Shown: one piece after another, positions 1 to 64,000 of the stretch | How positions within the stretch are numbered: the first letter of the stretch is position 1 | Layout: every line of letters begins with the position of its first letter | Source: Lachnospiraceae bacterium | GTDB lineage: Bacteria > Bacillota > Clostridia > Lachnospirales > Lachnospiraceae | DNA length: 64,000 nt | Assembly (NCBI GenBank): GCA_045578645.1 | Contig: JAZNKQ010000067.1 | Coordinates: 8,295-72,294, forward strand | Direction: 5' to 3' | Notes under the pieces: generated by a model | What the model was told of the DNA's origin: nothing | Seen by the model: only the letters and a program-made list of their open reading frames with translations | The model's database searches: none | Program-made: the position numbers and the translations under genes

Positions 1-121
1 CAGTAACAACGCCTGCTGCTGCCTGTCCGCCCATGCCGACTGCTTTAGCTGAACCGATACCTGCAAAAAGTGCTGCTGAAATTGCTCCTAATACAGCAAA
101 TGCTAATCCGAAATTTTCCAT
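1..121 (-). CDS. ntpK: V-type ATP synthase subunit K (proteolipid), N-terminal part only; the gene continues past the window start
   Basis: The reverse complement translates as MENFGLAFAVLGAISAALFAGIGSAKAVGMGGQAAAGVVT, a typical c/K-ring proteolipid N-terminus. Its ATG lies 4 nt downstream of the subunit I stop. Confidence 0.8.
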   Translation of the reverse strand, partial: MENFGLAFAVLGAISAALFAGIGSAKAVGMGGQAAAGVVT

Positions 122-125
122 AGTA

Positions 126-2126
126 TTAAATCTCCTTTATCTTGATATATTTTGTTTTGGCGGTAAAAGGATCAAACATATGTCCGCCGCCGTTAAAGAA
201 TTTACCGAAAAATTCTACATACTGTAAACGGTTTGTATGAACATAAGCGCCTAAGATGTTAATAAGGAAGTTAAGCGTATGTCCAAATACAAAAATGATG
301 GTAAACAGGATAACCTTTACAATACCGCTTCCGGGCATTGCCGCCATCTGGTTGATAACGTTACCTATGATACCTGTTGCAAGACCCAGAGCAAGGAGTC
401 TTGAATATGAGAGGATATCACTGAGATAACTTGTTATTCCGTAGAGGCCGTAGGCTCCGAGTGCCAGCTTTCCGCCGATGCTCTTTGATTCGCGTCCTCC
501 GGTAAGAAGAACTCCGAGTGCACCGATGATGGCCATCCATTTACCTGCCTCGGCAAGAGGTCCGCTTATCGGCTCTCCGCCTCCGATGATATTCATGAAT
601 GTACTGGTTGACATGAGTGTTAATGCACATCCGCAAAGCAGGACAATCCATATGATACCGTCGCAGAAGCCGCCAAAAACATCTTTATTTTTACATGCCT
701 GTATGAAATTCATGATAAGTCCGCCGAAAATATGAATCAGACCGATTACCATTGAGAAAACAAGCATTCTCATCGGATCCTCATTGGGTGAGAACCACAG
801 CGGGTCTACATTAAATTCGGTTCCGAAGAAGGTTATTGAAACGCGGTAGAAGATATCGCCGAAATAGCTTCCGAAGATAATACCCCAGAAGGTGGTCGAA
901 ATACCGCAGAACTGGAACATACGAAGGAAGTTTCTCATTCCTGATTCCATGTTCTTGTACTTAGCAAGCAATATTGTTGTTGCAATCGTAAGAATAAGTC
1001 CGTAGCCTGCATCCGAGAACATAAGACCAAAAAGCATGTAATAGAATAATGACATTGCAAAGGTCGGGTCAAGCTCGTGCTTTCCGGGCGGGCTGTAGCT
1101 CTCGGTTATGCTCTCGAGGGGACGTGCGAAGCCGTTATTGCTGAATACAATCGGCGGCTCATCCTCCTCAGAGGGGGTCTCGATAAGGACAGATATATCA
1201 TATTTTGCTTCAAGTGCGCTCTTTAAGGCCTCGGAATCACGCTCCGTAATGTATCCGGTCAGCACAAAGGTGTGTTCTGACTGAACCAGCCTGTTAATAA
1301 CGCCGTATTTCTCCTGACGCATGCTTTCATAATCACGATAGAACTTAAGGGCATCACGCTTGTACTCGAAGGATTCGATTTCATGAATTGCATTTGATAT
1401 CTCTTCGTCGAGAACCTCAAGCTGCTGCTTATATTCAGCGAGCTGCTCTGCGGGAACGCGTGAACTGCTGATTGCGGGTCTTGCAAAGCCGTTGGCACGC
1501 AAAACATCATAAAGCTTTTCAGCATATTCCTTGAGACACATGATGTAAATACCTGTTTGCTCTTTAAGCTGACTGACTGCGTATGCATCGATTGGAGCAA
1601 AATCTGCCAAAAGCTCATACAGGGCTTCCTCGGTCCAGGTTCCGGGAAGAGTTCCGATATAGACCTCGGTTGTCTTGGTACCGGAGAATCCCGGTGCTAC
1701 ATCAAGTGTGCTCCAGGGCTCAAGTCCTTCGATAAGTGTCTGTAATTTAAGCTTTTCAGCCTTGTACTCGTAAATTGATTTTGACAGCGAAACCAGTGTC
1801 TGTGCTGCTTCTAAAGTGCTTGCGCGCTTTGTGTCAAACTCTGAGTACTGCTCCGGGGAAATAATTGTTCTGCCTTCGAAGGAAGACAGTAAGCCTGTCT
1901 TTTCACGAACGTGTGTGTTGAGGATTTCAAGTGCATTTTCCGTTGTCTGAATGTTCTTGGTAAATACCGACTGGATTTCGGACAAATCATTGCGCTTGAA
2001 GATTTCATCCTCATCAATAACATCCGTTATTTCGATGACTCCTTTTCGCTGCAGCTCTTCCAAGATAGCCTTACGGTTAGCCTTCAACGCACATATACTT
2101 ATGCGTTTCATTGGTAAGACTGCCAT
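126..2126 (-). CDS. ntpI: V-type ATP synthase subunit I (membrane a-subunit homologue)
   Basis: 666-aa ORF with a soluble coiled N-terminal half and a polytopic C-terminal half. It has the V-ATPase 116-kDa/I family architecture and sits between the G/H-like subunit and subunit K, as in ntp operons. Confidence 0.9.
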   Translation of the reverse strand: MAVLPMKRISICALKANRKAILEELQRKGVIEITDVIDEDEIFKRNDLSEIQSVFTKNIQTTENALEILNTHVREKTGLLSSFEGRTIISPEQYSEFDTKRASTLEAAQTLVSLSKSIYEYKAEKLKLQTLIEGLEPWSTLDVAPGFSGTKTTEVYIGTLPGTWTEEALYELLADFAPIDAYAVSQLKEQTGIYIMCLKEYAEKLYDVLRANGFARPAISSSRVPAEQLAEYKQQLEVLDEEISNAIHEIESFEYKRDALKFYRDYESMRQEKYGVINRLVQSEHTFVLTGYITERDSEALKSALEAKYDISVLIETPSEEDEPPIVFSNNGFARPLESITESYSPPGKHELDPTFAMSLFYYMLFGLMFSDAGYGLILTIATTILLAKYKNMESGMRNFLRMFQFCGISTTFWGIIFGSYFGDIFYRVSITFFGTEFNVDPLWFSPNEDPMRMLVFSMVIGLIHIFGGLIMNFIQACKNKDVFGGFCDGIIWIVLLCGCALTLMSTSTFMNIIGGGEPISGPLAEAGKWMAIIGALGVLLTGGRESKSIGGKLALGAYGLYGITSYLSDILSYSRLLALGLATGIIGNVINQMAAMPGSGIVKVILFTIIFVFGHTLNFLINILGAYVHTNRLQYVEFFGKFFNGGGHMFDPFTAKTKYIKIKEI

Positions 2127-2252
2127 ATTTTATTCCTCCATTCCGAAGCGTAGGTTCTGACAAAACCGGAGATTTTGTACAGTATCTGCGCACATATATG
2201 ACGCTTCGGCATACATATGCTGTTGATAATCGACTGCTTATACAGAACAAGG

Positions 2253-2567
2253 TTAAACGGAAACCAGCTCTTCAATGATAAGCTTAACCGCCTCGGCTTT
2301 TTTAGCTTCAGCTTTGCTTTTGAGTGTGGCGATTTCCTTTTCCGCCTGCTGTCGGGCAGCTTGAATCTTTTTCTCGTTTTGCGCTTCAAGTTCGGCAAGA
2401 GCGGCCTTTTCAGAATCAGCAGCTGCCAAAGCGGTTGCCTCCTTCTTGGCAAGAGCGTCTGCTTTTGCTTTCTGAAGCATTTCTTCTCGTTTGGCCGATG
2501 CTTCCTTTATTCGTGAAGCTGCTTCGGCTTCTGCCTGCCTAACGGCCTGAATTGCTTCCTGCGCCAT
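2253..2567 (-). CDS. V-type ATPase small coiled-coil stator subunit (G/H-like, at the NtpF position)
   Basis: 104-aa Ala/Glu/Lys-rich predicted coiled coil (MAQEAIQAVRQAEAEAASRIKEA...). A GGAGGTG SD lies 6 nt upstream of the ATG at 2567, and it is the first gene upstream of ntpI. Confidence 0.6.
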   Translation of the reverse strand: MAQEAIQAVRQAEAEAASRIKEASAKREEMLQKAKADALAKKEATALAAADSEKAALAELEAQNEKKIQAARQQAEKEIATLKSKAEAKKAEAVKLIIEELVSV

Positions 2568-2784
2568 AAAATTCACCTCCTGTATTCTGATAAATATCTG
2601 CAGCCGAAAAAAATCTACGGTTACACATATACTTCAATATTATACAATAAGCCGCCTGTTTCTTCAACTCTTTTAGTTGAAAAGTATTAAAGTTGCGGAC
2701 AATTAAAGGAAGCTGTAAGTTTATTGCCGTAAATTTTGGAAAAACTGTAGAAAAGATGTGAAATTTTGGATGGAGGATGTTGAA

Positions 2785-3306
2785 ATGAAGCGTATAAAAT
2801 ACACCATAACACTTATTCTGATAGCTGCAGTTCTGTTCCTTCCGGGATTACATGACAGGGGCTCGGAAAATGATATCGCACAGGTTTTTCTGAATGAAAG
2901 TGCAGATGGGGAGAACGCGGAAAAAAGCGTTCTGGAGCAGGCGGTAAGACTGCCGCACAGTGTACTTACGACGGTAGAAATGAGACAGCTTGTTGGAGAG
3001 CTGGCGGCTGACATCGGCATAAAAAACGAGGCTGAGCTTGAAGTTGTTGAAGAGGAGGGTAAATACTCCGTTACGCTGAGAAAAAATGCAAAGCGTGCGA
3101 GGACGGCAATCAAGCTGATAAGCATTAATGAGGATAACTATATTTTCTTCAGACTGGAGCTGACGGATGATAATAACCGTGAAATACTTGATTACCGTGA
3201 GCAGCTGCGCGATTTGGCAGAGGAGCTGGGTGCGTATGAAATAAGCTGCAGCATAGAGATAAGCAGGGCAGGGGAAGCGTACAGCTATGTGTACGGCAGG
3301 GAATAG
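2785..3306 (+). CDS. hypothetical signal-anchored protein (possibly YwmB/DUF1779-like)
   Basis: ORF with a GGAGG SD 9 nt upstream of the MKRIKYTITLILIAAVLF start and an N-terminal hydrophobic segment. The family assignment is from memory only. Confidence 0.4.
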   Translation: MKRIKYTITLILIAAVLFLPGLHDRGSENDIAQVFLNESADGENAEKSVLEQAVRLPHSVLTTVEMRQLVGELAADIGIKNEAELEVVEEEGKYSVTLRKNAKRARTAIKLISINEDNYIFFRLELTDDNNREILDYREQLRDLAEELGAYEISCSIEISRAGEAYSYVYGRE

Positions 3307-3360
3307 ACAAGATGCGGAGTATACCGGCGGGACGGATGGAAAAAGCTCCGGATATGGCAA

Positions 3361-3398
3361 AAGCCGCGAAAACAGCAGAGAGCCTGTTTTTGCGGCTT
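3361..3398. terminator. bidirectional intrinsic terminator between convergent genes
   Basis: AAGCCGCGAAAACAG / CTGTTTTTGCGGCTT inverted repeat with flanking T/A runs. Confidence 0.6.
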
Positions 3399-3415
3399 AA
3401 TTCTTTTATTTGCTG

Positions 3416-4291
3416 TTAGTACTTCTGCGCCGGAGCATAGAATTCAAAAATGACAGCATCGTTTTTCTCTTCAAGACGCTTAATATTATCACCCGGTCTT
3501 ACGGTCCAGACAAATTTCATGGCACCCATTGACTCGCAGAGCTTTACGGTAAAGCACTTTCCTTCCTTGTGGTAGGACGTAAAATGGGGTCTGGCGATTA
3601 CATTGGTAAGCAGGTGGGATAAAGCAAAGGCTACGGGACCAGAAAGTACTCCCTTGAAATCCGATGAGGGAGCGGACAGCTGGCCGCGGAGTATGTCGGG
3701 AGCGTTTTTCTTAAACCAGCCTACAATAAAGGGGCTGAAGCTTTCTATACAGTAAAGTCCCTTGTAGCTGCGCAGAAGCTCAAGTGTCTTTTGGCACAGA
3801 AGCGGGTTTTTCGGACCGTTTTTAAGCTCTACAAGGAGGGGAACTCTTCCGTCGACAGCTGCAAGAACCTCTGTGAAAAGAGGAATCTGTTCTTCCGTAC
3901 CGCAGAGGCGGAATTCCTTAAGCTCGTCATAGGTATAAAAATCTACCCTGTTGTCGATCCCGCAGACTCTGTTGAGAGTATCATCGTGGAAGACAACAAT
4001 CTGCTCGTCCTTTGTCAGCTGTAAATCAAGCTCAATTCCGTAACCGGCCTCAGTTGCGGCACGGAATGCGGCAAGAGAATTTTCGGGAATTTTCTTATCG
4101 GGGCTGTGGAGTCCGCGATGAGCAAGATTAAGATGATGAAACTTCCTGCGAAGCTCGTCGGCACCACGTCCGGGAGCAATAAGGAACAGTGTAATAAGGA
4201 ACAATACAAGAGCGATAAACAGCAGTACCGCTATAACTGAAATAATACTCGAGACCACGCCGGACCCGGGAAAAGAAAATAGGAAATTCAT
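3416..4291 (-). CDS. membrane-anchored glycerophosphodiester phosphodiesterase (GDPD family)
   Basis: Contains HRGLHSPDKKIPENSLAAFRAATEAGYGIELDLQLTKDEQIVVFHDDTLNRV, the GDPD catalytic signature, plus an N-terminal TM helix. The start at MNFLF is chosen because GGAG lies 6 nt upstream. Confidence 0.85.
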   Translation of the reverse strand: MNFLFSFPGSGVVSSIISVIAVLLFIALVLFLITLFLIAPGRGADELRRKFHHLNLAHRGLHSPDKKIPENSLAAFRAATEAGYGIELDLQLTKDEQIVVFHDDTLNRVCGIDNRVDFYTYDELKEFRLCGTEEQIPLFTEVLAAVDGRVPLLVELKNGPKNPLLCQKTLELLRSYKGLYCIESFSPFIVGWFKKNAPDILRGQLSAPSSDFKGVLSGPVAFALSHLLTNVIARPHFTSYHKEGKCFTVKLCESMGAMKFVWTVRPGDNIKRLEEKNDAVIFEFYAPAQKY

Positions 4292-4303
4292 ACTATGCTC
4301 CAT

Positions 4304-4402
4304 TTCTGAGCGACCTGTCGCGAGGAATATCATAATGGCTATTTGCTTTCGCTCAGAAACAAATAGCCGTGTGAAAAAGCATATTTATATGATTTTTCGC
4401 AC
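4304..4402 (-). repeat. conserved ~100-nt structured leader element, copy A (in the 5' UTR of the GDPD gene)
   Basis: The reverse complement aligns with copies at 45034-45130 and 48605-48700. The 35-mer GGCTATTTGTTTCTGAGCGAAAGCAAATAGCCATT is identical to copy B. Hairpin 1 has 2 mismatches here. Confidence 0.85.
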
Positions 4403-4441
4403 TATGCCTCCGATTTTAATCACTGCCATACGGCAGAAGAA

Positions 4442-4469
4442 ATTATAGCACAGGCAGATAAAAAATCAA
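4442..4469 (-). promoter_or_regulatory. sigma-A type promoter for the GDPD gene
   Basis: On the minus strand: TTGATT, a 16-nt spacer, then TATAAT. This places the repeat element inside the transcribed leader. Confidence 0.55.
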
Positions 4470-4551
4470 TATAAGCAGCTTCTTTTTATGTAATAAACCA
4501 CGGTCTGCATCGCATATACTGCTATAAAAAACATGCTTGAAAGGGGAAGCT

Positions 4552-6129
4552 ATGAATCTGATAAAGAAAAATATTCATATGAATAAATGCAGGTGCAGAC
4601 AGAGCATGCAGTTTACCGTTGACAGTGATTGCAATATCAGTGATTCCAAGCCGGATGCGGCTGAGCTGATAACCGCTTCCGGAGAACTGAGACTTGGTGA
4701 GCAGAAACTCGTAAATGACAAGCTGTATATTAAAGGGGTGCTGTGCTATACGGTTTTATATGCTTCGGAAGAGGGCGGAGCGGCGCTGCAGAGTATGTAC
4801 GGCGAAATCCCGTTTGATGAGGTTATGAATATTGACGGGTGTAACGGTGGCGAAAGTCTTATGATTAATAAATATATCGAGGATATATCCGCCATGCTGA
4901 TTCATTCAAGGAAGGTGAATATAAAGGCTGTTATTGCCCTTGAGGCGCTTGCCGAGGAGCTTTGTGATGAGGAGGCGGCTGTTTCCGTCACGGAGGAGGC
5001 AGCAGGAGTGCAGCTGCTTACCGACACGGTTACAATCAGCAGTATGGCGGTGGATGCGCGGGATTCGCACCGAATAAGGGAAAGTATTGTACTTCCGAAT
5101 GACCGGCCGGATATGAATGAGATAATATATCGTGATATTGCCATGCGCGGCTGTGAGGTACGTGCGGGTGATGATAAGCTTGGCATCAAGGCGGAGCTTA
5201 ATGTGTTTTTCGTTTATATCGGTGCGGGGAGCGAGGCGCCGATAGGATTCTATGAAACAGACATCCCCGTAAATATATCCTTGGAATGCATGGGCTGCTC
5301 GGAGAATATGATTCCCTTTGTTGCCGTCGAGCTGGCGAAGACGGAGCTTAGTATCCGCCCCGATGAAGACGGAGAAGAGCGGGTTGCTGAGCTTGAGGCG
5401 GTATTTGATGTGAAAATACGGGCTTATGAGGAAACCGAAACGGAGATTATCCGGGACCTGTACGGCACAAAAAGCTGTCTGACCCCTGTATACAGCGATG
5501 CCGTTTATGAGAATCTTCTTATGCGAAACAGCACAAAGCTCTGGATAAGCGGAACGGAAAGGCTGCCCGCCGAAGCGGCTCCCCCTATGCGGATTTGTCA
5601 TGCGGGAGGAGAGGTAAGACTTGATAATACATATATTGTGTCAGGTGATGCAGAGGAAGGAATTGCGGCGGAGGGAGCCGTAACGGTAACGGTTTTTTAC
5701 GTAACGGGAGATGACAAAAGTCCGATACGTGCGGTTAAGACGGATATTCCCTTCAGCCGTGTTATTGACGTAAGGGGAATCAGACCGGATTCGTGCTACA
5801 ATATTATTACGGGAATTGACCAGATAAATGTGATTATGTCAGACAGCACGGAGCTTGAGATAAAGGCGGGTGTAACTCTTAATACAATTGCCTTTGCAAG
5901 TACACATGAAAGCTTTATTACGGATTGTCGTGAGGAGGAGTTGGATATTGCGGAGCTGAGAAGCAGACCCGCCATGACGGGATATGTTGTTGCTGAGAAT
6001 GATACTCTGTGGGATATAGCGAAGCGCTTCCGGACGACAGGCGAGGACATAGCAGAGCTGAATGAGCTTACGGGAGAGCCGGCAGTAGGAGACAGACTGC
6101 TGATAATACGTGAGCTTGGATTAGAGTAA
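4552..6129 (+). CDS. SipL/SpoVID-like spore coat morphogenetic protein (SPOCS/DUF3794-type repeats with a C-terminal LysM)
   Basis: C-terminal LysM motif (YVVAENDTLWDIAKRFRTTGEDIAELNELTG...GDRLLI). The length and architecture resemble clostridial SipL as I recall it. An AAGGGGAAG SD precedes the ATG at 4552. Confidence 0.55.
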   Translation: MNLIKKNIHMNKCRCRQSMQFTVDSDCNISDSKPDAAELITASGELRLGEQKLVNDKLYIKGVLCYTVLYASEEGGAALQSMYGEIPFDEVMNIDGCNGGESLMINKYIEDISAMLIHSRKVNIKAVIALEALAEELCDEEAAVSVTEEAAGVQLLTDTVTISSMAVDARDSHRIRESIVLPNDRPDMNEIIYRDIAMRGCEVRAGDDKLGIKAELNVFFVYIGAGSEAPIGFYETDIPVNISLECMGCSENMIPFVAVELAKTELSIRPDEDGEERVAELEAVFDVKIRAYEETETEIIRDLYGTKSCLTPVYSDAVYENLLMRNSTKLWISGTERLPAEAAPPMRICHAGGEVRLDNTYIVSGDAEEGIAAEGAVTVTVFYVTGDDKSPIRAVKTDIPFSRVIDVRGIRPDSCYNIITGIDQINVIMSDSTELEIKAGVTLNTIAFASTHESFITDCREEELDIAELRSRPAMTGYVVAENDTLWDIAKRFRTTGEDIAELNELTGEPAVGDRLLIIRELGLE

Positions 6130-6140
6130 AGGGCTAAATC

Positions 6141-6166
6141 AAAAAACCGCTTTTTAGCGGTTTTTT
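6141..6166. terminator. bidirectional intrinsic terminator
   Basis: AAAAAACCGCTTTTTAGCGGTTTTTT: a 7-bp stem flanked by an A-run and a T-run, between convergent genes. Confidence 0.8.
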
Positions 6167-6187
6167 GTATGGCAGGAATATGAAGCG

Positions 6188-6745
6188 CTAAACCGGCGGC
6201 ATGACACGGTTCATTCCGCGGTAAAACGGCTCGTAGTAAGGAGGTGTATTGTAGCCTCTTTTGCTGCGCCGTCTGTATATTTCATTATAGAAAATAACCT
6301 GAATAAGACACATCACCCAGGGGCGGTCGGCAGTATACTGCTCATCGGGGTATTCACACTGCGCCTCGGTTTCCTCGCAGGGGCGCATTATGTTCATGAG
6401 CTGTTCCCTGAGCCGGCTGTAAATCATGTCCGTATGGCGCAGGAGCAGCTCTTTGTCAGGATATACGTCATAAATAATTCCGCCCTCGTAGTCAAGACGG
6501 TCTGCCTCGTTTTCGGCCTCACGCTGAATGAGCGCAGCGGCAGCAGGATACATTCTGTAAATATATCCGTAATCGCTGTACATACGGTTCATGGGCATAT
6601 AAGGACTGAGAGTCGGCTCGCCGACATAGCCGGGAGCATTTGCCGCAGGCATTCCGGAGGGATAAACCGGATTATTAAGCTCCGGATACGGCGTGAAATA
6701 CTGATAATCATTGTAGAATGAAGGATTTCGGTAATTATCCTGCAT
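6188..6745 (-). CDS. hypothetical protein with a Tyr/Pro/Asn-rich N-terminus
   Basis: 185-aa ORF with a GGAG SD upstream of the MQDNYRNPSFYNDYQYF start. I recognise no family. Confidence 0.4.
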   Translation of the reverse strand: MQDNYRNPSFYNDYQYFTPYPELNNPVYPSGMPAANAPGYVGEPTLSPYMPMNRMYSDYGYIYRMYPAAAALIQREAENEADRLDYEGGIIYDVYPDKELLLRHTDMIYSRLREQLMNIMRPCEETEAQCEYPDEQYTADRPWVMCLIQVIFYNEIYRRRSKRGYNTPPYYEPFYRGMNRVMPPV

Positions 6746-6863
6746 ATTAATCTCCATAAGCTTATGTAAGCATTATATGCAGGGAATCAGATTGCGTGAA
6801 CTATTGACTGACAATCCGTGATGCTGTAATTTATAGTAAAAGAACACGGGCGGGAGGGGACAC

Positions 6864-8645
6864 ATGAAAAAGAACGGTCATACAATCAACTACAGAATAG
6901 CAATGTGTTTTCTTGTTTCGTTTTTCATTTTGGGCGGAATGATAGTATATCACTATATTACATTCAGAAATACCCGTCTGGAGGAGCTTTATACCGTTTT
7001 CTCATGGGACGGTAATTATATACAGACAGAGCTGCAGCGTACGGTTGAAACGATTGAAGACACGGCACAGACCGCGGGCTACACAACGGCAATGCAGAAG
7101 ACCTTGTTTGCGGATGCCGCATCAGAGAAAATATCGCATATTAATACTGCAAGAGAGCTCATCAGCACATCAAAGGATAAAAGTGATTATATAGTTGATT
7201 TGTTCTATTTTTCAAACAGCAGCCATATCTATACCCAGTCCGCATATAACCGGCATTTCCGTGCCGATATGGAGCAGCATGGCTTTGATAAGGATACGGA
7301 CATTAGTAATCCGTTTTTTTCGGATACCGTAATCTCAGAACATAATGCACGTTTCTTTCTGTACTATATTCCGATTTACAGAACCGCGGCAGGTATTGCC
7401 TATGACACGCGTAATAAGGGAATCTGTGCGGTTTTGTGCAATTTTGCAAAGCTTCTTCCGAATTCGGAGGAGATTCTGAAGGGTGATTATGCTACCTATC
7501 TTCTTTATGATGAGCACATAATAAGTCTTAATTCCGCTGCATCGGAGCTTGGTACCGGGCTCGCGTTAAGGGTTGGTGACGGCTCCGGTACGATTACCGA
7601 TAATGAGGAAGAATATTATTACTATTCGGTTGCGGACTCGCCGGTTGATGAACGCTGGAGGGTTGTCTGCCTTGCCAATAAAGAGGTTATCGGAATTGAC
7701 AGCTATATTGTCGACAGCCGTTTCTATATGCTGGTCGTAGCCGGAAGTCTTTTCTTTATCATAATGCTCTTGTACCTAAGCCGTGATTTCACGAAGGCGG
7801 TAAAGAATATGATTAACGATCTTAACTCTATGCAGAACAGCTCGGATGACAGGAGAATTACCGTTCCGAAGGTCAGGGAATTAAAGACGATAGCAGAGCA
7901 GATTAATGATATGATTGACCGTATAAAGGAATCTGACCTTAAGGAGCAGCAGGTAAGGGAGCAGCTTTATTCGGCGGTAATTGCGCAGCAGAATGCGGAG
8001 ATGATGGCATACAGGAGTCAGATAAATCCTCATTTTCTGTTTAATACACTGGAATGCATCAGAAGCATGGCGCAGGAATATAATGCAGAGCTTATTGAAG
8101 ATATGGTCGGTGCGATGTCAAAAATGTTTGAGTATTCACTTTATTCGCGAAAGGTGGTTCCCTTTGCGAAGGAGCTTGATATGCTGGAGCAGTATTTCTT
8201 TATTACCTCGGTGAGATTTCCGGAGCGTTATGTGCTCGAGAAGGAAATTGCCGAAAATACGCTTGATTTCCATGTTCCGTCAATGATTGTGCAGCCTCTG
8301 GTGGAGAATTGCATTAAGCATGCTTTCAGAAAGAGAAGGCCGGGAAACAGAAATATTATAAAAATCAATGCGGAAATAACCGCAGACGGATTGCTGAAGA
8401 TATCGGTTACCGATAACGGATGCGGTATGACCGGAGAAGAGCTGGAGGCCCTTAAGGCAAGAAATATGGGGCTTTCCGACAACAACGATACGGCTGAGGA
8501 GAGTATCGGAATACATAATATATTCAAGCGGATTAAGCTTTTTAGCGCAGATAACCGGATGGAGTACTATTCCGAGCCGGGTAAGTACACCCGCGTTGAG
8601 CTTTATATGAACCCGATTGTGATTGACGTTCCCGACGGGGTGTAG
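6864..8645 (+). CDS. sensor histidine kinase, YesM/LytS-type (His_kinase plus HATPase_c)
   Basis: Two TM segments flank an extracellular domain, followed by a HAMP-like linker, the motif QINPHFLFNTLECIRSMA and an ATPase domain with DNGCGM. Confidence 0.85.
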   Translation: MKKNGHTINYRIAMCFLVSFFILGGMIVYHYITFRNTRLEELYTVFSWDGNYIQTELQRTVETIEDTAQTAGYTTAMQKTLFADAASEKISHINTARELISTSKDKSDYIVDLFYFSNSSHIYTQSAYNRHFRADMEQHGFDKDTDISNPFFSDTVISEHNARFFLYYIPIYRTAAGIAYDTRNKGICAVLCNFAKLLPNSEEILKGDYATYLLYDEHIISLNSAASELGTGLALRVGDGSGTITDNEEEYYYYSVADSPVDERWRVVCLANKEVIGIDSYIVDSRFYMLVVAGSLFFIIMLLYLSRDFTKAVKNMINDLNSMQNSSDDRRITVPKVRELKTIAEQINDMIDRIKESDLKEQQVREQLYSAVIAQQNAEMMAYRSQINPHFLFNTLECIRSMAQEYNAELIEDMVGAMSKMFEYSLYSRKVVPFAKELDMLEQYFFITSVRFPERYVLEKEIAENTLDFHVPSMIVQPLVENCIKHAFRKRRPGNRNIIKINAEITADGLLKISVTDNGCGMTGEELEALKARNMGLSDNNDTAEESIGIHNIFKRIKLFSADNRMEYYSEPGKYTRVELYMNPIVIDVPDGV

Positions 8646-8661
8646 TCTCTGCGCCCGGGAA

Positions 8662-9738
8662 TCAGGTATCTATGTTTCTGTTGGCATTTATCAGGACATA
8701 CTGCTCGGGAGTGCAGTCAAACTTTTTTCGGAACAGTTTTCCGAAATATCCCACATCCGAATATCCGACACGGTCGGCGACAACCTTGACGGTATATTTT
8801 CTGGAGAGAAGAAGCTCTGCGGCAATGCTCAGACGTATGTTTTTTAAGAAATTAACAATGGTTGTTCCGGTGTTTTTGCGGAAAAGCTCAAATATATAGG
8901 ATTCTGACAGGAAAAAATATTCTGCCAGCTGTTCCATCGAGATTTTTTCATTATAGTGGAGGAAAAGATACTTTTGTATCTGTGCGGCAATAGGATTTTC
9001 CGAGAAGGTGAAACGACCCCCAAGTGAGGCGGCCGCATCCGAAAGCATGGCAGGGATATCCGAGAAATCCTCGTACTCTCGGCTGATACCGATGCTGCAG
9101 CCCGGATATGCCGACGGAAGGGGTGAGCTTCCGGAATAAAGAAAGGCATGACTGAAGCCCTTAACGAATACCTCGTTAAGGCCGGAGAAGCTGCTTAAGA
9201 CCTCGGGGACAGCAGCATGATTAATTACAATAAGATAGCAGTGCGGAGCGGTAATTATGCTTCGCAGAAAATGCTGTACCTCCTCCTTTGCCAGAGCACT
9301 GTCGGAGGAAAAATCGCAGGCTGAAATATTAAAGGTCTCCTGCCTGCTGCGCTGATTAAGGGCTTCGCGCACCCGCTTTAATACATTTCTGACCTCGTCC
9401 CGGTTAAGGGGCTTCATAAGATAATCAAGAACGCCCTTTGAAAGGGCACGCTTTGCAACTTCAAAATCCCGGTATGCGCTCACTATAACAAGCTCGGTGT
9501 GCAGACCGGCATCCTTTATCATTTCAATTAAGTCCATTCCGTTTATCTCAGGCATTCTTATATCCGTGAATACCACATCAGGTTTTTGCTCCTTAATTGC
9601 TTCAAAGGCTTCCTCTGAGTTGGTAAACGTATCAGTTACGGTGAAGCCGTATTCTTCCCAGCTTACGATGTTTTTCAGTCCGCGAAGTGCCCATGCTTCG
9701 TCATCTATGAGAATTGCATTGTAAAACTTATCTGCCAT
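8662..9738 (-). CDS. response regulator with an AraC-type HTH output (YesN-like)
   Basis: Receiver domain (ILIDDE...VVFTDIRMPEINGMDL...KP) plus a C-terminal AraC HTH. Confidence 0.9.
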   Translation of the reverse strand: MADKFYNAILIDDEAWALRGLKNIVSWEEYGFTVTDTFTNSEEAFEAIKEQKPDVVFTDIRMPEINGMDLIEMIKDAGLHTELVIVSAYRDFEVAKRALSKGVLDYLMKPLNRDEVRNVLKRVREALNQRSRQETFNISACDFSSDSALAKEEVQHFLRSIITAPHCYLIVINHAAVPEVLSSFSGLNEVFVKGFSHAFLYSGSSPLPSAYPGCSIGISREYEDFSDIPAMLSDAAASLGGRFTFSENPIAAQIQKYLFLHYNEKISMEQLAEYFFLSESYIFELFRKNTGTTIVNFLKNIRLSIAAELLLSRKYTVKVVADRVGYSDVGYFGKLFRKKFDCTPEQYVLINANRNIDT

Positions 9739-9895
9739 TACGGTACCTCCCTATATCTGATATGTATTCCGCTTTTGTTCATAATAAACATATTTTAGTC
9801 CTATATCAACATATTTTTGTCTCTTTTGTCAAGGTTTCCGTTATGCTATTGTTTGCTTAAGCAGTACAGAGGCTGAAAACGGAGGGTGTTTGAGC

Positions 9896-10852
9896 ATGAA
9901 GAAGAAAAAAGCGGAGAGCTTACAGGGAGGAATAAACAGAAAACTGAGACTGATTTGGAAGTATAAAGGAATATATCTGACAATGGCTCCCGCGCTAATC
10001 TGGTATGTACTGTTTTCATATGTACCGATGGCAGGCCTGACACTGGCATTCAAGACCTATAAGGCCAAGCTCGGAATATGGGGAAGCCCGTGGGTGGGAA
10101 TGAAATACTTCGAGAGACTTTTTGAGGATCCGAAGTTTTTGGATTCAGTCGTAACAACGTTAAAGATAAACGGCGGACGACTGTTTCTGACCTTCCCCTT
10201 TGCAATTATTCTTGCGCTTCTTTTGAATGAGCTGAGAATCGGACGGTTCAAGAAGGTACTGCAGGTTACGTTTACATTTCCCCATTTCCTTTCATGGGTA
10301 ATCATTGCAAGTATCGTAACTAATGTATTGTCATATGACGGACTTGTTAACTCGGCAATCGAAGCACTCGGCGGTTCGTATGTAAACTTTGTGGGCAGCG
10401 AAAAGCTGTTTGTCCCATTGGTTTATTTCACTGAAATCTGGAAGGGTGCAGGCTGGAGCTCGATTATATACATGGCGGCGATTGCGGGAATTGATCAGGA
10501 GCAGTTTGAAGCCGCGGAGATTGACGGAGCCTCGCGATGGAAAAAGATAACCTGTATAACGCTTCCGAGTATAATGCCGACTATCACGATTATGTTTATA
10601 CTGGCAGCCGGAAACGTTATGACGAAGGGCTTCGATCAGGTATTTAATTTGAATAATGACGCGGTAAACAAGGTTTCACAGACTTTGGATATGTACATAT
10701 ATAACGTTACATTCAATTCAAGAACCAGCGACTTCGGATATTCGACGGCACTGAGCTTCTTCCGCTCAGCGGTAAATCTGGTTCTGCTTGTTGTAACGAA
10801 TGCCATTGCTAAGAAGGCCGGCGGAAACGGACTGATGGGAGGAAGCGAATGA
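9896..10852 (+). CDS. sugar ABC transporter permease (LplB/YtcP-like)
   Basis: Polytopic MalF-type permease containing EAAEIDGASRWKKITCITLP (EAA loop). A GGAGGGTG SD precedes the ATG at 9896. Confidence 0.85.
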   Translation: MKKKKAESLQGGINRKLRLIWKYKGIYLTMAPALIWYVLFSYVPMAGLTLAFKTYKAKLGIWGSPWVGMKYFERLFEDPKFLDSVVTTLKINGGRLFLTFPFAIILALLLNELRIGRFKKVLQVTFTFPHFLSWVIIASIVTNVLSYDGLVNSAIEALGGSYVNFVGSEKLFVPLVYFTEIWKGAGWSSIIYMAAIAGIDQEQFEAAEIDGASRWKKITCITLPSIMPTITIMFILAAGNVMTKGFDQVFNLNNDAVNKVSQTLDMYIYNVTFNSRTSDFGYSTALSFFRSAVNLVLLVVTNAIAKKAGGNGLMGGSE

Positions 10853-11727
10853 AGAAGGCGAGAAATTATAAAACAAAATTTCAATATCCGGATGCGATTA
10901 TCCTTATCATTCTTATAATTGCGGCATTATTAATTGTTTTACCGTTCATGAATGTTATTGCGATATCCCTGACGACACAGAAGGCATATGCAGATACACC
11001 GCTTTTGCTTATACCAAAGGTGTTTACGCTTGAGAATTACGAAACACTTTTTGATGACGGACGTATTCTGATCGGCTTCAGAACCTCGACAAAAATACTG
11101 CTGATGGCAATGCCGATAAATATGTTCCTTACAACAACGGTTGCCTACGGACTTTCGAGAAAAAACTATCCCGGAAGAACCATAATATTAAAGCTGGTAG
11201 TATTCACAATGCTTTTCAGCGGCGGTATCGTACCGCTTTACCTTACCGTAAAATCCTATGGGCTTATCGGTTCCTTATGGGCAGTTGCGTTATGTCAGGG
11301 AATAAATACCTTCTATATGATAATAATGCTTAATTTCTTCCAGTCGCTTCCCGAGTCACTGATAGAATCGGCGAAGCTTGACGGTGCGGGCGAGATGAAG
11401 ATTTTGTGGAAGATTATGCTGCCGCTTTCAAAGCCGGTATTGGCAACAATATTCCTTTACTACTTTGTTGACCGTTGGAATGAGTGGTACATTTCCATGC
11501 TGATGGTGCGTGATACAAAAAATACGCCGCTGCAGCTGGTATTAAGAAATATAGTTCTTGAGTCGCAGAATCTTGACAATATCGTAACCGAGTCGGTTGA
11601 GCTTTTTACCTTCAGCTCCGGAATCAAGATGGGTGCTGTAGTAGTTACGGTTATTCCTGTTATGTGTATATATCCCTTCCTGCAGAAGTATTTTGCAAAG
11701 GGAATTATGCTCGGTGCGGTAAAGTAA
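10849..11727 (+). CDS. carbohydrate ABC transporter permease (LplC/YteP-like)
   Basis: EAA loop (ESAKLDGAGEMKILWKIMLP). Its start overlaps the upstream stop by 4 nt. Confidence 0.85.
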   Translation: MKKARNYKTKFQYPDAIILIILIIAALLIVLPFMNVIAISLTTQKAYADTPLLLIPKVFTLENYETLFDDGRILIGFRTSTKILLMAMPINMFLTTTVAYGLSRKNYPGRTIILKLVVFTMLFSGGIVPLYLTVKSYGLIGSLWAVALCQGINTFYMIIMLNFFQSLPESLIESAKLDGAGEMKILWKIMLPLSKPVLATIFLYYFVDRWNEWYISMLMVRDTKNTPLQLVLRNIVLESQNLDNIVTESVELFTFSSGIKMGAVVVTVIPVMCIYPFLQKYFAKGIMLGAVK

Positions 11728-11809
11728 CTGCATCAGGCGGGATTGTTTGTTTTGGTAATGGTATCTGAAAGGATATTATTATATAATGTATACTAAATAA
11801 GGAGGGTTT

Positions 11810-13522
11810 ATGAAAAAACATCGTTTCAGTATTTTAACGGCAATACTTTTAATCGCTATGATGCTGGTGATGGCAGCCTGCAGTAAGTCAGAGGAAACAC
11901 CTGATAAGGGTACATCTTCAACCTCAAAGACTGAGTCTTCGGGAAGCGCGTCATCTTCAGGCGAAAAAGCAGATTCAGGCAGCGCTTCGGGGAATGAGGC
12001 TCCTACAGATGTTGCAGGGGATAGCGCAGAGAAGGATTACAGTGAGCATTATACCTATAGTTATGCAAGTATTCAGATAACTGAGTCTACAGACTATAAC
12101 TCTAAGGATGATGCAATGACAAGATATTGGCAGGATAAGTATAACTTTGACTGGGATATCGTTTCTATATCATCGGATAACTGGGATTCTACAGTAAACA
12201 CATGGGTTTACGCAGAGGATTTACCGGATGTTACAATCTTTGATTATAAGCATGCACAGATGATGGACTGGATTGATCAGGAGCTTATTTTCAAATTCCC
12301 TGAGGGCTGGGAAGAGCGTTGGCCTAATGTATACCAGAGCCAGGTTTGCGCGGGAATCGGAAATACCGTAAGTGAAATGGTTGACGGTACATATTTCCTT
12401 GCAAGACCTAACTATGCAGAGAATAAGCCTACATCACCCGAAATCTGCCCTACCAACATGATGGTTTATATCCGTAAGGACTGGGCACAGGCAGTAGGAT
12501 TTGAGCTTAAGGATTACTATACTGTTGATGAGATTATTGAATACGGACGTCTTATTAAGGAAAAGGACCCCGGCAATGTGGGCTCCGCACTCGTTCCTTT
12601 AGGATTAAAGTCTGATAATGCATATAATCTTTTCGTAAGAAACAGCAGTACATATACAGCTGCGGATTACTATTTCTATCGTGATGATGCCGGTGAGTTC
12701 CGTTGGGGACTTGCAGATGAGGATACACTTGAAGGTCTTGAGCTTTGGAGAAAGGCATATGACCTCGGAATCCTTAATAAGGAGTTCTATACCTATTCAG
12801 GTTCAGAGGACGTAGAAGATTTCTATGTTCGCGGTGTTTCGGGTCTTATGTGGTATCAGGGCGGCGCACGTTACCAGATGAACGTAAGTAACTACATGAG
12901 AGACAATCTCGGATTAGAGTATGAGGATACAGTATGGCAGTGCTTCGTTATAGCTAATGACGGACAGTATCACTGGGCACCTGCAGGAAACTACTGGGGC
13001 GTTATAATGTTTAATCCCGATATTGAAATCGAGAAGTGGGAGCGTTACATGGATATGCTCGAGGAATCAGCAAGTACTCAGGGTCAGATTCTTATAAGAA
13101 TGGGCTTTGAAGGCGTTGATTGGGAATATCAGAACGGCGAGATGGTATCTCTTCTTGAAGAAGGAAAGGATGCAAGAAGTAAGTATCCGTCAATTTATCC
13201 CGTATATCATCAGCTTCTCGTTCTGAGTGATGACTTTGTTCTTATTAATCCTAACTATCCTAAGGAGTTCCGTGATCTTACCGTTAAGATGTATAAGCTT
13301 AAGGAAGAACTCGGAAAGAACGGAACATGTCCCGCTATAGACTATGATATTTATCTTTACAGCTCAGAGTCGACAAGTGCTCTTAACTTTGAATTTGCAA
13401 CCGATTTTGCAAATATCGTTGTAAACGAGGGCTCGGTTGAGGATGGCTGGAGAGAATGGGTTGACAGCTGTGCATATCTTGTAGACCCCGTATTAGAGGA
13501 GTTTGCAGAGAATATTAAATAA
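11810..13522 (+). CDS. extracellular solute-binding lipoprotein (LplA-like, large family-1 SBP)
   Basis: Lipobox LVMAAC followed by a Ser-rich linker. It is 570 aa and lies downstream of the two permeases. Confidence 0.8.
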   Translation: MKKHRFSILTAILLIAMMLVMAACSKSEETPDKGTSSTSKTESSGSASSSGEKADSGSASGNEAPTDVAGDSAEKDYSEHYTYSYASIQITESTDYNSKDDAMTRYWQDKYNFDWDIVSISSDNWDSTVNTWVYAEDLPDVTIFDYKHAQMMDWIDQELIFKFPEGWEERWPNVYQSQVCAGIGNTVSEMVDGTYFLARPNYAENKPTSPEICPTNMMVYIRKDWAQAVGFELKDYYTVDEIIEYGRLIKEKDPGNVGSALVPLGLKSDNAYNLFVRNSSTYTAADYYFYRDDAGEFRWGLADEDTLEGLELWRKAYDLGILNKEFYTYSGSEDVEDFYVRGVSGLMWYQGGARYQMNVSNYMRDNLGLEYEDTVWQCFVIANDGQYHWAPAGNYWGVIMFNPDIEIEKWERYMDMLEESASTQGQILIRMGFEGVDWEYQNGEMVSLLEEGKDARSKYPSIYPVYHQLLVLSDDFVLINPNYPKEFRDLTVKMYKLKEELGKNGTCPAIDYDIYLYSSESTSALNFEFATDFANIVVNEGSVEDGWREWVDSCAYLVDPVLEEFAENIK

Positions 13523-13530
13523 TTAATTAA

Positions 13531-13556
13531 GAGAGGATGCCGCATGACATCCTCTC
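13531..13556. terminator. intrinsic terminator between convergent genes
   Basis: GAGAGGATG / CATCCTCTC 9-bp stem. Confidence 0.6.
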
Positions 13557-13559
13557 GCT

Positions 13560-14438
13560 TTATTTTGTCTGTACCTGATTACGAAAATCCGTAAGGAAGG
13601 AATGGCGTCCGAAGGGACCTACCTTGAAGTGGTAAAAGGCCTTTTCGGCGGCATGGGCATCATCAAATATGCCGAAAACGGTGGGGCCGCTTCCGCTCAT
13701 AAGCGAATTCAGGGCACCGAGCTCAAGCATTTTCTGCTTTATTTCGCTGATGACCGGGTATTCGGCAACGGTAACAGATTCAAGTACATTTCCGAAAAGC
13801 CGGCACATGCCGTGAAGGTCATTGCCTTCTATTGCGGCTTTAATTCCGTCGATATCCGGATGAACCGTATCCGGGTCAAGCTTAAGGTGCGAGTAGACAA
13901 ACTGTGTGGATACATTAATCGGCGGCTTAACGATGAGACAAAAGGCATCCGGTGCGGGTGACAGCGGGGTAAGACGCTCTCCGATTCCTTCGGCAAGACA
14001 GGTTCCGCCCTGTATGCAGTAGGGAACGTCAGCTCCGAGCTTAAGCCCCAGTTCCTTAAGCTGATCGGTGGAAAGCCCTGTTTTAAAAAGCCTGTTCATA
14101 GCACGCAGCGCGGCTGCGGCATCGGTGCTTCCGCCTGCCATGCCGGCAGCTACGGGGATATGCTTATCAAGCGTGATATAAACGCCGTCTTCTATATTAA
14201 ACGTTTCCTTAAAAAGCTTAACTGCCGCATATACAAGATTGTTTTCATTAACGGGCAGAAAATGCAAATTGGTTTTTAATGTGATATTGGGTGATGCCGT
14301 ACGTGAGAAGCTGAGCCTGTCATACAGATTAACGGTCTGCATAATCATTCTGACTTCGTGATAGCTGTTGGGAAGCTTTCCGACAACATCAAGTCCGAGA
14401 TTTATCTTTGCGTAAGCGCGAACATCAAATTTATTCAT
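13560..14438 (-). CDS. ispE: 4-diphosphocytidyl-2-C-methyl-D-erythritol kinase
   Basis: MNKFDVRAYAKINLGLDV... and PVAAGMAGGSTDAAAAL (GHMP kinase motif). Confidence 0.9.
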   Translation of the reverse strand: MNKFDVRAYAKINLGLDVVGKLPNSYHEVRMIMQTVNLYDRLSFSRTASPNITLKTNLHFLPVNENNLVYAAVKLFKETFNIEDGVYITLDKHIPVAAGMAGGSTDAAAALRAMNRLFKTGLSTDQLKELGLKLGADVPYCIQGGTCLAEGIGERLTPLSPAPDAFCLIVKPPINVSTQFVYSHLKLDPDTVHPDIDGIKAAIEGNDLHGMCRLFGNVLESVTVAEYPVISEIKQKMLELGALNSLMSGSGPTVFGIFDDAHAAEKAFYHFKVGPFGRHSFLTDFRNQVQTK

Positions 14439-14576
14439 AACCGGCCTCCATGCTAACAAGGATTTTATCATGAAAGGTTTGTGAATTCAACACTAATACC
14501 CAAACTCGGCTATTGCAGACAGGGCATAAATCTGTTAATCTAAAATAGGAAAAAAGCGTTGGATAATGGGATTATT

Positions 14577-15794
14577 ATGGATGACAGACTGCAATTATTA
14601 TTTACAAAATATATTAATGACCGGCTGATTCAGATTATCGCAAGTAACCCGGTTACAAAGGACGGCGTAAGTAAGCTTAAGCTCCGTCCTGTTTTGCTTC
14701 GTGGAGAGCTTATGTATCAGGCTGCGGAATCCGTTGGAAAGCAGGAATTCCATCGGAATTATACCTGTACGGAGGCGGTCGCGATGCTGTGCGAACGTGT
14801 CGGGAAGCCCTTTAGGCAGATTGAGATAAAGGGTACGGACGGGAATGCCGTTATACTTGTCGGTAAAAAGGGAAACCTAACAATTAAGGAGCATAAGGCT
14901 GCGGGAAAGGCCTCGTCTGTGCGGAACGGGAATGAAGCAGAGCAGAATACGGGTGCTGCCGGGGCTGTATGTGAGGGAAGCGCAATAAAAGAGCATAACC
15001 GCACAAAGAAGTATATTTTAAGTGAGGGAATGCATATCCCGTTTATGGTTGATTTAGGGATTATGACTCCGGCGGGTAAGGTGGTTAATGCAAAATATGA
15101 TAAATTCCGCCAGATTAACAGATACCTTGAATTTATTGAGGATATACTGCCCTCGCTGCCAAAGGGGAGAGAGCTGTCGATAGTTGACTTTGGCTGCGGA
15201 AAGTCGTATCTTACTTTTGCGATGTACTATTATCTGCATGAGTTAAAGGGGCTTGATATACGTGTTACGGGACTTGATTTAAAGAAAGAGGTTATAGAGC
15301 ATTGCAACGCGCTTGCGGAGCGCTATTCCTACGAAAAGCTAAACTTCCTGCATGGTGATATTGCAGACTATACCTGTGACGGAGCGGTTGATATGGTGGT
15401 CACCCTGCATGCCTGTGACACTGCGACTGATTATGCTTTGTATAAGGCAATAAAATGGGGTGCGGCGGTGATTTTATGCGTGCCCTGCTGCCAGCATGAG
15501 CTAAATAAGCAGATAAAGAATGATATATTTGCCAATATTCTCAGATACGGACTGATTAAGGAGAGAATGTCCGCGCTTATTACGGACGGACTGAGGGCGC
15601 TGATGCTTGAGGAATGCGGCTACAGAACTCAGATTCTTGAGTTCATTGACATGGAGCATACGCCTAAGAATATACTTATCCGTGCGGTAAGGCAGCCGCT
15701 GGCGGTTAAGGCGACCGCAAGCAGCAGGAAGCTGCTTGAGCAGCTGAACGCGGAGCTTACTCTGCAGCGTCTTTTAGAGGGGGAAAAGAACTGA
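14577..15794 (+). CDS. class I SAM-dependent methyltransferase with an N-terminal extra domain
   Basis: Contains the SAM-binding motif I VDFGCGKSYLT. The start codon is uncertain (14559 or 14577). Confidence 0.7.
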   Translation: MDDRLQLLFTKYINDRLIQIIASNPVTKDGVSKLKLRPVLLRGELMYQAAESVGKQEFHRNYTCTEAVAMLCERVGKPFRQIEIKGTDGNAVILVGKKGNLTIKEHKAAGKASSVRNGNEAEQNTGAAGAVCEGSAIKEHNRTKKYILSEGMHIPFMVDLGIMTPAGKVVNAKYDKFRQINRYLEFIEDILPSLPKGRELSIVDFGCGKSYLTFAMYYYLHELKGLDIRVTGLDLKKEVIEHCNALAERYSYEKLNFLHGDIADYTCDGAVDMVVTLHACDTATDYALYKAIKWGAAVILCVPCCQHELNKQIKNDIFANILRYGLIKERMSALITDGLRALMLEECGYRTQILEFIDMEHTPKNILIRAVRQPLAVKATASSRKLLEQLNAELTLQRLLEGEKN

Positions 15795-15798
15795 TATA

Positions 15799-18354
15799 AT
15801 GAAATTCAAAATGAAGTTTATATATAAGGTTATGATAGTCCTGGCGGTATTTATCGCCTCGCTGATCTTCTTCAGCAGCGGGATTAAGGAGATGTTTTTC
15901 TCCGGCTCGGCTAATATTGTACAGATGAGTGCGGCGACGCTGCCTACCGTGACTATGGAGGTCGGGGGGAATGAGGTTAATCTGCTGCACGGCTATGTAT
16001 CAAACCTTGATGAGATGATAATGAGGGAGACCATCACGCCTCTCGGAGCAGACAGAACCTTTACCGTGCTTATTACGGAAAACGAAAGTGTAGTAAAGAA
16101 GCTTAAGTATGAGGTGCTTAATGAGGACGGGCAGGAGATAGAGTCTGACAGCTTTACGGTGCTCGATTCGGAAACCGGACAGAAAAGCGTTAAGATAGCG
16201 CTTAAGGAGACCCTGAAATCCGGTGCCGAGTATGTTGTTAAAATAACACTCATTACTAATGAAAGTAAGCGTATTTATTATTATACACGAATAAAAATGT
16301 ATGATAACGGGCATCTGACGGAGAAGCTTGAATTTGTCAGAGAGTTTCATGAGGCCTTGATTGATTCGGATTTTGCAAGAACCGAGGCCGTGGAAAAGTA
16401 CCTTGAGCCCGCAAAGAATTCGGATAATTCTACATATGCGTATGTGGACATCCATTCAAGCCTTGAAATGGTTTCGTGGGGTGAGCTTAATCCTGTGGTT
16501 ATTTACAGGGAAGTTCCCACGGTAACAGAGTTTTATGACAGTATGATTTCGGTGCAGCTTAACTATATGGTAAGCATTGAAACGGATACGAATACCGAGT
16601 ATTACACCGTAAAAGAAAACTTCAGATTTAACTACGGTTCCGTGCGAACATATCTTTACAATTACGAGAGGTATACGGAGGCGGTGTTTGATGTGGCAAA
16701 TACCAGTCTTACGAAAAGTGAGTTTAAGCTGGGAATTACCTCCGATACCGATGCGGAAACCGGTCTGAGCGATAACGGGAAATATATTGCGTTTATTTAC
16801 GGAAGAGAGCTGATGCTCTACAGAAGCGAATTAAACCAGCTGATTACGGTATTTTCCTTCAGGGGTGATGAGGCCGGCCGTGCGAGGGAGCTTCATGACC
16901 AGCATGCCGTTAAGCTTCTTAAGGTGCATGATAACGGCAATGTTGATTTTATGGTATACGGCTATATGAATCGCGGAGAATATGAGGGCCGCGTGGGAAT
17001 AGTGCTTTACCGTTATCATGATGCGGAGCTGAGGATAGAAGAACAGCTTTATATGCCCTTAAACAGCAGCTACCAGCTGCTGGCGGCGGATATGACGGAC
17101 TTTGTTTACCTGAGCAACGCGGATATATTCTATTTTTCGATATATGACTGTATATACTCCTTTAATCTTATGACGAAGGAGCTGTCACTGCTGGCGGCGG
17201 ATGTACCGGAGGAAAACCTCATTTTCTGTGAGGAGGAGCATTATCTTGCATGGCAGGACTGCTCGGACATAACAAAGGCTGCGAAAATTAATATACTGAA
17301 TCTTGAAACCTCTGATTTGCATGCTGTTGAAGCCGGACCCGATGAGTGCGTAAGATTATACGGAAGAATTAATAATAATATTATCTATGGTGTTGCGCAT
17401 AAATCAGACATATACCGTGCCGGTGACGGAAGCTGCATGCTTCCGGCATACCGTCTGTGTATAGAGGACGGAAGCGGTAATATTCTTAAGGAGTACCGTA
17501 AGGAAGGCTATTATGTGAGCGGTATTGAAATCGGAGACAATATTCTGTTTATTAACCGCGTTACAAAGACAGCCGGAGCCGGGACTGAGTATAATGAAGC
17601 CGAGTCTGATTCGATTCTCAACAGGCTGGAGGTTACGGAAAAGCCGGTTGCGGTGACAAGGCGAATCACGGACAGAATGCTTACCGAATATTATGTATCG
17701 CTTCCCGGCGGAATCGAAATTACAAGTGTTCCGTTTAGCCTGCCGACAGCCAACACGGTACTTAATTATGACACAACGGTCCGTGTAAGTGAGCCGGAGG
17801 GAAGAACCCTTTTACATTATGCATATTCCTTCGGAGAGGTTATTTTTGCATCGGATGATGCCGCAGAAACCATAAAGGTTGCTGATAATGCCGTCGGAAC
17901 GGTTATTAATAAGGACGGAAGACTTATCTGGGAGAGAGGCGTTAAGGCGCGTCGTACCGAGATATCGGGTATTGATATTGTAAGAGCCGGAGCAGTATAT
18001 ACCTCCGTTCAGGCATGTATGCGGATGCTTCTGGAATACCGCAATTTCGATATCGAAACCGCCTCCTTTGACAGCAGCCGGACAACGGTTTATGACTGGC
18101 TTTATCTTAATACAAAATCGTCGCCGGTTAATCTTACCGGAGCTACACTTGACGAGGTATTGTATTATGTTTATAAGCTGCGTCCCGTAATTGCGTTAAG
18201 ACCCGACAGGACAGCATGTCTTATTGTTGCCTATGACACAACGGGAATAACTGTTATAGATGCGGAAAAGGGAAAACAGATTAAATATGATACCGACGAT
18301 GCTGTGGAAATGTTTGAAAAGGCAGGAAATATATTTATTAGCTATGTAAATTAA
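15799..18354 (+). CDS. large hypothetical membrane-anchored extracytoplasmic protein
   Basis: 851-aa ORF with an N-terminal TM (VMIVLAVFIASLIFF). I recognise no motif. Confidence 0.5.
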   Translation: MKFKMKFIYKVMIVLAVFIASLIFFSSGIKEMFFSGSANIVQMSAATLPTVTMEVGGNEVNLLHGYVSNLDEMIMRETITPLGADRTFTVLITENESVVKKLKYEVLNEDGQEIESDSFTVLDSETGQKSVKIALKETLKSGAEYVVKITLITNESKRIYYYTRIKMYDNGHLTEKLEFVREFHEALIDSDFARTEAVEKYLEPAKNSDNSTYAYVDIHSSLEMVSWGELNPVVIYREVPTVTEFYDSMISVQLNYMVSIETDTNTEYYTVKENFRFNYGSVRTYLYNYERYTEAVFDVANTSLTKSEFKLGITSDTDAETGLSDNGKYIAFIYGRELMLYRSELNQLITVFSFRGDEAGRARELHDQHAVKLLKVHDNGNVDFMVYGYMNRGEYEGRVGIVLYRYHDAELRIEEQLYMPLNSSYQLLAADMTDFVYLSNADIFYFSIYDCIYSFNLMTKELSLLAADVPEENLIFCEEEHYLAWQDCSDITKAAKINILNLETSDLHAVEAGPDECVRLYGRINNNIIYGVAHKSDIYRAGDGSCMLPAYRLCIEDGSGNILKEYRKEGYYVSGIEIGDNILFINRVTKTAGAGTEYNEAESDSILNRLEVTEKPVAVTRRITDRMLTEYYVSLPGGIEITSVPFSLPTANTVLNYDTTVRVSEPEGRTLLHYAYSFGEVIFASDDAAETIKVADNAVGTVINKDGRLIWERGVKARRTEISGIDIVRAGAVYTSVQACMRMLLEYRNFDIETASFDSSRTTVYDWLYLNTKSSPVNLTGATLDEVLYYVYKLRPVIALRPDRTACLIVAYDTTGITVIDAEKGKQIKYDTDDAVEMFEKAGNIFISYVN

Positions 18355-18405
18355 TAATGGGGCGTGGCAGGAGGCTTTGGACCGCGCTTCGGAACGGAGG
18401 AGATT

Positions 18406-19575
18406 ATGGCAAAAAGAGTTTTTTTGATTGTACTTGACAGTGTAGGTATAGGAGAGCTTCCCGATGCGGCGGACTACGGAGATACCGGAAGCAATACGGT
18501 GAAGGCAGCCGCAAGCAGCGGTACGCTTGATATGCCGAATATGAAGAAGCTCGGATTCTTTAATATTGACGGTATCAACGATATGTACGGGGATATTCCC
18601 GAGGCGCCCGAATGTGCGGTGGCAAGACTGGCAGAGAGGTCTAAGGGAAAGGATACAACCATTGGTCATTGGGAGATTGCGGGTCTGGTTTCAGAAAAGC
18701 CCCTGCCTACATTCCCGGACGGCTTCCCGGAGAGCTTTCTTGAGGAGTTTTCAAAGAGAACGGGAAGAAAATGCCTTTGCAATAAGCCCTATTCGGGTAC
18801 CGATGTAATCAGGGATTACGGAAAAGAGCATGTTGAGACCGGAGCGTTAATCGTTTATACCTCTGCAGACAGTGTTTTCCAGATTGCGGCACATGAGGAT
18901 GTTGTTCCCGTGAAGCAGCTGTACGAGTATTGTGAAATTGCGAGAGAGCTTCTTGTCGGAGATATCGGTGTCGGCAGAGTTATTGCACGTCCCTTTAACG
19001 GGGAGTGGCCTTACTCAAGAACTGCAAACAGACATGATTTTTCGCTTGTTCCGCCTAAGACAACAATGCTTAACCGTCTTTCGGAAGAGGGCTTTGATGT
19101 TCTCGCCGTAGGAAAGATTTTTGATATTTTTGCGGGAAGCGGAGTTACGGACAGTGTAAGAACCGGAAATAATCAGGAGGGTATTGAGCGTACGCTTGAA
19201 TATATGCAGAGAGATTTTAACGGTCTTTGCTTTACAAACCTTGTTGATTTTGATATGGTATACGGGCATCGTAATAATGCAAAGGGCTATGCGGAGGCAT
19301 TAACCTATTTTGACAGCAGACTTCCTGAGCTTCTTGCCGGACTTCGTGAGGATGATATCCTTATGATAACCGCGGATCACGGCTGTGACCCCGTAACTGA
19401 GTCTACGGACCATTCAAGAGAGTATACACCACTTGTTATCTACGGAAAGAGCCTTAAAAAGGGAATCAATCTCGGAACGCGCAGCTCATTTGCGGATATC
19501 GGAGCAACGGTGCTTGATTATTTCGGCATAAATTCAGGAATAGCCGGCGAATCATTCCTTGATATTATACGTTAA
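18406..19575 (+). CDS. deoB: phosphopentomutase
   Basis: [21 protein letters not shown]...TADHGCDP, with a GGAGGAG SD. Confidence 0.9.
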
Positions 19576-19591
19576 TATAAGCGGAGGACTA

Positions 19592-20020
19592 ATGAAGCTT
19601 GTTATACAAAGAGTAACCGAAGCCTCGGTCAGTGTTGACGGAGAGCTTAAGGGTGAGATTGGTAAGGGTTTGATGGTTCTGCTCGGAGTCGGAAAAGAGG
19701 ATACCGGGGAGACTGTAAGAAAGTATGCGGATAAGTTATTAAAGCTCAGAATCTTTGAGGATGAGAACGGGAAAACCAATCTGTCGCTGGCGGATGTGGG
19801 AGGCGAGCTGCTGATTGTTTCACAGTTTACGCTGTATGCCGACTGCCGTTCAAACAGACCCGGGTTTTCGGGCGCGGGCGCACCGGAGCTTGCAAGACAA
19901 TTGTATGACGAATTTCTTGCATATTGCGAAGGAAAGGCTGCTAAGGTTGCCGGAGGCGTTTTCGGAGCCGATATGAAGGTGGCACTTGTTAATGACGGAC
20001 CGTTTACGATAGTACTATAG
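19592..20020 (+). CDS. dtd: D-aminoacyl-tRNA deacylase
   Basis: MKLVIQRV...VSQFTLYAD...NDGPFT. The ORF terminates at TAG with the expected length of about 142-150 aa. Confidence 0.9.
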
Positions 20021-20098
20021 TTAATAATGCAAAATTCGTGCTGAAGCGTCGCGGATTTGTGCTGTTACAGAAGAGCGTTTCGGAAAGTGAGGCTGAAT

Positions 20099-20356
20099 AT
20101 GTTTGAATACAAAACATCGGGCGTATGCTCGAGCAGAATAAGCTTTGAGATTGAAGAAAAGGACGGAAGACAGATTGTAAAGTCAGTACAGTTTACGGGC
20201 GGATGCAACGGTAATACCAAGGGTGTTGCAAAGCTTGTAGAGGGAATGTATGTTGATGAGGTTATTTCGCGGCTTGAGGGAACAACCTGCGGCTATAAGC
20301 CTACCTCATGTCCGGATCAGCTTGCATGTGCGTTGAAGGAATGGCAGAATCAGTGA
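20099..20356 (+). CDS. TSCPD domain-containing small protein (TIGR03905-like)
   Basis: Contains GGCNGNTKG and TSCPDQLA motifs. An SD (GTGAGG) lies upstream. Confidence 0.75.
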   Translation: MFEYKTSGVCSSRISFEIEEKDGRQIVKSVQFTGGCNGNTKGVAKLVEGMYVDEVISRLEGTTCGYKPTSCPDQLACALKEWQNQ

Positions 20357-20366
20357 GGTTTGGAAA

Positions 20367-21431
20367 ATGAAGAAGATAGTATTAACCGGCGGAGGAACTG
20401 CCGGACATGTGACGCCTAATATTGCGCTTATCGAAAGACTGAAGGAAGAGAATTACGAGATAGAATATATAGGCTCTTATGACGGAATCGAGAAAGGACT
20501 GATAACAAAGGTCGGCATTCCTTATCACGGCATTTCATCGGGAAAGCTGAGAAGATATTTTGATTTAAAGAATTTCTCGGATCCCTTCAAGGTACTTAAG
20601 GGCTATCGTGAGGCTAAGGCCTTACTTAAAACGATAAAGCCGGACATCGTTTTCTCGAAGGGCGGCTTCGTTGCGGTACCGGTTGTTATGGCAGCCAAGA
20701 AGAGAAAAATACCGGTTATTATTCATGAGTCGGATATGACTCCCGGTCTGGCAAATAAGCTCTGTATACCGTCTGCAAGCAAGGTATGCTGTAATTTTGC
20801 GGATACCATGAATTATCTTCCGGAGGGCAAATCGGTGCTTACCGGAACTCCGCTTCGTAAGGAGCTCTTTACCGGAAGCAGATTAAGGGGTCTTGATATT
20901 TGCGGGTTTACTGCAAATAAGCCGGTTATTATGGTAATCGGAGGAAGCTCCGGTGCTGCGGCGATTAATGAGGCTATAAGAAATCTTCTTCCTACCCTTG
21001 TTTTAAATTATCAGGTAATTCATATTTGCGGAAAGGGAAAAGCAGATACGCGCTATGACAATACGGAGGGCTACAGGCAGTTTGAATATGTTAGCTCCGA
21101 TCTGAAGGATATGTTTGCGGCAGCAGATGTTGTGATATCAAGAGCGGGTGCAAATGCTGTCAGTGAAATTCTTGCGCTGAAAAAGCCCAACATACTTATT
21201 CCGTTGTCGGCAGCAGCCAGCAGGGGAGACCAGATTTTAAATGCGGATTCCTTTGAAAGGGCGGGCTACAGCTATGTGCTTCGTGAGGAGGAGCTCACAA
21301 ACGAGACCCTGCTTGCGGCTATAAGCCGGGTTCTTGAGGGGAAAAACGATTATATCGAGGCAATGGGAAAGGCCCCTCAGAGTGATGCTACCGAGACAAT
21401 ATATAAGCTGATTTCCGAAATTGTTGACTGA
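20367..21431 (+). CDS. murG: UDP-N-acetylglucosamine--N-acetylmuramyl-(pentapeptide) pyrophosphoryl-undecaprenol N-acetylglucosamine transferase
   Basis: LTGGGTAGHVTPNIAL... and the GT28 architecture. Confidence 0.9.
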   Translation: MKKIVLTGGGTAGHVTPNIALIERLKEENYEIEYIGSYDGIEKGLITKVGIPYHGISSGKLRRYFDLKNFSDPFKVLKGYREAKALLKTIKPDIVFSKGGFVAVPVVMAAKKRKIPVIIHESDMTPGLANKLCIPSASKVCCNFADTMNYLPEGKSVLTGTPLRKELFTGSRLRGLDICGFTANKPVIMVIGGSSGAAAINEAIRNLLPTLVLNYQVIHICGKGKADTRYDNTEGYRQFEYVSSDLKDMFAAADVVISRAGANAVSEILALKKPNILIPLSAAASRGDQILNADSFERAGYSYVLREEELTNETLLAAISRVLEGKNDYIEAMGKAPQSDATETIYKLISEIVD

Positions 21432-21473
21432 TGTTACCGAAGCAATCGTAAAATGTAAGGCGGAGAGATAACA

Positions 21474-21995
21474 ATGGATTTTGAAAAAATTATCGATGAA
21501 CGATATTCTGTAAGAAGCTTTAGGCCTGAGCATCTGCCGCAGGCGGTTATTAACAAAATTCTTGAGGCGGGACACAAAGCTCCGACCGGCTGTAATTATC
21601 AGCCGCAAAGAATCCTTATTCTTAATACCGATGAAGCAGTTGCCAAGCTTAAGGATTGTACTAAGTGTCATTTTAATGCACCGACGGCAATGCTTGTTTG
21701 TCATAATAAGGGTGAAAGCTGGGTAAGAAAATATGACGGCGCCCTTTCTTCTCCGGTGGATGCCGTCATTGTTACAACCTATATGATGCTTGCAGCGCAA
21801 AATGAAGGTGTCGGCACCTGCTGGGTAATGCATTTTGACCCTGCTGCAATGTGTGAAGCTTTTAATATCCCTGATAGTGTTGAGCCGATTGCTTTGCTCG
21901 TGATGGGCTATCCTGCGGATGATGCGAAGCCGATAGACCTTCACTTCAGGTTTAGACCAATAGAAGAAACAACTACCTACGAAAATTTTAAGTAA
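21474..21995 (+). CDS. nitroreductase family protein
   Basis: RYSVRSF...APTGCNYQPQR are nitroreductase fold motifs. Confidence 0.8.
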   Translation: MDFEKIIDERYSVRSFRPEHLPQAVINKILEAGHKAPTGCNYQPQRILILNTDEAVAKLKDCTKCHFNAPTAMLVCHNKGESWVRKYDGALSSPVDAVIVTTYMMLAAQNEGVGTCWVMHFDPAAMCEAFNIPDSVEPIALLVMGYPADDAKPIDLHFRFRPIEETTTYENFK

Positions 21996-22010
21996 ATAGA
22001 GAAAAACAAT

Positions 22011-22042
22011 GGCGGCAGAGAGCTTTGAACCTTTCTGCCGCC
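22011..22042. terminator. bidirectional intrinsic terminator
   Basis: GGCGGCAGA / TCTGCCGCC stem between convergent genes. Confidence 0.6.
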
Positions 22043-22051
22043 GTTCTTATT

Positions 22052-22555
22052 TTATTTCTTTTTCTTTGATTTCTTAGCTGTTTCCTCGGTTTTGTTCTTT
22101 GAAGAAAGGCTTGCAGCCTTGTCGCGAAGCTTCTGTGTGAAGGTTTTCTTTGCGGGAGGAGTATCAAGACCGCCTCTTGCGCTTTTAGCTTCGATTATGT
22201 AGATGCCGTTCATGAGCACCTTAACCTCTCTTTTCTCGGGGATAAGAGGGAATGCCTTGTCATCACACATAAGTGAGGCTACCTTAGGACCAATCTTAGC
22301 CTTAACTACCGGAACCTTGGCACGGCGAAGATACTTGGGAGTCTGGTCGATAACAACCTGCGGAAAGCCTGCTTCTGTCAATTTAACGCGCTTCTTTTCT
22401 ATAACAAGCATTGAAACAAGCTGTGCACCCTGACGAATCTGTTCATTTGATGCTTCCTGTTTCTTCTGCATTTTGCGTCCAACGATAGCAAGAACGATAA
22501 AACCTACAACTAAAATACCGAGAATAACAAAAAAAACTATCCAACCTGTTGGCAT
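22052..22555 (-). CDS. hypothetical N-terminally anchored protein with a Lys-rich tail
   Basis: 167-aa ORF with one TM helix and a C-terminal KKSKKKK. No family recognised. Confidence 0.4.
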   Translation of the reverse strand: MPTGWIVFFVILGILVVGFIVLAIVGRKMQKKQEASNEQIRQGAQLVSMLVIEKKRVKLTEAGFPQVVIDQTPKYLRRAKVPVVKAKIGPKVASLMCDDKAFPLIPEKREVKVLMNGIYIIEAKSARGGLDTPPAKKTFTQKLRDKAASLSSKNKTEETAKKSKKKK

Positions 22556-22659
22556 AAGTTCCTCCTTTATTAATAAATTGGCATGCGTTCAGGTATTAAT
22601 AAAAGATGAACGCGCGGATTATTGTATCATTAATGGGCATAAAAATAAAGTATAAAATG

Positions 22660-23391
22660 CTAATTAATTAATTTTTTATCCTCTTCGAGCATTAATTCGA
22701 TTTCATGACGCACTCTCGAGCCGAGAGTTTTTCTTTCCTCGCGCGGCATGTCGGCAACATTTATGGGTGTGCCGTAGTGAATCACGATTTTTGCCTTACG
22801 AACCCAGGGTCTGTGAAGCTCGTACAGGGCATCCGAATTGGTTATTGCTACCGGAATGACCGGACATCCTGTCTTTTCGGCTATTTTAAAGGAGCCTTCC
22901 TTGAATGTAAGCAGCTCGTCCGAATGGTTCCTTGTTCCCTCGGGCATTACAAAAATCGAATAGCCCTCATTTACGATATCAACTGCTTTAAGTATGGTTT
23001 TAAGGCTCTGCTTTATATCGTTGCGGTCAAGGAAAAGGCAGTTCATATTGCTCATCCACCAGCTGAGACCGGGAACCTTTTTAATTTCCTTTTTCGCAAT
23101 AAAGCCCGTAAGGTTGGGAACCGTAGTATAGCCCATGGGAATATCCGCATAGCTGCGGTGGTTTGAGGTGTAAAGCACGGCTCTGTCAGCGGGAATATTC
23201 TCAGCACCGATAACCGTCATTTTGCCTCCGGCAACAAAGAGGATAATTTTGAATATCCATGAAACAATTTTCTGTGACGCGGATGCCATTGCATGTCTGT
23301 TAAAAAGACCAACCAGACGTATGACAAGGAATACCGGTAATGATAAAACTAAAAAAAGAAAAATTACTAAAAGAACTAAAAAAGTACGCAT
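22660..23391 (-). CDS. plsC: 1-acyl-sn-glycerol-3-phosphate acyltransferase
   Basis: NHRSYADI (HX4D) and PEGTR motifs. Confidence 0.85.
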   Translation of the reverse strand: MRTFLVLLVIFLFLVLSLPVFLVIRLVGLFNRHAMASASQKIVSWIFKIILFVAGGKMTVIGAENIPADRAVLYTSNHRSYADIPMGYTTVPNLTGFIAKKEIKKVPGLSWWMSNMNCLFLDRNDIKQSLKTILKAVDIVNEGYSIFVMPEGTRNHSDELLTFKEGSFKIAEKTGCPVIPVAITNSDALYELHRPWVRKAKIVIHYGTPINVADMPREERKTLGSRVRHEIELMLEEDKKLIN

Positions 23392-23476
23392 GATTTCCTC
23401 CGACCCTTTGTGTTATCCGTTCATTATATTTTATCACAAATTTAGCTAATAATCTATGAAAAAGGTATAAACTTTA

Positions 23477-24154
23477 TCAAATGCAGGGGAGATATAGTGT
23501 AAACGTGGTTTTATTCTCCTGCGGGCTGACGGTAATAAAGCCCTTGTGCGATTTTGCAATGCGGTCGCAGATAAAAAGACCTTTTCCGCTGCCGTTTTCC
23601 TTAGTTGTGAAATTTTCCGTAAAAAGCAGAGGAATATCCTCTTCGGCGATTACGGCACCTGTGTTTGTAACCGAAACCGTATAGTAAATGCGCTGATGCT
23701 TTTGCTGCCTGCCGATGCAGACAAGTATTTCCGTATTTTTATCGGAGGCCTCAAGCGCGTTTTTCAGAAGATTTATCAGAAGCCTGTGTATTGAATCACG
23801 GTCATAGCTGCAAATGGCATCCGTTGCCGAAGCGGTATCGTCAGTATGTATTGAAAGAGAAACCGAGGAGGCCGCGGCCGTCGGTCTGAAGGTCTCAGCA
23901 ATTTCGCGAACCAGCTCCGTGGGATTGCCGGGCTTAAGCTTAAGTGTTCCCTTGCCGCTGTCAGAGAGTATCAGAGTCAGCTTCTCAAGTGCCGAAATGT
24001 CTTCGAAAACATATTTCCAATGCTTTGAGCCTGCAATCTCGGGATAGTTCTGCTCCGTAAGCTGCAGGGAGCCTTTAATCAGTGTCAGGATATTTCTCAT
24101 TTCATGGCTGAGTCTGCGTCTGCCTTCGGGTCCGTTATAATTTTCCGTATTCAC
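23477..24154 (-). CDS. cytoplasmic histidine kinase core with no sensor domain (HisKA plus HATPase_c only)
   Basis: H-box SHEMRNILT and a G-box region (NGSGKGL). It is 225 aa with no TM segment and no adjacent response regulator. Confidence 0.7.
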   Translation of the reverse strand: MNTENYNGPEGRRRLSHEMRNILTLIKGSLQLTEQNYPEIAGSKHWKYVFEDISALEKLTLILSDSGKGTLKLKPGNPTELVREIAETFRPTAAASSVSLSIHTDDTASATDAICSYDRDSIHRLLINLLKNALEASDKNTEILVCIGRQQKHQRIYYTVSVTNTGAVIAEEDIPLLFTENFTTKENGSGKGLFICDRIAKSHKGFITVSPQENKTTFTLYLPCI

Positions 24155-24301
24155 ATCTGCCTCCTGATTTGTTTCCTTTTATATTATTCTACGCAGGCTG
24201 CTATTTCAACCTGTTCATGATAAAAATCTTGCTAAGCAATTGAAGTTGAGATAAAATGACCGTAAATAAAGCTAAAGCTTTGCTTTGGAATGGAGGTAAG
24301 A

Positions 24302-24715
24302 ATGGAGAATTGCATTTTTTGTAAAATAGCCGGCGGCGAGATTCCTTCGGCAACAGTATATGAGGATGAGGATTTCAGGGCAGTGCTTGATATTGCTCCC
24401 GCAGCGAAAGGACATGTTCTTATTATTCCGAAGGAGCATATGACAAATCTGCTGGATATCAGTGAAAATGCAGCGGCAAAGGCATTTGCGCTTGCAAGCC
24501 GGATTGCGGCTGCCCAAAAGAAGGTGCTTGGCTGTGACGGCATTAATCTGCTTCAGAACAGCGGTGAGGCTGCGTGGCAGTCTGTTTTTCATCTTCATAT
24601 TCATCTTATTCCGCGATACAAGGATGACAATGTTATGATGCCGTGGAAGACTCTTTCCTATGAAGAAGGAGAAGCAGCTGAGCTTGCCGGAAAGCTTGGC
24701 GCAGCGATTGCCTGA
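24302..24715 (+). CDS. HIT family (histidine triad) protein
   Basis: CIFCKI... and HLHIHLIP. GGAGG lies 5 nt upstream. Confidence 0.85.
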   Translation: MENCIFCKIAGGEIPSATVYEDEDFRAVLDIAPAAKGHVLIIPKEHMTNLLDISENAAAKAFALASRIAAAQKKVLGCDGINLLQNSGEAAWQSVFHLHIHLIPRYKDDNVMMPWKTLSYEEGEAAELAGKLGAAIA

Positions 24716-24720
24716 CGGCT

Positions 24721-25182
24721 TCAGACAGCAGCGGGTCTCGGACGCGATGCTTCCGGAAGAGCTTCGACGCGGATGCTGAGACTGCATTCGCTTAGCGGCT
24801 CATAATTAACGCTGAGATTATATTTTAAAGAGAGGAGAATCAGGTTCTCCTCTTCTTTTATTTCATATGAGGTAGTATATACATTTACAAACATTTCTCC
24901 GAAGCCGAAGTTGTAGCAGGAACCGGAATTGCGCTCCGGATAATACTGCATGGAGACATTTATGCCACCCTTCTTTGACAGCTCCATCCCCTCAGGAGTT
25001 ATTTTCATAAGGCATTTTGCGGTTATGGGTGTGGAATTGGCCTCACCGTAAAACTCTTCATAGCGCAGATAGTGCTTTCCGTCGCGAATGGCATACTGAC
25101 CGACTGTTACGGTCTCAATCGGCTCTGTATCGTCAACGCCTAAATGAAGTCCTGAAATGGTTATCTTAACATCCTTTGTCAT
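24721..25182 (-). CDS. DUF1934-like beta-barrel protein
   Basis: The size and N-terminal pattern (MTKDVKITISG...YLRYEE) are recalled from the DUF1934 family. It sits next to murI. Confidence 0.55.
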   Translation of the reverse strand: MTKDVKITISGLHLGVDDTEPIETVTVGQYAIRDGKHYLRYEEFYGEANSTPITAKCLMKITPEGMELSKKGGINVSMQYYPERNSGSCYNFGFGEMFVNVYTTSYEIKEEENLILLSLKYNLSVNYEPLSECSLSIRVEALPEASRPRPAAV

Positions 25183-25193
25183 AAATACCCCTG

Positions 25194-26006
25194 TTATTCA
25201 AAAGTTTTTACCGTGACGGCATTTTCGTCAAGTATCTCGAAGCCCATGATGGAATTTGCGAAGCTCCTGAACTTGTCAACGCTGTCACTGACATAAAAGC
25301 TGTGCGGAGCATGCTTTTGCGAGGAACAGAGGAGTCCGCGTTCTTCAAGAAGCTGCTTGAATGCCTTTGCGGATTCGTATGCAGGATTTACAAGAGTAAT
25401 GCCGTTTCCTACGGCAGCCTGTATACGCTCGCGCAGAAGCGGATAATGTGTACAGCCGAGAACAAGGGCATCTATGTTCTTCTCCACGAGACCGTCAAGA
25501 TATCTGTGTATGACAATATCGGTAACTTCATCATCAATCCAGCCCTCTTCAACCAGCGGAACAAAGAGAGGACAGGGCTGCTTAAATATTTCTATGCCGG
25601 GATTTGTCTTTTTCAGATAGCTTTCGTAAATACCGCTGCTTATTGTGGCACGGGTGGCAATAACACCGATTTTGCCGTTTTGTGTTGCGGCAGCTGCGGC
25701 GCATGCACCGGGCTCGACAACACCTGCTACGGGAATGTCAAGCTCCCTTTGCAAAGCCTCAAGCGCAATCGCACTGGCAGTATTGCATGCAATGAGAATG
25801 GCCTTTACGCCCTTTGACTGCAGAAATTTAGCTATCTGCAGGGAGTACCCGAGTATGGTCTCGGGAGATTTGTTTCCGTAGGGTACACGTGCGGTATCTC
25901 CGTAATAAATAATCTGCTCCGACGGAAGCTGGGAGATGAGCTCTCTGACTACTGTCATGCCTCCGATACCGGAATCAAAAACCCCAATAGGTGCATTTGA
26001 ATTCAT
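25194..26006 (-). CDS. murI: glutamate racemase
   Basis: IGVFDSGIGG...ACNTAS...GCTHYP. Confidence 0.9.
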   Translation of the reverse strand: MNSNAPIGVFDSGIGGMTVVRELISQLPSEQIIYYGDTARVPYGNKSPETILGYSLQIAKFLQSKGVKAILIACNTASAIALEALQRELDIPVAGVVEPGACAAAAATQNGKIGVIATRATISSGIYESYLKKTNPGIEIFKQPCPLFVPLVEEGWIDDEVTDIVIHRYLDGLVEKNIDALVLGCTHYPLLRERIQAAVGNGITLVNPAYESAKAFKQLLEERGLLCSSQKHAPHSFYVSDSVDKFRSFANSIMGFEILDENAVTVKTFE

Positions 26007-26142
26007 AAAATTCCTCTCTCCGATTTATAAGACTGTGTAATACGCTCTCGTAAAATTTATGCCGTATTGCCGGACATATATGCAGACAAAAGGAAGCAAT
26101 ATGTCCCGGTAACTGTTAATACTTGCGTAATTATACCTTTAC

Positions 26143-26178
26143 TGCATGAATAAAGCAAGATAAACGGGGGAATAAATT
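26143..26178 (+). promoter_or_regulatory. candidate forespore sigma-F-type promoter for spoIIR
   Basis: TGCATG followed by GGGGGAATAAATT resembles the sigma-F GCATR / GGnnAnAHTR pattern as I recall it. I am unsure about the spacing. Confidence 0.3.
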
Positions 26179-26209
26179 AGATATCTCTTAATGAATCGGG
26201 AGGAGAATA

Positions 26210-26848
26210 TTGAAGAATTACAGTCTTACATATATTATCTGCTGCAGTCTGCTCATTTACGCATTTTATTCGGGTGTAATCGGATTTGTAAAGGAGCTCG
26301 GAAGTCCGCCGGTATATCAGAAGGTTGCGGGTGAAATTATCAGGCTGCATGTTATTGCAAACAGTGATGAAGAAGAGGATCAAGAGGTTAAGCTCCGTGT
26401 AAGGGATGCCGTAAATGCCTACCTTTCGCAATATCTGCAGGAGGTTTATACAAAGGAGGAGGCCTTTGAAATAATAGAGTCGAGGCTGGATGAAATTAAA
26501 GCGGTTGCCGACGGGGTTCTTAAATGCTGCGGCATGAGCTACGGGAGCAGATGTCTTATGGAGGAAAGAAACTTTCCCGTCAAAACCTATGGGGATATGA
26601 CCTTTCCCGAGGGAAGCTATGATGCGCTGTGCGTGGAGCTTGGTGATGCTAAAGGGGCAAACTGGTGGTGCCTTGTGTTTCCGGGGCTCTGTTTCTATGA
26701 AAACGAAGAAGGGCATGTTCCGGAGGAGGCGAAGAAAAAGCTTGCCGGGATGCTTGATGAGGAGACCTACAATTCGCTGTTTGAGGAGAAAAAGACGGTA
26801 GAATGGCGTTTCTTCTTATGGGATTTTTTGGTGTCTTTATTTGACTGA
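26210..26848 (+). CDS. spoIIR: stage II sporulation protein R
   Basis: Contains IRLHVIANSDEEEDQEVKLRVRDAV, the SpoIIR signature. TTG start after GGAGGAG. Confidence 0.8.
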   Translation: MKNYSLTYIICCSLLIYAFYSGVIGFVKELGSPPVYQKVAGEIIRLHVIANSDEEEDQEVKLRVRDAVNAYLSQYLQEVYTKEEAFEIIESRLDEIKAVADGVLKCCGMSYGSRCLMEERNFPVKTYGDMTFPEGSYDALCVELGDAKGANWWCLVFPGLCFYENEEGHVPEEAKKKLAGMLDEETYNSLFEEKKTVEWRFFLWDFLVSLFD

Positions 26849-26868
26849 GCAATAAAATAAATTAATAC

Positions 26869-26898
26869 TTGCATTCCTTAGGGGGGCTGTGCTATAAT
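26869..26898 (+). promoter_or_regulatory. sigma-A promoter for tRNA-Leu(CAG)
   Basis: TTGCAT, an 18-nt spacer, then TGcTATAAT (extended -10). Confidence 0.5.
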
Positions 26899-26926
26899 TT
26901 CTTGGCAGCAGTTTAAAGATGCATTT

Positions 26927-27009
26927 GCGGAAATGGCGGAATGGCAGACGCGCACGGTTCAGGTCCGTGTGATAGCAATATCATGAGGGTTCAAGTCCCT
27001 TTTTCCGCA
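26927..27009 (+). tRNA. tRNA-Leu (anticodon CAG), class II with a long variable arm; no encoded CCA
   Basis: Manual fold: acceptor GCGGAAA/TTTCCGC, anticodon stem CACGG/CCGTG, loop TTCAGGT, T-arm GAGGG TTCAAGT CCCTT. Confidence 0.9.
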
Positions 27010-27016
27010 TCCTGAC

Positions 27017-27049
27017 CGGCAGTTGATGTGACCATCAGCTGCCGTTTTT
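27017..27049 (+). terminator. intrinsic terminator after tRNA-Leu(CAG)
   Basis: CGGCAGTTGATG / CATCAGCTGCCG stem followed by TTTTT. Confidence 0.8.
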
Positions 27050-27176
27050 GGTTATGTAAGGGTGGCTGCAACCATACGTGCAGCTAAAGCTTTGGCAGAT
27101 TTATGCCGATATATATTTAAAGTATGCATTTTAGAGTATGAGCGGTGTTGAAACCATAATAATACGGAGGTTGGGC

Positions 27177-28679
27177 ATGATGAAAAAGTCGGACAAAAAA
27201 TCAATTGCATGGATAATCGGTATAATTGCTTTCGCTTTTATTGTCCTTTCCGGCGGTCTTTGCAGAGCGGCCGTGCCGGTGTCGGCAGCAACCGTGACAC
27301 CTACGCCTACTCCGGTTCCGGAAAAATATCTGGTAGCAGTCAGCGCGTATTATACGGGAGGTGCCGTAATTGTCGGCGAGAAGATAGATACCGGCAAAAT
27401 TGTTGCATATGCATATTATTCTGACGGAACCTATGTTAAGGTAACGGATTATACAATATCCGATAAGGTTGTAAGCAAATCGGGCGTAAACAAAATGGCG
27501 CTTGTCTATAAAGGATATACGGCGACCTTTAATGTAACCGGTAAGGCAATGGTCAGGATAACCGCTACGCTGAGCAGGACAAAATACAGTGTCGGCAATA
27601 TGATTTCTCCTAAGGAGATAACGGTTAAGGCTGTTTATGCCGATAATACTACCTCAATAATAAGCGAAGGCTACGGCTTTTCCATAGACGAGTTTACTGT
27701 TCCGGGTACCCAGAAGGTTACTATTGACTACAGGGACTTTGAGACCAGCGTTACCGTTAATGTTTCCGCGGCAAAGGCAATTACAAATCTGACAGTCTAT
27801 TATTCCGGCGGAACTCTTATCACCGATGAGGAAATAGACAGAAATAAGCTTACCGTCACAGCAATTTATGCGGACAGAAGCTCAGAGCGGATAAATACCT
27901 ACAAGCTTGCGACCACATCGTTTGATAAAACGGGAACCCAGACAATAACAGTCAGCTACAGGGGGATGAAGGCAACCGTCTCGGTCAATGTTCTTGAACG
28001 CCGGGCGCTTTCGATGCGTGCCGAATATAAGGGTGAGGATATTGTAGTCGGCAAGGAGTTTAATCCAAAGGACCTGCGCGTTTATGTAATGTTCAATAAC
28101 CATAAGGAAGAGCAGGTTGAGGACTTTACGGTTTATTCAAGAAAAATCAAATATGTCGGTGCAAATACGGTAAGAGTGTATTATGATGCACTTTCTGCAA
28201 CGGTGCTGATAACCGGTACTGAGGTTATGGAGCCGAATTTTGATTATGTTTCGGTATTCAATATTACAAACGGCAGCAGCAAGGGCACCGTAACTACGGC
28301 TATCCCCTCATACCTGCCTGAGGATGCGGTTACAGGACGGTCGTTGAAGCTCAGTGTTCTGGAAAAGGTATATAATAAGCTTGAAATCGAAGACGGTGAA
28401 TACATAGGCTTTACCTATGGCTTTACGGAAGAGGATTACGAGCTTGAGCTGCCGCTGACAATCAGGATAAAGCTGCCGCGACACTTCGATGTCGAATATA
28501 CGGAGCTTTACTATACTCCCAACAGGAAAACGATTGTCGGTAAGATGAACAAGGAAATAGTTGATGATAATATTATGGAGGTCATGATCTTCAAAACCGG
28601 TACATACATGCTTGTCTATGCTCCGTACAGTGAGGACGAGGAGCTTGAAGCAGAGGAAGAAGACGAGTATCTTGATTAG
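27177..28679 (+). CDS. secreted or anchored protein with about four tandem bacterial Ig-like domains and an acidic C-terminus
   Basis: Signal/TM segment IAWIIGIIAFAFIVL. The repeated pattern is ...Y.DG/N......Y......GTQ.VT..Y.G..A...V.V. GGAGG lies 6 nt upstream of the ATG at 27177. Confidence 0.7.
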   Translation: MMKKSDKKSIAWIIGIIAFAFIVLSGGLCRAAVPVSAATVTPTPTPVPEKYLVAVSAYYTGGAVIVGEKIDTGKIVAYAYYSDGTYVKVTDYTISDKVVSKSGVNKMALVYKGYTATFNVTGKAMVRITATLSRTKYSVGNMISPKEITVKAVYADNTTSIISEGYGFSIDEFTVPGTQKVTIDYRDFETSVTVNVSAAKAITNLTVYYSGGTLITDEEIDRNKLTVTAIYADRSSERINTYKLATTSFDKTGTQTITVSYRGMKATVSVNVLERRALSMRAEYKGEDIVVGKEFNPKDLRVYVMFNNHKEEQVEDFTVYSRKIKYVGANTVRVYYDALSATVLITGTEVMEPNFDYVSVFNITNGSSKGTVTTAIPSYLPEDAVTGRSLKLSVLEKVYNKLEIEDGEYIGFTYGFTEEDYELELPLTIRIKLPRHFDVEYTELYYTPNRKTIVGKMNKEIVDDNIMEVMIFKTGTYMLVYAPYSEDEELEAEEEDEYLD

Positions 28680-28726
28680 CGCGGATAAGGTTATTTCGGA
28701 ATCGAAAAAATATTTTAAAAATGTTG

Positions 28727-28755
28727 TTGACATTTTCGATATTCGATGCTATTAT
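28727..28755 (+). promoter_or_regulatory. sigma-A promoter for tRNA-Leu(AAG)
   Basis: TTGACA, a 17-nt spacer, then TATTAT (overlapping TATAAT). Confidence 0.5.
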
Positions 28756-28801
28756 AATCTAGCGCGTTGACGAAAGGCATTGCCTGAGGAAAGCGAGGCA
28801 T

Positions 28802-28883
28802 GCGGAGTTGCTGGAATTGGCAGACAGGCATGACTAAGGATCATGTGTCAATAGACGTGAGAGTTCAAGTCTCTTACTCCGCA
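28802..28883 (+). tRNA. tRNA-Leu with anticodon AAG (A34), class II; no encoded CCA
   Basis: Manual fold: acceptor GCGGAGT/ACTCCGC, anticodon stem CATGA/TCATG, loop C-T-AAG-G-A (U33 and G37 in place), T-arm GAGAG TTCAAGT CTCTT. Confidence 0.85.
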
Positions 28884-28888
28884 TTGTT

Positions 28889-28915
28889 AAAGCCCTGATT
28901 ATTCAGGGCTTTTTT
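28889..28915 (+). terminator. intrinsic terminator after tRNA-Leu(AAG)
   Basis: AAGCCCTGA / TCAGGGCTT stem followed by TTTT. Confidence 0.8.
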
Positions 28916-29146
28916 GCTTTACAGGAAAGTTCTATTTCCTATAAAGTAAAAAAGCTCCGTGAGGATGCGCACTCGCGCGTTTGGAAAAATGTCACTTATG
29001 CGACCGCGCTCAGTGAATATTTGTGTGCCGTAACGCGAAAGACTTTTCTGAATGGTAAATTTGTGCTTGCCTATATACTGTAAATAAGATAAAATAAGTA
29101 TAAGAAAATACATACATCAATCAAGAAAATACATGGAGATAAAATT

Positions 29147-29506
29147 GTGAACAGAACGATTTCTGAATTAAAAGGATGCGGATGTGATGTTGAATCTGCA
29201 TTGGAACGCTTCCTTAACAACGAAGCGATGTACATGAAGTTCTTAAAGAAGTTCCTGACAGATGAAAGCTATGCAAAGCTCAGCGCTAATATCACGGAGG
29301 GTGATTATGAGGAGGCCTGCAGGAGTGTGCATACTCTGAAAGGAGTGAGCGGAAATCTTGGCCTGACTCCTCTGTACGAAGCATCTTCAGCCATGGTGAA
29401 TGAATTCCGGGCAGGAAATCCCGATACTGCTGTTGCGGGGATGGAAAGGCTGTCGGGGATATATAACGAAATCAGTTCTGTTATCAGTGAGACGATTGGC
29501 ATGTAA
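29147..29506 (+). CDS. stand-alone Hpt (histidine phosphotransfer) domain protein
   Basis: Contains HTLKGVSGNLGL, the Hpt phospho-His motif. Apparent GTG start. Confidence 0.65.
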   Translation: MNRTISELKGCGCDVESALERFLNNEAMYMKFLKKFLTDESYAKLSANITEGDYEEACRSVHTLKGVSGNLGLTPLYEASSAMVNEFRAGNPDTAVAGMERLSGIYNEISSVISETIGM

Positions 29507-29540
29507 ACAACTGAACTTATGCGACGGGAGGGTGAGAATT

Positions 29541-30155
29541 ATGAATAAGGTCATAACCATAAGCAGACAGTACGGAAGCGGAGGACGTGAGATAGGACGG
29601 AAGCTGGCAGAGCAGCTGGGAATTCCTTTTTATGATAATGAGCTTATTATGAGAGCTGCAAAGGAGAGCGGATTTGCAGAAGCTGCCTTTGCAAATGCAG
29701 AGAGCAGGGCAACAAGCAGCCTTCTTTATTCCATTGCAAGAGGAATGACAACTTACGGTAATCAGGAAATAGGATATTCACATTTATCGCTTGATGACAG
29801 AATTTATCTTGCTCAGGCAGATGTCATAAGAAAAGTGGCGGCAGAAGGTCCGTGCGTAATTGTCGGACGCTGCGCCGATTATGTTCTTAGAAAAATGGAT
29901 AATGTAATCAGTGTTTTCATATGGGCTGATTTACCTTTCCGCATTGAGCGTGCGATTCGTGTAAATAATATGTCGCCTGACAAAATAGAGGATAACATTC
30001 AAAAGATTGATAAGAGAAGGTCAAACTATTACCATTTCCATACAAGTGAGAAATGGGGAGATGCCAAGAACTATCATCTTTCTCTGAGAAGCAGTCTGGT
30101 AGGAATCGATAATGCAGTAAAGTGCATTAAGACCTACATTGAAGCTGCCGAATAG
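29541..30155 (+). CDS. cytidylate kinase-like family protein (P-loop NTPase)
   Basis: ITISRQYGSGGREIGRKLAEQLGIPFYDNELI is typical of this family. Confidence 0.75.
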   Translation: MNKVITISRQYGSGGREIGRKLAEQLGIPFYDNELIMRAAKESGFAEAAFANAESRATSSLLYSIARGMTTYGNQEIGYSHLSLDDRIYLAQADVIRKVAAEGPCVIVGRCADYVLRKMDNVISVFIWADLPFRIERAIRVNNMSPDKIEDNIQKIDKRRSNYYHFHTSEKWGDAKNYHLSLRSSLVGIDNAVKCIKTYIEAAE

Positions 30156-30169
30156 TGACATGAATTATG

Positions 30170-30220
30170 ACAGACCCTGAGAAGCTTTGGTTTATACCGG
30201 TGTACAGGGTCTGTTTTTTT
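30170..30220 (+). terminator. intrinsic terminator (long loop)
   Basis: ACAGACCCTG ... CAGGGTCTGT followed by TTTTTT. Confidence 0.5.
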
Positions 30221-30413
30221 GTATAATTATCCGCGGATTTATCTGCCGGAGCTTTAGTGTGAAAGAGAATATTAATAGAATCTTAAAAAGTTATATCTTT
30301 ACACTTAATATTAATAGGAGTATAGTTAAGATCTACATTAATTTACAAATAAATTAATGAACTTTTTTACGGCAAACTCGTCTAATAATGAGGTTGCTTA
30401 ATATAGTGACTAT

Positions 30414-31193
30414 ATGGTCGCTAAAGGGAGAATGAGGGAGGAAATGAAGGAAAATAACGACATTTTAATTGAGGTTAAGAATGCCAGAAAAATCTACCAC
30501 ATGGGTCGTGAACGGATTCGTGCCGTAGATGGTGTCAGCTTTGATATACGTCGCGGTGAATTCTGCTGCCTTCTCGGAACCTCGGGTTCCGGAAAGTCTA
30601 CGCTCCTTAATCTTATGGCGGGCATTGAAAAGCTCACCTCAGGGGAAATATTGATTAAGGGAAAATCCATCAGTAAGATGAATGAAAACAAGCTGGCAAA
30701 GTTCAGACAGGATCATCTGGGATTTGTATTCCAGTCCTATAACCTGCTGGGCTCGATGACTGCGCAGGAAAATGTTGAATTCCCGCTGGTATTTAAAAGG
30801 GTTCCTGCCAAAAAGCGCAGGAAGATGGCTAGGGATATGCTGGTTAAGGTCGGGCTGAAGACAAGACTTAAGCATAAGCCGAAGGAGATGTCCGGCGGAC
30901 AGCAGCAGAGAGTCGGAATAGCGAGGGCATTTGTGGCTAAGCCTGAGATAGTTTTTGCGGATGAGCCGACGGGAAATCTTGACTCAAGAACAACAACGGA
31001 AATAATGGATCTGATAAAGGAAATTGCCGTGAGCAATAAACAGACCATTGTTATGGTAACGCATGACCGGAAGCTTTCCGAATATGCTGACAAAATAATA
31101 CATATTATGGATGGGAAAATCCAGAGCATAGAAGTGAAGAATGATGAGATGCCTGAGGGGCAGACAGGAGGAAATGATGAAGAAATTAAGTAG
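30414..31193 (+). CDS. ABC transporter ATP-binding protein, MacB/LolD/FtsE-like
   Basis: Walker A GTSGSGKST, signature LSGGQQQRVGIARA, Walker B VFADEPTGNLD. The start is ambiguous (30414, 30432 or 30444). Confidence 0.9.
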   Translation: MVAKGRMREEMKENNDILIEVKNARKIYHMGRERIRAVDGVSFDIRRGEFCCLLGTSGSGKSTLLNLMAGIEKLTSGEILIKGKSISKMNENKLAKFRQDHLGFVFQSYNLLGSMTAQENVEFPLVFKRVPAKKRRKMARDMLVKVGLKTRLKHKPKEMSGGQQQRVGIARAFVAKPEIVFADEPTGNLDSRTTTEIMDLIKEIAVSNKQTIVMVTHDRKLSEYADKIIHIMDGKIQSIEVKNDEMPEGQTGGNDEEIK

Positions 31194-33669
31194 GCTGGCA
31201 GCAGCCCTTATGGTATTTGTACTGGCGCTGTCTTTGGCGACCGTACAGAAGGTGGCAGCAAATGAATATCTGAGACCGGAGAATCTCAATGACCTTAATC
31301 TTGAAATCCCGGCGGGAGAGACAACGCATATTTCTGTTCCGATAAGGACAACGGGCAGCTCTCTTACTCTTTATTCGATTAATGTTGTTCCCGATGACTC
31401 GGCGCGCTTTACAATAAGCAATATAAAGCTTGTTAACCATGTAACGGGAAATGAGCTTAGCGGCGCAACTATTAATATTCATTACAATTCAAACATAAGC
31501 ATTGAATTTGACGTAACCGCAAGCGATAATGCGGAAATCGGATATCATAATATTTATGTTAAGGGTACCGGTACCATATACATGGACGGCTATTCGGTAA
31601 TTAATAATGAAACACTTTTGACATTTAATACATATACACCCAATCAGCTGGATCCGATTCAGCTTTATCTCAACGAGATTATATATAATGAATTTGACGT
31701 ATATCCCGACAACTATTTTGAGTTTGTTTTCGATATAGCAAATAACGGTGCTGTTAAGGCGGTTAATTCATATCTTACGGTTGATTTCGGTGCGAGCGGA
31801 ATTATTCCGGATTATCAGCTTGAGAACATAAAAATAGGCAGCATTGACGGCAAGAAAAGTAAGAGCGTAACGGTTCCTGTAAGGGTGCTTCCCAATGCTG
31901 AGGTAGGCTTGCAGAAGCTTACTGCAACAATTACCTGTCAGGATGAGACGGGCGCGGAGAAGGGCCCCTTTACCTACAGTGTGTATGTTAATATCATGAA
32001 TTGGTCGGGGGCTTCGCTTATCGAGCTGACAACAGAGGATAACTATAAGCAGCTTACCCCGGGAACTCTTGATAATCTGAGTCTTACCGTGGCAAATACA
32101 GGCGAGACGGATGCTTATGATGTAATTATTACTCCTACCGGTCTTGATGCTGCATCAGGACTTACAAAGAACTTTACAAGTGACGGAATACAGCTTAATA
32201 AAATCGCTGCGGGAGAGACAAAGCAGATTGAGATTCCGATTAATGTTTCCGAGAGCTTTGCTCCGGGTCTTTATGAAATCGGATTTAAGGCAACCTATAC
32301 CGATAACTGGGGTAATGCAAGAACTCCGGCTAATATGACAATGTACGTAAGCGGTGCGGTTACCACCGATAAGCTTATGATAAGTAATGTTTCCCAGAGC
32401 CCTGCGATTCCGCAGGCGGGAGAGCAGATAACGGTATCCTTTGACCTTACCAATCCCGGAAACGCATCTGTTTCGGATGTAAAGCTTTACGGAAAAGAGC
32501 TTTCATCAATGAGCTTTGAGCCGATAAGCTCTAATCCCTATGTACGTGTGGGAGAGCTTGCTGCGGGAGAAACAAAGAAGGTCAGCATGACCTTTAAGGT
32601 TGGCGAGAAAATAGCAGAGGGTCTTCATACCCTTTCGGTAGGCTACGATTTTATGACCGTAAGCAATAAGGAAGCAAGCGGTTCAGAGCAGTTTTACATA
32701 CTTAATGTTGAGAACAACCTTGAGTCACAGAAGAATATCGGAAAGCCGAAGCTTATTATAAGCACCTTCGGTACCGACGAGGAGATTCTTAAGGCAGGTT
32801 CAACCTTTAACTTTAATTTCTGCCTTAAAAACACACATACCAATAAATCGGCAAAGAATATAAAGATTACGCTTACTCAGGATGAGGGCATTTTTGCACC
32901 TACCGAGGGAACGAATATTTTCTATATTGAGGAGATAGAGGCCGGTGCAGAGGCACAGGAGACAATAAACCTCAAAACAAGGTCGGATGCGGCTACGGGA
33001 GATTACAGCATCAGACTTTTGGTAGAATATGAGTATGACGAGATGTCAGAGACCGATCTTGAGAAGGGCGGAGTATCTGAGGAGAATATCGTAAAGCTCC
33101 GTGCAACAGAGAATTACCGTCCGGTTATTGAGAATATCCGTATTGATGCATGGGATACCGTATATGTCGGAGATACCGTTGACTTAAGCTTTGAATTCTA
33201 TAACATGGGTAAGTCGACTCTCGGAAATGTATATATTACGGTAGAGGGAGACTTCTGCCTTGCCAATAACAGTGAGATGAGCTATATCGGTGCTGTTTCG
33301 GGCTATGGACAGGAATACATAAATCCTCAGGTTGTTCCGCTTATTGCGGGCGAGGCTCTCGGTACACTGACTGTTCATTTTGAAGACAGTAACGGTGACG
33401 AAGTAACACTCTCATCGGATTTCAGCTATTATGTTGAAGAACCGGGCGGAATGGATATGGGCTTTGAAGACCCCGGAATGTGGGGAGACATGGGAATTCC
33501 CGTTTTTGATGAAGAGCCGGTTGAGGAAGACATCATGCAGCTCTGGCTGTTCCTTGTTATTATCGGCGGAATTATTGTGATTGTAACTCCTGTCACCTAC
33601 AAGATTGCAATCGGAATCAAGAAAAAGAAGCTTAGAAAGATTTATGATAAGGAAGACGAGGAAGAATAG
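31174..33669 (+). CDS. large surface protein with multiple CARDB/COG1361-like beta-sandwich repeats, a signal peptide and a C-terminal TM anchor
   Basis: Signal peptide ...ATVQKVAA/NEY. Recurrent patterns are N.G...A.DV / N.G.S.L.NVY. A C-terminal TM (LWLFLVIIGGIIVIV) is followed by KKKKLRK. The domain call is from memory. Confidence 0.6.
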   Translation: MMKKLSRLAAALMVFVLALSLATVQKVAANEYLRPENLNDLNLEIPAGETTHISVPIRTTGSSLTLYSINVVPDDSARFTISNIKLVNHVTGNELSGATINIHYNSNISIEFDVTASDNAEIGYHNIYVKGTGTIYMDGYSVINNETLLTFNTYTPNQLDPIQLYLNEIIYNEFDVYPDNYFEFVFDIANNGAVKAVNSYLTVDFGASGIIPDYQLENIKIGSIDGKKSKSVTVPVRVLPNAEVGLQKLTATITCQDETGAEKGPFTYSVYVNIMNWSGASLIELTTEDNYKQLTPGTLDNLSLTVANTGETDAYDVIITPTGLDAASGLTKNFTSDGIQLNKIAAGETKQIEIPINVSESFAPGLYEIGFKATYTDNWGNARTPANMTMYVSGAVTTDKLMISNVSQSPAIPQAGEQITVSFDLTNPGNASVSDVKLYGKELSSMSFEPISSNPYVRVGELAAGETKKVSMTFKVGEKIAEGLHTLSVGYDFMTVSNKEASGSEQFYILNVENNLESQKNIGKPKLIISTFGTDEEILKAGSTFNFNFCLKNTHTNKSAKNIKITLTQDEGIFAPTEGTNIFYIEEIEAGAEAQETINLKTRSDAATGDYSIRLLVEYEYDEMSETDLEKGGVSEENIVKLRATENYRPVIENIRIDAWDTVYVGDTVDLSFEFYNMGKSTLGNVYITVEGDFCLANNSEMSYIGAVSGYGQEYINPQVVPLIAGEALGTLTVHFEDSNGDEVTLSSDFSYYVEEPGGMDMGFEDPGMWGDMGIPVFDEEPVEEDIMQLWLFLVIIGGIIVIVTPVTYKIAIGIKKKKLRKIYDKEDEEE

Positions 33670-33698
33670 TCCGTTGGTGATGAAGGGAGAATAAAGCT

Positions 33699-33935
33699 AT
33701 GGTTGAAGATGTATATTTCGATAGTTCATTTGCCGTAGATGAATATGGCGATATGTACGGCGACATGTTTGAAGAGGTAGGAATGGGAGAGGCGGAAACC
33801 GGCTCCTTTAATCCTATGGGCAGCATCTGGTTTATTTCCGGCATGTTTGCACTTGCGCTTGCGGTAAGCGTAGGGCTTGGAATACTGTTTGCGAAATTGA
33901 AGGCTAAAAAGGGATTGGACGTATATGAAGATTAG
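33699..33935 (+). CDS. small single-pass membrane protein with an acidic/aromatic N-terminus
   Basis: 78-aa ORF packed tightly between the CARDB protein and the FtsX permease, overlapping the permease start by 11 nt. Confidence 0.5.
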   Translation: MVEDVYFDSSFAVDEYGDMYGDMFEEVGMGEAETGSFNPMGSIWFISGMFALALAVSVGLGILFAKLKAKKGLDVYED

Positions 33936-35268
33936 TGACCTGGTTAAGATGGGGCTGCGTAATCTGTTGCGCAGGAAGGCGCGAACGGCGCTTACCGTTA
34001 TCGGTGTTATTATTGGTACAATTTCCATTGTTGTAATGTTTTCAATCGGTATCGGTATGAACGAGAGCTTTGAAAAATCAATCATGCAGAACGGAAGCAT
34101 GACTGTGATTGATGTAAGCTCAAATCAGTATGTGGAAAACGAAGACGGAAGCTGGTCCAGTACAAAGCAGACGCTTAATGATGATGTTGTGGAGCAGCTG
34201 AAGGCAATCGAGCACGTAAAAGCGGTTACCCCGATTCTGTACTGCTGGTCTGCCCAGTTCTACAGCGGCAAGTATCAGTCATGGCCGAATCTGATGGTTA
34301 TGGATATGGACTGCTACGAGGAATTCGGTTATCCGGTACTTGAAGACGGAACCTATCCGACAAAGGAAGAGGCGCTTGCCGGAACACTTTATTTCGGCTC
34401 GGAGTCACTTAATAATGAATTCTATTACTGGGACGGAAGAACCTCGAAAACAAAAGAGTTTGATTTTGAACATGATAAGCTTGAAATCAAGTTCAGTGAG
34501 TACCAGCAGAATGAGCGTAAGAAGGAATACTCGTTTCAGGTAGCGCAGCGAAAAAAGATTTCGGGAAGCGAAGGCGCATATTCGGAGGCTTCGTGGTACA
34601 CCTTTGTAGATATCGATTTATATAAGGAAATGTACCAGAAATATGCCAATACGCTGAAGGTTGATGACCGTAAAAAGGCGCTTGCATCGCTTAGCCAGTA
34701 TGAGACCATCAGGATAAATGTCGATAACATGAATAATGTTACCGAGGTGCAGGATACAATAGAGCTGCTCGGATACAAATCGAGCAGTGATATGCAGTAC
34801 ATAGAGCCGATGCAGGAAACCTCTGAAATGCTGCAGATTGTACTCGGTGCAATCGGAGGCATTGCCATGCTGGTATCTGCGATAAATATCGCCAATACCA
34901 TGATTATGTCAATATATGAGCGTACAAAGGAAATCGGTATTATGAAGGTGCTCGGATGCAAGGTTGTCGATGTTAAGAAGCTGTTTTTGTTTGAGGCGGG
35001 GCTTATAGGACTTATCGGCGGCATAATAGGTGTCGGACTGAGCTATCTTGCTTCGTGGGCGATTAATACATACGGTCAGGATATTTTCGCTTCGCTGATG
35101 AGCGGAAGCGTCGGTGTTGCGGAGGGTTCGGACTTTTCCGTTATTCCGTTCTGGCTGCCGTTTCTTGCTGCGGCCTTCGCAATCGCAGTCGGTATTCTGT
35201 CGGGATACCTTCCGGCGCGCAGGGCAACTAAGATATCTGCAATCGAGGCAATGAAATCGGCAGAGTAA
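33925..35268 (+). CDS. ABC transporter permease, FtsX/MacB family with a large extracytoplasmic domain
   Basis: N-terminus LRNLLRRKARTALTVIGVIIG, an external domain of about 250 aa, and a C-terminal FtsX 3-TM bundle. Confidence 0.85.
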   Translation: MKISDLVKMGLRNLLRRKARTALTVIGVIIGTISIVVMFSIGIGMNESFEKSIMQNGSMTVIDVSSNQYVENEDGSWSSTKQTLNDDVVEQLKAIEHVKAVTPILYCWSAQFYSGKYQSWPNLMVMDMDCYEEFGYPVLEDGTYPTKEEALAGTLYFGSESLNNEFYYWDGRTSKTKEFDFEHDKLEIKFSEYQQNERKKEYSFQVAQRKKISGSEGAYSEASWYTFVDIDLYKEMYQKYANTLKVDDRKKALASLSQYETIRINVDNMNNVTEVQDTIELLGYKSSSDMQYIEPMQETSEMLQIVLGAIGGIAMLVSAINIANTMIMSIYERTKEIGIMKVLGCKVVDVKKLFLFEAGLIGLIGGIIGVGLSYLASWAINTYGQDIFASLMSGSVGVAEGSDFSVIPFWLPFLAAAFAIAVGILSGYLPARRATKISAIEAMKSAE

Positions 35269-35290
35269 AATGCTCGGAATGGAGAATATA

Positions 35291-35686
35291 ATGAAATTCG
35301 AAGACGGTGGATTTAGACTGAAGAAAACGGATTTGCTGCTTCTGGCAGGTCTTCTTCTGTTGTCCGCCGTCTGTTTTTTTGCATACCGGTTTTTGGCGGC
35401 GGATGCGGGTACTGCGGTTGTGATAGCGGTTGACGGCGTAGCGGTCGGGGAGTATAGTCTGTATGAGAATCGGATTATTACAATAGAAGGAACAAATGGT
35501 ACGGATGTTCTTGAAATAAAAGACGGCTATGCAAGTATGCTGTCGGCAGAATGTCCGGATGGCATATGTGTAAAGCATTCTCCCGTAAATCGGAGCGGAG
35601 AAAGCATAATCTGTCTTCCGAACCGCATTTCGGTAAAGGTGGTTGCCGGAGACGGCGGGAGTTTAATCGACAGTATAGCAAGATAA
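35291..35686 (+). CDS. NusG domain II-containing (DUF1312) membrane-anchored protein
   Basis: The Cys pattern CPDGICV...IICLPN and its pairing with a Gx transporter gene are both recalled family traits. Confidence 0.6.
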   Translation: MKFEDGGFRLKKTDLLLLAGLLLLSAVCFFAYRFLAADAGTAVVIAVDGVAVGEYSLYENRIITIEGTNGTDVLEIKDGYASMLSAECPDGICVKHSPVNRSGESIICLPNRISVKVVAGDGGSLIDSIAR

Positions 35687-35734
35687 TTAAAGCAGCAGCT
35701 TTACATACGTTTTCCTGTTGCGGAGGAGGCTCTA

Positions 35735-36280
35735 TTGAAAAATAGCATTTCTTCAAATAGTAAGAGTAAGCAAAAAAGCACCGGCAGAATTGCTCTGCTC
35801 GGTGTTTTAATTGCGCTTGCCTTTATTCTGGGATATCTTGAAAGCTTACTGCCTGTGTTTGCGGGGATTCCGGGGATTAAGCCGGGATTCTCGAATATTT
35901 CGATTATTACCGCGCTGTATCTGCTGGGAAAAAAGGAGGCTGCAGGTCTCAGTCTGGTAAAGGTAGTGCTTGCGGGAATTACCTTCGGAGGTATGTTTTC
36001 GATGCTGTACAGCCTTGCCGGAGCGGTTCTCAGTCTTACTGTCATGCTTATTCTTTCCCGCATAAAAAAGCTTTCGCCCGCAGGCGTAAGCGTAGCGGGC
36101 GGAGTTGCTCATAATATGGGTCAGATAGCAGTGGCGTGCCTTGTTACGGGCGATGCAGTTATATACTATCTTCCGTTTCTTGTTGCGGCGGGTGCCGTTT
36201 CAGGGTTTATAACGGGAATCATCAGTTCTCAGCTTCTTGTACGGTTATCTCGCACTCGGCTGTTTTGCCGCCGCATGTAA
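35735..36280 (+). CDS. Gx transporter family protein (Hpre_diP_synt_I-like)
   Basis: Polytopic 181-aa protein with a TTG start after GGAGGAGG. The family call is from memory. Confidence 0.6.
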   Translation: MKNSISSNSKSKQKSTGRIALLGVLIALAFILGYLESLLPVFAGIPGIKPGFSNISIITALYLLGKKEAAGLSLVKVVLAGITFGGMFSMLYSLAGAVLSLTVMLILSRIKKLSPAGVSVAGGVAHNMGQIAVACLVTGDAVIYYLPFLVAAGAVSGFITGIISSQLLVRLSRTRLFCRRM

Positions 36281-38456
36281 CGGCGGTTATCATAACGACT
36301 CCCGGTGAAATAGCTGTTATTTCGCCAAAGCTGTCAACAACGGCAATGCTCTCATCAGAGCTTTTGAAGCTTACCGTATCTGTCGAATAAAGGGGCGTCA
36401 GCTCTGCCTCAAGCTTAAAGGTCCAGCCGACGGTCATTACTCTTCTTCGCTTATTCAGCGAAATATCCGTAGCCTTTCTTATATATGCCATTACATGCTT
36501 AATGGTTTTATTTCCTCTGTAATCTGTTACACAGATGGTGTAGGTACCTTCTTCGTGTACCGTAATCATTATCTGCCCGTTTTCGCCGACAGGAACCTCC
36601 TCTGCAGAAGCAAAGGGGAAGTCTGCTTTGTCATAAAAGCCCTTTGTATATCTTACTGCCTTGATACCGCTCTGATTATCCTTAACCCCGGCAGATATGG
36701 TAATGGTGTCGCGGCTGTCATTAACCGTGATTGCGCATGATGATACGGCGGGAGGAATAATATCCTCAATTACCATGAAATCCTTAAGTGTATAATTACC
36801 GGCTTTATCGCTTATGTAGAAGGTATATCTTCCGGATTTTGAAAGCAGTACGTTATTGTCGGTAACAACAGTGCCTGAGGTTCCGTTTTTGAAATCATCA
36901 CAGGTCCGGCGTCCGTTGTAGTACCGTATCAGATGGAGTCCGGAGGTTCCGATGTCCTCGGGCTGCATGGTAAGCAAAAATGAGTTGTCGTAATAATGCT
37001 TATGTATTTCTGCGGTAGGTGCATCAAAATCATTGAGCAGCAGACTCTTCATTGCAAGAGTATTCAGAAGACTCGGGAGCCCGGCACCGACAAAGCCTTT
37101 AAGAGAATCAAGCGGCTTGCAGCCTGCAAGGATGATTTCCCTTGCGTTTGAGGCATAGAGTCCGTTGCTGCAGGAGTAGAGGAGTGCCGCAATTGCGGAT
37201 ACCTGCGGTGCTGCCATGGAGGAACCGCTCAGTGTGGAATAGGTACCGACAAAGGTACTGAATACATTTGTGCTTGGTGCTACAACATCAACGCTTCCGG
37301 CACCGTAATTTGATTCGTAGGCCATTTCTCCGGTAGGGTCAACATAGCCTACCGAGATAATATTGTCGAGCTCAAAGCAGGCGGGGTAAAGCGGTTGCAA
37401 ATCATTATTGCTGCCGTCGTTGCCTGCTGCGGCAATGAAAAGCATACGTGAGCGTTCGATTGCCGTGTAGAGAGAGGTGCTTTTTGTATATGAACCCCAG
37501 CTCATATTGCATATTTCGGCACCCATCATCTCTGCATATTTTATTGCCTTGATTGCATCCGAAATGCTGCCCTTTTTATCGGGACCGCCGTGTATCTTGA
37601 GTGACATAAGCTTTATATCGCCGACGGAAGCAATGCCTGCAATGCCGATGCCGTTATTTGCCTTTGCGGCAATTATTCCGGCACAGTGTGTTCCGTGGTC
37701 GTCACAGTCGAGCGGCGATGACAGATTGGCATTAAGCTGCTCATTATAATAATAGTGGCAGATGCTTGAATCGCCGTTGTAGAAATCCCAGCCGTAGAAA
37801 TCGTCTATATATCCGTTGCCGTCATCATCGATTCCGTTATCGGCAATTTCGGCATAATTACACCACATGCTGTCTGTAAGCTCAGGGTGCGTATAGTCGA
37901 TACCGGTATCAATAACAGCGATAATAACACTTCTCTTGGGGTCAGGATCTGAATTATAGAATTCCCACCCCTCAGGGCCGTCGATGTCGATTCCGGGAGT
38001 TGAATTCATAATTATCTCGGATGCACCTTCGATTTGACTGTAGCTGCCTGTATTATCGAGCCACCACTGGGTGGAGCTGTAATAATCGTCGGTAGCTGCA
38101 CAGAGCAGAGTTCCGCTGTCGGGTTCGGCGCATACAATTCCGTCCTCCTCCGATAATGCGTTGCAGAGAGCAGCGGCATCTGTATCGGGGGGAAGCTCCA
38201 GAATGGAGAAGTCCTTATCATCAAAGCTGACAAAGGACATAATATCGTATTCACCGAGAATCTCCGAATGTGCTTCGGCGGGAAAGCCGTCCTCCCAGGT
38301 TATGATAATGACTGTGCCCGCAGCTTCCTCGGAAACCGAAACAAAACCGTGGGCAGAAGCCCGGTCGGTATTTATGCCTCCTGCCACACCGGCGTGTGCA
38401 GGGAGTGTGTTTGTACATATTAATAAAGATAAAAACAGAGCAATTATTTTTTTCAT
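36222..38456 (-). CDS. secreted S8 (subtilisin-family) serine peptidase with a C-terminal Big_2-like domain
   Basis: Catalytic triad motifs VIDTGID, HGTHCAGII and SGSSMAAPQVSA, plus a signal peptide. Confidence 0.9.
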   Translation of the reverse strand: MKKIIALFLSLLICTNTLPAHAGVAGGINTDRASAHGFVSVSEEAAGTVIIITWEDGFPAEAHSEILGEYDIMSFVSFDDKDFSILELPPDTDAAALCNALSEEDGIVCAEPDSGTLLCAATDDYYSSTQWWLDNTGSYSQIEGASEIIMNSTPGIDIDGPEGWEFYNSDPDPKRSVIIAVIDTGIDYTHPELTDSMWCNYAEIADNGIDDDGNGYIDDFYGWDFYNGDSSICHYYYNEQLNANLSSPLDCDDHGTHCAGIIAAKANNGIGIAGIASVGDIKLMSLKIHGGPDKKGSISDAIKAIKYAEMMGAEICNMSWGSYTKSTSLYTAIERSRMLFIAAAGNDGSNNDLQPLYPACFELDNIISVGYVDPTGEMAYESNYGAGSVDVVAPSTNVFSTFVGTYSTLSGSSMAAPQVSAIAALLYSCSNGLYASNAREIILAGCKPLDSLKGFVGAGLPSLLNTLAMKSLLLNDFDAPTAEIHKHYYDNSFLLTMQPEDIGTSGLHLIRYYNGRRTCDDFKNGTSGTVVTDNNVLLSKSGRYTFYISDKAGNYTLKDFMVIEDIIPPAVSSCAITVNDSRDTITISAGVKDNQSGIKAVRYTKGFYDKADFPFASAEEVPVGENGQIMITVHEEGTYTICVTDYRGNKTIKHVMAYIRKATDISLNKRRRVMTVGWTFKLEAELTPLYSTDTVSFKSSDESIAVVDSFGEITAISPGVVMITAVTCGGKTAECEITVQEAEN

Positions 38457-38734
38457 TGAATAATCCTCGCGCTGATAGTATACTAATTCTAATGTTTTAT
38501 ATTAATTATAGCAAGTGTTAATTAGAAAATTCCAGACATTTGCATTCGGCTTATGTGAGGATAAAAAGTCCTTGACGCGCTATTTATTCTGTGATATAGT
38601 CAAAAGGCTGGTGACAGTCTTTTTTTTGTGTATTCAGATTTCTGTATAGACATATGCTGTCGCAGGTAACTATATGATATGCCGTGAGCAACATACCACA
38701 TTGCTCATGAGTAAAGAAGACGGAGGTGGAAGTT

Positions 38735-38884
38735 GTGCGAGTAAAGATTACATTGGCATGTACAGAATGCAAGCAACGTAATTACAACATGACGAAAGAA
38801 AAGAAAAATCATCCTGACAGAATGGAAACCAAGAAGTATTGCAGATTCTGCAAGGCGCATACGATGCACAAGGAAACCAAGTAG
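38735..38884 (+). CDS. rpmG: 50S ribosomal protein L33
   Basis: Not in the ORF track. GTG start after GGAGGTGGA. Translates as [49 protein letters not shown]. Confidence 0.9.
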
Positions 38885-38902
38885 TAGAAAGGAAGGTACT
38901 CT

Positions 38903-39115
38903 ATGGGAGAAACTACTAACAACGTGGCTGCAAAGCCGGCGAAGAAGAGTTGGTTCAAGGGAATCAGGTCCGAGTTCAAGAAGATTACATGGCCGGACAA
39001 GAAAACTTTAGGAAAAGAGACCTTTGCTGTTGTTGTCATTTCTGTTTTACTTGGTCTTGGAATTGCATTACTTGATGCACTTATTAAGTATGGTATCGAC
39101 AAAGTTATTGTTTAA
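38903..39115 (+). CDS. secE: preprotein translocase subunit SecE
   Basis: 70 aa, containing EFKKITWPDKK plus a TM segment, in the conserved position before nusG. Confidence 0.9.
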   Translation: MGETTNNVAAKPAKKSWFKGIRSEFKKITWPDKKTLGKETFAVVVISVLLGLGIALLDALIKYGIDKVIV

Positions 39116-39135
39116 TTAACGGGAATGAGGTAAAT

Positions 39136-39654
39136 ATGGCAGAAGCTAATTGGTATGTTGTACATACCTATTCAGGGTATGAGAACAAGGTCAAAGCGAA
39201 TATTGAGAAAACTATTGAAAACAGAAAGCTTCAAGACCAGATATTAGAAGTATCAGTTCCGCTGCAGGATGTAATCGAAGTTAAGAACGGTGTAAAGAAA
39301 AAGGTTCAGAAGAAGATGTTTCCGGGCTACGTACTGCTTAATATGATCATGAATGATGATACATGGTACGTTGTGCGTAATACACGCGGAGTTACGGGAT
39401 TTGTCGGTCCCGGATCAAAGCCGGTGCCGCTTACGGAAGAGGAAATGAAGAGTATGGGCTTCAGACCGGATGAAATCATTGTTGATTTCGAGGAAGGAGA
39501 TACCGTTACCATTACCTCAGGTGCGTGGGAAAACATGCAGGGAATCATTAAGAAGATTAATACCGAAAAGCAGCTGGTTACAATAAATATCGATATGTTC
39601 GGCAGAGAAACACCTGTTGAGATTAGTTTCACAGACGTTAAGGTAGAAAGATAA
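39136..39654 (+). CDS. nusG: transcription termination/antitermination factor NusG
   Basis: WYVVHTYSGYENKV...FPGYVL... plus a KOW domain. Confidence 0.95.
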   Translation: MAEANWYVVHTYSGYENKVKANIEKTIENRKLQDQILEVSVPLQDVIEVKNGVKKKVQKKMFPGYVLLNMIMNDDTWYVVRNTRGVTGFVGPGSKPVPLTEEEMKSMGFRPDEIIVDFEEGDTVTITSGAWENMQGIIKKINTEKQLVTINIDMFGRETPVEISFTDVKVER

Positions 39655-39682
39655 GTGAAAGGTTTTATGGAGGATTTTTAAA

Positions 39683-40108
39683 ATGGCTAAGAAAGTTACA
39701 GGTTATATCAAATTACAGATTCCAGCTGGAAAGGCTACCCCGGCTCCTCCGGTAGGTCCCGCTCTTGGTCAGCATGGTGTCAATATTGCACAGTTTACTA
39801 AGGAATTCAACGCTAAGACAGCAGATAAGGGTGATTTAATTATCCCTGTTGTTATTACTGTATATGCTGACAGAAGCTTCAGCTTCATCACAAAGACCCC
39901 CCCTGCTGCAGTTCTTTTAAAGAAGGCATGCAACATTAAGACCGCTTCAGGTCAGCCTAACAAGAACAAGGTAGCAAAGATTAAGAAGGCAGAAGTTGAG
40001 AAGATTGCTGAGTTAAAGATGCCTGATCTTAATGCAGCAAGCCTTGAAGCTGCAACCAGTATGATTTGCGGTACAGCAAGAAGTATGGGAATCGTTGTTG
40101 AGGACTAA
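39683..40108 (+). CDS. rplK: 50S ribosomal protein L11
   Basis: [27 protein letters not shown]. Confidence 0.95.
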
Positions 40109-40155
40109 TACAACTACAACTAATTTTTAATCATATAATCATAGAAAAAGTGGAA

Positions 40156-40219
40156 GGGTAAATAACCCCATAATACTACGGGGTAACCCCATAATAATAC
40201 GGGGTAACCCGATAATACC
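40156..40219 (+). repeat. three tandem ~21-nt units in the rplK-rplA spacer, each containing a GGGGTAACCCC mini-hairpin
   Basis: GGGTAAATAACCCCATAATACTAC / GGGGTAACCCCATAATAATAC / GGGGTAACCCGATAATACC, directly upstream of the rplA SD. Confidence 0.7.
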
Positions 40220-40235
40220 ACTGGGAGGTTGAATC

Positions 40236-40931
40236 ATGAAAAGAGGAAAGAAATATATTGAGGTTGCAAAGCTTGTTGACCGTACAGTACAGTATGATGT
40301 TAACGAGGCATGCAGTTTAGTTAAGAAGACATCTATCGCTAAGTTTGATGAGACAATTGAAGCTCATTTCAGACTCGGAGTTGACGGACGTCACGCTGAT
40401 CAGCAGGTTCGTGGTGCGGTTGTATTACCTCACGGAACCGGTAAGACAGTAAGAGTACTTGTTTTTGCTAAGGGCGACAAGGTTGCTGAGGCAGAGGCAG
40501 CAGGTGCTGATTACGTTGGTGGCGATGAGCTCATTCCCAAGATTCAGAACGAAGGCTGGTTTGAGTTTGACGTAGTTGTTGCTACACCTGATATGATGGG
40601 TGTTGTTGGTCGTTTAGGACGTGTTCTCGGACCTAAGGGTCTCATGCCTAACCCTAAGGCAGGTACCGTTACTATGGACGTTACCAAGGCTGTTAAGGAT
40701 ATTAAGGCAGGTAAGATTGAGTACAGACTTGACAAGACAAACATTATCCACTGCCCTGTTGGAAAGGCTTCTTTCTCAGAGGAGCAGCTTGCTGATAACC
40801 TCAACACACTTATCAGTGCATTAATCAAGGCTAAGCCCGCAGCTGCAAAGGGAACATATGTTAAGAGTGCTACAATTGCTTCTTCAATGGGCCCCGGAAT
40901 CAAGCTTAACGCTTCAAAGTTTAATGCATAA
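40236..40931 (+). CDS. rplA: 50S ribosomal protein L1
   Basis: Full-length L1 homologue in the conserved position. Confidence 0.95.
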
Positions 40932-40984
40932 TATTTAAAAACATTATTGACAAAGCTCGGATAACGTGATATCTTAATCCGTGT

Positions 40985-41125
40985 TGTGAATAGAATATTT
41001 ATAACATCTGCCCGTAGACAGTAGGTACCGTAAGGTGTAAGCGCAGCGCCTACCGAGGATACAGTTGCTTGTATTTGATATACGAATACTGCTTCCCTGT
41101 CACTGGCGGGGGAGCAGTTTTTAAT
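40985..41125 (+). promoter_or_regulatory. rplJ leader (L10-leader-like autoregulatory attenuator) preceded by a TTGACA-17-TATCTT promoter at 40947-40975
   Basis: A structured ~190-nt leader ends in the terminator-like hairpin ACTGCTTCCC...GGGGGAGCAGTTTTT (41088-41122) just before the rplJ SD. The assignment to the Rfam L10 leader is from memory and was not computed. Confidence 0.5.
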
Positions 41126-41165
41126 TATAATTGCTTCCCAATGAAACTATAAGGAGGTATATATC

Positions 41166-41660
41166 ATGGCTAAGGTTGAACTTAAAGCCCCCATTGTCGA
41201 CGAGATCAAGAACTATGCTGATTCAGCAAAGGGCGTTGTTGTTGTTGATTATTGCGGCTTGACGGTTGAGCAGGATACCGCACTTCGTAAGAAGCTCAGA
41301 GAAGCCGGTGTTGTATACAAGGTATACAAGAACACTTTCTTAAAGAGAGCTTTTGCAGGAACGGATTTTGAGCAGCTCGGCCAGGTTCTTGAAGGACCTA
41401 CTGCCGTTGCTTTCAGCGATTCAGACGCTACAGCACCCGGCAGAGTTTTATCTGATTTCATGAAGACAGCACCTGCTCTTGAATTCAAGGCAGGCGTTAT
41501 CGAGGGAACTTACTATGATGCAGCAGGAATGGAAGTTATCGCAAAGATTCCTTCAAAGGATGTTCTTATTTCCAGACTCCTCGGCAGCATGAAGTCACCC
41601 ATCACAAACTTCGCTCGTGTGCTTAATCAGATTGCTGAGAAGCAGGGCGAAAATGCGTAA
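41166..41660 (+). CDS. rplJ: 50S ribosomal protein L10
   Basis: Homology pattern and position. Confidence 0.95.
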   Translation: MAKVELKAPIVDEIKNYADSAKGVVVVDYCGLTVEQDTALRKKLREAGVVYKVYKNTFLKRAFAGTDFEQLGQVLEGPTAVAFSDSDATAPGRVLSDFMKTAPALEFKAGVIEGTYYDAAGMEVIAKIPSKDVLISRLLGSMKSPITNFARVLNQIAEKQGENA

Positions 41661-41690
41661 TATCAAATTATAAAAACGGAGGAAATTATA

Positions 41691-42056
41691 ATGACTACAG
41701 TAGAGTTTATCGATGCTATAAAGAGCATGACAGTTTTAGAGCTTAACGAGTTAGTTAAGGCTTGTGAAGAAGAGTTCGGCGTTAGCGCAGCAGCAGGTGT
41801 TGTTGTAGCAGCTGGTCCTGCAGCAGGTGCAGAGGCAGAAGAGAAGACAGAGTTCAACGTTGAGTTAACAGAAGTTGGCGCAGAGAAGGTTAAGGTTATT
41901 AAGGTTGTTCGTGAAATCACCGGTCTTGGCCTCAAGGAAGCTAAGGATGCTGTTGATGGCGCTCCCAAGGTTATCAAGGAAGGCGCTAGCAAGGCAGAAG
42001 CTGACGAAATCAAGAAGAAGCTTGAGGAAGTTGGAGCTAAGGTTACTCTTAAGTAA
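41691..42056 (+). CDS. rplL: 50S ribosomal protein L7/L12
   Basis: Ala-rich hinge followed by [16 protein letters not shown]. Confidence 0.95.
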
Positions 42057-42075
42057 TTTAAACGACAATGCAGAG

Positions 42076-42116
42076 TGTCCCTTTATGGTTGATGAAATCA
42101 TAAAGGGACATTTTTT
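42076..42116 (+). terminator. intrinsic terminator after rplL
   Basis: TGTCCCTTTATG / CATAAAGGGACA stem followed by TTTTTT. Confidence 0.85.
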
Positions 42117-42468
42117 GTATAGCGGGAACGGGCTTTCTGCACGAAGCATTTATTATACACTTTGAGACATGAGCGTAATTAATTATACACTTTCGCGTAT
42201 TTTGTCGAATAACATCATATGGCAATCCGATTGTAATGGGAAATTGAGGAATTTTCCGGCAGGCGGGTTGCCATTTTTTGCGTTATTGTATAAAAAATAG
42301 GCTTTAAAACCTATACACTGCGAATTTTGACGATTTTTGAAGAAAATGATAGATTATCGAGTGTATAAAGTGTATAGTTTTCTTTGGGTATACAGTAGTA
42401 ATATATCGCCGGCATACGGAATAGGTATATCGTAGGTATACGAAGATAGAGAAAAGGAGAGGGGTCCT

Positions 42469-45021
42469 ATGAAATCGAACAAAGAAAAAGTATATGACTT
42501 TATAAAGCTTCATGATAATGAGGAGCGTGGCGGCGGAGTTTCAACCTCGTATATAGCGGATGCACTGGAGCTCCAGCGAACAAATGTGAGTAGTGCGCTG
42601 AATCTGCTCGTTTCGGAGGGGAGAATTCAAAAGAGGAACGGAAGACCGGTTCTTTATGGGATTATTCATGCTGAAAATGCAGAAGGCAATGACTGCTTTT
42701 CTGATCTTACGGGGCATGACGGCAGCTTAAAGCGCGCGATACAGCTTGCGAAGGCGGCTGTGTTATATCCCGAAAAAGCGCTTAATTCGATGCTGGTAGG
42801 TGCGCGGGGAACGGGAAAAAGCCGTATGGCGAAGCGAATGTATCAGTTTGCGGTTGAGCAGGCTGTACTTCCTCAAAATTCGCCGTTTATCCGGGTTGAT
42901 TGTCACGATTATCGTTCGAAGGAGCATCTTGCGGAGGAGCTTGCAGAAATTTGGAAGAAGGCATCCAATGGGGTGGTTTTTCTTGATAATATACAGTTTC
43001 TCAGCAGCCGTGCACGAAAAGAGGTACTTGAATATGTGCGTTCGAAGGAGCGTAATTATGCATTGATTGTGAGCTGTACGGACCGTGGCTGTCTGCCGGA
43101 TGAGTTTCTTGCGGAGTTTCCGATACAGATTGAGCTTCCGGCTCTTTCGCAGCGACCGGTCAGCGAACGGTTTGAGATGGTAAAGAAGCTGCTGCAAAAG
43201 GAAGCGGCACGAATTGGGAGGACTCTTATTATTCGCAGTGAACTGATGCGGTGCCTGCTGCTTTATGAATGCGAAGCCAATTATTATCAGCTGAAGGGTG
43301 ATATAAAAATCGGCTGCGCCAACGCCTATGTAAGGGAGTATAAAAACAAAGAGGATATAAGGCTGTTTGCGGGTGATTTTGCAAATCCGGTAAGGAAGGG
43401 CTTTTTAAGGTATCACTTGTACAGGAGAGAAATCGACGAGCTGATTTCTTCGGACCAAAGCTACATTTTTGACGGTAAGACCGTCAGTGTAAGTGCGTCC
43501 GATAAGAACAGTCTGTATGACAAATTGAATAAGAAGGCTGCGACGCTTAACGAGACCGGATTTGAGGAGGATGAAATAGGTCTGATTCTGAGTGCGGAGG
43601 TTGAGCGGTCGTTTGGAGAATATCAGAAGGATCTGCTGCGTGATGTGGGGGATAAGAGTCAGCTTGAGGCGCTGGCAGACGCAAAGCTGATTCAATTGGT
43701 TGAACAGTTTTTGAAGGATGCGGAAGCGCATCTTGACAGGAAGCTGTCGGACTCTGTTTTTTACGGTCTGTGTCTTCATCTGAATGCGGTAATAGCCGGA
43801 AGGAGAGAGCCGGAGCAGCCTGATAAGAGCCGGATAGCAGATATTCTCGGAAACCATAAAAGGGAATATCTGCTGAGTGCGGAATTTGCAGAGAGGCTTG
43901 CGAAGGAATATGATATAGAGCTTGCAATGGGTGAGATAATCCTGATTACTATGTTTCTCTGCTTTGAAAATGAGGAGCTGCCGCAGAGCGGAAAGCCGGT
44001 TATTCTGTATGCGCTTTACGGAGAAGGAATTGCGACGGCTATAGTTAAGGCTATTACGGGAATGACAAAATGGGATAATGTATTTCCGTACGAGCTGACC
44101 GGCGATAAAAATTCTGTTGAAACCTATGAGGCGCTGAAGGAGTACATTGCGGGGATAAACAGAGGAAAAGGGGTTCTGGTTGTATACGACAGCGGCTCCC
44201 TGCCTGAAATGCTGTCGGAGATTGAGGAGGAGCTTGACATTCCTATAAGACAGATTCCGATGCCTGTTACGACAATCGGAATTGAGCTTGCACGCAGAAC
44301 CATGACTGAGGATAACGCTGATATGGTATTGCGCAGTGCGATAAAGAATGTCGGAGCAGTCGGCGCATTCAGGAATAATTATATCGTAACGCTTTGCACG
44401 ACGGGCAAGGGAAGTGCGGAGGAGCTTAAGCGGTATATTGAAAGGAACGGACAGCTTAAGGATACGGAAGTTATCGCAATGTCGTATAGCGAAAGAGATG
44501 TGCTTTCGCAGGAATTCAGAAAGCTTATGCGGAACGGTATTATTAACTGTGTTGTGGGAACCTTTGACCCGCAGCTGTTTTCAATACCCTTTATTTCAAT
44601 CAGCGAGGTTTTCAGCGTCAGAAAGGACGGACTTCCAAAGCTTCTTTGTCTGGAGAAGGAAGCAAAGTCGCGAATTGATTACAATGCAATGTTTGATTAT
44701 CTGGGAGAGCAGCTTTGTTATGTAAATACAGATAAATTGAGAAAGTTGCTGCCTGAGACGCTGAGAGTAATAAATTCGGAGATTTCCGAGCTGTCGCTGG
44801 ATACGGAAGCGGGACTGCTGATTCATATTTCCTGCTGCATTGACCGTCTTATTGCAAAGGAGCCTACGGCGACGAACCCGAGGAAGAAAATGATACTTTC
44901 AAAGTATGATAAGGAATTCAGGGAACTGCTCAGGATTTTCAGACCGATTGAAAAAACATTTCATATCATTATAAATGACGATGAGATTGCCAATATACTT
45001 ATGATTATATATCAACTGTAG
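42469..45021 (+). CDS. LevR-like PRD-domain transcriptional regulator (wHTH, degenerate AAA+/sigma-54-interaction domain, PRD, EIIA-Man-like, EIIB-Gat-like, PRD)
   Basis: Walker A GARGTGKS, PRD-like segments (LCLHLNAV, LLIHISCCIDRL) and an EIIB-like LCTTGKGSAEEL. It lies directly upstream of the PTS operon. Confidence 0.8.
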   Translation: MKSNKEKVYDFIKLHDNEERGGGVSTSYIADALELQRTNVSSALNLLVSEGRIQKRNGRPVLYGIIHAENAEGNDCFSDLTGHDGSLKRAIQLAKAAVLYPEKALNSMLVGARGTGKSRMAKRMYQFAVEQAVLPQNSPFIRVDCHDYRSKEHLAEELAEIWKKASNGVVFLDNIQFLSSRARKEVLEYVRSKERNYALIVSCTDRGCLPDEFLAEFPIQIELPALSQRPVSERFEMVKKLLQKEAARIGRTLIIRSELMRCLLLYECEANYYQLKGDIKIGCANAYVREYKNKEDIRLFAGDFANPVRKGFLRYHLYRREIDELISSDQSYIFDGKTVSVSASDKNSLYDKLNKKAATLNETGFEEDEIGLILSAEVERSFGEYQKDLLRDVGDKSQLEALADAKLIQLVEQFLKDAEAHLDRKLSDSVFYGLCLHLNAVIAGRREPEQPDKSRIADILGNHKREYLLSAEFAERLAKEYDIELAMGEIILITMFLCFENEELPQSGKPVILYALYGEGIATAIVKAITGMTKWDNVFPYELTGDKNSVETYEALKEYIAGINRGKGVLVVYDSGSLPEMLSEIEEELDIPIRQIPMPVTTIGIELARRTMTEDNADMVLRSAIKNVGAVGAFRNNYIVTLCTTGKGSAEELKRYIERNGQLKDTEVIAMSYSERDVLSQEFRKLMRNGIINCVVGTFDPQLFSIPFISISEVFSVRKDGLPKLLCLEKEAKSRIDYNAMFDYLGEQLCYVNTDKLRKLLPETLRVINSEISELSLDTEAGLLIHISCCIDRLIAKEPTATNPRKKMILSKYDKEFRELLRIFRPIEKTFHIIINDDEIANILMIIYQL

Positions 45022-45033
45022 AATGGGAGGATA

Positions 45034-45130
45034 GTGTGAAAAATCATATATTAGATTTTTCACACGGCTATTTGTTTCTGAGCGAAAGCAAATAGCCATT
45101 GCGATATTCTTCGCGACAGGTCGCTTGGAG
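45034..45130 (+). repeat. conserved ~100-nt structured leader element, copy B (upstream of the PTS IIA gene)
   Basis: GTGTGAAAAATC-N8-GATTTTTCACAC (perfect 12-bp inverted repeat), GGCTATTTG-N14-CAAATAGCC, and a conserved 3' segment ending at the SD. Confidence 0.9.
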
Positions 45131-45142
45131 ATGGAGGATAAA

Positions 45143-45466
45143 ATGACTGACGAATTAATGGAGAAGCTTGAAGAAATTTCAATGATGATTATAGCGAATT
45201 CAGGGGCAGCGCGTTCAAACGCATTTGCTGCACTGGCAGAGGCAAAGCAGGGCAGATTCGAGGCTGCCGACGAGCTTTTAAAGGCTGCGGAGGAGAGTCT
45301 GCAGACAGCACATGAATCTCATAGAGAGCTGCTTAAGCTTGATGCAACCGGCGAAATTGAGAAGGTAAGTATTTTGCTTTGTCATGCGCAGGACCATCTG
45401 ATGGGCAGCGCTCTTGCAGGAGACCTGATAAAGGAAATGATATTGCTTTACAGGGATAAGAAATAA
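45143..45466 (+). CDS. PTS lactose/cellobiose-family EIIA
   Basis: 107 aa with the helical-bundle EIIA-Lac pattern (IIANSGAARS...HAQDHLM). GGAGG lies 5 nt upstream. Confidence 0.9.
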   Translation: MTDELMEKLEEISMMIIANSGAARSNAFAALAEAKQGRFEAADELLKAAEESLQTAHESHRELLKLDATGEIEKVSILLCHAQDHLMGSALAGDLIKEMILLYRDKK

Positions 45467-45482
45467 AACGAAGGGGGGTAGC

Positions 45483-45785
45483 ATGATGGACAGAAAAGTA
45501 TTGTTGATATGCGCAGGGGGTATGTCAACGGGAATTCTCATGAAGAAGATGGAGAAATACGCGGTTGAGCAGGGCTTTAATCTTCAGATTGAAGCTATCG
45601 GAATGTCGTCTTATGAGGAAGTCTGTAAAAACTATGATGTCATCTTACTCGGACCGCAGGTGTCCTATAAGAAGGCTGAAATAGAAGAGGTTACACAGAT
45701 GCCGATTGCCGTGATTGCGGCATATGATTATGCGGTGGGAAATGTAGCCAATATTATGAAACAGGTAGAAGAGCTCTATAAGTAA
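45483..45785 (+). CDS. PTS lactose/cellobiose-family EIIB
   Basis: Active-site Cys context KVLLICAGGMSTG. Confidence 0.9.
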   Translation: MMDRKVLLICAGGMSTGILMKKMEKYAVEQGFNLQIEAIGMSSYEEVCKNYDVILLGPQVSYKKAEIEEVTQMPIAVIAAYDYAVGNVANIMKQVEELYK

Positions 45786-45807
45786 TGTATTTTGAAAGGG
45801 GATAATT

Positions 45808-48578
<2,771 letters not shown>

Positions 48579-48604
48579 AGTTAAATTCTTCAAAATGGAG
48601 ACTA

Positions 48605-48700
48605 GTGTGAAAAATCATATATTATGATTTTTCACACAGCTATTTGTTTCTGAGCGAAAACAAATAGCCATTGCGGTATTCCTTGCGACAAGTCGCTCAG
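48605..48700 (+). repeat. conserved ~100-nt structured leader element, copy C (between the GH1 gene and ptsH)
   Basis: It has the same two hairpins and 3' segment as copies A and B, with 2 substitutions in the 35-nt core. Confidence 0.9.
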
Positions 48701-48714
48701 AAATGAGGATTGGT

Positions 48715-48981
48715 ATGGTTAAGAGAGAGGTTGAAATAATAAATAAGACAGGCCTGCATGCGCGCCCCGCATCAGATTTTGTCCTTAATGCCAAGAAATT
48801 TGAAAGTAAGATAACGGTCTGTAAAGAGGGCGGGGAGCCGGTTAATGCAAAATCAATTGTAAGGCTTCTTGCAGAGGGTATCGGACAAGGGGATAAAATT
48901 GAGATTACCGCAGCCGGTGAGGATGAAGCGGAAGCCCTTGACTGTCTGGCGGCATTGGTAGAAAGCGGATTCGGTGAGTGA
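48715..48981 (+). CDS. ptsH: phosphocarrier protein HPr
   Basis: 88 aa, with GLHARPA (His15) and NAKSIV (Ser46). Confidence 0.9.
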   Translation: MVKREVEIINKTGLHARPASDFVLNAKKFESKITVCKEGGEPVNAKSIVRLLAEGIGQGDKIEITAAGEDEAEALDCLAALVESGFGE

Positions 48982-49006
48982 TAAAAACGGGGAGGAGGTG
49001 AGCGTT

Positions 49007-50719
49007 TTGAAAAGCAGCAGAACAGCTTTAACGGGAAGCCCTGTTTCACCGGGTATTGCCGTGGCGAAAGCATATCTTTATTATCCCTTGGAGCTTGCCG
49101 TTGCAGAGGGGTATTTTGCGGCAGGAGAAGAGGAGGCGAATCTGAAGCATTTTCATGACGCACTCCGTCTTGCGGGAGAAGAGCTGGAAGACCTGTACGA
49201 AATGCTTTGCAAAGAGGATGCCGTCAAGGCGAAAATCTTTGCGGCACACAAGGAGATTCTTGAGGACGAGGAGATAATAGAGGAAATCAGGATGGCGATT
49301 GAAGATGACAGGATGAATCCGGATTTTGCCATCGACAAGGTATTTACGGAATTTGCGGGAATGCTGTCAAGAGTCGCAGACCCGCTGATTGCCGGAAGGG
49401 CTGCGGATTTGCATGATGTTAAGAAGCGTCTCGTCCGTATTTATCAGGGGAAGAGTGAAAAGAATCTGTCGGGGCTTACGGAGGATGTTATTGTTATAGC
49501 ACATGATTTGCTTCCGAGTGACACGGCAACCATGGACAGGGAACATGTAAAGGGCATTGTAACCGAAACGGGGGGGTATAATTCGCATTCGGCAATCCTT
49601 GCAAGGAGCTTCGGGATTCCTGCGGTACTCGGTGTGGGTGCGGTTATGTCGGAGATTCCTGATTTGGCGCTGCTGGCGGTAGATGCACTGACGGGAGAGC
49701 TTACGGTTAATCCGTCGGAGGAGGAAATTGCCTGCTGTGAGCAGAAAAGGAAGGCATTTTTGGAGGAGAAGCGAAAAGAGGAGCAGTATCTTGATAAGCC
49801 GGCGGTTATGAAGGACGGTACAAAAATAGGGCTGGGGATTAATGTCGGCTCACCGGAATTTGATATACCCAAAACACGGTTTGATTTTGTCGGATTGTTC
49901 AGGACCGAGTTTCTGTATATGGAAAACAGCTCGCTTCCGGATGAGGATGAGCAGTTCGAGGCCTATAAAAAGGCTCTGATTAGTGCAAAGGGACATCCGG
50001 TGACCTTGCGTACGCTTGATATCGGAGGAGATAAGACCCTTCCGTATATGAAGCTGCCCGCAGAGGAGAATCCTTTTCTCGGTAAGCGTGCGCTGCGTCT
50101 TTGTCTGGCAGAAAGGGAGATGTTTATGACACAGCTTCGTGCCGCGTTAAGAGCATCTGCCTTCGGACCGCTTAAGCTGATGTTCCCGATGGTAGGCAGC
50201 ATAGAGGATATAATAAGTGCGAAGTGCTGTGTGGAGCTTGCAAAGGATGAGCTCTCAAGGGAAGGGATTCCCTTCGACCGTGATATTAAAATTGGAATAA
50301 TGATAGAGGTTCCATCCATAGCGCTGATTGCGGACCTGGCAGCAGCCGAGGTGGATTTTGCGAGCATAGGCTCGAATGATCTGACACAGTACATAAGTGC
50401 GGCGGATCGCATGAATCCTGAGGTGACACCCTATTATCAGAATTATTCTCCGGCAATGCTGCGTCTGCTCGGATTTGTTTTTGATGCCTTTAATGCATGC
50501 GGAAAGGAAATTTCCGTATGCGGTGAGATGGCAGGGAGCCCGCGTGCTGCGGTTGCACTTGTAGGACTCGGAGCTAAAAGGCTTAGTATGAGTGCGGCTA
50601 ATGTTGCGGGGGTAAAGGCTGCGCTGGCGGGTGTAAGTCTGAGTGATGCCGAAAGAATCGCATCAGAATGCAGATGCATGAAAACCGAAAAAGAGATTAA
50701 GGAATTTCTGGGGATATAA
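49007..50719 (+). CDS. ptsI: phosphoenolpyruvate-protein phosphotransferase (PTS enzyme I)
   Basis: GSPVSPGIAV..., GGYNSHSAILARS (phospho-His) and a PEP-utilizing C-terminal domain. The TTG start at 49007 lies 8 nt after GGAGGAGG; the in-frame GTG at 48974 is an alternative. Confidence 0.9.
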   Translation: MKSSRTALTGSPVSPGIAVAKAYLYYPLELAVAEGYFAAGEEEANLKHFHDALRLAGEELEDLYEMLCKEDAVKAKIFAAHKEILEDEEIIEEIRMAIEDDRMNPDFAIDKVFTEFAGMLSRVADPLIAGRAADLHDVKKRLVRIYQGKSEKNLSGLTEDVIVIAHDLLPSDTATMDREHVKGIVTETGGYNSHSAILARSFGIPAVLGVGAVMSEIPDLALLAVDALTGELTVNPSEEEIACCEQKRKAFLEEKRKEEQYLDKPAVMKDGTKIGLGINVGSPEFDIPKTRFDFVGLFRTEFLYMENSSLPDEDEQFEAYKKALISAKGHPVTLRTLDIGGDKTLPYMKLPAEENPFLGKRALRLCLAEREMFMTQLRAALRASAFGPLKLMFPMVGSIEDIISAKCCVELAKDELSREGIPFDRDIKIGIMIEVPSIALIADLAAAEVDFASIGSNDLTQYISAADRMNPEVTPYYQNYSPAMLRLLGFVFDAFNACGKEISVCGEMAGSPRAAVALVGLGAKRLSMSAANVAGVKAALAGVSLSDAERIASECRCMKTEKEIKEFLGI

Positions 50720-50796
50720 AATATACTTGCAATGATGTCGGTAATCCTTTTATAATATAATTAAGTATGCATATTTTACGGAAAGGAGACCGGATT

Positions 50797-51231
50797 ATGT
50801 CAATTGCTTTAGCCTCACGTGTGCGTAATGAGATGTGCTATATTCAGATATGCATTGATGAATATGAAGAAGGCGAAATCTGCGGTCGCCTTTACAATGC
50901 ATATTACAGCGATGCCATTTTTTTTGATAACGGAATGGAAATGATTAGAAAAATGGACGCGATATTTGACCAGTTCGGCTATCCGCGCCCGACTATGGAT
51001 CTGAGAAGCTTTCGCGATGAGGAGACTCCCAAGCTTCCGCGTCTTAAGTGTTCACCCATGACTGTATTGAAGAAGCATACATCACGGGGAAAACTTGCCA
51101 CGTTTAAGACCAGAATAATGTTCCGTCAGAATGCGAGCTGGCAGGGGCTGGTTAAGTGGCTTGAGGAGGATGTGGAGGAGAACTTTGCAAGCATGCTTGA
51201 GCTTCTCATGCTGATGAACAGTATATTTTAG
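50797..51231 (+). CDS. hypothetical protein
   Basis: 144-aa ORF with an AAGGAG SD. No family recognised. Confidence 0.4.
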   Translation: MSIALASRVRNEMCYIQICIDEYEEGEICGRLYNAYYSDAIFFDNGMEMIRKMDAIFDQFGYPRPTMDLRSFRDEETPKLPRLKCSPMTVLKKHTSRGKLATFKTRIMFRQNASWQGLVKWLEEDVEENFASMLELLMLMNSIF

Positions 51232-51243
51232 GGGAATGAATTA

Positions 51244-51789
51244 TTGAAGAAGAGTTTGATTAACATTGGTTTGATCGGAATAAACGGGTTAATGTGGGCG
51301 GTATGTGTTCTCATGTTCGGGATGAGTGCGGATACCGTTCTTATGTGTCTGCTGTGCAGCGCACTGGTTGTCGTGAGTATTTATGACTGCCGGGAGCGGA
51401 TTATTCCGCTTTGGATAAACCTGTTTATTTTCCTGCTGGGAGCCGTGCGGCTTTTTATGAATATTGAATTCTGGTATGATTATGCGGCCGGCTTTTTTAT
51501 CGTAAGTGCCTTTTTGCTTATTATGTACTATATAACAAAGGGGAAGTCGGTCGGAGGCGGAGATATAAAGCTTGTTGCCGTAACGGGACTGTTTCTCGGA
51601 TGGAAGTATATACTCGTGGCATTTATTATCGGGTGCTTAGCAGCGTGCATAATTCACCCTGTAAGAATGCGCCTGTTCGGAAGGGGACGCGAGCTTGCAC
51701 TCGGTCCGTATCTTTCGTTCGGAGTAATCATTACATTGTGGTTCGGAAATTTCATATTGGGAAAATATCTCGAATTGTTTGCTGTATGA
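51244..51789 (+). CDS. A24-family prepilin peptidase (no methyltransferase domain)
   Basis: Two Asp motifs (IYDCRERIIP and GGGDIKL) in a polytopic protein, with a TTG start. Confidence 0.7.
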   Translation: MKKSLINIGLIGINGLMWAVCVLMFGMSADTVLMCLLCSALVVVSIYDCRERIIPLWINLFIFLLGAVRLFMNIEFWYDYAAGFFIVSAFLLIMYYITKGKSVGGGDIKLVAVTGLFLGWKYILVAFIIGCLAACIIHPVRMRLFGRGRELALGPYLSFGVIITLWFGNFILGKYLELFAV

Positions 51790-51832
51790 TATTTCGTGGG
51801 TATTGGTAAAGAAAAAGCTGTCAATAATTTTA

Positions 51833-51861
51833 TTGACAGCTTGCCTTATTTATGATATTAT
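51833..51861 (+). promoter_or_regulatory. sigma-A promoter upstream of rpoB
   Basis: TTGACA, a 17-nt spacer, then TATTAT. The -35 is embedded in the 3' arm of the hairpin AGCTGTCAATAA/TTATTGACAGCT. Confidence 0.5.
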
Positions 51862-52080
51862 GAAAAGTGCACATTTGTCGTCAATATGCCTACTCATACC
51901 TAGTATAGCATATATGGCTTCAAATGAAAAGACTTTTTTAAAAATTTTTCATCAAAATACACAAGATAAGCCTTTTTGTGAGAAAAGGTTAGTTTTCTTG
52001 TGGCTTTTGTGTGAATATTTAAATGTTTTTACTGGTTACATAAGTAATACCTATAATAATTTCAAGGGGTGAAAACGTCA

Positions 52081-55000
52081 ATGATGGAAAAAAACAGAAT
52101 ACGTCCAATCCATGTCGGTAAAGGCGTAAGAATGAGCTACTCGAACCAGAAGGAAGTTTTGGAAATGCCCAATCTTATTGAGGTTCAGAAGGATTCCTAC
52201 AGATGGTTTCTGGAGGAAGGACTTAATGAGGTTTTCAGGGATATTTCTCCGATTGAGGACTATAACGGACATCTCAGTCTTGAGTTCATAAGCTTCCAGC
52301 TGTGCGAGGACGACGCAAAGTATTCGATAGAAGAATGTAAAGAAAGAGATGCTACTTATGCGGCTCCCTTGAAGGTTAAGGTAAGGCTTCATAATAAAGA
52401 AGATGAAGAAGTAATAAAGGATCACGAGATTTTCATGGGCGATTTCCCGCTTATGACAGAAACCGGAACCTTTGTTATTAACGGCGCGGAAAGAGTTATC
52501 GTAAGCCAGCTGGTACGTTCTCCCGGCATCTACTACGAGATTTCACATGACAAGCTTGGTAAGAGACTTTTCGCATGTACGGTTATCCCCAGCCGTGGTG
52601 CGTGGCTTGAGTATGAGACTGATTCAAACGATGTATTTTATGTACGTGTAGACCGTAACAGAAAGGTTCCGATTACGGTATTTCTTCGTGCTCTGGGTGT
52701 CGGAACAGCTAACCAGATTAAGGAGATGTTCGGTGAGGAGCCTAAGATTCTGGCATCACTCGGTAAGGACCCTTCGGAAGAAGACAATTACGAGTCCGGT
52801 CTTAAGGAGCTTTATAAAAAGCTTCGTCCCGGTGAGCCTATTTCTGTTGAAAGCGCAGAGTCTCTCGTAAAGAGCATGTTCTTTGATGCAAGACGTTATG
52901 ATCTTGCCAAGGTCGGCAGATACAAGTTTAATAAGAAGCTTGCACTCCGTAACAGAATAGTCGGATTTGCACTGGCTGAAGATGTAATAGATAAGACAAC
53001 GGGTGAGATAATTGCGGAAGCAGGAACAAGAGTAACAGAGGAGCTTGCCGTACAGATTCAGAACGCAGCCGTATTCTCTGTTCTTATCCAGACCGAGGAG
53101 AGAAACATTAAGGTTCTCAGTAATCTTATGGTTGACCTTGCTGCGCATGTTCCTTTTGCATGCGATGATAAGGTTAAGGCAGCTCTCGGAATAACAGAGG
53201 ATGTATATTATCCTGCACTTAAGGAATTACTTGAGCAGTTCAGTGACGAAGAGGAGCTTAAGGAAGCTATTAAGCGTCATGTGAACGAGCTTATTCCCAA
53301 GCATATTACAAGAGAAGATATTTTCGCTTCAATTAACTATAACATGCATATCGAATATGGTATCGGCCATAAGGATGATATCGACCACCTCGGTAACAGA
53401 CGTATCCGTGCGGTAGGTGAGCTCCTTCAGAACCAGTACCGTATCGGTCTTTCCAGAATGGAAAGAGTTGTTCGTGAGAGAATGACAACACAGGATCTTG
53501 AGGGTGTAAGTCCTCAGTCCCTGATTAATATTAAGCCCGTAACCGCAGCAGTTAAGGAGTTCTTCGGAAGCTCACAGCTGTCACAGTTCATGGACCAGCA
53601 CAATCCTCTTGGTGAGCTTGCTCATAAGAGACGTCTTTCGGCACTCGGACCCGGAGGTCTTTCAAGAGACCGTGCAGGTTTCGAGGTTCGAGACGTACAC
53701 TATTCACATTACGGAAGAATGTGTCCCATTGAGACACCCGAAGGTCCTAACATCGGTCTTATTAACTCACTTGCATCATATGCAAGAATTAATGAATACG
53801 GCTTTATTGAAGCACCCTATCGTAAGCTTGATAAAACCGATCCTCAGAATCCCCGCGTAACCGATGAGGTTATTTATATGACTGCGGATGAAGAGGATAA
53901 GTACGTAGTTGCACAGGCTAACGAGCCGCTTGACGAGAACGGATACTTTATTAATAACAATATATCCGGACGTTTTAAGGCAGATACATCACAGTTCCTT
54001 AAGTCAAAGATCGACTTCATGGACGTATCTCCCAAGATGGTATTCTCTGTTGCAACAGCGCTGATTCCTTTCCTTGAGAACGACGATGCTAACCGTGCCC
54101 TCATGGGCTCTAACATGCAGCGTCAGGCAGTTCCGCTTCTCAGAACTCAGGCTCCCGTTGTCGGAACCGGTATGGAGAAGAAGACAGCTGTTGACTCAGG
54201 TGTTTGCGTACTTTCAAAGCATGCGGGACGTGTTGAGCGTTCTACTGCTTCATGCATAACCATTCGTAACGAGGACGGAACCCGTTCGGATTACAAGCTT
54301 CTTAAGTTCACAAGAAGTAACCAGGGTACCTGCATCAATCAGCGTCCTATCGTTAATAAGGGTGACATTGTTGAGGCCGGACAGGTAATTGCTGATGGTC
54401 CTTCAACCTCATTCGGTGAGCTTGCTCTCGGAACAAATCCGCTTATCGGATTCATGACCTGGGAAGGCTACAACTACGAGGATGCGGTTCTCCTTAGTGA
54501 GAGACTTGTGCAGGAGGATATATATACATCTGTTCATATTGAGGAATATGAGGCAGAGGCCCGTGACACCAAGCTCGGACCGGAAGAGATAACACGTGAT
54601 GTTCCCGGCGTTGGTGATGATGCGCTTAAGGATCTTGATGAGCGCGGTATCATCCGTATCGGTGCTGAGGTTCGTGCGGGAGATATTCTTGTTGGTAAGG
54701 TAACTCCTAAGGGAGAGACTGAGCTTACGGCTGAGGAGAGACTTCTCCGTGCAATCTTTGGTGAGAAGGCAAGAGAAGTAAGAGATACATCACTTCGTGT
54801 ACCTCACGGTGAGTACGGAATTATTGTTGATGCTAAGGTGTTTACACGTGAAAACGGCGATGAGCTTCCTCCCGGAGTAAACCAGAGCGTTCGTGTATAC
54901 ATTGCACAGAAGAGAAAGATTCAGGTCGGCGATAAGATGGCAGGCCGTCACGGTAACAAGGGTGTTGTTTCCCGCGTATTACCTGTTGAGGATATGCCTT

Positions 55001-55947
55001 TCCTTCCCAACGGAAGACCGCTTGATATCGTTCTTAACCCCCTGGGCGTTCCTTCACGTATGAATATCGGACAGGTGCTTGAAATCCATCTGAGCCTTGC
55101 TGCAAAGGTTCTTGGTTTCAATATTGCAACACCCGTATTCGACGGAGCAAACGAGTTTGATATCATGGATACTCTTGAGATGGCAAATGACTACGTTAAT
55201 ACACCTCTTGAGGATTTCCAGAAGAAATATAAGGATTGTCTTGATGAAGAAACCATGGAATATCTGGTTACAAATCAGGATTATCGTAAGCAGTGGGAAG
55301 GTGTTCCCATTAACCGTGACGGAAAGGTAAGACTTCGTGACGGACGTACGGGTGAGTACTTTGACGGTGCTGTTACCGTCGGCTTCATGCACTATCTGAA
55401 GCTTCACCATCTGGTTGACGATAAGATTCATGCACGTTCAACCGGTCCTTACTCACTTGTTACCCAGCAGCCTTTGGGCGGCAAGGCACAATTCGGCGGA
55501 CAGCGTTTTGGTGAGATGGAGGTTTGGGCACTCGAGGCATATGGTGCTGCTCATGTACTTCAGGAAATTCTTACCGTTAAGTCTGATGATGTTACCGGAC
55601 GTGTAAAGACCTATGAGGCAATCATAAAGGGAGAGAATATCTCCGAACCGGGTATACCGGAGTCCTTCAAGGTGCTCTTAAAGGAGCTTCAGTCACTTGC
55701 ACTTGATGTTACCGTTCTTGATGAGAACGGCAGTGAAGTTAAGCTGACAGAGGACATCGATTACGGTGAGGGCGACGGCTCTTCATGGCAGGAAGGCAAT
55801 GAAGGCTATGATGCAAGCTATGATGAGAATTACGGCAATGCAGGCTACACCGAAATCGGACCTGACGAAGCAGACAGCTATTTCGACTCCTATCAGGAGG
55901 ATAATATGTTTTCTGACCTCGACGAGCATTACGATGACAAAGAATAA
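52081..55947 (+). CDS. rpoB: DNA-directed RNA polymerase subunit beta, with an acidic/Tyr-rich C-terminal extension
   Basis: Full-length RpoB homology. The start at MMEKNRIRP follows AAGGGGTGA. Confidence 0.97.
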
Positions 55948-55963
55948 TTAACTTGGAGGGAGA

Positions 55964-58900
55964 ATGCAGATGATGTCTACAGATATGAATATGGATACTG
56001 TCAGGGAAATTAATTACGAGGCAATCAGAATCGGCCTTGCTTCCCCTGAGAAGATTCGTGAATGGTCTAGAGCAGAGGTTAAGAAGCCGGAGACTATAAA
56101 TTACAGAACATTAAAGCCTGAGAAGGACGGTCTGTTCTGTGAAAAGATTTTCGGACCCAGCAAGGATTGGGAGTGTCACTGCGGAAAGTACAAGAAAATC
56201 CGTTTTAAGGGTGTTGTATGTGACCGTTGTGGCGTAGAGGTTACCAAGGCAAGCGTAAGACGTGAGAGAATGGGTCACATCGAGCTTGCGGCACCGGTAT
56301 CGCACATTTGGTATTTCAAGGGTATTCCCAGCCGTATGGGACTTATGCTTGATCTTTCTCCGAGAACACTCGAGAAGGTTCTGTACTTCGCATCCTATAT
56401 CGTACTTGATAAGGGTGAGACAGATTTGCAGTATAAGCAGGTACTCAACGAGAAGGAATATACCGAGGCAAGAGAGAAATACAAGGATAAGAAGTTCCGT
56501 GTAGGAATGGGCGCAGAGGCCATTATGGAGCTTCTTAAGGATATAGATCTCGAGAAGGATTCTGCAGAGCTTAAGGCAGAGCTTAAAAACTCAACAGGCC
56601 AGAAGCGTGCAAGAATTATCAAGAGACTTGAGGTTGTAGAGGCATTCAGAGAGTCAGGAAACCGTCCCGAATGGATGATTATGACTGTTATTCCGGTGCT
56701 TCCGCCCGATCTTCGTCCCATGGTTCAGCTGGAGGGCGGACGTTTTGCAACCTCAGATATGAACGATTTATATCGTCGTATAATTAACAGAAATAATCGT
56801 CTTAAGAGACTCCTTGAGCTGGGAGCTCCCGATATCATTGTAAGAAATGAAAAGCGTATGCTTCAGGAAGCCGTTGATGCACTTATTGACAACGGAAGAA
56901 GAGGCAGACCTGTTACAGGTCCCGGAAACCGTCCGCTTAAGTCACTTTCTGATATGTTAAAGGGTAAGCAGGGTCGTTTCCGTCAGAACCTTCTCGGAAA
57001 GCGTGTTGACTATTCCGGACGTTCTGTTATCGTAGTAGGACCCGAGCTCAAGATATATCAGTGCGGTCTTCCTAAGGAGATGGCAATTGAGCTGTTTAAG
57101 CCCTTCGTTATGAAGGAGCTTGTTGAGCGCGGAACCGCTCATAATATTAAGTCAGCAAAGAAGATGGTCGAAAGACTTCAGAATGAGGTATGGGACGTTC
57201 TTGAGGACGTTATCCGTGAGCATCCCGTAATGCTTAACCGTGCTCCTACACTTCACAGACTCGGTATTCAGGCATTTGAGCCCATTCTTGTTGAGGGTAA
57301 GGCAATTAAGCTTCATCCGCTTGTATGTACCGCATTCAATGCAGACTTCGACGGAGATCAGATGGCTGTCCATCTTCCTCTGTCAGTTGAGGCGCAGGCT
57401 GAGGCACGTTTCCTCATGCTTTCACCCAACAACCTGCTGAAGCCTTCAGACGGTGGCCCCGTTGCAGTTCCTTCACAGGATATGGTACTTGGTATTTACT
57501 ACCTTACTCTTATGAAGGACGGAGATCTTGGTGAGGGTAAGATATTCAAGAACATAAACGAAGCTATTCTTGCTTACGAGAACGGAGCAATTACTCTTCA
57601 CGCAAAGATTAACGTAAGACGTGAGGGTATTTTCCCTGAGACCGGTGAGAAGATTACAAAGGTTATTCAGTCAACTCTCGGACGCTTTATCTTCAACGAG
57701 ATTATTTCACAGGATCTTGGCTATGTTGACAGAACAAATCCTGAGAATTACCTTGATCTTGAGGTTGATTTCCTTGTTAAGAAGAAGGAGCTTAAGGGAA
57801 TTCTTGAGAAGTGCATTAACACACACGGCGCTACAATGACCGCTGAGACACTTGATGCGATTAAGGCGCTGGGATATAAATACTCGACAAGAGCAGCAAT
57901 GACTGTTTCGATTTCGGATATGACAGTTCCTCCTGCAAAGAAGGATATTATTGCCAATGCCGAGGAGACAATTGACTTCATTTCGAAGAAGTTCCGTCGC
58001 GGTATGCTTACTGAAGCGGAAAGATATAAGACAGTTATCGAAACCTGGAAGGCTGCCGATGACAGCATTACCAAGGAGCTGATGGCAGGTCTTGATAAGT
58101 ACAACAACATCTTCATGATGGCTGATTCAGGAGCACGTGGTTATGACAAGTAGTTTAAGCAGCTTGCCGGTATGCGTGGACTTATGGCAGATACATCAGG
58201 TAAGACTATCGAGTTGCCTATTAAGGCTAACTTCCGTGAGGGTCTTGACGTTCTGGAATACTTCATTTCAGCTCACGGTGCAAGAAAGGGTCTTTCCGAT
58301 ACAGCGCTCAGAACTGCCGATTCAGGATACCTTACACGTCGTCTTGTTGACGTTTCACAGGATCTTATTATTCGTGAGAATGATTGCTGTGAGGGCAGTG
58401 AGGAAGTTCCCGGAATGTGGATTAAGGCATTTGCTGACGGTAAGGAAGTTATCGAGAGCCTTAAGGAGCGTATTACAGGAAGATTTGCATGTGAAACTCT
58501 TTATGATGATAACGGTGAAGTTATCGTTGAGAAGAATCATATGATTACTCCCAAGCGTGCTGCACGTATTGTTGCAACCAAGAGCATTGCGGAGAAGGGC
58601 TTTGCAGCAAGCATCAAGATTCGTACCGTTCTTACCTGTAAGTCACATCTCGGTGTCTGCGCTAAGTGTTACGGTGCTAACATGGCTACAGGTGAGCCTG
58701 TTCAGGTTGGTGAGGCAGTCGGTATTATTGCGGCACAGTCAATCGGTGAGCCCGGTACACAGCTTACAATGCGTACCTTCCATACCGGTGGTGTTGCGGG
58801 CGATGATATCACACAGGGTCTTCCCCGTGTCGAGGAGCTTTTCGAGGCAAGAAAGCCGAAGGGACTTGCAATCATTGCAGAGTTCGGCGGTACGGTTGCC

Positions 58901-59848
58901 ATTAAGGATACAAAGAAGAAGCGCGAGGTTATTGTTACAAACCAGAGTGATGATAATCTTGAGTCAAAAACATATCTCATTCCCTACGGTTCACGTATTA
59001 AGGTTACCGACGGACAGGTTATTGAAGCCGGTGATGAGCTTACCGAGGGTAGCGTAAATCCTCATGATATTCTGAAGATTAAGGGTGTTCGCGCCGTTCA
59101 GGATTACATGATTCAGGAAGTTCAGAGAGTATACCGTTTACAGGGTGTTGAGATTAACGATAAGCATATCGAGGTTATTGTACGTCAGATGCTTAAGAAG
59201 GTTCGTATCGAAACTAACGGCGATACCGATTTCCTTCCCGGAAGCATGGTTGATATACTTGATTTCCTTGATGTTAATGAGCAGATGGCGGCAGAAGGAA
59301 AAGAGCCCGCTGACGGAAAGCAGGTTATGCTTGGTATTACAAAGGCTTCACTTGCTACTAACTCCTTCCTTTCAGCAGCATCCTTCCAGGAGACAACAAA
59401 GGTTCTTACCGAAGCAGCATGCCACGGAAAGATTGACCCGCTTATCGGACTTAAGGAAAATGTTATTATCGGTAAGCTGATTCCTGCCGGAACCGGTATG
59501 AAGAATTACCGTAATGTTCGTCTCAGCACAGATGCAGCTGTTGAAGCAGATACCTACTATAACGGTATGTATGATGACGGATACGGCAATGGTGAGTATT
59601 ATGATGATACTTATCAGGACGGCGGTGCTTACTACGATCAGAACGGCGAGTATTACGATGACGGCTACAGCGATGGATATGCAGACGAGTATAGCGGCGA
59701 ATATGCAGATGATGGCTATCAGGGTGAATACGCTGACGGCAGCTACACTGAGAGCGCTTATATAGAGGATGCAGGCTATGCCGATGATTACGCTGAGGGA
59801 ACTTATTCAGAGGATTATTATACAGATTCGGATGATGATGCAGAGTAA
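55964..59848 (+). CDS. rpoC: DNA-directed RNA polymerase subunit beta', a single reading frame interrupted by an in-frame TAG at 58151-58153, with an Asp/Tyr/Gly-rich C-terminal extension
   Basis: NADFDGDQM is in the first part and the bridge-helix region ([31 protein letters not shown]) in the second. Both ORFs (55964-58153 and 58172-59848) are in the same frame. Confidence 0.95.
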
Positions 59849-59882
59849 GCCCTGATGGGATAATTTATAGTGATATTACAGA

Positions 59883-59912
59883 CCCCGCCGTTTATAAATA
59901 TCGGCGGGGTTT
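59883..59912 (+). terminator. intrinsic terminator after rpoC
   Basis: CCCCGCCG / CGGCGGGG stem followed by TTT. Confidence 0.7.
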
Positions 59913-59996
59913 AGTGCGAAAAAAACATTTGCGTATGGGAAATAGTATGTTATAATATACGCGATAGTTTTAAGAATAGAAAGGAAGGAATATATT

Positions 59997-60932
59997 ATGG
60001 CATTAGTTACAACAACTGAGATGTTTAAGAAGGCATATGAAGGTGGCTACGCTATCGGTGCTTTCAATGTTAACAACATGGAAATCGTTCAGGCTATTAC
60101 TGAAGCAGCTAACGAGCTTAAGTCTCCCATCGTTCTTCAGTGCTCAGCAGGTGCAAGAAAGTATGCAAAGCATTCATATCTTGTTCACCTTGTACAGGCA
60201 GCTCTTGAGGAGACCGATATTCCGATCGCTCTTCACCTTGATCACGGCGCAGATTTCGAAATCTGTAAGCAGTGTATCGATGGCGGTTTCACATCAGTTA
60301 TGATCGATGGTTCACATCTTTCATATGAGGAGAACATCGCTGTTTCTAAGAAGGTTGCTGATTACGCTCACGAGCGCGGAGTAGTAGTTGAGGCAGAGCT
60401 CGGAACACTTGCAGGTATCGAGGATGATGTTAAGGTTGAGGCAGGACAGGAGTCCTATACACAGCCTGAGCAGGTTGAGGATTTCGTTACAAGAACAGGC
60501 GTTGATTCACTTGCTATTGCTATCGGTACAAGCCATGGTGCATTCAAGTTTAAGCCCGGTCAGAAGCCTCAGCTTCGTTTCGACATCCTTGCAGAGGTTG
60601 AGAAGCGTCTTCCTGGATTCCCGATCGTTCTTCACGGAGCTTCATCAGTACTTCCTAAGTACGTTGACATCATCAACAAGAACGGCGGAAACCTTGCTGA
60701 TGCAATCGGTATTCCTGAGGAAATGTTACGTCAGGCTGCAAGATCAGCTGTATGTAAGATTAATATCGACTCAGACTTACGTCTCGGCTTAACAGCAGGT
60801 ATCAGAGAGCATATGAACGCTCATCCTGATCATTTCGATCCCAGACAGTACCTTACAGATGCACGTGCATATGTTAAGGAAGTTGTTGCTCATAAGATCG
60901 TTAACGTTCTCGGCAGCGATAACAAGGCGTGA
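59997..60932 (+). CDS. fba: class II fructose-1,6-bisphosphate aldolase
   Basis: GYAIGAFNVNNME...LHLDHG...GTSHGAFKF. Confidence 0.9.
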   Translation: MALVTTTEMFKKAYEGGYAIGAFNVNNMEIVQAITEAANELKSPIVLQCSAGARKYAKHSYLVHLVQAALEETDIPIALHLDHGADFEICKQCIDGGFTSVMIDGSHLSYEENIAVSKKVADYAHERGVVVEAELGTLAGIEDDVKVEAGQESYTQPEQVEDFVTRTGVDSLAIAIGTSHGAFKFKPGQKPQLRFDILAEVEKRLPGFPIVLHGASSVLPKYVDIINKNGGNLADAIGIPEEMLRQAARSAVCKINIDSDLRLGLTAGIREHMNAHPDHFDPRQYLTDARAYVKEVVAHKIVNVLGSDNKA

Positions 60933-60960
60933 GAATAAGCTGAAAAGCAATCAAACAATA

Positions 60961-60994
60961 AGGGCTACTGTTTATGACAGTAGCCCTGTTTTAT
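60961..60994. terminator. bidirectional intrinsic terminator
   Basis: AGGGCTACTG / CAGTAGCCCT stem followed by a T-rich run, between convergent genes. Confidence 0.65.
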
Positions 60995-61004
60995 TGAAGT
61001 TAAG

Positions 61005-61331
61005 CTATAGTATTTCATTCAGCTTTTCGAGGAATGCTTCCTCACCGAAGGTGTTAATTTTGAAGAACATGGCCTGACTTCCGCCTGATGTAATGGCGGA
61101 AATATGAACAGGTCCGTTACCGTTCTGGAAAAATGTTACGGACATGCTGACGCGATTGCTGCCCGTAAAGCTGTAGCGTTCAAAGACACGTACACTGCAA
61201 CGGGCGTCGCCGCTGCGAAAATCACTGATTCCTTCTAAGGAAGCTGATATGCTTCCTTCTGTAATTTCACTTACAACCTTGCTTATAAGCTGAAAAAAAT
61301 CTCCCTGAATGGTTCTTTCTAATTTTGCCAT
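61005..61331 (-). CDS. hypothetical small protein
   Basis: 108-aa ORF whose start overlaps the stop of the upstream PAP2 gene. No family assigned with confidence. Confidence 0.4.
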   Translation of the reverse strand: MAKLERTIQGDFFQLISKVVSEITEGSISASLEGISDFRSGDARCSVRVFERYSFTGSNRVSMSVTFFQNGNGPVHISAITSGGSQAMFFKINTFGEEAFLEKLNEIL

Positions 61332-62227
61332 TAATAAATCTCCTTTTTTGAATATTTCTTAAGCAGTAGGGGGTATATGAGCATAGCCCATATAATCATC
61401 AGGAAATATCGTGAGGCGGCAACAAGCGGCGTATCACCGAAAACGATCTTGATTCCTGATTTGAGTGCCAGTACAACGGCGAGTCCGATTGCCAGCTTAA
61501 TTATGTGGAATAGCAGGCTGCCCTGCTTCTCATCAAAATTAATATATTTTGTCTCGAAGTACCAGCCAATTGCAAATCCTATACCGGCACCTGAGGCCTT
61601 GCAGCAGTCGAGAACATATTTTTCTTCAATGGTTCCGCTACCGTAAAGCATGTAGGTGTATATGAGGACGGCCGCAGCTATGCCGATGAATACCAGCATT
61701 ATTATCGGGCGTGTACGGTCATTAATCTTAATCCTATCAAGCAAATAATGTACCGCAAGCACCAGTATAAGGCTTATTGCAAAGGAACACAATACATCCT
61801 GAGGTGTATGGACACCGAGATACATGCGTGAAAGCATAACAAGCGCAATCATAACAAAGCACAGGATGCGCAACGCGGTTTTCTTTGTCCTGAGTGCAAA
61901 ACAGGAAAAAAGTGTAGTGGCGGACGAGGTGTGACCGCTGGGAAACGAATATCCCGTAGCTGTTTCGAGTGCACTTCCGACGGGCTTAAAGGTCGGGTCC
62001 TTTATCCAGGGTCGCGGAACCCGGAAAGCAACTTTGAGGGTCTGAACGGTAAGCCCTGCAACGAAGTACGAAAAGGCTATCCTGTAGGCAAAATTCTTAT
62101 TCAGGCACCAGTATAAAACGCACATTACGGTAAGGAGCAGAAGCTCCTCACCGAAAAATGTTATGATGCTGAATACAGTATCTGCAAAGGGGGTTCTGAG
62201 CTCCTCAAGAAAATTTAAAAAATCCAT
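61331..62227 (-). CDS. PAP2-family membrane phosphatase
   Basis: PSGHTS and SRMYLGVHTPQDV are the PAP2 C2/C3 motifs. Confidence 0.8.
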   Translation of the reverse strand: MDFLNFLEELRTPFADTVFSIITFFGEELLLLTVMCVLYWCLNKNFAYRIAFSYFVAGLTVQTLKVAFRVPRPWIKDPTFKPVGSALETATGYSFPSGHTSSATTLFSCFALRTKKTALRILCFVMIALVMLSRMYLGVHTPQDVLCSFAISLILVLAVHYLLDRIKINDRTRPIIMLVFIGIAAAVLIYTYMLYGSGTIEEKYVLDCCKASGAGIGFAIGWYFETKYINFDEKQGSLLFHIIKLAIGLAVVLALKSGIKIVFGDTPLVAASRYFLMIIWAMLIYPLLLKKYSKKEIY

Positions 62228-62272
62228 AATTACTCCGTTTATTCTTTACTATAATATCGAAAGCCGTCCAAA

Positions 62273-64000
62273 TTAAAATAAATAGCTGTAATCCTTATAG
62301 CAGGTATTAATAAGGTCGCGCAGCTCATCGGGAAGACTGCATTCCTCTGTTAAAGGCTCCTCATCCGTTACCATGCCGTCAAGGCGAACACGGAACAATC
62401 CGGATTCGGCATCAAGCAGAACAAAGCCCTGATTGCTGCTGTCGCAGAAGCTCTTTAAATCGCCAAAGAGCGTAAACTTATCCTTGTAGGGTGCGCCGGC
62501 ATACGGACAGAAGGTAAGGCAGTTGCCGCATTCGTTGCACATGTAGTCAACATGTATAATCTGTGTCTGTGAGTATCCGGGAACTCTTACTATTACATTT
62601 GCACGGTTAGGACAGACATCGGCACAATTTTCACATACGGTATTGCAGCCGAGGCATCTGTCGGACTCGTGCCGATTGCCGGCATCCATAAGGCGTCCCT
62701 TACGTGCGGTAAGCTCATCATATGACTTTTCGGAAAGAGTGCTGCTGATAAGCTCACGTGCCTCATGTATTGAAGCAATTTCATCGGTATTGATTCCGCA
62801 CTGGCGGATTATCTCGTCTGCAGCAACAGCAGCATCACGGATGGCATTAACTATTGTTGAAGCACCGTGTAAGCCGTCACCTGCGGCATAAACGCCGAAA
62901 TCGGAGGTCATATTGGTCTTATCGGTTTTCAGATAACCCCTGCTGTCGGTTTCGAGCTCGAGAGAGCGGTAAAGTGCGGTATCGACCTTTTCGCCGACTG
63001 CCGTAATAACGGTATCTGCATCAATACTGATAATATCATCTGTTTCGACGGGATTGCGTCTGCCGGAGGCATCGTAATCGCCGAGTATATTTTTCTTACA
63101 GAAAAGCTTTCCGTCACAGTAGCTGAAGGGTGTGAGAAGCTCCATGAACCGGACTCCGTCTTTAAGCGCCAGCTCAAGCTCTTCCTCATCTGCGGGCATA
63201 TTGCGGCGGTCTCTTCTGTAAATCAGGTAAACATTTTTTACGCCGGGGAGCGCCTTTGCTGCTCTTGCAGTATCCATTGCGGTATTACCTGCGCCGATTA
63301 CGGCCACATTACTGCCGATATTAAGCTGCTCGGGGGCAAGGTTGCACTGCTCGAGAAAACGTATTGCATTTACGGTCTCGCAGCCGCTTATATTCATAAC
63401 TCCCGGAACTCCGGCACCTGTTGCGACTATGACTGAAGCAAAGCCCTGTGTACGAAGCTCATCGAGGGAATTAACCTCATGATTATATACGAATTTCACT
63501 CCGAGTGCTTCTGCAAAACGTATATCCTGCTCGATTGCGTCAGAAGAGATTCGTGAGCGTGAAATAACATGCTTTACGGTACCGCCGCCGCAATTGCGTT
63601 TGTCAAACACTGTTACGTCAATTCCGGCACGGGCGAGGAAAAATGCGGCTGAAATACCGGCAGGTCCGGCGCCGATTACGGCAACGGACTTTCCGACCTT
63701 CACGGTACGGGCAGCTTCCGCCTTGAGGTAATCCTCAAACTCCTCGCTTGCGACAGCTGCCGCGGCGAGCTTTATGCTGCGTATCTTGACCGGCTCCTCG
63801 TAGAAGTTACGTGTACATTTACTCATACAGTTGTGGGCGCAGATTGTTCCGGTTATGTTCGGAAGAGGATTCTTTAATGCTATAACCTTCAAGGCGTCAA
63901 GCATTCTGCCGTCCTTTGCAAGCTGCATGTATGTTGTTATGTCCTGATTAATCGGACACCCCTTTTCACAGGGAGCGATGAAGCAGCCTGTTAACGGTAC
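62273..64000 (-). CDS. YgfK-like NAD(P)-dependent oxidoreductase with Fe-S clusters (GltD-like core plus C-terminal ferredoxin domain); the N-terminus lies beyond the window end
   Basis: VAVIGAGPAGISAAFFLA (Rossmann fold) and Cys clusters CLGCNTVCENCADVCP / CNECGNCLTFCP. The reading frame stays open to position 64000 (VPLTGCFIAPCEKGCPINQDI...). Confidence 0.75.
   Translation of the reverse strand, partial: VPLTGCFIAPCEKGCPINQDITTYMQLAKDGRMLDALKVIALKNPLPNITGTICAHNCMSKCTRNFYEEPVKIRSIKLAAAAVASEEFEDYLKAEAARTVKVGKSVAVIGAGPAGISAAFFLARAGIDVTVFDKRNCGGGTVKHVISRSRISSDAIEQDIRFAEALGVKFVYNHEVNSLDELRTQGFASVIVATGAGVPGVMNISGCETVNAIRFLEQCNLAPEQLNIGSNVAVIGAGNTAMDTARAAKALPGVKNVYLIYRRDRRNMPADEEELELALKDGVRFMELLTPFSYCDGKLFCKKNILGDYDASGRRNPVETDDIISIDADTVITAVGEKVDTALYRSLELETDSRGYLKTDKTNMTSDFGVYAAGDGLHGASTIVNAIRDAAVAADEIIRQCGINTDEIASIHEARELISSTLSEKSYDELTARKGRLMDAGNRHESDRCLGCNTVCENCADVCPNRANVIVRVPGYSQTQIIHVDYMCNECGNCLTFCPYAGAPYKDKFTLFGDLKSFCDSSNQGFVLLDAESGLFRVRLDGMVTDEEPLTEECSLPDELRDLINTCYKDYSYLF

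Follow-up and report, generated by a model that had tools for sequence, protein, structure and literature searches.

Firmicute intergenic repeats such as BOX (boxA-boxB-boxC) of Streptococcus pneumoniae, and with it ERIC, RUP and bcr1, are ca. 100-200 nt long and are present in some 100 copies or more. They are modular, are co-transcribed with their neighbours and have stable predicted folds in the mRNA, and two of them, RUP and ERIC, have terminal inverted repeats. REP and REPIN sequences are short hairpin repeats, found mostly 3' of genes, that depend on RAYT (Y1), reach high copy numbers and have neither terminal inverted repeats (TIRs) nor target-site duplications (TSDs).

Another kind of repeat sits directly in front of genes. 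The REP2 (CREN) elements of Neisseria and the IR-A and IR-B elements of Borrelia are 120-150 bp long, lack TIRs and have two internal stem-loops (Parkhill, 2000; Morelle, 2003; Dunn, 1994; reviewed by Delihas, 2011, PMC3184786). REP2, with ca. 25 copies, carries its own promoter, RBS and ATG immediately upstream of genes, and its origin and spread are unknown (PMC3184786). As to mechanism, translation of repZ/repA in the IncI-alpha (ColIb-P9), IncB and IncL/M plasmids is activated by a pseudoknot (Asano and Mizobuchi, 1998; PMC4705826). In ColIb-P9 repZ the bases of a loop pair with the CGCC that directly precedes the SD, which leaves the initiation region accessible. The control is a single-copy one; its pairing spans 4 bp (GGCG/CGCC), is triggered by the termination of a leader peptide near the SD and is opposed by an antisense RNA (PMC4705826).

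The repeat described here was found in three copies (A, B and C) in the window, that is, the whole stretch of 64,000 nucleotides of Lachnospiraceae DNA that was analysed. Copy A precedes a gene for a glycerophosphodiester phosphodiesterase (GDPD) and belongs to a large, dispersed and modular family of leader cassettes, which, as we consider likely, act in cis, and generically, on the initiation of translation.

The GDPD leader and its cassette

The features of the locus are collected in Table 1. Upstream of the GDPD gene, as far as the divergent sipL-like gene, the minus strand has a single promoter-like site, TTGATT-16-TATAAT, which confirms the site named in the original prediction. Congeneric orthologues have a -10 box equally far from their SD. 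Since the cassette is downstream of this good promoter, the GDPD leader most likely includes it, with transcription from the gene's own promoter, and the earlier placement of the element in a transcribed leader is in this way supported by the sequence. The leader would be ca. 145 nt long, cassette included. The small hairpin at 4436-4423 is near the predicted 5' end of the mRNA and outside the repeat, upstream of where the copies begin to align. An in-frame ATG within the cassette (4333 in copy A, 48703 in copy C) is a trap for annotation, as it gives an ORF longer than the true one.

Table 1. Features of the GDPD locus and of the three cassette copies, in positions of the window
Feature	Position	Strand	Description or basis
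GDPD gene	3416..4291	-	291 aa, membrane-anchored glycerophosphodiester phosphodiesterase; Pfam PF03009, E 3e-22
GDPD start codon ATG	4291-4289	-	N-termini of orthologues align to this start
Terminator-like hairpin 3' of the GDPD stop codon	3361..3398		sequence
Sigma-A-type promoter of the GDPD gene	4442..4469	-	-35 TTGATT 4469-4464, 16-nt spacer, TG-extended -10 TATAAT 4447-4442; consensus scan, 10/12 matches
Small host-derived hairpin	4423..4436	-	CUGCC-GUAU-GGCAG; sequence and MFE fold
GGAGG, putative ancestral SD of GDPD	4407..4411	-	30 nt after the -10; orthologue comparison
Copy A of the leader cassette	4292..4404	-	ca. 113 nt, TAGT-GCG-AAAAAT to GAAATGGAGCATAGT; nhmmer 143.7 bits
Hairpin 1 (IR1)	4369..4402	-	4402-4388 pairs with 4383-4369; mismatches C.A 4399/4372 and U.C 4392/4379
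Hairpin 2 (IR2)	4337..4368	-	12-bp stem, 4368-4357 with 4348-4337; 8-nt loop CUGAGCGA 4356-4349
Pyrimidine block UUCCUC, anti-SD-like	4322..4327	-	MFE and centroid of copy A; RNAalifold consensus 85-89:110-114
UCGCUCAG (DNA TCGCTCAG), 3' strand of the proposed long-range pairing with the hairpin-2 loop	4306..4313	-	exact complement of the loop
GGAG, working SD from the cassette	4298..4301	-	6 nt to ATG; spacing recurs genome-wide
Copy B	45032..45142	+	between the stop codon of a LevR-like regulator gene and the start of a cellobiose-type PTS IIA gene (ATG 45143)
Copy C	48603..48714	+	between a GH1 gene and ptsH (ATG 48715)

Copy A is matched by our covariance model R1 (contig C67:12583-12704, 131.5 bits) and aligns with copies B and C, of which copy B starts 10 nt past a stop codon. 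Hairpin 1 had been described as degraded, with two mismatches in 12 bp; the two mismatches are there, but the stem is 15-16 bp long and is still predicted to fold. The C.A mismatch was found only in copy A among 35 distinct copies, while the U.C mismatch is common to four copies and is therefore a marker of a subfamily. The outer stem of this hairpin (GUGUGAAAAA/UUUUUCACAC) is conserved across genera and the inner stem has compensatory variants. Hairpin 2, the loop-complementary segment and the GGAG were all found intact where they had been predicted. The 32-mer of hairpin 2 is identical in copy B and occurs three times in the window, against none expected from shuffled sequences, and 95.6% of the pairs counted in this hairpin are formed. 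The segment UCGCUCAG ends 4 nt short of the SD and, flanks included, makes with the loop a duplex of 11 bp (-17.4 kcal/mol). As for the pyrimidine block, its predicted partner is the upstream decoy GGAGG when copy A is folded in its native context (MFE and centroid) and the working SD in the consensus of the family.

Comparison with congeners tells where the cassette sits. Orthologues of GDPD with 59-68% identity could be identified in ten other congeneric genomes, nine of them with readable upstream regions, and in none of these nine is there a cassette upstream of the gene. All nine have a short leader (-10, 22-25 nt, GGAGG, 5-8 nt, ATG), while the order in this genome is -10, 30 nt, GGAGGCATAGT, cassette, GGAGCATAGT, ATG. 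It follows that the cassette of copy A sits between the old SD and the start codon, and GGAGG at 4411-4407 is, by this comparison of sequences, probably the old GDPD SD, now a decoy that borders the cassette on its 5' side. Relatives of the GDPD gene come from MAGs of uncultured rumen and gut Lachnospiraceae. Exact-protein look-ups of GDPD and HPr for strain-level empty sites gave no match, and neither did a 23-mer of the GDPD start in metagenomes.

A dispersed family of leader cassettes

The genome that carries the window is a draft of 2.55 Mb in 132 contigs, 84% complete. A BLAST search of it with copy C as query gave more than 42 near-full copies at 84-95% identity, and nhmmer gave 177 matches. 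The covariance-model search that had been proposed as a check on the original prediction, here with a model built from 19 copies, gave 126 matches that merge into at least 109 arrays; its outcome favours RNA pairing, which was recovered across genus variants, and speaks against specificity for GDPD and PTS genes. Copies are found at 19 of the 264 contig ends, where ca. 3 would be expected, and this excess indicates that the assembly breaks on the repeat, so that the copy count is a lower bound.

The position of the copies relative to genes is regular. The 3' module GTCGCTCAGAAATGGRG, allowing up to three substitutions, has 130 sites in the genome, and 93 of them have ATG or GTG exactly 6 nt downstream; at ca. 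90 of the 130 an ATG or GTG at 4-11 nt opens an ORF of more than 100 aa, and most of the remaining sites are followed by the next tandem unit (GTGAAAAATCA). Similarly, 93 of the 109 arrays have a co-oriented gene directly downstream, usually with GGRG 6-7 nt before ATG or GTG. Because the arrays end at this distance from start codons, it is the GGRG of the cassette that provides these genes with their ribosome-binding site. Most arrays (76 of 109) are intercistronic-like, with a co-oriented ORF no more than 200 nt upstream, as is the case for copies B and C; at ten the gene upstream is divergent, which is also the arrangement at copy A. The genes behind the cassettes are unrelated to one another; judging from recognisable N-termini, they include infB (IF-2), lon, clpB, trpS (TrpRS), purM, YchF, Cmk, PcrA/UvrD, RNase Z and regulators of the LysR and LacI types.

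The cassette is modular. In some copies hairpins 1 and 2 are separated by an additional one (ACTAACTATCGGTTAGT), in some the inner stem of hairpin 1 is a different one that shows compensatory changes, and some are made of tandem units of 108 nt. Many are truncated at the 5' side or deleted internally between short GAAA(A)T repeats, and at least 15 of the 5'-truncated copies retain hairpin 2 and the 3' segment and still adjoin genes. There is no promoter in the cassette itself: the only promoter-like site of copy A is upstream of it, and most arrays are intercistronic. A sigma-54 promoter inside the element, which the LevR-like neighbour led us to consider, was discarded, as no GG-N10-GC match could be seen by eye. 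At the 5' edge there is a mini-ORF with the consensus GTG AAA AAT CAT ATA YTA TGA (MKNHIL-stop). It was rejected as a leader peptide, since the variants differ in its length (5 to 26 codons) and copy A no longer has it intact.

Beyond this genome the distribution is patchy. Among 27 congeners the covariance model found 33 copies in one and single matches in five others (one strong, four marginal), and with one genome taken for each of 150 other genera of the family Lachnospiraceae it was positive in 20. The exact 27-mer of hairpin 2 is present in at least 120 metagenome contigs (human gut, woodrat caecum), and in 66 of the 75 usable cases it lies 3-11 nt before an ORF, e.g., fliW or hslO-like genes. 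The same 27-mer occurs in the cultured isolate Lachnospira intestinalis CLA-AA-H89B and in MAGs of Roseburia, Lachnoclostridium, Acetatifactor and Jutongia. A search of Rfam with the whole window at gathering thresholds, and with positions 4250-4480 at E values up to 10, gave only matches at chance level. Full-text searches of the literature gave no description of such a family, and the repeat family is apparently undescribed.

Pairing in the RNA and access to the SD

Of the positions in the proposed stems and in the loop/3' pairing, 96.7% are paired in the copies from this genome, against 34-47% when the partner is slid. Covariation within the genome is not significant (85 of 500 shuffles reach the observed score), since the copies vary too little. 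Counted over distinct copies, hairpin 1, hairpin 2 and the long-range helix have 79 G.U against 36 A.C combinations, and the common inherited variants are of the G.U type. This excess fits pairing of the sense strand, with the reservation that it counts copies and not independent events, and that a single-stranded DNA intermediate would fit too.

The comparison of genera is decisive. Across 21 genus variants from the Lachnospiraceae a change in the loop goes along with a matching change in the stretch before the SD, as in the pairs CUGAGCGA/UCGCUCAG, GUCGCGAG/CUCGCGGC, CCGGAGCG/CGCUCCGG and CCGGAGCA/UGCUCCGG, and also GCCGAGC/GCUCGGC, UGCGCGG/CCGCGCA and UGCGCAC/GUGCGCA. As the covariance-model alignment mis-aligns the long variants, the pairing was tested with anchors that are independent of it, namely the 12 nt after the stem TTTG and the bases before the first SD-like tetramer. 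The duplexes of a variant's own loop and segment have a mean of -14.8 kcal/mol, compared with -8.9 for cross pairs, a difference reached in none of 20,000 permutations of the 21 variants. With the register fixed, 9.05 of 12 positions are complementary; the swap control gives 7.13 (again 0 of 20,000) and other registers 4-5, and at five positions several types of Watson-Crick pair were seen. The loop/3' pairing thus changes in sequence and stays complementary, which supports, at the level of sequence comparison, the view that hairpin 2 and the 3' segment are the core of the element and are maintained at the RNA level. The original prediction had argued for the same core, and its argument is strengthened by the truncated copies, which keep both parts, and by the covariation between genera.

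The mechanism that we propose runs as follows. The cassette, which combines hairpins 1 and 2 with an SD-bearing 3' module and sometimes has extra hairpins, is oriented with the downstream gene, and both hairpins would form on the RNA. The 8-nt loop of hairpin 2 would pair with 8-11 nt ending just 5' of the SD, giving an H-type pseudoknot, and would compete with the structures that otherwise occupy the SD, namely an anti-SD helix and a local hairpin of small size. The consensus fold of the copies in this genome (RNAalifold) gives some shape to the second state, as its third element is a small hairpin (GCGA/UCGC) stacked under a helix of UCCUC with the SD (GGGGA); this hairpin and the long-range pairing use one and the same 3' strand, so that the two states compete. 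With the pseudoknot set against the structures that occupy the SD, a generic setting in cis of translation initiation of the downstream gene is most likely, and the stability of its mRNA would probably also be affected.

We infer that the pseudoknot would form in vivo and change the access to the SD. The mean modelled probability that the SD is unpaired goes from 0.25 to 0.40 when the strands of the pseudoknot are withdrawn from other pairing, with an increase in 26 of 45 copies and a decrease in 12 (Wilcoxon p = 0.007), and for copy A it is nearly flat, from 0.22 to 0.24. If a helix of 8 bp took up the whole loop, space would be sterically tight, unless the A-U pairs at the top of hairpin 2 opened. 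The shorter genus variants lack the anti-SD block, and for this reason the switch may not be general; covariation of UUCCUC with GGRG was inconsistent by inspection and was not retained as support. On these models the activator pseudoknot is plausible but unproven, and, as most copies are intercistronic, the effect could equally be one on the stability or processing of the mRNA.

Alternative readings and known counterparts

The RNA-level pairing is real and all three copies in the window precede carbohydrate or phospholipid-related genes, as would befit a gene-specific cis-regulatory RNA, riboswitch-like or protein-bound, that makes one small regulon of the GDPD and PTS operons. We hold this to be extremely improbable. 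The cassette stands before ca. 90 unrelated genes, housekeeping genes included, which rules out the GDPD-PTS regulon of the original prediction, and nine congeneric GDPD orthologues do without it; together with the blank result in Rfam, even at E values up to 10, this separates it from riboswitches. The identity of 84-95% within one genome and the turnover between species are repeat-like rather than riboswitch-like, and copy A groups with copies ahead of other genes and not in a subfamily of GDPD and PTS copies. Any co-regulation by the cassette would be genome-wide and not specific to these genes, and its action is most likely not a response to glycerophosphodiesters or PTS sugars. A second reading keeps the symmetry and drops the RNA: the palindromes would be double-stranded DNA operators of a dimeric transcription factor, through which transcription downstream of the promoter would be either blocked or activated. 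The outer stem of hairpin 1 (GTGTGAAAAA/TTTTTCACAC) is indeed strongly conserved across genera, which is typical of recognition by a protein. However, the copies are strictly oriented and their constant distance is one to start codons, not to promoters, and most are intercistronic; the long-range pairing is not palindromic and changes between genera while staying complementary, and G.U is favoured over A.C. The truncated copies, the covariation between genera and the G.U excess all favour pairing in a single strand (RNA), and we find such operators very improbable.

More weight must be given to the idea that the cassette is purely selfish DNA, mobile or recombining, whose hairpins and loop/3' complementarity would help it to propagate by way of a single-stranded intermediate (DNA or RNA); all that the host would require is a restored SD, and any effect on GDPD expression would be incidental. 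Its patchy distribution (many copies in 2 of 27 congeners, 20 of 150 genera positive), the tandem arrays and the enrichment at contig ends all speak for it. So does a variable occupancy of sites: among the deletion derivatives there is one footprint (TAGTGTGAAAAATGGGGATTAAT, also given as TAGTGTGAAAAATGGGG, on contig C50), occupancy differs between the orthologues of this genome (G000) and of G019, and of the four gene pairs common to the cassette-bearing congener one is occupied in both, one has the footprint, one a possible remnant and one is empty. The junction motifs GGRG-NN-TAGT, moreover, resemble each other more in one and the same copy than across copies (z ca. 5-6, 0 of 5000 shuffles, 52 copies), a likeness that is partial (1.38 within against 0.94 between, of two variable positions) and that subfamily structure and tandem copies could also yield. 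The two junctions are alike only statistically, with no clean duplication, and a target-site duplication was accordingly discarded. The ends of the cassette (TAGTGTGAAAAAT... and ...GAAATGGGGAT) are by inspection not inverted repeats, which sets it apart from MITEs. Nor is there a sign of the enzyme that might move it: the Y1 transposase PF01797 has no match in this genome (84% complete, so that its absence is not proven) and was detected in 7 of the 20 genomes with the element and in 77 of the 130 without it, and we have therefore set aside mobilisation by IS200/IS605 or RAYT. A fixed spacing of 6 nt to start codons is not expected from random insertion, and the pairing exactly adjoins the SD, where it is able to act on translation. 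Purely selfish DNA is thus possible, but we think it rather less probable than not. What could help a cassette to spread is that the unit is bounded by a direct repeat of ca. 20 nt, GGRG-ATTAGT-RTG-AAAAAT, which could support tandem duplication, deletion and homology-guided copying onto strong RBS regions. At the opposite end, the family could be a global post-transcriptional regulon, in which a trans-acting factor, either an RNA-binding protein on the stem of hairpin 1 or a small RNA complementary to the loop of hairpin 2, gates the pseudoknot and co-regulates all the cassette-bearing genes, ca. 4% of the genome, those for GDPD and the PTS included. There are precedents, as Neisseria REP2 marks 14 co-regulated genes (Delihas, 2011, PMC3184786) and the antisense RNA of ColIb-P9 blocks an activator pseudoknot beside the SD (PMC4705826), and the conservation of hairpin 1 and of the loop within the genome would offer many targets to one factor. 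The search brought up no candidate factor, the gene set has no functional theme and many truncated copies are nonetheless retained, and we regard such a regulon as unlikely. Equally speculative, and to be given a low probability, is the proposal that the cassettes are a self-propagating, portable module for translation initiation, that would be inserted precisely between SD and start codon without a transposase and guided by RBS homology. The RBS of the gene would give way to a pseudoknot-gated one, and in some gut Lachnospiraceae ca. 4% of the genes would share a post-transcriptional control by a trans-acting protein or RNA that recognises the stem of hairpin 1 or the loop of hairpin 2.

The reading that we prefer remains that of a generic leader cassette, and it has consequences for annotation, since a shared leader of this kind does not warrant describing the GDPD gene as co-regulated with the PTS. 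That ca. 1 gene in 25 should take its RBS from one repeat is unusual among bacterial interspersed repeats, and so is a covarying pseudoknot kept beside the RBS in human-gut Lachnospiraceae, for which only Neisseria REP2 and Borrelia IR come close. If the pseudoknot sets translation, the family would be a natural portable 5'-UTR or insulator part, and abundant gut bacteria may have in it a hidden layer of global control. Should the family be selfish and nothing more, such exact targeting of the gap between SD and start codon would need a new mechanism of insertion.

Among the systems described so far, BOX and its kin have no fixed register with start codons, do not supply an SD and have no sequence similarity to the cassette, which has both the register and the SD. 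REP and REPIN sequences share with it a strand-specific structure, a high copy number and the lack of TIRs and TSDs, but the cassette is 5' of genes, and no Y1 was found in this genome. The closest known kinds would be, by analogy, the REP2 elements of Neisseria and the IR elements of Borrelia, which are also intergenic, free of TIRs and endowed with two RNA stem-loops, and which stand directly before ORFs carrying RBS and ATG. REP2 has a promoter, whereas the cassette has none (copy A uses a host promoter, and B and C are intercistronic); it has ca. 25 copies against more than 100, and neither a loop-to-SD-flank pseudoknot nor tandem arrays or the swapping of modules have been reported for it, all of which are seen or predicted in the cassette. 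The phylum is a different one and the systems were compared by description, so that the likeness is treated as an analogy only. For the mechanism the nearest analogue would be the activator pseudoknot of repZ, a functional likeness only. There too a stem-loop lies upstream, and its loop pairs just 5' of the SD, in competition with a masking structure, and a short upstream ORF with its own SD comes before the structure. The repZ leader peptide terminates next to the SD, whereas the mini-ORF of the cassette ends ca. 70 nt upstream and is not conserved in length; repZ has an antisense RNA, with none known for the cassette, whose activation is putative, and the pairing of 4 bp in repZ is in the cassette one of 8-12 bp.

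Start codons of the GDPD and HPr genes

In two genes, those for the glycerophosphodiester phosphodiesterase (GDPD) and for HPr, the longest ORF opens at an in-frame ATG within the leader cassette itself (see table). From these codons the GDPD would have 305 aa, vs. 291 aa from the downstream ATG, and HPr 92 aa vs. 88 aa. No SD precedes either in-cassette ATG, and the N-termini of the orthologues agree with the downstream ATGs for both proteins; automatic annotation may therefore place both starts wrongly.

Features in the window and elsewhere in the same genome
Feature	Position	Strand	Remarks
ATG in cassette copy A	window 4331-4333	minus	in frame; opens longest GDPD ORF
ATG in cassette copy C	window 48703-48705	plus	in frame; opens longest HPr ORF
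tRNA	window 26927-27009		Rfam, above threshold
L10 leader	window 40994-41132		Rfam, above threshold, 71 bits
850-aa regulator	window 42469-45021		HTH-like N-terminal region, AAA+/sigma-54-interaction-like domain, PRD domains
Fourth cassette copy on the window's contig	C67:7202-7324		ca. 1 kb ahead of window start
Copies with extra hairpin (examples)	C44:27940-28079; C42:53222-53361; C11:12942-13081		contain AACTAACTATCGGTTAGTTT
TAGTGTGAAAAATGGGGATTAATATATG	C50:286-310		outside window; cassette 5' edge fused straight to 3' edge

The regulator and known RNA families

The AAA+/sigma-54-interaction-like domain of the regulator upstream of the PTS genes gave weak scores (31 bits). Inspection by eye revealed no sigma-54-type -24/-12 promoter before the PTS genes, and the gap in front of them is occupied by the cassette. 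Across the whole window, nothing other than the L10 leader and the tRNA exceeded the Rfam threshold.

Variants and possible remnants of the cassette

On contig C50, TAGTGTGAAAAATGGGGATTAATATATG precedes the orthologue of a gene that bears the cassette in the congener G019. By its sequence it looks like the footprint of a deletion between AAAT repeats, the sole clear case in this genome. Two other genes (C98:~140 and C109:~9110) begin with the peptide VKNHI/MKNHI, the product of the cassette 5' edge GTGAAAAATCAT; either this edge came from a real gene start, or the genes were fused to a cassette remnant.

The exact Lachnospiraceae 27-mer of hairpin 2 is also present in NALB-series MAGs (including L295, L299, L301 and L317) labelled as Bacteroides fragilis, Candidatus Gastranaerophilales and Bacillus sp.; labels or bins are probably in error here.

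The fourth copy precedes a gene of 321 aa (MTENQYIYAVARIRSKEM...). In at least seven copies in the genome, hairpins 1 and 2 are separated by an additional hairpin module of 20 nt, AACTAACTATCGGTTAGTTT, whereas the extra hairpin of the human-gut cassette variants is a different one, GCAGATGAGAAATCGCCTGCGCGAATTTCTCATCGC.

Follow-up and report, generated by a model that had tools for sequence, protein, structure and literature searches.

The window analysed here is a stretch of 64,000 nucleotides from a Lachnospiraceae genome, in which three near-identical elements, designated copies A, B, and C, lie on the sense strand and end at the start codons of GDPD, PTS EIIA, and HPr genes, respectively (Table 1). 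An earlier note on this DNA had described these three copies, and their coordinates, their strands, and the genes 3′ of them (PTS_IIA of the PTS EIIA operon for copy B, HPr encoded by ptsH for copy C, and GDPD for copy A) were all confirmed. An invariant 21-mer, GCTATTTGTTTCTGAGCGAAA, occurs three times in the window, compared with 0.00 expected occurrences in shuffles. The closest public relative of the PtsI encoded in the window is 76% identical, and no exact match to its HPr was found in public assemblies.

Both hairpins of the element read as originally described: hairpin 1 (P1) is a perfect 12-bp stem in copies B and C, and the loop of hairpin 2 (P2), CTGAGCGA, is complementary to the 3′ segment TCGCTCAG, which in copy B reads TCGCTTGG and pairs with the loop through two G-U pairs. 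Regarding its extent, the element had been thought to end 10–15 nt before the Shine-Dalgarno sequence (SD). This boundary had to be moved, as the gap-free conservation in the alignment of copies A, B, and C continues across the SD as far as the ATG, and the repeat unit also takes in an SD-like box 5′ of P1. The 5′ box of copy B is probably the former SD and spacer of the gene, because a plain SD of similar length stands at the empty sites of relatives. The number of copies was also revised, since a fourth, diverged copy (copy D) is present in front of the gene for V-type ATPase subunit I. Its loop CCGAAGCGT and tail ACGCTTCGG form a perfect 9-nt complement and belong to the same class as those in L077, L098, and metagenome copies.

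Table 1. Positions of the four element copies, their parts, and a predicted promoter in the window
Feature	Position	Strand	Remarks
Copy B, 5′ SD-like box	45022..45033	+	AATGGGAGGATA; adjoins regulator stop codon
Copy B, hairpin P1	45034..45065	+	12-bp stem with A-tract/U-tract arms; optional module in the family
Copy B, hairpin P2	45066..45097	+	GGCTATTTGTTT / loop CTGAGCGA at 45078-45085 / AAGCAAATAGCC
Copy B, linker	45098..45112	+	contains pyrimidine anti-SD-like stretch (TATTCTTC); replaces long hairpin P3 of other genomes
Copy B, small hairpin P4	45113..45124	+	GCGAC AG GTCGC; 3′ arm overlaps tail
Copy B, tail	45121..45128	+	TCGCTTGG; complementary to P2 loop including two G-U pairs
Copy B, SD, spacer, and ATG of PTS EIIA gene	45133..45145	+	SD GGAGG; ATG at 45143; 3′ end of repeat unit
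Copy C, whole unit	48590..48717	+	78.5 bits (covariance model)
Copy C, 5′ box	48590..48604	+	
Copy C, P1	48605..48637	+	
Copy C, P2	48638..48669	+	loop 48650-48657
Copy C, P4	48685..48696	+	
Copy C, tail	48693..48700	+	
Copy C, SD	48705..48709	+	
Copy C, ptsH ATG	48715..48717	+	
Copy A, whole unit	4289..4416	-	76.5 bits (covariance model)
Copy A, 5′ box	about 4416-4403	-	
Copy A, P1	4402-4369	-	
Copy A, P2	4368-4337	-	loop 4356-4349
Copy A, P4	4321-4310	-	
Copy A, tail	4313-4306	-	
Copy A, SD	4301-4298	-	
Copy A, GDPD ATG	4291-4289	-	
Copy D, whole unit	2124..2220	-	diverged, without P1; 18.4 bits, E 0.008 (covariance model)
Copy D, P2	2220-2190	-	loop CCGAAGCGT 2209-2201
Copy D, tail	2151-2143	-	ACGCTTCGG
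Copy D, SD	2139-2135	-	GGAGG
Copy D, ATG of V-type ATPase subunit I gene	2126-2124	-	
Predicted sigma-70 promoter	4442..4469	-	TTGATT-16-TATAAT, extended TG; 10/12 consensus matches, consensus only

A sigma-70 promoter predicted just upstream of copy A would put the whole element in the 5′ UTR, and a consensus scan gave a possible sigma-70 promoter upstream of copy C. No convincing internal sigma-70 promoter was found within the elements. The SD of the element contains an ATG (AAATGAGG) that is in frame with the gene, so that the ORF listing runs into the element; the listed starts are shifted by this frame to 48703 instead of 48715 and to 4333 instead of 4291. Gene callers could therefore place start codons wrongly at such sites.

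Several known identities were considered. With Rfam 15, only an L10 leader and a tRNA passed the gathering threshold in the whole window, nothing relevant was found for copy B at E-values up to 10, and eight loci with long-form copies gave nothing at E-values up to 0.1, in agreement with the original impression of an unrecognised element. The best score of the Rfam S15 leader models was 16.5 bits against a cut-off of 46.5 bits and lay outside the element. No description of such a family was found in the literature searched. As had been noted before, no sigma-54 -24/-12 site (TGGCA-N7-TGC) is present in or beside the elements (window-wide, 46 were found versus 52 expected, which is chance level), and P1 contains no cre core by inspection; its spacing is also wrong for a CRP-type site (TGTGA-N6-TCACA; inspection). 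An in-frame coding repeat of the Rickettsia RPE type or a leader peptide was rejected, as no frame is conserved: the frame shared with the ATG has a median open length of only 81 nt and reaches 150 nt or more in 14 of 94 copies, and the frame from a start-like codon in the 5′ box shifts with the length of P1 and stops early in copies B and C.

A family of leader cassettes at gene starts

The search of related genomes with a covariance model, proposed in the earlier note, revealed at least 108–109 copies in at least approximately 50 Lachnospiraceae genomes; the genome scan, which covered one genome per species, found at least 110 stretches. The family to which the copies in the window belong is large and apparently uncatalogued; it consists of modular structured 5′-leader cassettes of about 80–150 nt that many gut Lachnospiraceae carry. 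Among the matches listed, the number of copies per genome ranges from 1 to at least 13, the latter from one incomplete genome. The cultured carrier Lachnospira intestinalis CLA-AA-H89B has at least 5 copies. Tandem units exist, and several subfamilies coexist within one genome.

The cassette lies on the sense strand, ends at the start codon, and supplies the SD of the downstream gene. From 5′ to 3′, it consists of P1, which is optional and has an A-tract and a U-tract as its arms, then P2, P3 (a long hairpin, also optional), a stretch of pyrimidines resembling an anti-SD (CCUC/CUUC), the small hairpin P4, a tail of 8–10 nt, the extended SD (reading AGAAAUGAGG or GGAAUGGAGG), and about 6 nt of spacer before the AUG. 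P1, which was flagged as terminator-like owing to its A-tract and U-tract arms, is absent from many members, and P3 is missing from the copies in the window; both modules are dispensable. The SD AGAAAUGAGG matches 9 of the 10 positions of the complement of what we take to be the usual 3′ tail of Firmicute 16S rRNA. The boxes at the 5′ side resemble ordinary host SDs, and the 3′ boxes are element-like.

Examination of the placement showed that this architecture is strictly positioned and oriented at gene starts. Among the 108 listed copies, 89 abut an ORF of at least 60 aa, always in sense, and the start codon stands exactly at the end of the model in 78. The other 19 have no long ORF, and a manual ORF re-check found none of them inside a gene; copies not abutting an ORF are mostly in tandem or just upstream of another SD. 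Every match of the model on the reverse strand overlaps the palindromic P1 or P2 of a sense copy. Random orientation and copies inside genes, which had been named as signs of a MITE- or REP-like repeat, were thus not found among the copies examined, and this placement indicates that the cassette is not an ordinary MITE or REP.

The genes downstream are heterogeneous, with 119 Pfam families among 75 proteins and at most four proteins per family for the listed copies; ABC transporters, HAD hydrolases, methyltransferases, Dus, and RecA are among them. On inspection, the copies are scattered in front of core genes (recA, ptsH, and a V-ATPase gene, for instance); the cassettes of an integron (attC) would form clustered arrays beside an integrase. 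The gene set lacks the functional coherence of the targets of a metabolite riboswitch or a dedicated leader, and most listed copies are unlinked to PTS genes, unlike RAT targets or PRD operators. These results bear on the proposal that a small carbon-uptake regulon is controlled by the element as its operator or cis-regulatory RNA, P1 being the DNA site of the adjacent LevR-like regulator. Two of the four copies in the window do precede PTS genes beside a PRD/AAA regulator, and P1 is a perfect palindrome; against this, about 100 other copies stand before unrelated genes, P1 is optional and is itself found before unrelated genes, no sigma-54 promoter lies in or near the element, and in relatives, L114 and L115 among them, the syntenic operons that have the orthologous PRD/AAA regulator are without the element at either junction. 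The heterogeneous genes and the empty syntenic operons refute this proposal, which we regard as highly improbable: the cassette is neither restricted to sugar uptake nor an operator for the PRD regulator encoded next to it.

Competing pairings of the tail

Comparison of the copies provided evidence for RNA structure. P2, part of which was fixed by the seed patterns, is 98.9% paired across 58 copies with compensatory changes present, and P2, P3, and P4 are 90% paired versus 39–50% in slid controls. None of 500 shuffles reached the observed covariation of P2, P3, and P4. The helix between the P2 loop and the tail is 98% paired over 941 cells, a level matched by 0 of 500 shuffles. In an independent metagenome scan, in which the loop was left unconstrained, the loop/tail classes CCGGAGCGU/ACGCUCCGG, CCGAAGCGC/GCGCUUCGG, CCGCAGGCAC/GUGCCUGCGG, CCGUAGACGC/GCGUCUACGG, and CCGGAGCAU/AUGCUCCGG were recovered; at least five loop classes exist, each with a matching tail. 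The 5′ arm of P4 likewise covaries with the tail (GCGAC/GUCGC, GGCAC/GUGCC, GACGC/GCGUC, and GGCAUU/AAUGCC). Most of the covariation goes back to a limited number of subfamily events, and the A4 alignment was fitted to the model. G-U pairs far outnumber A-C mismatches in P2 (26:4) and in the loop-tail helix (35:7), a bias that points to pairing in the sense RNA, as the earlier reading of an RNA element implied; P1 has no such bias.

The pairing of the P2 loop with the segment beside the SD, suggested by the earlier note as a pseudoknot or an alternative stem, is strongly confirmed by these independent compensatory changes. On this comparative evidence, the pairing is real and P4 competes for the same tail; the changes keep a pseudoknot or an alternative helix on the transcribed strand, and covariation of the two competing pairings is shown. 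As a loop of 9–10 nt cannot pair fully while the P2 stem is closed, a pseudoknot and an alternative helix are indistinguishable here. RNAalifold predicts that CUUC pairs with the SD, and in the minimum free energy fold of copy B, UAUUCUUC pairs with GGAGGAUA. The two nested states are close in predicted energy (E_B - E_A = -2.0 ± 3.2 kcal/mol over 102 copies), and thermodynamic modelling of both gave no consistent change in SD accessibility, with a mean unpaired probability of 0.34 in each.

One explanation dispenses with a switch. The cassette could be a generic post-transcriptional module that benefits the host as an intercistronic insulator or processing site and spreads by recombination at SD microhomology, P1 serving as a 3′ stabiliser or weak terminator of the upstream cistron and P2 as a 5′ stabiliser that provides the downstream cistron with a strong extended SD. 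It would account for the same-strand ORFs of at least 80 aa that end within 400 nt upstream of approximately 70 of 108 copies, usually just before P1 (rough ORF screen), for the terminator-like arms of P1 and the extended SD AGAAAUGAGG, for the strongly conserved core, and for the host-like 5′ and element-like 3′ boxes. This explanation is distinctly unlikely, since it fails to explain the covariation that keeps two mutually exclusive tail pairings, and the dispensability of P1 and P3 also speaks against it.

Gain, possible spread, and conservation of the cassette

Syntenic operons with the gene order regulator-EIIA-EIIB-EIIC-GH1-HPr-PtsI are found in L114, L115, and L116, where the two junctions have gaps of 28 nt and 17–56 nt, compared with 121 and 136 nt in the window, and the covariance model gave no match on these operons of relatives. 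For 55 of 83 listed copies, the closest relative comes from the same genome, versus 3 expected by chance. Comparison of these sequences shows that the cassette was gained in particular lineages at gene starts, where it lies between the former SD and the start codon, and that its variants are genome-specific. Among overlapping loci compared by all-against-all BLAST, no insertion polymorphism was found, the only candidate being an unrelated 90-nt coding indel.

The junctions of the cassette have a common feature. In 49 of 65 copies, the four nucleotides preceding P1 have TA as their last two, positions -6 to -3 relative to the start codon read NNTA in most copies, and (A/T)TA closes the left flank as well as the right end, so that both junctions follow TA. 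The two SD boxes flanking one copy are slightly more alike than boxes across copies (permutation p 0.0008), an excess driven by few copies: the longest common substring is at most 5 nt in 42 of 59 copies, and 12 nt or more are shared in four. Inspection of 100+ copies revealed no terminal inverted repeats, the sequence at the 5′ end (GTGTGAAAAAT...) not being the reverse complement of that at the 3′ end (...AAATGAGGATTA). Regarding carriage by phages, the single match among 2.9 million viral contigs is a chance 18-mer, and two fecal "Bacteriophage sp." contigs match the P1 part only; a plasmid collection gave no match.

At orthologous sites, the cassette changes slowly. Orthologous copies, compared at sites of three and of two species, are 96% identical, and the four-fold degenerate sites of the adjacent gene are 62–73% identical; both stems and loops are conserved. 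This sequence comparison shows that the cassette evolves slowly where it is orthologous, and the high identity could reflect gene conversion instead of selection at each locus.

A purely selfish origin has to be weighed against these data. Under this explanation, the cassette is non-autonomous mobile DNA (MITE-, PATE-, or REP-like) that targets the spacer between SD and start codon, its replacement SD makes insertions tolerated, and its hairpins and loop-tail pairing serve transposition, for example as single-stranded DNA. The empty syntenic sites of relatives, the genome-specific variants with nearest neighbours in the same genome, the tandem and nested units, the unrelated downstream genes, the TA at both junctions, and the likeness of paired flanking boxes above chance all fit such an element. 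However, the cassette has neither terminal inverted repeats nor, in most copies, a long target-site duplication, its orientation and position are invariant, it is absent from the phage and plasmid collections searched, and no transposase was linked to it. Moreover, the identity of orthologous copies far exceeds that of neutral sites, unlike a decaying insertion, and the bias for G-U over A-C fits sense RNA. A purely selfish element is considered unlikely.

The same conservation of stems and loops at orthologous loci would be consistent with a leader recognised by a trans-acting global factor (an RNA-binding protein, a small RNA, or a ligand) that binds one of the folds and co-regulates translation of heterogeneous genes, by analogy with S15 trapping the rpsO pseudoknot. 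The architecture of two hairpins versus a pseudoknot beside the SD and the occurrence of several subfamilies in one genome also count in its favour. Loop and tail sequences covary freely among classes, which argues against sequence-specific recognition of the loop-tail helix; the target genes are functionally incoherent, no candidate factor is known, and copy number varies widely (1 to at least 13 among the matches listed) in a family that turns over between lineages. We regard this explanation as very unlikely.

Comparison with known elements and biological meaning

The preferred reading, to which we assign a probability of about 0.5, is that of a duplicative, SD-carrying leader cassette whose two-state fold beside the SD would tune ribosome access. 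The cassette would be transcribed as part of the mRNA, and its tail can pair either locally in P4 or with the P2 loop, giving two mutually exclusive folds, or a pseudoknot, directly 5′ of the SD. This two-state fold may tune or gate access of the 30S subunit to the cassette's own SD. The cassette may multiply within genomes by a duplicative or transpositional route, with individual copies then being retained by selection.

Short interspersed repeats provide the first comparison. BOX of Streptococcus pneumoniae is a set of modular interspersed repeats with the arrangement boxA-boxB-boxC (Croucher et al. 2011, PMC3049150). No sequence relationship between BOX and the cassette was seen, the comparison being one by description. 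In general terms, both are short, modular, multi-copy intergenic repeats of a Firmicute; BOX elements are co-transcribed with neighbouring genes, form stable RNA hairpins, lose or duplicate modules, and have no transposase of their own. Unlike the cassette, BOX occurs in either orientation and at variable distance from genes, without providing the SD of a gene or ending at a start codon, and has no documented covarying loop-to-tail pairing. Correia elements of Neisseria and the ERIC and REP/BIME elements of enterobacteria are likewise structured repeats found at scattered sites; they are transcribed and can change the stability of mRNA or its expression, and the TA junctions of the cassette recall the TA target of Correia elements. 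These repeats have terminal inverted repeats or are simple palindromes, and they insert in either orientation with no fixed relation to start codons, in contrast to the cassette, in which no such repeats were found and orientation and position are fixed. IS200/IS605-derived palindrome-associated elements (PATEs) and REP/RAYT resemble the cassette in showing neither terminal inverted repeats nor regular target duplication, in their strong subterminal hairpins, in their strand-specific placement beside a short motif ((A/T)TA in the cassette), and in tandem insertions. The internal complementarity of the cassette spans 8–10 nt, compared with the 3–4-nt guide pairings of IS608, and a strict association with start codons is a feature of the cassette and not of PATEs or REP/RAYT.

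Translational control elements resemble the cassette in other respects. In the translational operator of E. coli rpsO (S15), an equilibrium exists between two hairpins and a pseudoknot beside the SD; as in the cassette, a hairpin loop and a local hairpin compete for pairing with the segment that borders the SD, at the place where 30S binds. The rpsO operator is present in a single copy and serves autoregulation, being bound by the product of rpsO itself, whereas the cassette is present in multiple copies before unrelated genes. The expression platforms of riboswitches share mutually exclusive helices at the SD, a conserved anti-SD-like pyrimidine stretch, and covariation on the sense strand. 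Unlike riboswitches, the cassette precedes incoherent genes, is nearly identical within a genome, shows lineage-specific gain, and matches no Rfam family.

A bolder form of the duplicative leader cassette, which we put forward tentatively and hold to be possible but somewhat doubtful, is a new kind of genetic element of bacteria, a self-propagating "ribosome-binding-site cassette" that would home to the spacer between SD and start codon, swap in its own SD, and install a bistable fold with the tail contested by the P2 loop and the P4 arm. If this is true, dozens of unrelated genes per genome in a dominant family of gut bacteria would share one point of translational control, available to the host or to the element. 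If the cassette is mobile, it would be the first repeat known to us to target translation start sites, as we know of no other. Lachnospiraceae are among the most abundant bacteria of the human gut, and to our knowledge almost nothing is known about their post-transcriptional control. If the two-state fold gates translation, the cassettes would represent a large, previously unseen layer of gene control and a natural portable ribosome-binding-site insulator of interest for engineering Lachnospiraceae.

Cassette copies in the window

Copies A, B and C, the three near-identical leader elements reported in the earlier note, were found as described in sequence, position and strand (table below), and the genes they precede were confirmed as a GDPD phosphodiesterase (copy A), PTS EIIA (copy B) and HPr (copy C). 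Upstream of copy B lies the gene for an 850-aa PRD protein whose AAA domain resembles those of sigma-54 activators. The cassette comprises hairpins P1 to P4 in 5′ to 3′ order, of which P1 and P3 are optional, and an 8-10-nt 3′ segment (the tail) before the SD. A 21-nt P2 core is identical in A, B and C, with three occurrences against 0.00 expected in shuffled sequence. The unit had been thought to end 10-15 nt before the SD; alignment of the copies revealed ungapped conservation running through the SD to the ATG, so that the unit takes in the ribosome-binding site. The same alignment contains a second, SD-like box 5′ of P1. The window copies represent a short form, private to them, in which ATTGCGATATTC stands in place of P3. 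A fourth, diverged copy (copy D) differs from A-C in its P2 stem, and its loop CCGAAGCGT and tail ACGCTTCGG form a perfect 9-nt complement. Because copy D scores so low, the cassette family is probably broader than the covariance model detects.

Coordinates of cassette copies and ordinary RNA features in the window
Feature	Position	Strand	Context	Basis
Copy A	P1 4402-4369; P2 4368-4337	minus		sequence reading
Copy B	P1 45034-45065; P2 45066-45097	+		sequence reading
Copy C	P1 48605-48637; P2 48638-48669	+		sequence reading
Copy D	2220-2124	minus	5′ of V-type ATPase subunit I gene	unfiltered covariance-model search, only 18 bits
Ribosomal protein L10 leader (RF00557)	40994-41132	+	upstream of rplJ; ordinary	71 bits
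Long-arm tRNA	26927-27009	+	ordinary	51.8 bits

Within the SD context of the cassette (AAATGAGG / ATG...) lies a further ATG that shares the reading frame of the true start and precedes it by 12 or 42 nt (window positions 48703 and 4333); mechanical ORF calling therefore stretches HPr and GDPD into the cassette. Public gene calls in front of such cassettes may carry wrong starts. At 35266-35293 (+), a 20-nt junction, TAAAATGCTCGGAATGGAGAATATAATG, between the stop codon of one gene and the start codon of the next looks much like the 3′ part (tail, SD and spacer) of cassettes of a second subfamily (subfamily 2); no P2 precedes it. The junction may be what is left of a cassette reduced to its 3′ end, or a native site of the type from which the cassette derives or which it targets. 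Elsewhere in the window, a single in-frame TAG (58151-58153, +) splits rpoC within a highly conserved region, with no frameshift, leaving a 729-aa ORF with Rpb1 domains 1-3 and a 558-aa ORF with Rpb1 domain 5. A sequencing error is one possible explanation; alternatively, the TAG may be recoded or read through, or the beta′ subunit may truly be split.

Distribution and placement of the family

An 18-mer from P2, scanned against a collection with one genome per species, returned at least 110 stretches, about 96 of which are true elements in Lachnospiraceae assemblies (among the matches listed, Acetatifactor, Roseburia, Lachnospira, 'Eubacterium' and Lachnoclostridium); the others, from unrelated phyla, match over the 18-mer alone and are about as numerous as chance predicts. 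A covariance model built from 58 cores detected at least 108-109 copies in the examined loci, some without the seed 18-mer, and copy numbers are lower bounds in both collection scans. The element is usually longer in other genomes, with a 17-20-bp hairpin P3 carrying a bulged A between P2 and the 3′ segment. Among the matches listed, 89 of 108 copies adjoin an ORF of at least 60 aa, and the start codon lies exactly on the last three model positions in 78 of 108; the remaining copies are mostly inner units of tandem arrays or have another SD and start codon slightly further on.

Random orientation and copies inside genes had been named as marks of a MITE/REP-like repeat. Orientation proved to be fixed, reverse-strand model matches all overlapping the palindromic P1/P2 of a sense copy, and none of the re-checked copies without an adjoining long ORF lies inside a gene. 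An ordinary MITE or REP was rejected on this fixed orientation, the fixed position, slow evolution and the lack of terminal inverted repeats in the cassette copies. A coding reading was ruled out by a reading-frame check. The genes downstream have nothing in common: among the matches listed, 119 Pfam families are represented in 75 downstream proteins, each family in at most four of them; examples are RecA, Dus, tRNA methyltransferases, HAD hydrolases, glycosidases and ABC transporters.

Full high-scoring cassettes also occur in MAGs labelled Bacteroides fragilis NALB_7861_10 (L010, L011, L023) and Gastranaerophilales NALB_7961_9 (L049, L066, L086, L097). Mis-binning or mislabelling is likely for these names outside Firmicutes; horizontal transfer would be implied if the presence were real. 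In L127, which comes from an organism common in the human gut, two complete cassettes of subfamily 2 (7880-8100, minus, and 9410-9565, +) point outward about 1.5 kb apart, each ending at the start codon of its outer-side gene, and the pair recurs at the same locus in metagenome contigs L138, L156, L159 and L177.

Covarying pairings and a possible switch at the SD

P2, P3 and P4 are 90% paired over 58 copies, compared with 39-50% with slid partners, and show 110 doubly changed cells, values reached by no shuffle; this covariation derives from a limited number of subfamily events, with part of P2 set by the seeds. The proposed pairing of the P2 loop with the 3′ segment was borne out by matched loop/tail classes and covariation. 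Loop CTGAGCGA is complementary to TCGCTCAG in copies A and C and, via two G-U pairs, to TCGCTTGG in B. Subfamily 2 came to light in the same genomes through the covariance-model search; its loop is CCGGAGCG and its tail CGCUCCGG, and it includes the variants CCGAAGCG/CGCUUCGG, CCGCAGGCG/CGUCUGCGG and CUGGAGCA/UGCUCUGG. In a 109-copy alignment the loop-tail helix is 98% paired, and three pairs change on both sides (matched by 0 of 500 shuffles). As most of these copies had been seeded on the loop, metagenomes were scanned with a pattern in which only the subfamily-2 P2 stem was fixed and the loop was free. At least 46 distinct loop/tail combinations were obtained, grouping into classes each with its own 8-10-nt complement (e.g., CCGCAGGCAC/GUGCCUGCGG, CCGUAGACGC/GCGUCUACGG and CCGGAGCAU/AUGCUCCGG). 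That tail also covaries with the 5′ arm of P4 (arm/tail pairs GCGAC/GUCGC, GGCAC/GUGCC, GACGC/GCGUC, GGCAUU/AAUGCC), indicating that the tail has two mutually exclusive partners, both maintained. All subfamilies share a conserved run of pyrimidines (CCUCUUC, UUCCUCC) 15-25 nt 5′ of the SD, with which RNAalifold pairs it. Because G-U pairs far exceed A-C mismatches in P2 (26:4) and the loop-tail helix (35:7), selection appears to act on the sense strand, most simply the mRNA. P1 has no such bias (14:21) and may therefore be a DNA-level or neutral palindrome.

We infer the function of the cassette from these sequence features. It would be transcribed together with its gene, copies B and C being intercistronic and copy A having a strong predicted promoter just upstream, and the fold directly 5′ of the SD would tune or gate 30S binding. 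A 9-10-nt loop cannot fully pair while its 11-12-bp stem is closed; the complementarity would thus represent a partial pseudoknot, an alternative long helix, or a toehold-type exchange with P4. For the long helix, subfamily 1 offers an uninterrupted run of 15 pairs in which the P2 5′ arm and the loop face the tail, AAA and the first bases of the SD; the MFE fold of copy C shows it. When 102 copies were folded under constraints, the result was a difference of -2.0 +/- 3.2 kcal/mol between the two nested states, and this closeness is compatible with a bistable element. Thermodynamic modelling gave no consistent difference in SD exposure between the states: the mean unpaired probability of the SD is 0.34 in both, and single copies shift either way. 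Rivals to the SD switch as the function of the cassette are a role as insulator or stabiliser and recognition by a trans-acting factor.

Gain, conservation and relation to known elements

The closest public relatives of the window PtsI are only 71-76% identical, and two of them (L114, and L115/L116) have the same operon of regulator, EIIA, EIIB, EIIC, GH1, HPr and PtsI. Regulator and EIIA are 121 nt apart in the window and 28 nt apart in the relatives; for GH1 and HPr the distances are 136 nt and 17-56 nt. In the relatives both gaps hold a plain SD only, with no covariance-model match. Since both syntenic relatives have empty sites, gain of copies B and C in the window's lineage would be a simpler reading than parallel loss. 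Each of the two sits between the apparent old SD of its gene and the start codon. The earlier proposal of a LevR-like (PRD) regulator operator is contradicted by these operons, which keep the regulator and lack the element; that of a carbon-uptake regulon fails on the same absence and on the unrelated downstream genes.

Cassettes are more similar within than across genomes: among the matches listed, 55 of 83 copies have their nearest relative within their own genome, with 3 expected. A purely selfish element is a serious rival for the family's origin and spread. One gene carries a cassette in three species (L094, L095, L108) and another in two (L016, L019). At these orthologous sites a 112-114-nt core is 96% identical, with 62-73% at four-fold degenerate sites of the adjoining genes; judged by this comparison, the element is not decaying. 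The P1 region of the same copies varies by indels, which places the constraint on the core of P2, tail and SD.

TA is the last dinucleotide of the 5′ flank in 49 of 65 copies, and in most copies the element itself ends in NNTA, followed by two variable bases and ATG. Unusual variants are shared by the two SD boxes of one copy more often than expected by chance (p 0.0008), over 17 nt in L063 and 12 nt in L098; most copies are without such a duplication. The element was not found in 2.9 million viral contigs or in 72,556 plasmids. Two unannotated 'Bacteriophage sp.' contigs from human faeces (GenBank MT836788.1, 2065-2118; MT838414.1, 1699-1752) match only the 5′ box and P1, at 83% over 54 nt, and P1 may exist as a separate module distributed independently of the cassette. 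Extra mini-palindromes, GCGAAC-N2-4-GTTCGC, occur in or beside cassettes in L029, L030 and L100 (one genome), in L036 and L099, and in L094, L095 and L088. They resemble a duplicated P4 in some cassettes and take the place of P1 in others, which is evidence of module shuffling. Their spacing is not that of a LexA (Cheo) box.

The cassette matched no Rfam family, in agreement with the earlier description of the element as unrecognised, and no account of it was found in full-text literature, literal sequences included, the coverage of which is incomplete, so that an earlier account may exist. Mechanistically, the closest known analogue is the rpsO operator of E. coli, with its equilibrium between a two-hairpin fold and a pseudoknot at the SD; in evolutionary terms it is modular co-transcribed repeats, for example the BOX elements of pneumococci. 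The cassette is placed with known structured interspersed repeats and SD-proximal RNA switches, from which it is set apart by carrying the SD, ending at the start codon and containing a putative three-way covarying switch.

Follow-up and report, generated by a model that had tools for sequence, protein, structure and literature searches.

The element that separates the GH1 gene from ptsH in this Lachnospiraceae genome is very probably a single insertion, here called copy C, of a repeat that is restricted to a lineage, present in many copies, oriented with the genes it precedes and equipped with its own RBS, and it would hold no information specific to sugars. The window, which is the whole stretch of 64,000 nucleotides that was analysed, contains three copies (A, B and C), but the repeat is found about 150 times in the genome. 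Copy C stands in a cluster of PTS genes:

42469 to 45021, plus strand: LevR-like PRD/AAA+ regulator, first gene of the module, with orthologues of 850-861 aa at the same place in the relatives L044, L125 and L126
45143 to 45466, plus strand: EIIA of the lactose/cellobiose PTS family (PF02255)
45483 to 45785, plus strand: EIIB of the lactose/cellobiose PTS family (PF02302)
45808 to 47097, plus strand: EIIC of the lactose/cellobiose PTS family (PF02378); the assembly has no other EIIC of this family
47097 to 48578, plus strand: GH1, a 6-phospho-beta-glucosidase-type gene (PF00232, E = 4e-133)
48715 to 48981, plus strand: ptsH (HPr, 88 aa; PF00381, E = 2.3e-29), starting with ATG; its homologues in the seven-gene modules found elsewhere are 80-84% identical
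48974 to 50719, plus strand: ptsI (enzyme I, EI), given as the longest ORF, with three PEP-utiliser domains; the only EI in the assembly

The true start of ptsI is probably a few codons downstream of the longest-ORF start at 48974, and the comparison of the junctions places the GH1 stop four codons beyond the stop position of the relatives. Domain matches and coordinates agree with the initial annotation in setting ptsH and ptsI downstream of EIIA, EIIB, EIIC and GH1 and on the same strand. The spacer between GH1 and ptsH had been described as 136 nt long and filled almost wholly by the element, and this is indeed the case: it extends from 48579 to 48714, directly after the GH1 stop at 48578. 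Copy C and its parts are the following:

48594 to 48714, plus strand: copy C of the interspersed repeat, nearly filling the GH1-ptsH spacer (138 bits against a three-copy profile)
48597 to 48610, plus strand: 5' junction with a Shine-Dalgarno (SD)-like GGAG, TAG and GTG-TGA, read from the sequence
48605 to 48637, plus strand: hairpin 1, with a perfect 15-bp stem (arms 48605-48619 and 48623-48637) and a loop of 3 nt; its sequence GTGTGAAAAATCA...TGATTTTTCACAC shows conservation between genera
48639 to 48668, plus strand: hairpin 2, with a 10-bp stem and the loop UCUGAGCGAA; G-C to A-U and U-A to A-U exchanges occur among the copies
48650 to 48657, plus strand: 5' strand CUGAGCGA of a long-range pseudoknot-type pairing, in the loop of hairpin 2 and complementary to 48693-48700
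48693 to 48700, plus strand: 3' strand UCGCUCAG of the long-range pairing, ending 4 nt 5' of the SD
48705 to 48709, plus strand: SD of ptsH, GAGGA, provided by the 3' end of the element, read from the sequence and located 5 nt before the ATG at 48715

Hairpin 1 is perfect over all its 15 bp, as had been reported for this copy, and hairpin 2 is short by its outermost pair, also as reported, position 48638 being A instead of the G of copies A and B. The GTG-TGA of the 5' junction corresponds to a start codon and an immediate stop, the GTG being the first triplet of hairpin 1. A leader peptide was considered and rejected: the small frames vary from copy to copy (GTG-TGA in B and C, five codons in A) and therefore no leader peptide is conserved. 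At their 5' end, 156 copies conserve the motif GGRG-N2-3-TAGTGTGA, and in comparisons of purM and EIIA the position of the 5' junction matches that of the displaced native RBS. The ends of the element are imperfect direct repeats of 14-24 nt that contain the SD. The left and right junctions of the same copy are more alike than junctions taken across copies (z about 6.9), a statistic that overstates independence because the copies of one genome are related.

The census of the 2.55-Mb genome was based on profile matches (158 non-overlapping, 82 of them full length), on BLAST, which recovered about 45 copies of 84-95% identity, and on the 5' module TAGTGTGAAAAATCA, which occurs 156 times. By a crude longest-ORF set of gene calls, 136 copies lie on the strand of the downstream gene against 10 on the opposite one (about 93%), and 64 of the 77 full copies end no more than 40 nt from an ORF start. 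In some three quarters of 44 copies, the start codon comes exactly 10 nt after the anchor GTCGCTCAGAAAT. The downstream genes are mixed (response regulator, LysR regulator, Ham1, PurM, BadF-type ATPase, YggS-like protein, GH43, RNase III (rnc), GH5 and ClpB) and have no common function; the element would supply the RBS of about 7% of the genes of the genome. Most copies are found within runs of co-directional genes. They are single or in head-to-tail tandem (11 tandem junctions), and tandem and truncated copies are common. The repeat breaks assemblies: 27 matches fall at contig ends, where 4.9 would be expected, and 23 contig ends of this assembly carry a copy. In the family as a whole, the 5' module reaches at least 10 copies in about 10 of 300 genera.

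Besides copy C, the window contains two more copies:

4292 to 4410, minus strand: copy A, ahead of a gene for a membrane glycerophosphodiester phosphodiesterase (3416-4291, minus strand)
45026 to 45142, plus strand: copy B, between the stop codon of the regulator and the start of EIIA

The three copies are 85% identical column by column, a match never seen in shuffled sequence. Their closest kin are nevertheless different: copy C is nearest to copies on other contigs that precede a response regulator, rdgB and a LysR gene (95-96% identity), copy A to copies on C42, C129 and C124 (96%), and copy B ranks only 17th of 46 in similarity to copy C. This kinship indicates that copies B and C are independent insertions from different sub-lineages.

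The order regulator-EIIA-EIIB-EIIC-GH1-ptsH-ptsI is kept in five relatives (loci L044, L124 and L125-L128), all of them distant (PtsI 73% identity, HPr 82-84%). The initial annotation had proposed to compare the regions upstream of ptsH in related genomes and had named absence of the element in close relatives of this gene order as a refutation; the element is indeed absent from these regions in the five relatives, a result that refutes the reading by that standard, and the GH1-ptsH spacers measure 56 nt (L044), 8 nt (L124) and 45 nt (L125-L128). Copy B is absent as well: the gap between the regulator and EIIA is 13-17 nt in the relatives and reads TAG-AGGGAGGTTGAAG-ATG in L044, whose genome has zero copies of the element. 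In 13 genomes of the same genus purM is devoid of the element, and in two of these 13 the native purM RBS AGCTCAGAAAGGAG matches the left junction in the genome studied here. Judging from such junctions, the element was inserted secondarily, after the native SD and ahead of the start codon. When HPr (88 and 92 aa), EIIA and RdgB were looked up by exact match, no other record came up from which presence or absence at the strain level could be read. As for excision footprints, CTCAGAAA(N)GGRG is found only one to three times in the element-free relatives, which is the background level. The search for an autonomous parent copy, with the 5' and 3' parts flanking an ORF, gave one unconvincing pair 2.3 kb apart. 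Three copies with identical flanks in G172 were also considered as a parent copy, but they really are a repeat of about 300 bp without transposase.

The assembly has a single EI and a single PF02378 EIIC; mannose-type EIIC, EIIA_1 and EIIA_2 were not found in it. Since searches of it brought up no further EI or EII type, HPr and EI seem to work for this transporter only. Among the other species of the genus, any EI is present in just 3 of 27, with 34-37% identity. Gene order and content indicate that regulator-EIIA-EIIB-EIIC-GH1-HPr-EI is a conserved, ancestral and self-contained module of seven genes. The vicinity of ptsHI and beta-glucoside PTS genes, which had been called unusual, is so when measured against textbooks, but it is explained by a conserved self-contained module with the only EI and the only EII found in the genome. 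The link between ptsHI and the sugar genes would thus be that of an old conserved module in which the repeat has no part, and an attractive but wrong regulatory story is removed for the ptsHI locus.

The element family is real and structured. The fold of the sense strand has an energy of -42.1 kcal/mol (z = -3.8), and compensatory variants are found in both hairpin 1 and hairpin 2 among the copies of the genome. The sense strand shows 41 G-U pairs against 15 A-C pairs, counts that also overstate independence because the copies are kin. Together with the compensatory changes, the G-U pairs suggest that selection acts on one strand only. The hairpin 2 loop covaries with the stretch immediately 5' of the SD over at least eight sequence variants from six genomes. 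In a curated table, which replaced an automated harvest of loop and 3'-segment pairs that was too noisy, loops are complementary to their own 3' segment over 6-11 bp, versus 4.1 bp in cross combinations. Both sides are changed in 6 of the 9 pairs of the pseudoknot helix, and 96.7% of its cells are paired. Over the whole structure as it was entered, with the top three pairs of the middle hairpin out of register so that its helix 5 is to be disregarded, 13 pairs are changed on both sides versus 4.2 +/- 1.5 in shuffles, and none of 500 shuffles reaches the observed value. The 49 contigs that a metagenome scan gave all represent a single locus in another gut species. Of these 49, 30 have an altered 5' arm in hairpin 1 and 9 have lost the middle hairpin, so these parts are dispensable there. 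The window region and 12 related loci, with all variants, had no match in Rfam 15 at E <= 1, and the literature searched for the element sequence and for Lachnospiraceae repeats gave no description. A riboswitch or gene-specific cis-regulatory leader was rejected, given the absence of Rfam matches and the unrelated downstream genes. A family that recurs in several Lachnospiraceae genera with its SD-side pairing kept, and that has no Rfam match, can mislead searches for riboswitches and leader peptides.

Two promoter-like sites were examined in relation to the transcription of copy C:

42327 to 42355, plus strand: sigma-A-type promoter-like TTGACG-17-TAGATT upstream of the regulator gene, from a consensus scan
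48541 to 48569, plus strand: weak candidate for an internal promoter, TAGAAA-17-TATAAT, within the 3' end of GH1, a consensus match only

The former is likely the start of a long module transcript. It is followed by repeated GTATAC-type motifs up to 42468, and both the promoter hexamers and the motifs upstream of the regulator are conserved in L044, L125 and L124. The TATAAT of the latter arose at the position of the GH1 stop codon of the relatives. We infer that copy C is most likely transcribed within the long module mRNA from the conserved promoter upstream of the regulator, and the element may be an RNA-level module within one long transcript that goes from the regulator to ptsI. Later on, the ancestral module would have been interrupted twice, independently, by copy B ahead of EIIA and by copy C ahead of ptsH. 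The repeat would land between the original SD of a gene and its start codon, and its 3' end would bring a replacement SD at a fixed distance. On the RNA, hairpin 1 and hairpin 2 would form, the loop of hairpin 2 would pair with 8-11 nt ending just 5' of the SD, and ptsH would be translated from the SD of the element itself. The effects on ptsHI could include the loss of translational coupling to GH1, a changed stability or processing of the segment and an RBS insulated from its context. At the scale of the genome, the repeat may set the translation or mRNA stability of many core genes, and it would represent a natural 'portable RBS' whose effect is directly measurable.

Several other scenarios may explain an element of this kind between GH1 and ptsH. 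One possibility is that the palindrome of hairpin 1 is a DNA operator lying over a promoter, with TGGAGA as -35 and the TATATT of the loop as -10, and that copy C gives ptsHI a regulated start of its own. Two matches at 48596-48625, TGGAGA-16-TATATT and TGGAGA-18-TATTAT, each agree with the consensus at 9 of 12 positions, and the REP2 repeats of Neisseria and the Borrelia IR repeats do carry promoters (PMC3184786). Yet the -10-like loop of hairpin 1 is not conserved, other sub-families reading ACTGATGTG, ACCGATGTG or CATATACGCAA, and promoter-like matches in this A+T-rich region are modestly above chance (31 found versus 19.7 +/- 4.5 expected). Moreover, the G-U pairs and compensatory changes indicate selection on a single strand, and if transcription began within hairpin 1, the covarying structure downstream of it would have no explanation as a DNA feature. 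An internal promoter with its operator is consequently quite improbable. Hairpin 1 might also act as a leaky intrinsic terminator or attenuator, so that less read-through continues from GH1 into ptsHI, but this seems very improbable to us. The initial annotation had stated that no terminator separates GH1 from ptsH; this is right in so far as none is convincing, but a lenient scan does flag hairpin 1, listing 48605-48637 along with 45034-45065. Of its 15 stem pairs just 4 are G-C, which makes the stem A-U rich; the tail AGCUAUUUGU is no true U-run and forms the 5' arm of hairpin 2. Nor do other sub-families conserve the U-rich tail. The same hairpin also stands directly before many coding sequences, for example purM and clpB, with no promoter downstream of the hairpin. 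Its few G-C pairs, the absence of a U-run and this position directly before coding sequences make hairpin 1 unlikely as an efficient terminator.

The remaining scenarios concern the signal that the element may convey. In the initial annotation it was a signal specifically common to the sugar operon and ptsHI, which would amount to a control module proper to the PTS locus (an operator, an antiterminator target or a processing site) that puts ptsHI under the sugar signal of EIIABC-GH1. The presence of two copies within one PTS gene cluster and of a PRD-containing regulator encoded alongside could be taken in this sense. Nevertheless, such a module is scarcely credible: about 150 copies stand before unrelated genes, copies B and C differ in sub-lineage, both are missing in five relatives of the same gene order, and sigma-54-type sites (-24/-12 TGGCAC-N5-TTGCW) are at chance level in the window (57 matches versus 57.4 expected), with none inside copy B or C. 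As the unrelated genes that bear the element number about 150, any signal it conveys would be common to about 7% of the genes. The covariation next to the SD and the conservation of hairpin 1 across genera could reflect a function shared by all the genes that bear the element, and if this were true the idea of a same signal would be partly rehabilitated, at the scale of the genome. The element would then be a global cis-regulatory RNA defining a 'mobile regulon': a protein, RNA or small molecule acting in trans would read hairpin 1 or the SD-side pseudoknot, and the bearers, the PTS genes and ptsHI included, would respond together. Across genera, compensatory changes preserve the pairing of the loop with the segment beside the SD, about 10 genera share a conserved hairpin 1 sequence, and there is a precedent in Neisseria, where 14 REP2-linked genes were reported to be co-regulated (Delihas 2011, PMC3184786). 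However, the genes concerned have no common function, the orthologous genes of relatives are without the element, tandem and truncated copies are common, and both the arm of hairpin 1 and the middle hairpin are altered or deleted in part of the 49 metagenomic contigs, which makes this scenario rather doubtful. The reading of copy C as one insertion of an RBS-carrying repeat may also be extended, more speculatively, to a self-propagating translation-initiation cassette. The repeat would home to the junction of SD and start codon through the likeness of its RBS-like terminal repeat (CTCAGAAATGGRGATTAGT-ATG) to native RBSs and would move between gut Lachnospiraceae genera; a trans-acting factor would read hairpin 1 and the pseudoknot, so that genes such as ptsHI and the PTS genes would join, insertion by insertion, a post-transcriptional regulon that is itself mobile. 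This extension is tentative, and we consider it unlikely.

A MITE was rejected: no terminal inverted repeats were seen on the element, its ends not being inverted repeats of each other, and no longer parent copy was found. A REP/REPIN with its RAYT, or a mobiliser of the IS200 type, was rejected as well, the 84%-complete assembly having no match to the Y1 (RAYT) transposase PF01797 and the copies being single or in head-to-tail tandem. By likeness of kind, and with no sequence similarity claimed, the closest known analogue would be the Neisseria REP2 repeat. REP2 (CREN) and the IR-A/IR-B repeats of Borrelia plasmids are located upstream of genes (Delihas 2011, PMC3184786). Like the element, they are 120-180 bp long without terminal inverted repeats, lie directly upstream of genes and in gene orientation, carry an RBS and abut or include the ATG, and have two internal stem-loops near their 5' end; in both cases the origin and the mode of spread are unexplained. 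REP2 is, however, said to contain a promoter, whereas the element has only weak matches (9/12) that are not conserved between sub-families. The element also has about six times the copy number of REP2 (about 150 versus 26) and, unlike it, is organised in modular sub-families, forms tandem arrays, has a long-range pairing that covaries beside the SD and is distributed over several genera of a Gram-positive family.

Other repeats also bear comparison with the element. In the summary of Supply et al. 1997 given in PMC3184786, MIRUs are G+C-rich units of 40-100 bp with small ORFs overlapping their neighbours and tetranucleotide direct repeats. As they are described there, they share with the element their nature of short intergenic repeats within operons (MIRUs being transcribed in polycistronic mRNA), their absence from homologous sites of related species, their frequent tandem arrangement and ends that touch the flanking genes; relative to that description, the element differs by the lack of a conserved ORF, by an SD at a fixed distance and by the pseudoknot-type pairing. 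REP/REPIN sequences are likewise intergenic, of high copy number and made up of a short conserved motif followed by a palindrome, but the element has no Y1 transposase that could be found, is not arranged in inverted doublets, has a much longer and more structured unit and is placed 5' of genes, not 3'. In Streptococcus pneumoniae, BOX elements lie in both orientations and in excess between convergent genes (Croucher et al. 2011, PMC3049150), are co-transcribed with their neighbours and can alter the expression of downstream genes (PMC3049150). They and the element are modular interspersed repeats with conserved end modules, a variable middle and hairpins; BOX nevertheless does not systematically supply an RBS, whereas the element is in gene orientation in at least 90% of cases and ends at start codons.

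The initial annotation placed ptsH and ptsI downstream of, and co-oriented with, the EIIA-EIIB-EIIC-GH1 genes, separated from GH1 by a hairpin-forming element. This sequence observation was confirmed: GH1 ends at 48578, ptsH starts at 48715, and the rechecked coordinates leave a spacer of 136 nt.

42469-50719, + strand: seven-gene PTS module (LevR-like PRD/AAA+ regulator, EIIA, EIIB, EIIC of the lactose/cellobiose family, GH1 enzyme, HPr, enzyme I)
4292-4410, - strand: copy A of the element, an interspersed repeat of ~120 nt
45026-45142, + strand: copy B, between the regulator and EIIA
48594-48714, + strand: copy C, in the GH1-ptsH spacer
48605-48619 / 48623-48637, + strand: 15-bp stem of hairpin 1, perfect as described
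48638, + strand: the G to A change reported for hairpin 2 (48639-48668), A in copy C and G in copies A and B
48705-48709, + strand: ptsH SD (GAGGA), supplied by copy C

The statement that no terminator precedes ptsH needs one qualification: a lenient terminator scan does list hairpin 1. Only 4 of its 15 stem pairs are G-C, however, and the sequence that follows as a "tail", AGCUAUUUGU, forms the 5' arm of hairpin 2 instead of a U-run.

The interpretation that had been built on this arrangement, namely that copy C puts the general PTS proteins under the same signal as a sugar-specific operon, fared less well. The closest PtsI in a species-level genome collection (73% identity) belongs to a Lachnospiraceae MAG (L044) with the same seven-gene order, which is also found around HPr homologues of 82-84% identity in an NCBI assembly (L124) and four sequencing runs (L125-L128). 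The element is absent from every one of these loci, and no copy exists anywhere in the genome holding L044. The GH1-ptsH spacer measures 56, 8 and 45 nt in the relatives, and the regulator-EIIA spacer 13-17 nt compared with 121 nt in the window. Relatives that keep the gene order without the element are the outcome that the initial annotation had set as refuting its proposal, and the comparison of loci indicates that the module is older than the insertions of copies B and C. The genes flanking the seven-gene block differ among the window, L044, L124 and L125-L128 loci. The description of HPr and enzyme I as general proteins does not hold either. The window's genome has one enzyme I and one PF02378 EIIC, and no mannose-type EIIC, EIIA_1 or EIIA_2 was found in its 84% complete assembly; HPr and enzyme I are thus parts of a cassette, not shared among many transporters. 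Enzyme I is rare in the genus, where just 3 of the 27 other species encode one, at 34-37% identity, and the seven-gene block is probably a self-contained, transferable PTS cassette. A second HPr-like gene is located on another contig of the same genome (G000 C131:8542-8799), about 3 kb from the HPr kinase gene (HprK, 11722-12228); the two probably act together as a regulatory HPr(Ser-P) pair, distinct from the module's own HPr.

Upstream of the regulator gene, all four loci compared keep a sigma-A-type promoter-like site (TTGACG-17-TAGATT, 42327-42355) with repeated GTATAC-type motifs after it, and we infer that the module is really controlled from this region. GTATAC/GTATAT-type motifs (TATACACT, GTGTATAAAGTGTATAG, GGTATACAGTA and AGGTATATCGTAGGTATACG) lie around and after the conserved promoter (42290-42468) and are kept in L044 and L125; they likely mark the predicted binding region of the module's regulator. 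A sigma-54-like -24/-12 match with two mismatches, TGGCAATCCGATTGTA (42220-42235), lies some 250 nt before the regulator gene, but such matches occur at chance frequency in the window. A start of their own for ptsHI is another possibility. The GH1 gene of the relatives ends in GTG-TAA and that of the window in GTG-TAT-AAT-ACA-AAA-TAA (48560-48578), four codons more; the extension gives rise to a TATAAT box 9 nt ahead of the new stop. The resulting consensus match, TAGAAA-17-TATAAT (48541-48569), lies at the position of the relatives' GH1 stop and could, as a pattern match, be a candidate promoter. As for copy C itself, it brings the spacer to 136 nt, compared with at most 56 nt in the relatives, and adds two stable hairpins upstream of ptsH. 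It would be transcribed as part of the module mRNA and would uncouple the translation of ptsH from that of GH1, and its fold may change the stability or processing of mRNA segments or insulate the SD from the sequence upstream. These effects, observed or proposed, are in no case sugar-specific.

The genomic distribution of the repeat does not support a PTS-specific interpretation either. With copy C as query, the full assembly (2.55 Mb in 132 contigs, 84% complete) yielded about 45 copies at 84-95% identity; a profile made from the three copies of the window had 158 non-overlapping matches, 82 of them full length, and 156 occurrences of the conserved 5' module TAGTGTGAAAAATCA were counted. The true copy number must be higher, since 27 matches are located no more than 300 nt from a contig end, where 4.9 would be expected, and 11 head-to-tail tandem junctions were found. 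The repeat is on the strand of the downstream gene in 136 copies and on the opposite one in 10, the upstream gene is co-directional in 62 of 71, and 64 of 77 full copies have their end no more than 40 nt from an ORF start, the start codon following the anchor GTCGCTCAGAAAT by exactly 10 nt in about three quarters of 44 copies. The genes behind it are unrelated: response regulator, LysR regulator, Ham1, PurM, BadF-type ATPase, YggS-like protein, GH43, RNase III, GH5 and ClpB. The nearest copies to copy C are on contigs C18, C52, C1 and C112 (95-96% identity); copy B is only the 17th of 46 by closeness to copy C and has its own nearest copies on C131, C12 and C108, so that both are independent insertions and not a locus-specific pair. 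Two tandem copies lie directly upstream of rnc, the RNase III gene (G000 C61:25720-25954, minus strand), a curious position given that RNase III might be expected to act on the long perfect hairpin of the element, which would be a candidate substrate. The genome has at least two further sub-families that share the 5' module and the 3' RBS end but have different middles (G000 C51, C131, C32, C112, C126 and, on the window contig, C67:85534), one with a third hairpin (CGAGAAATCAC...GTGAATTTCTCG) and the other with two mutually exclusive hairpins (GCGAATTTG.../CCTGCG...CGCAGG).

The anatomy of the insertions was studied at two junctions. The EIIA junction reads TAG-AGGGAGGTTGAAG-ATG in L044 and TAG-AATGGGAGGATA-[GTGTGAAAAATC ... 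GCTTGGAGAT]-GGAGGATAAA-ATG in the window, with GGAGGATA on both sides of the insert (copy B); the purM junction is AGCTCAGAAAGGAGCAACA-ATG in two same-genus genomes and AGCTCAGAAAGGGAGATTA-[108-nt body ending GCTCAGAAATGGAGATTATT]-ATG in this one. The insertion thus leaves the native SD on its 5' side and provides a new SD of its own. In a comparison of 45 copies, left and right junctions from one copy show more similarity than junctions from different copies (z ~6.9), and the average left flank resembles the element's own 3' end. Such likeness would fit either a duplication of the target RBS or an insertion guided by resemblance to the RBS-like end of the element. The two ends of the element do not form an inverted repeat, the 84% complete assembly yielded no Y1 transposase, and a search for a longer parent copy found none.

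For the sense strand of copy C, the computed folding energy is -42.1 kcal/mol (z = -3.8); the antisense strand forms a stable fold too, as palindromes are expected to do. Among 47 copies of this genome, both hairpins show compensatory exchanges (for instance AAAAATCAT/ATGATTTTT to AAAAAGTGC/GCACTTTTT and GGCTAT/ATAGCC to GGCAAT/ATTGCC). Sense-strand G-U pairs outnumber A-C pairs (41 vs 15), although the relatedness of the copies makes this no more than suggestive. The strongest structural evidence is the complementarity of the hairpin 2 loop to a segment ending 1-4 nt before the SD, which is kept with different sequences in this genome and in other genomes carrying the element.

Loop of hairpin 2 and complementary 3' strand in the element variants
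Family I, this genome (copy C type): CUGAGCGA / UCGCUCAG
Family II, this genome: CCGAAGCGU / ACGCUUCGG
G019: CGCGAG / CUCGCG
G022: UGCCGAGC / GCUCGGCA
G058: CCGGAGCGU / ACGCUCCGG
G172, first pair: CCGCAGACGC / GCGUCUGCGG
G172, second pair: GUCGGAGC / GCUCCGAC
G172, third pair: CGAGAACGC / GCGUUCUCG

Complementary runs are 6-11 bp within an element (mean 8.75), against an average of 4.1 bp between different variants. In an alignment of 14 sequences from six genomes, both sides changed in 6 of the 9 pairs of this helix, with 96.7% of cells paired; over the whole structure, 13 pairs changed on both sides, compared with 4.2 +/- 1.5 in shuffles (0/500) and 1-5 in slid controls. No Rfam 15 family was matched by any variant.

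Among 24 genomes searched in the window's genus, copy C has matches only in G019 (many copies, some in tandem) and G022 (one copy). A scan across 300 genera of Lachnospiraceae found the 5' module at 10 or more copies in about 10 genomes, the reversed pattern used as control giving mostly 0-2 matches (maximum 4). In those genera the element again ends at an ATG opening a reading frame, and three of these frames look like housekeeping genes, judging from their first residues. A 34-nt stretch that matches hairpin 2 of family I exactly turned up in 49 human-gut metagenome contigs, every one from a single orthologous locus of another species. The strains differ at this locus: 30 of the 49 contigs have an altered 5' arm of hairpin 1, one has a different hairpin in its place, and nine carry a deletion of the middle hairpin; both parts are therefore dispensable at that locus.

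The element is a real, structured, RBS-carrying repeat of a kind known only from rare analogues, and a literature search by sequence and description found no paper on it or on such repeats in Lachnospiraceae. The nearest described kind is Neisseria REP2, together with similar Borrelia IR sequences: they measure 120-180 bp, have two 5' stem-loops and no terminal inverted repeats, and carry an RBS and an ATG immediately upstream of genes, their origin being unknown (Delihas 2011, PMC3184786). Unlike REP2, the element has no supported promoter, lies mostly inside runs of co-directional genes, is about six times more numerous, has covarying pairing beside the SD, and comprises modular sub-families spanning several genera. 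MIRUs, to the extent that PMC3184786 describes them, are likewise intra-operon, co-transcribed and tandem-prone, whereas BOX elements share its modularity but not its orientation and RBS supply (PMC3049150). A separate small repeat is present in the ribosomal-protein region of the window, where three head-to-tail copies of a 21-nt unit, TAACCCCATAATACTACGGGG (40163-40225), each of which can fold into a CCCC/GGGG hairpin, stand immediately ahead of an ORF starting at 40236.

What the first reader, a model, noticed from the sequence alone, without database searches (positions are those of the whole stretch)
58120..58200. In-frame TAG inside the conserved core of rpoC, with no frameshift
SEEN:
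- The rpoC frame that opens at 55964 hits TAG at 58151-58153 and continues in the same frame to 59848.
- The translation reads ...[43 protein letters not shown]....
- Both sides are contiguous parts of the universally conserved beta' segment. From memory, E. coli reads [23 protein letters not shown] and B. subtilis reads [21 protein letters not shown].
- The stop therefore replaces a single sense codon, aligned with Gln in E. coli and Asn in B. subtilis.
- The next ATG (58172) has no SD. Restarting there would delete the conserved FKQLAG.
- TAG is a real terminator elsewhere in the window: rpmG, dtd, the YesM-like kinase and the LevR-like gene all end at TAG with expected lengths.

INFERENCE (alternatives):
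(a) A sequencing or assembly error, or a very recent nonsense mutation. CAG to TAG is one transition.
(b) Amber suppression or programmed read-through, for example via a tRNA with a CUA anticodon.
(c) A genuinely split beta'.
Because rpoC is essential, (b) and (c) would be biologically remarkable.
Basis: partly seen in the sequence, partly recalled or inferred. Interest (0 to 1): 0.7.

Follow-up and report, generated by a model that had tools for sequence, protein, structure and literature searches.

The report
Probable sequence error inside rpoC
The essential RNA polymerase gene rpoC really does contain an in-frame TAG stop, but the stop is one of three base changes packed into 12 bases at otherwise invariant positions, which points to a local sequencing or assembly defect (or damaged template) rather than a new way of reading stop codons.

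Summary
The rpoC frame 55964-59848 is interrupted by one TAG at 58151-58153, and both sides are contiguous beta' sequence.

All 159 related Lachnospiraceae loci and 240 related proteins read S-[DEQNS]-x-Q-I/V-K-Q (TCN ... CAG ATY). The window reads Y-D-K-*-F-K-Q. That is three single-base substitutions within 12 nt:
- 58143 C>A
- 58151 C>T
- 58154 A>T

Across 1443 rpoC nucleotide columns that are >=99% invariant in relatives, the window deviates at only four, and three of them are these (chance of such clustering about 1e-4). The rest of rpoC, the rpoB 3' end and the other genes of the window are intact.

TAG ends 12 of 50 ORFs, so it is a normal stop here. The window holds no tRNA-CUA. No Shine-Dalgarno (SD) sequence precedes a possible restart codon, and there is no unusual RNA structure. 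The site is not a natural beta' split point.

Best reading (about 0.8): one local lesion in the record, either a base-call, assembly or polishing error or a damaged or non-representative template. The true gene most likely reads Ser...Gln-Ile.

Amber suppression or a split beta' is not excluded, but nothing supports either. No read data or same-species rpoC was available, so the call rests on circumstantial evidence. Interest is low.

The parts
55964..58150 (+). rpoC (beta'), the 729 codons upstream of the stop
   Evidence: TIGR02386 profile positions 1-697. Of 442 near-invariant amino-acid columns, only D19E, D257E and S727Y deviate.
58143..58154 (+). 12-nt cluster of three substitutions relative to every relative: 58143 C>A (TCN>TAT, Ser>Tyr), 58151 C>T (CAG>TAG, Gln>stop), 58154 A>T (ATY>TTT, Ile>Phe)
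   Evidence: 159/159 loci carry C, C and A at these positions; 240 related proteins carry S..Q(I/V). P of about 1.3e-4 that 3 of 4 deviations at invariant nucleotides fall within 12 nt.
58151..58153 (+). In-frame TAG at the position of the invariant Gln (E. coli beta' Q736 by my own numbering)
58154..59848 (+). rpoC, the 564 codons downstream of the stop plus TAA; intact and conserved
   Evidence: TIGR02386 profile positions 702-1146. Of 272 near-invariant columns, only I>F at the first codon deviates. There are no further stops or frameshifts.
58172..58174 (+). First in-frame ATG after the stop (Met of QLAGMRG); the only conceivable restart codon. It has no SD.
   Evidence: the upstream 20 nt, AGTTTAAGCAGCTTGCCGGT, contain no GGAG, GAGG, AGGA or AAGG. 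Relatives carry essentially the same sequence here.

Best explanation
The TAG is not a decoded or regulatory codon. It is one of three base substitutions (58143 C>A, 58151 C>T, 58154 A>T) that arose together as a single local lesion in this sequence record. The cause is either a base-calling, assembly or polishing error, or a damaged or non-representative DNA template such as a low-coverage spot, an amplification artefact, or a dead or minority cell.

The functional rpoC of the organism most likely reads GGT TCT GAC AAG CAG ATT AAG CAG (G-S-D-K-Q-I-K-Q), like every relative, and encodes one continuous beta' of about 1294 aa.

Shown: the cluster, its uniqueness, and the integrity of everything around it. 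Inferred: that the cause is an artefact or lesion rather than biology.
For: 1. All 159 related loci from genomes and metagenomes have TCN / CAG / ATY at the three codons. All 240 related proteins have S..Q(I/V).
2. Of 1443 rpoC nucleotide columns >=99% invariant in relatives, the window deviates at 4, and 3 of these lie within 12 nt. Simulation gives P of about 1.3e-4 for such clustering if the deviations were independent, so there is one cause.
3. All three changes are non-synonymous and radical and two are transversions. The two differences between this species' window and an independent same-species contig (L161, 99.83% identity) are both synonymous transitions.
4. The 564 codons after the stop are as conserved as those before it, with no second lesion. 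Nothing has decayed downstream of the stop, so either it is not real or very recent, or it is read through.
5. rpoC is essential (established knowledge), and TAG is a normal terminator here (12/50 ORFs).
6. No other gene in the window has an in-frame stop flanked by homologous sequence.
7. There is no rescue signal. The window holds no tRNA-CUA, there is no SD before ATG 58172 or 58184, and the RNA fold is ordinary (z = +0.5).
8. Base rate: many short beta' fragments sit on long contigs in public assemblies. One example is L162, a long-read assembly with rpoC cut into at least 4 ORFs.
Against: No reads, quality values or same-species rpoC sequence could be obtained, so the error is inferred and not observed.

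The rest of the 64-kb window looks clean. There are no frameshifts and no other broken genes, and the last 259 residues of RpoB have no deviation in 115 near-invariant columns. This is therefore not a generally noisy assembly.

A substitution-only triple error is not the commonest error signature of any platform.

Phe at the third position is the natural residue in Bacilli (B. subtilis ...NASNFTQLAG). The three codons are spaced i, i+3, i+4, which would put them on one face if the segment is helical (not tested). Both points would fit a real, co-adapted change.

The closest relative is only about 80% identical in nucleotides, so the changes cannot be dated.
Confidence: 0.78

Rival explanations
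1. The TAG and its two neighbours are real and fixed, and the amber codon is translated. This could happen through a suppressor tRNA (anticodon CUA, chromosomal or prophage-borne) elsewhere in the genome, or through near-cognate read-through that inserts Gln, Tyr or Lys. Full-length beta' would still be made. S>Y and I>F would be co-adapted changes in the same short segment, next to the bridge-helix cap.
For: The downstream 564 codons are fully conserved, as expected if they are still translated. The three changed codons are i, i+3, i+4. Phe at the third site occurs naturally in Bacilli. The segment directly precedes beta' R738/R744/L746-A748 (my own numbering), residue numbers listed as contacting the inhibitor salinamide (PMC4029172), so it could be a plausible target of selection. 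The window is otherwise error-free.
Against: The window has no tRNA-CUA. TAG ends 24% of ORFs, so an efficient suppressor would extend many proteins. No other in-frame TAG occurs in any gene of the window. None of 159 loci or 240 proteins of relatives shows any of the three changes, so there are no evolutionary intermediates. There is no stimulatory RNA structure. Uninduced UAG read-through in bacteria is typically 1% or less (established knowledge), which is too little for an essential subunit. Natural amber suppression of an essential housekeeping gene in a standard-code bacterium is essentially unprecedented.
Confidence: 0.08
2. Beta' is genuinely split. Translation stops at TAG and re-initiates at ATG 58172 (or 58184) by termination-reinitiation coupling. 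The result is a 729-aa and a 558-aa polypeptide that assemble into RNA polymerase.
For: Both halves are intact. An in-frame ATG lies 18 nt after the stop. Split beta' subunits exist in nature, in cyanobacteria, chloroplasts and archaea.
Against: The break lies inside the invariant SGARG...QLAGMRG motif. It is about 130-170 residues downstream of the cyanobacterial rpoC1/rpoC2 boundary: the gamma profile ends near window residue 558 and the rpoC2 profile starts near 604. It is also about 100 or more residues upstream of the archaeal A'/A'' boundary. In cyanobacterial beta' chains in the PDB the aligned segment that carries this motif is a single continuous stretch inside RpoC2 (residues 95-220). 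A restart at 58172 would delete the invariant (Q)FKQLAG. No SD precedes it, and the sequence there matches that of unsplit relatives. No relative is split here.
Confidence: 0.02
3. Ribosome hop. Peptidyl-tRNA-Lys detaches from AAG (58148-50), skips TAG TTT, and re-pairs with AAG (58157-59). This would give ...[11 protein letters not shown]..., which is three residues shorter.
For: Identical take-off and landing codons flank the stop: AAG TAG TTT AAG. Short hops over stops are known in E. coli (established knowledge).
Against: The AAG..AAR pair is already present in most relatives shown (AAR CAG ATY AAR), so it is not a new signal. The product would lack three residues of an invariant motif. 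Such hops are inefficient without the elaborate signals seen in T4 gene 60. There is no RNA structure.
Confidence: 0.01

Closest known systems
Assembly- or sequencing-derived internal stops in essential genes ('pseudogenes' flagged by annotation pipelines)
   Same: A single disabling change in an otherwise perfectly conserved, syntenic, essential gene. Nothing has decayed downstream and there is no rescue signal. Broken rpoC ORFs on long contigs are frequent in public assemblies.
   Different: Typical cases are homopolymer frameshifts and occur in many genes of the same assembly (for example L162). Here the lesion is three substitutions in 12 nt and the remaining 64 kb looks clean.
Amber suppression / pyrrolysine-type UAG decoding
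   Same: An in-frame UAG at a sense position with the reading frame maintained on both sides.
   Different: Pyl UAGs sit in methylamine methyltransferase genes of organisms carrying pylTSBCD. Here the codon is in rpoC, at a position that is Gln in every relative. TAG is a common terminator (12/50), and the window holds no suppressor tRNA.
Natural split beta' (cyanobacterial/chloroplast rpoC1-rpoC2; archaeal A'/A'')
   Same: Beta' made as two polypeptides from adjacent ORFs.
   Different: Natural splits lie between conserved modules, and the second ORF has its own start signal. This break is inside an invariant motif, away from both natural split points, with no start signal.
Programmed recoding at a stop (prfB +1 frameshift, T4 gene 60 bypass)
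   Same: A stop codon inside an essential or conserved ORF.
   Different: Those sites are conserved across relatives and carry specific signals (an internal SD, a slippery codon, a stem-loop). Here the stop is unique to one sequence, both sides are in the same frame, and no signal is present.

Membership tests
rpoC (bacterial RNA polymerase beta') | Match to the beta' equivalog profile over its full length, in rpoB-rpoC synteny | tested here: met
   TIGR02386 positions 1-697 and 702-1146 are covered by the two halves. rpoB (NF001616, 1700 bits) lies directly upstream.
Sequence/assembly artefact | The change is absent from all relatives and violates otherwise invariant positions | tested here: met
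   159/159 loci and 240/240 proteins carry the ancestral state at all three sites.
Sequence/assembly artefact | Changes are clustered beyond chance, implying one local cause | tested here: met
   3 of the 4 deviations at 1443 invariant nucleotides fall within 12 nt; P of about 1.3e-4.
Sequence/assembly artefact | Reads or an independent assembly of the same strain show the ancestral bases | not testable with these tools
   No reads are available. The same species was found only as a 1175-nt contig covering nusG-rplK (L161). No same-species rpoC exists in any collection searched.
Stop-codon reassignment / amber suppression | UAG depleted as a terminator and present in-frame in several genes | tested here: not met
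   TAG ends 12 of 50 ORFs. The only other same-frame ORF pair separated by TAG (51229) consists of two unrelated genes.
Stop-codon reassignment / amber suppression | A tRNA with anticodon CUA (or pylT with pylSBCD) in the genome | tested here: inconclusive
   The 64-kb window holds only tRNA-Leu(CAG) and tRNA-Leu(AAG). The rest of the genome is not available.
Programmed read-through / recoding site | The stop and its context are conserved in related genomes, with a stimulatory signal | tested here: not met
   No relative has the stop. The downstream RNA fold has z = +0.5.
Naturally split beta' | The break lies at a module boundary used by known split subunits | tested here: not met
   The cyanobacterial boundary maps to window residues of about 558-604, and the archaeal boundary lies about 100 or more residues downstream of residue 730. 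In the PDB the aligned segment carrying the motif is continuous inside cyanobacterial RpoC2.
Naturally split beta' | The second ORF has its own start codon with a ribosome-binding site and retains all conserved residues | tested here: not met
   The first ATG is 58172, it has no SD, and FKQLAG would be lost.

The most novel reading that the evidence does not exclude
The three changes are real and belong together. A lineage-specific remodelling of the beta' segment that leads into the bridge-helix cap (Ser>Tyr, Gln>X, Ile>Phe), perhaps selected by an RNA-polymerase inhibitor or a channel-binding factor, in which the middle codon is UAG and is decoded by an amber suppressor tRNA. An essential housekeeping gene of a standard-code Lachnospiraceae bacterium would then depend on stop-codon suppression.
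Probability: 0.05. Interest if true: 0.8.

Novelty: not a real feature. Interest (0 to 1): 0.12.

Why it matters
If the TAG were real and decoded, it would be a rare case of an essential bacterial gene depending on stop-codon suppression, and it would point to a hidden suppressor tRNA. The evidence points instead to a local defect in the record. Its practical value is as a quality flag: positions 58143, 58151 and 58154 should be corrected or verified, and rpoC should not be annotated as a pseudogene or as two genes. It also shows that an in-frame stop in a conserved gene should be read together with its immediate neighbours, since co-located radical substitutions are a sign of an artefact.

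Tried and rejected
- **Genome-wide TAG reassignment.** Rejected: 12/50 ORFs end in TAG at expected lengths. The only other TAG-separated same-frame ORF pair (50767-51231 / 51244-51789) consists of two unrelated genes.
- **Suppressor tRNA in the window.** None found.
- **Template-switch or quasi-palindrome or gene-conversion origin of the cluster.** There is no direct or inverted copy of the mutated 14- or 19-mer anywhere in the window. Local repeats do not cover the sites, and the one overlapping palindrome is made worse, not better, by the change.
- **Read-through-stimulating RNA structure.** None; z = +0.5.
- **Restart signals.** No SD before ATG 58172 or 58184.
- **General assembly noise.** No frameshifts in four suspicious overlapping ORF pairs, which are distinct families. 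The last 259 residues of RpoB are clean.
- **Finding the same species elsewhere to read its rpoC.** Exact-protein look-ups of both rpoC halves, rpoB, nusG and fba failed. The DNA pattern scan of metagenomes gave 0 hits. Related-locus scans gave at most 90% amino-acid identity. Three protein searches gave at most 87% identity. Only L11 gave a same-species contig, which is too short to reach rpoC.
- **Recurrent breaks at this site in other assemblies.** Four fragments end within a few residues after the SGARG motif, close to this site. The one inspected (P0300/L162) is a multiply broken long-read assembly, not a conserved feature.
- **Literature search for in-frame stops in rpoC.** Nothing relevant found.

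Full report
**Observation**

The rpoC reading frame starts at ATG 55964, 6 nt downstream of a GGAGG. It runs for 729 codons, meets TAG at 58151-58153, and continues in the same frame for 564 codons to TAA at 59846-59848. The NCBIfam beta' profile TIGR02386 is matched at positions 1-697 by the first part and 702-1146 by the second. One sense codon has therefore been replaced, with no frameshift or insertion. rpoB lies directly upstream.

I fetched 80 related loci from species-representative genomes and 80 from metagenomes. All are Lachnospiraceae or Anaerocolumna-like, and the best has 90% amino-acid identity in the downstream segment.

In 159 of 159 loci that contain the motif, the peptide is ARG-S-[DEQNS]-x-Q-I-K-Q, encoded as TCN ... 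CAG ATY. The 240 proteins returned by two protein searches likewise have S..Q(I/V).

The window reads GGT TAT GAC AAG TAG TTT AAG CAG. The TAG is therefore one of three single-base substitutions within 12 nt:
- 58143 C>A (Ser>Tyr)
- 58151 C>T (Gln>stop)
- 58154 A>T (Ile>Phe)

**How unusual the cluster is**

Of 750 amino-acid columns that are at least 97% invariant among 80 relatives, the window deviates at five. Two are conservative D>E changes and the other three are these sites.

At the nucleotide level, of 1443 columns that are at least 99% invariant among 159 relatives, the window deviates at four: 58017 and the three cluster sites. If four deviations were placed independently on those columns, three would fall within 12 nt with probability of about 1.3e-4. 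The three changes therefore have one cause.

**State of the surrounding sequence**

The 564 codons after the stop show a single deviation in 272 near-invariant columns, which is the Ile>Phe itself. The last 259 residues of RpoB show none in 115.

A scan of all six frames for stops flanked by 80 or more open codons on both sides found one other pair of real genes separated by TAG, at 51229. Pfam shows that these are two unrelated genes, an unknown 154-aa ORF and an A24 prepilin-peptidase-like membrane protein. Four overlapping ORF pairs that might have hidden frameshifts are distinct families. The window is otherwise a clean assembly, and rpoC is not a decaying pseudogene.

**Is TAG a stop in this organism?**

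Yes. Of 50 ORFs taken as genes, 29 end in TAA, 12 in TAG and 9 in TGA. The TAG-terminated ones end where their families end, for example Dtd (profile 1-143/146) and the LevR-like regulator with a terminal PRD domain. The window holds only two tRNA genes, both tRNA-Leu.

**Rescue mechanisms considered**

- *Read-through.* The RNA from 58130 to 58250 folds no better than shuffled controls (z = +0.5), and the stop is absent from every relative, so there is no conserved recoding signal.
- *Re-initiation.* The first in-frame ATGs (58172, 58184) have no SD-like 4-mer upstream. By the same crude test, 30 of 50 uncurated starts in the window do. Starting at 58172 would also delete the invariant FKQLAG.
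- *Split subunit.* The cyanobacterial gamma (rpoC1) profile ends near window residue 558 and the rpoC2 profile begins near residue 604. The archaeal A' profile still matches residues 23-77 of the downstream part. In cyanobacterial beta' chains in the PDB, the aligned segment that carries the motif is one continuous stretch inside RpoC2 (residues 95-220). Residue 730 is therefore at neither natural split point, and it lies inside an invariant motif.
- *Hop from AAG (58148) to AAG (58157).* This is formally possible, but the AAG..AAR pair is already present in most relatives shown, and the product would lack three residues of the motif.

**Origin of the cluster**

I looked for a template that could have produced it by template switching or gene conversion. 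The mutated 19-mer has no match with 5 or fewer mismatches elsewhere in the window. The 14-mer has no match with 2 or fewer mismatches. Local direct and inverted repeats do not explain it, and the palindrome overlapping 58143 becomes less complementary with the change. No biological mechanism for the cluster is evident.

**Independent evidence from the same species**

Exact-product look-ups failed for both rpoC halves, rpoB, nusG and fba. A DNA pattern with N at the three sites found nothing in the metagenome collection. No protein above 87% identity exists in the 5.8-billion-cluster database.

Ribosomal protein L11 did find one 1175-nt contig (ENA ERZ28018977, L161) that is 99.83% identical to window 39160-40334. 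Its two differences are isolated synonymous transitions. That is what ordinary strain variation in this species looks like, and it contrasts with three clustered radical changes, two of them transversions. The contig does not reach rpoC, so the question could not be settled directly.

**Base rate**

The fragment-oriented searches returned many short beta' pieces located on long contigs. One that I inspected (P0300, L162) comes from a long-read assembly in which rpoC is cut into at least four ORFs. Broken rpoC genes caused by assembly errors are common in public data. Natural dependence of rpoC on amber suppression is, to my knowledge, unreported, and a literature search found nothing relevant.

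**Functional location (context only)**

By my own numbering, the three codons correspond to E. coli beta' S733, Q736 and I737. They lie just after the SGARG motif and just before R738/R744/L746-A748. Those residue numbers are the ones listed as contacting salinamide in the bridge-helix cap (PMC4029172). B. subtilis naturally has N..N-F at these positions, so Phe is tolerated in another clade. Tyr at the first position was seen in no sequence examined. The i, i+3, i+4 spacing would place the three residues on one face if the segment is helical, which I did not test. These points keep a small probability alive for a real, co-adapted change.

**Verdict**

The best explanation (about 0.78) is a single local lesion in the record, either a base-call, assembly or polishing error or a damaged or non-representative template. 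The real gene would then encode Ser...Gln-Ile and one continuous beta'.

Rival explanations:
- Real amber codon that is decoded: about 0.08, of which about 0.05 for the co-adapted remodelling version
- Split beta' with re-initiation: about 0.02
- Ribosome hop: about 0.01

The main weakness of the verdict is that it rests on circumstantial evidence. The window is otherwise clean, a substitution-only triplet is not a classic error signature, and no reads were available. Read pile-ups or a PCR product would settle the question at once.

Noticed in passing
window 42469-51789: About 9.3 kb is inserted between rplL (41691-42056) and rpoB (52069-55947), interrupting the usual rplKAJL-rpoBC cluster. 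It holds a LevR-like sigma-54/PRD regulator, PTS lactose/cellobiose IIA, IIB and IIC, a GH1 glycosidase, PtsI (enzyme I), an unknown 154-aa ORF and an A24 prepilin-peptidase-like protein.
   Followed up: no
window 59498-59845: RpoC ends in a 116-aa low-complexity tail rich in Tyr, Asp, Glu and Gly. Relatives also have acidic tails of 72-129 aa with variable Tyr content, and one (P0009) has 21% Tyr. This looks like a clade feature rather than something unique to this genome.
   Followed up: partly
L161 (ENA ERZ28018977, contig k141_2374427) versus window 39160-40334: An independent metagenome contig is 99.83% identical to the window over nusG-rplK-rplA. The two differences (39375 G/A, 39937 T/C) are synonymous transitions. 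The same species is present in that sample, so its reads could be used to check rpoC.
   Followed up: partly
window 50767-51789: An unknown 154-aa ORF ends in TAG (51229), and the next ORF (an A24 peptidase-like protein with a TTG start at 51244) is in the same frame. I checked this as a second read-through candidate and rejected it: the upstream ORF matches no Pfam or NCBIfam family, and the A24 domain is complete in the downstream ORF.
   Followed up: yes
window 58017: This is the only other place where window rpoC departs from a nucleotide at least 99% invariant in relatives: A>C at codon position 2, residue 685, Glu>Ala in ...MLTEAERYK... It lies 126 nt upstream of the cluster. It may be a real lineage-specific change.
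   Followed up: no
L162 (ENA ERZ27273549, contig_524_polypolish) 1078-4626: In a related organism's long-read assembly, rpoC is cut into at least four ORFs (562, 83, 268 and 110 aa). This is an example of assembly-broken rpoC in public data.
   Followed up: partly
window 30414-33669: An ABC-transporter ATPase (259 aa) is followed, with a 53-nt overlap, by an 842-aa protein with NPCBM_assoc/CARDB/DUF11 repeat domains. Both end in TAG.
   Followed up: no
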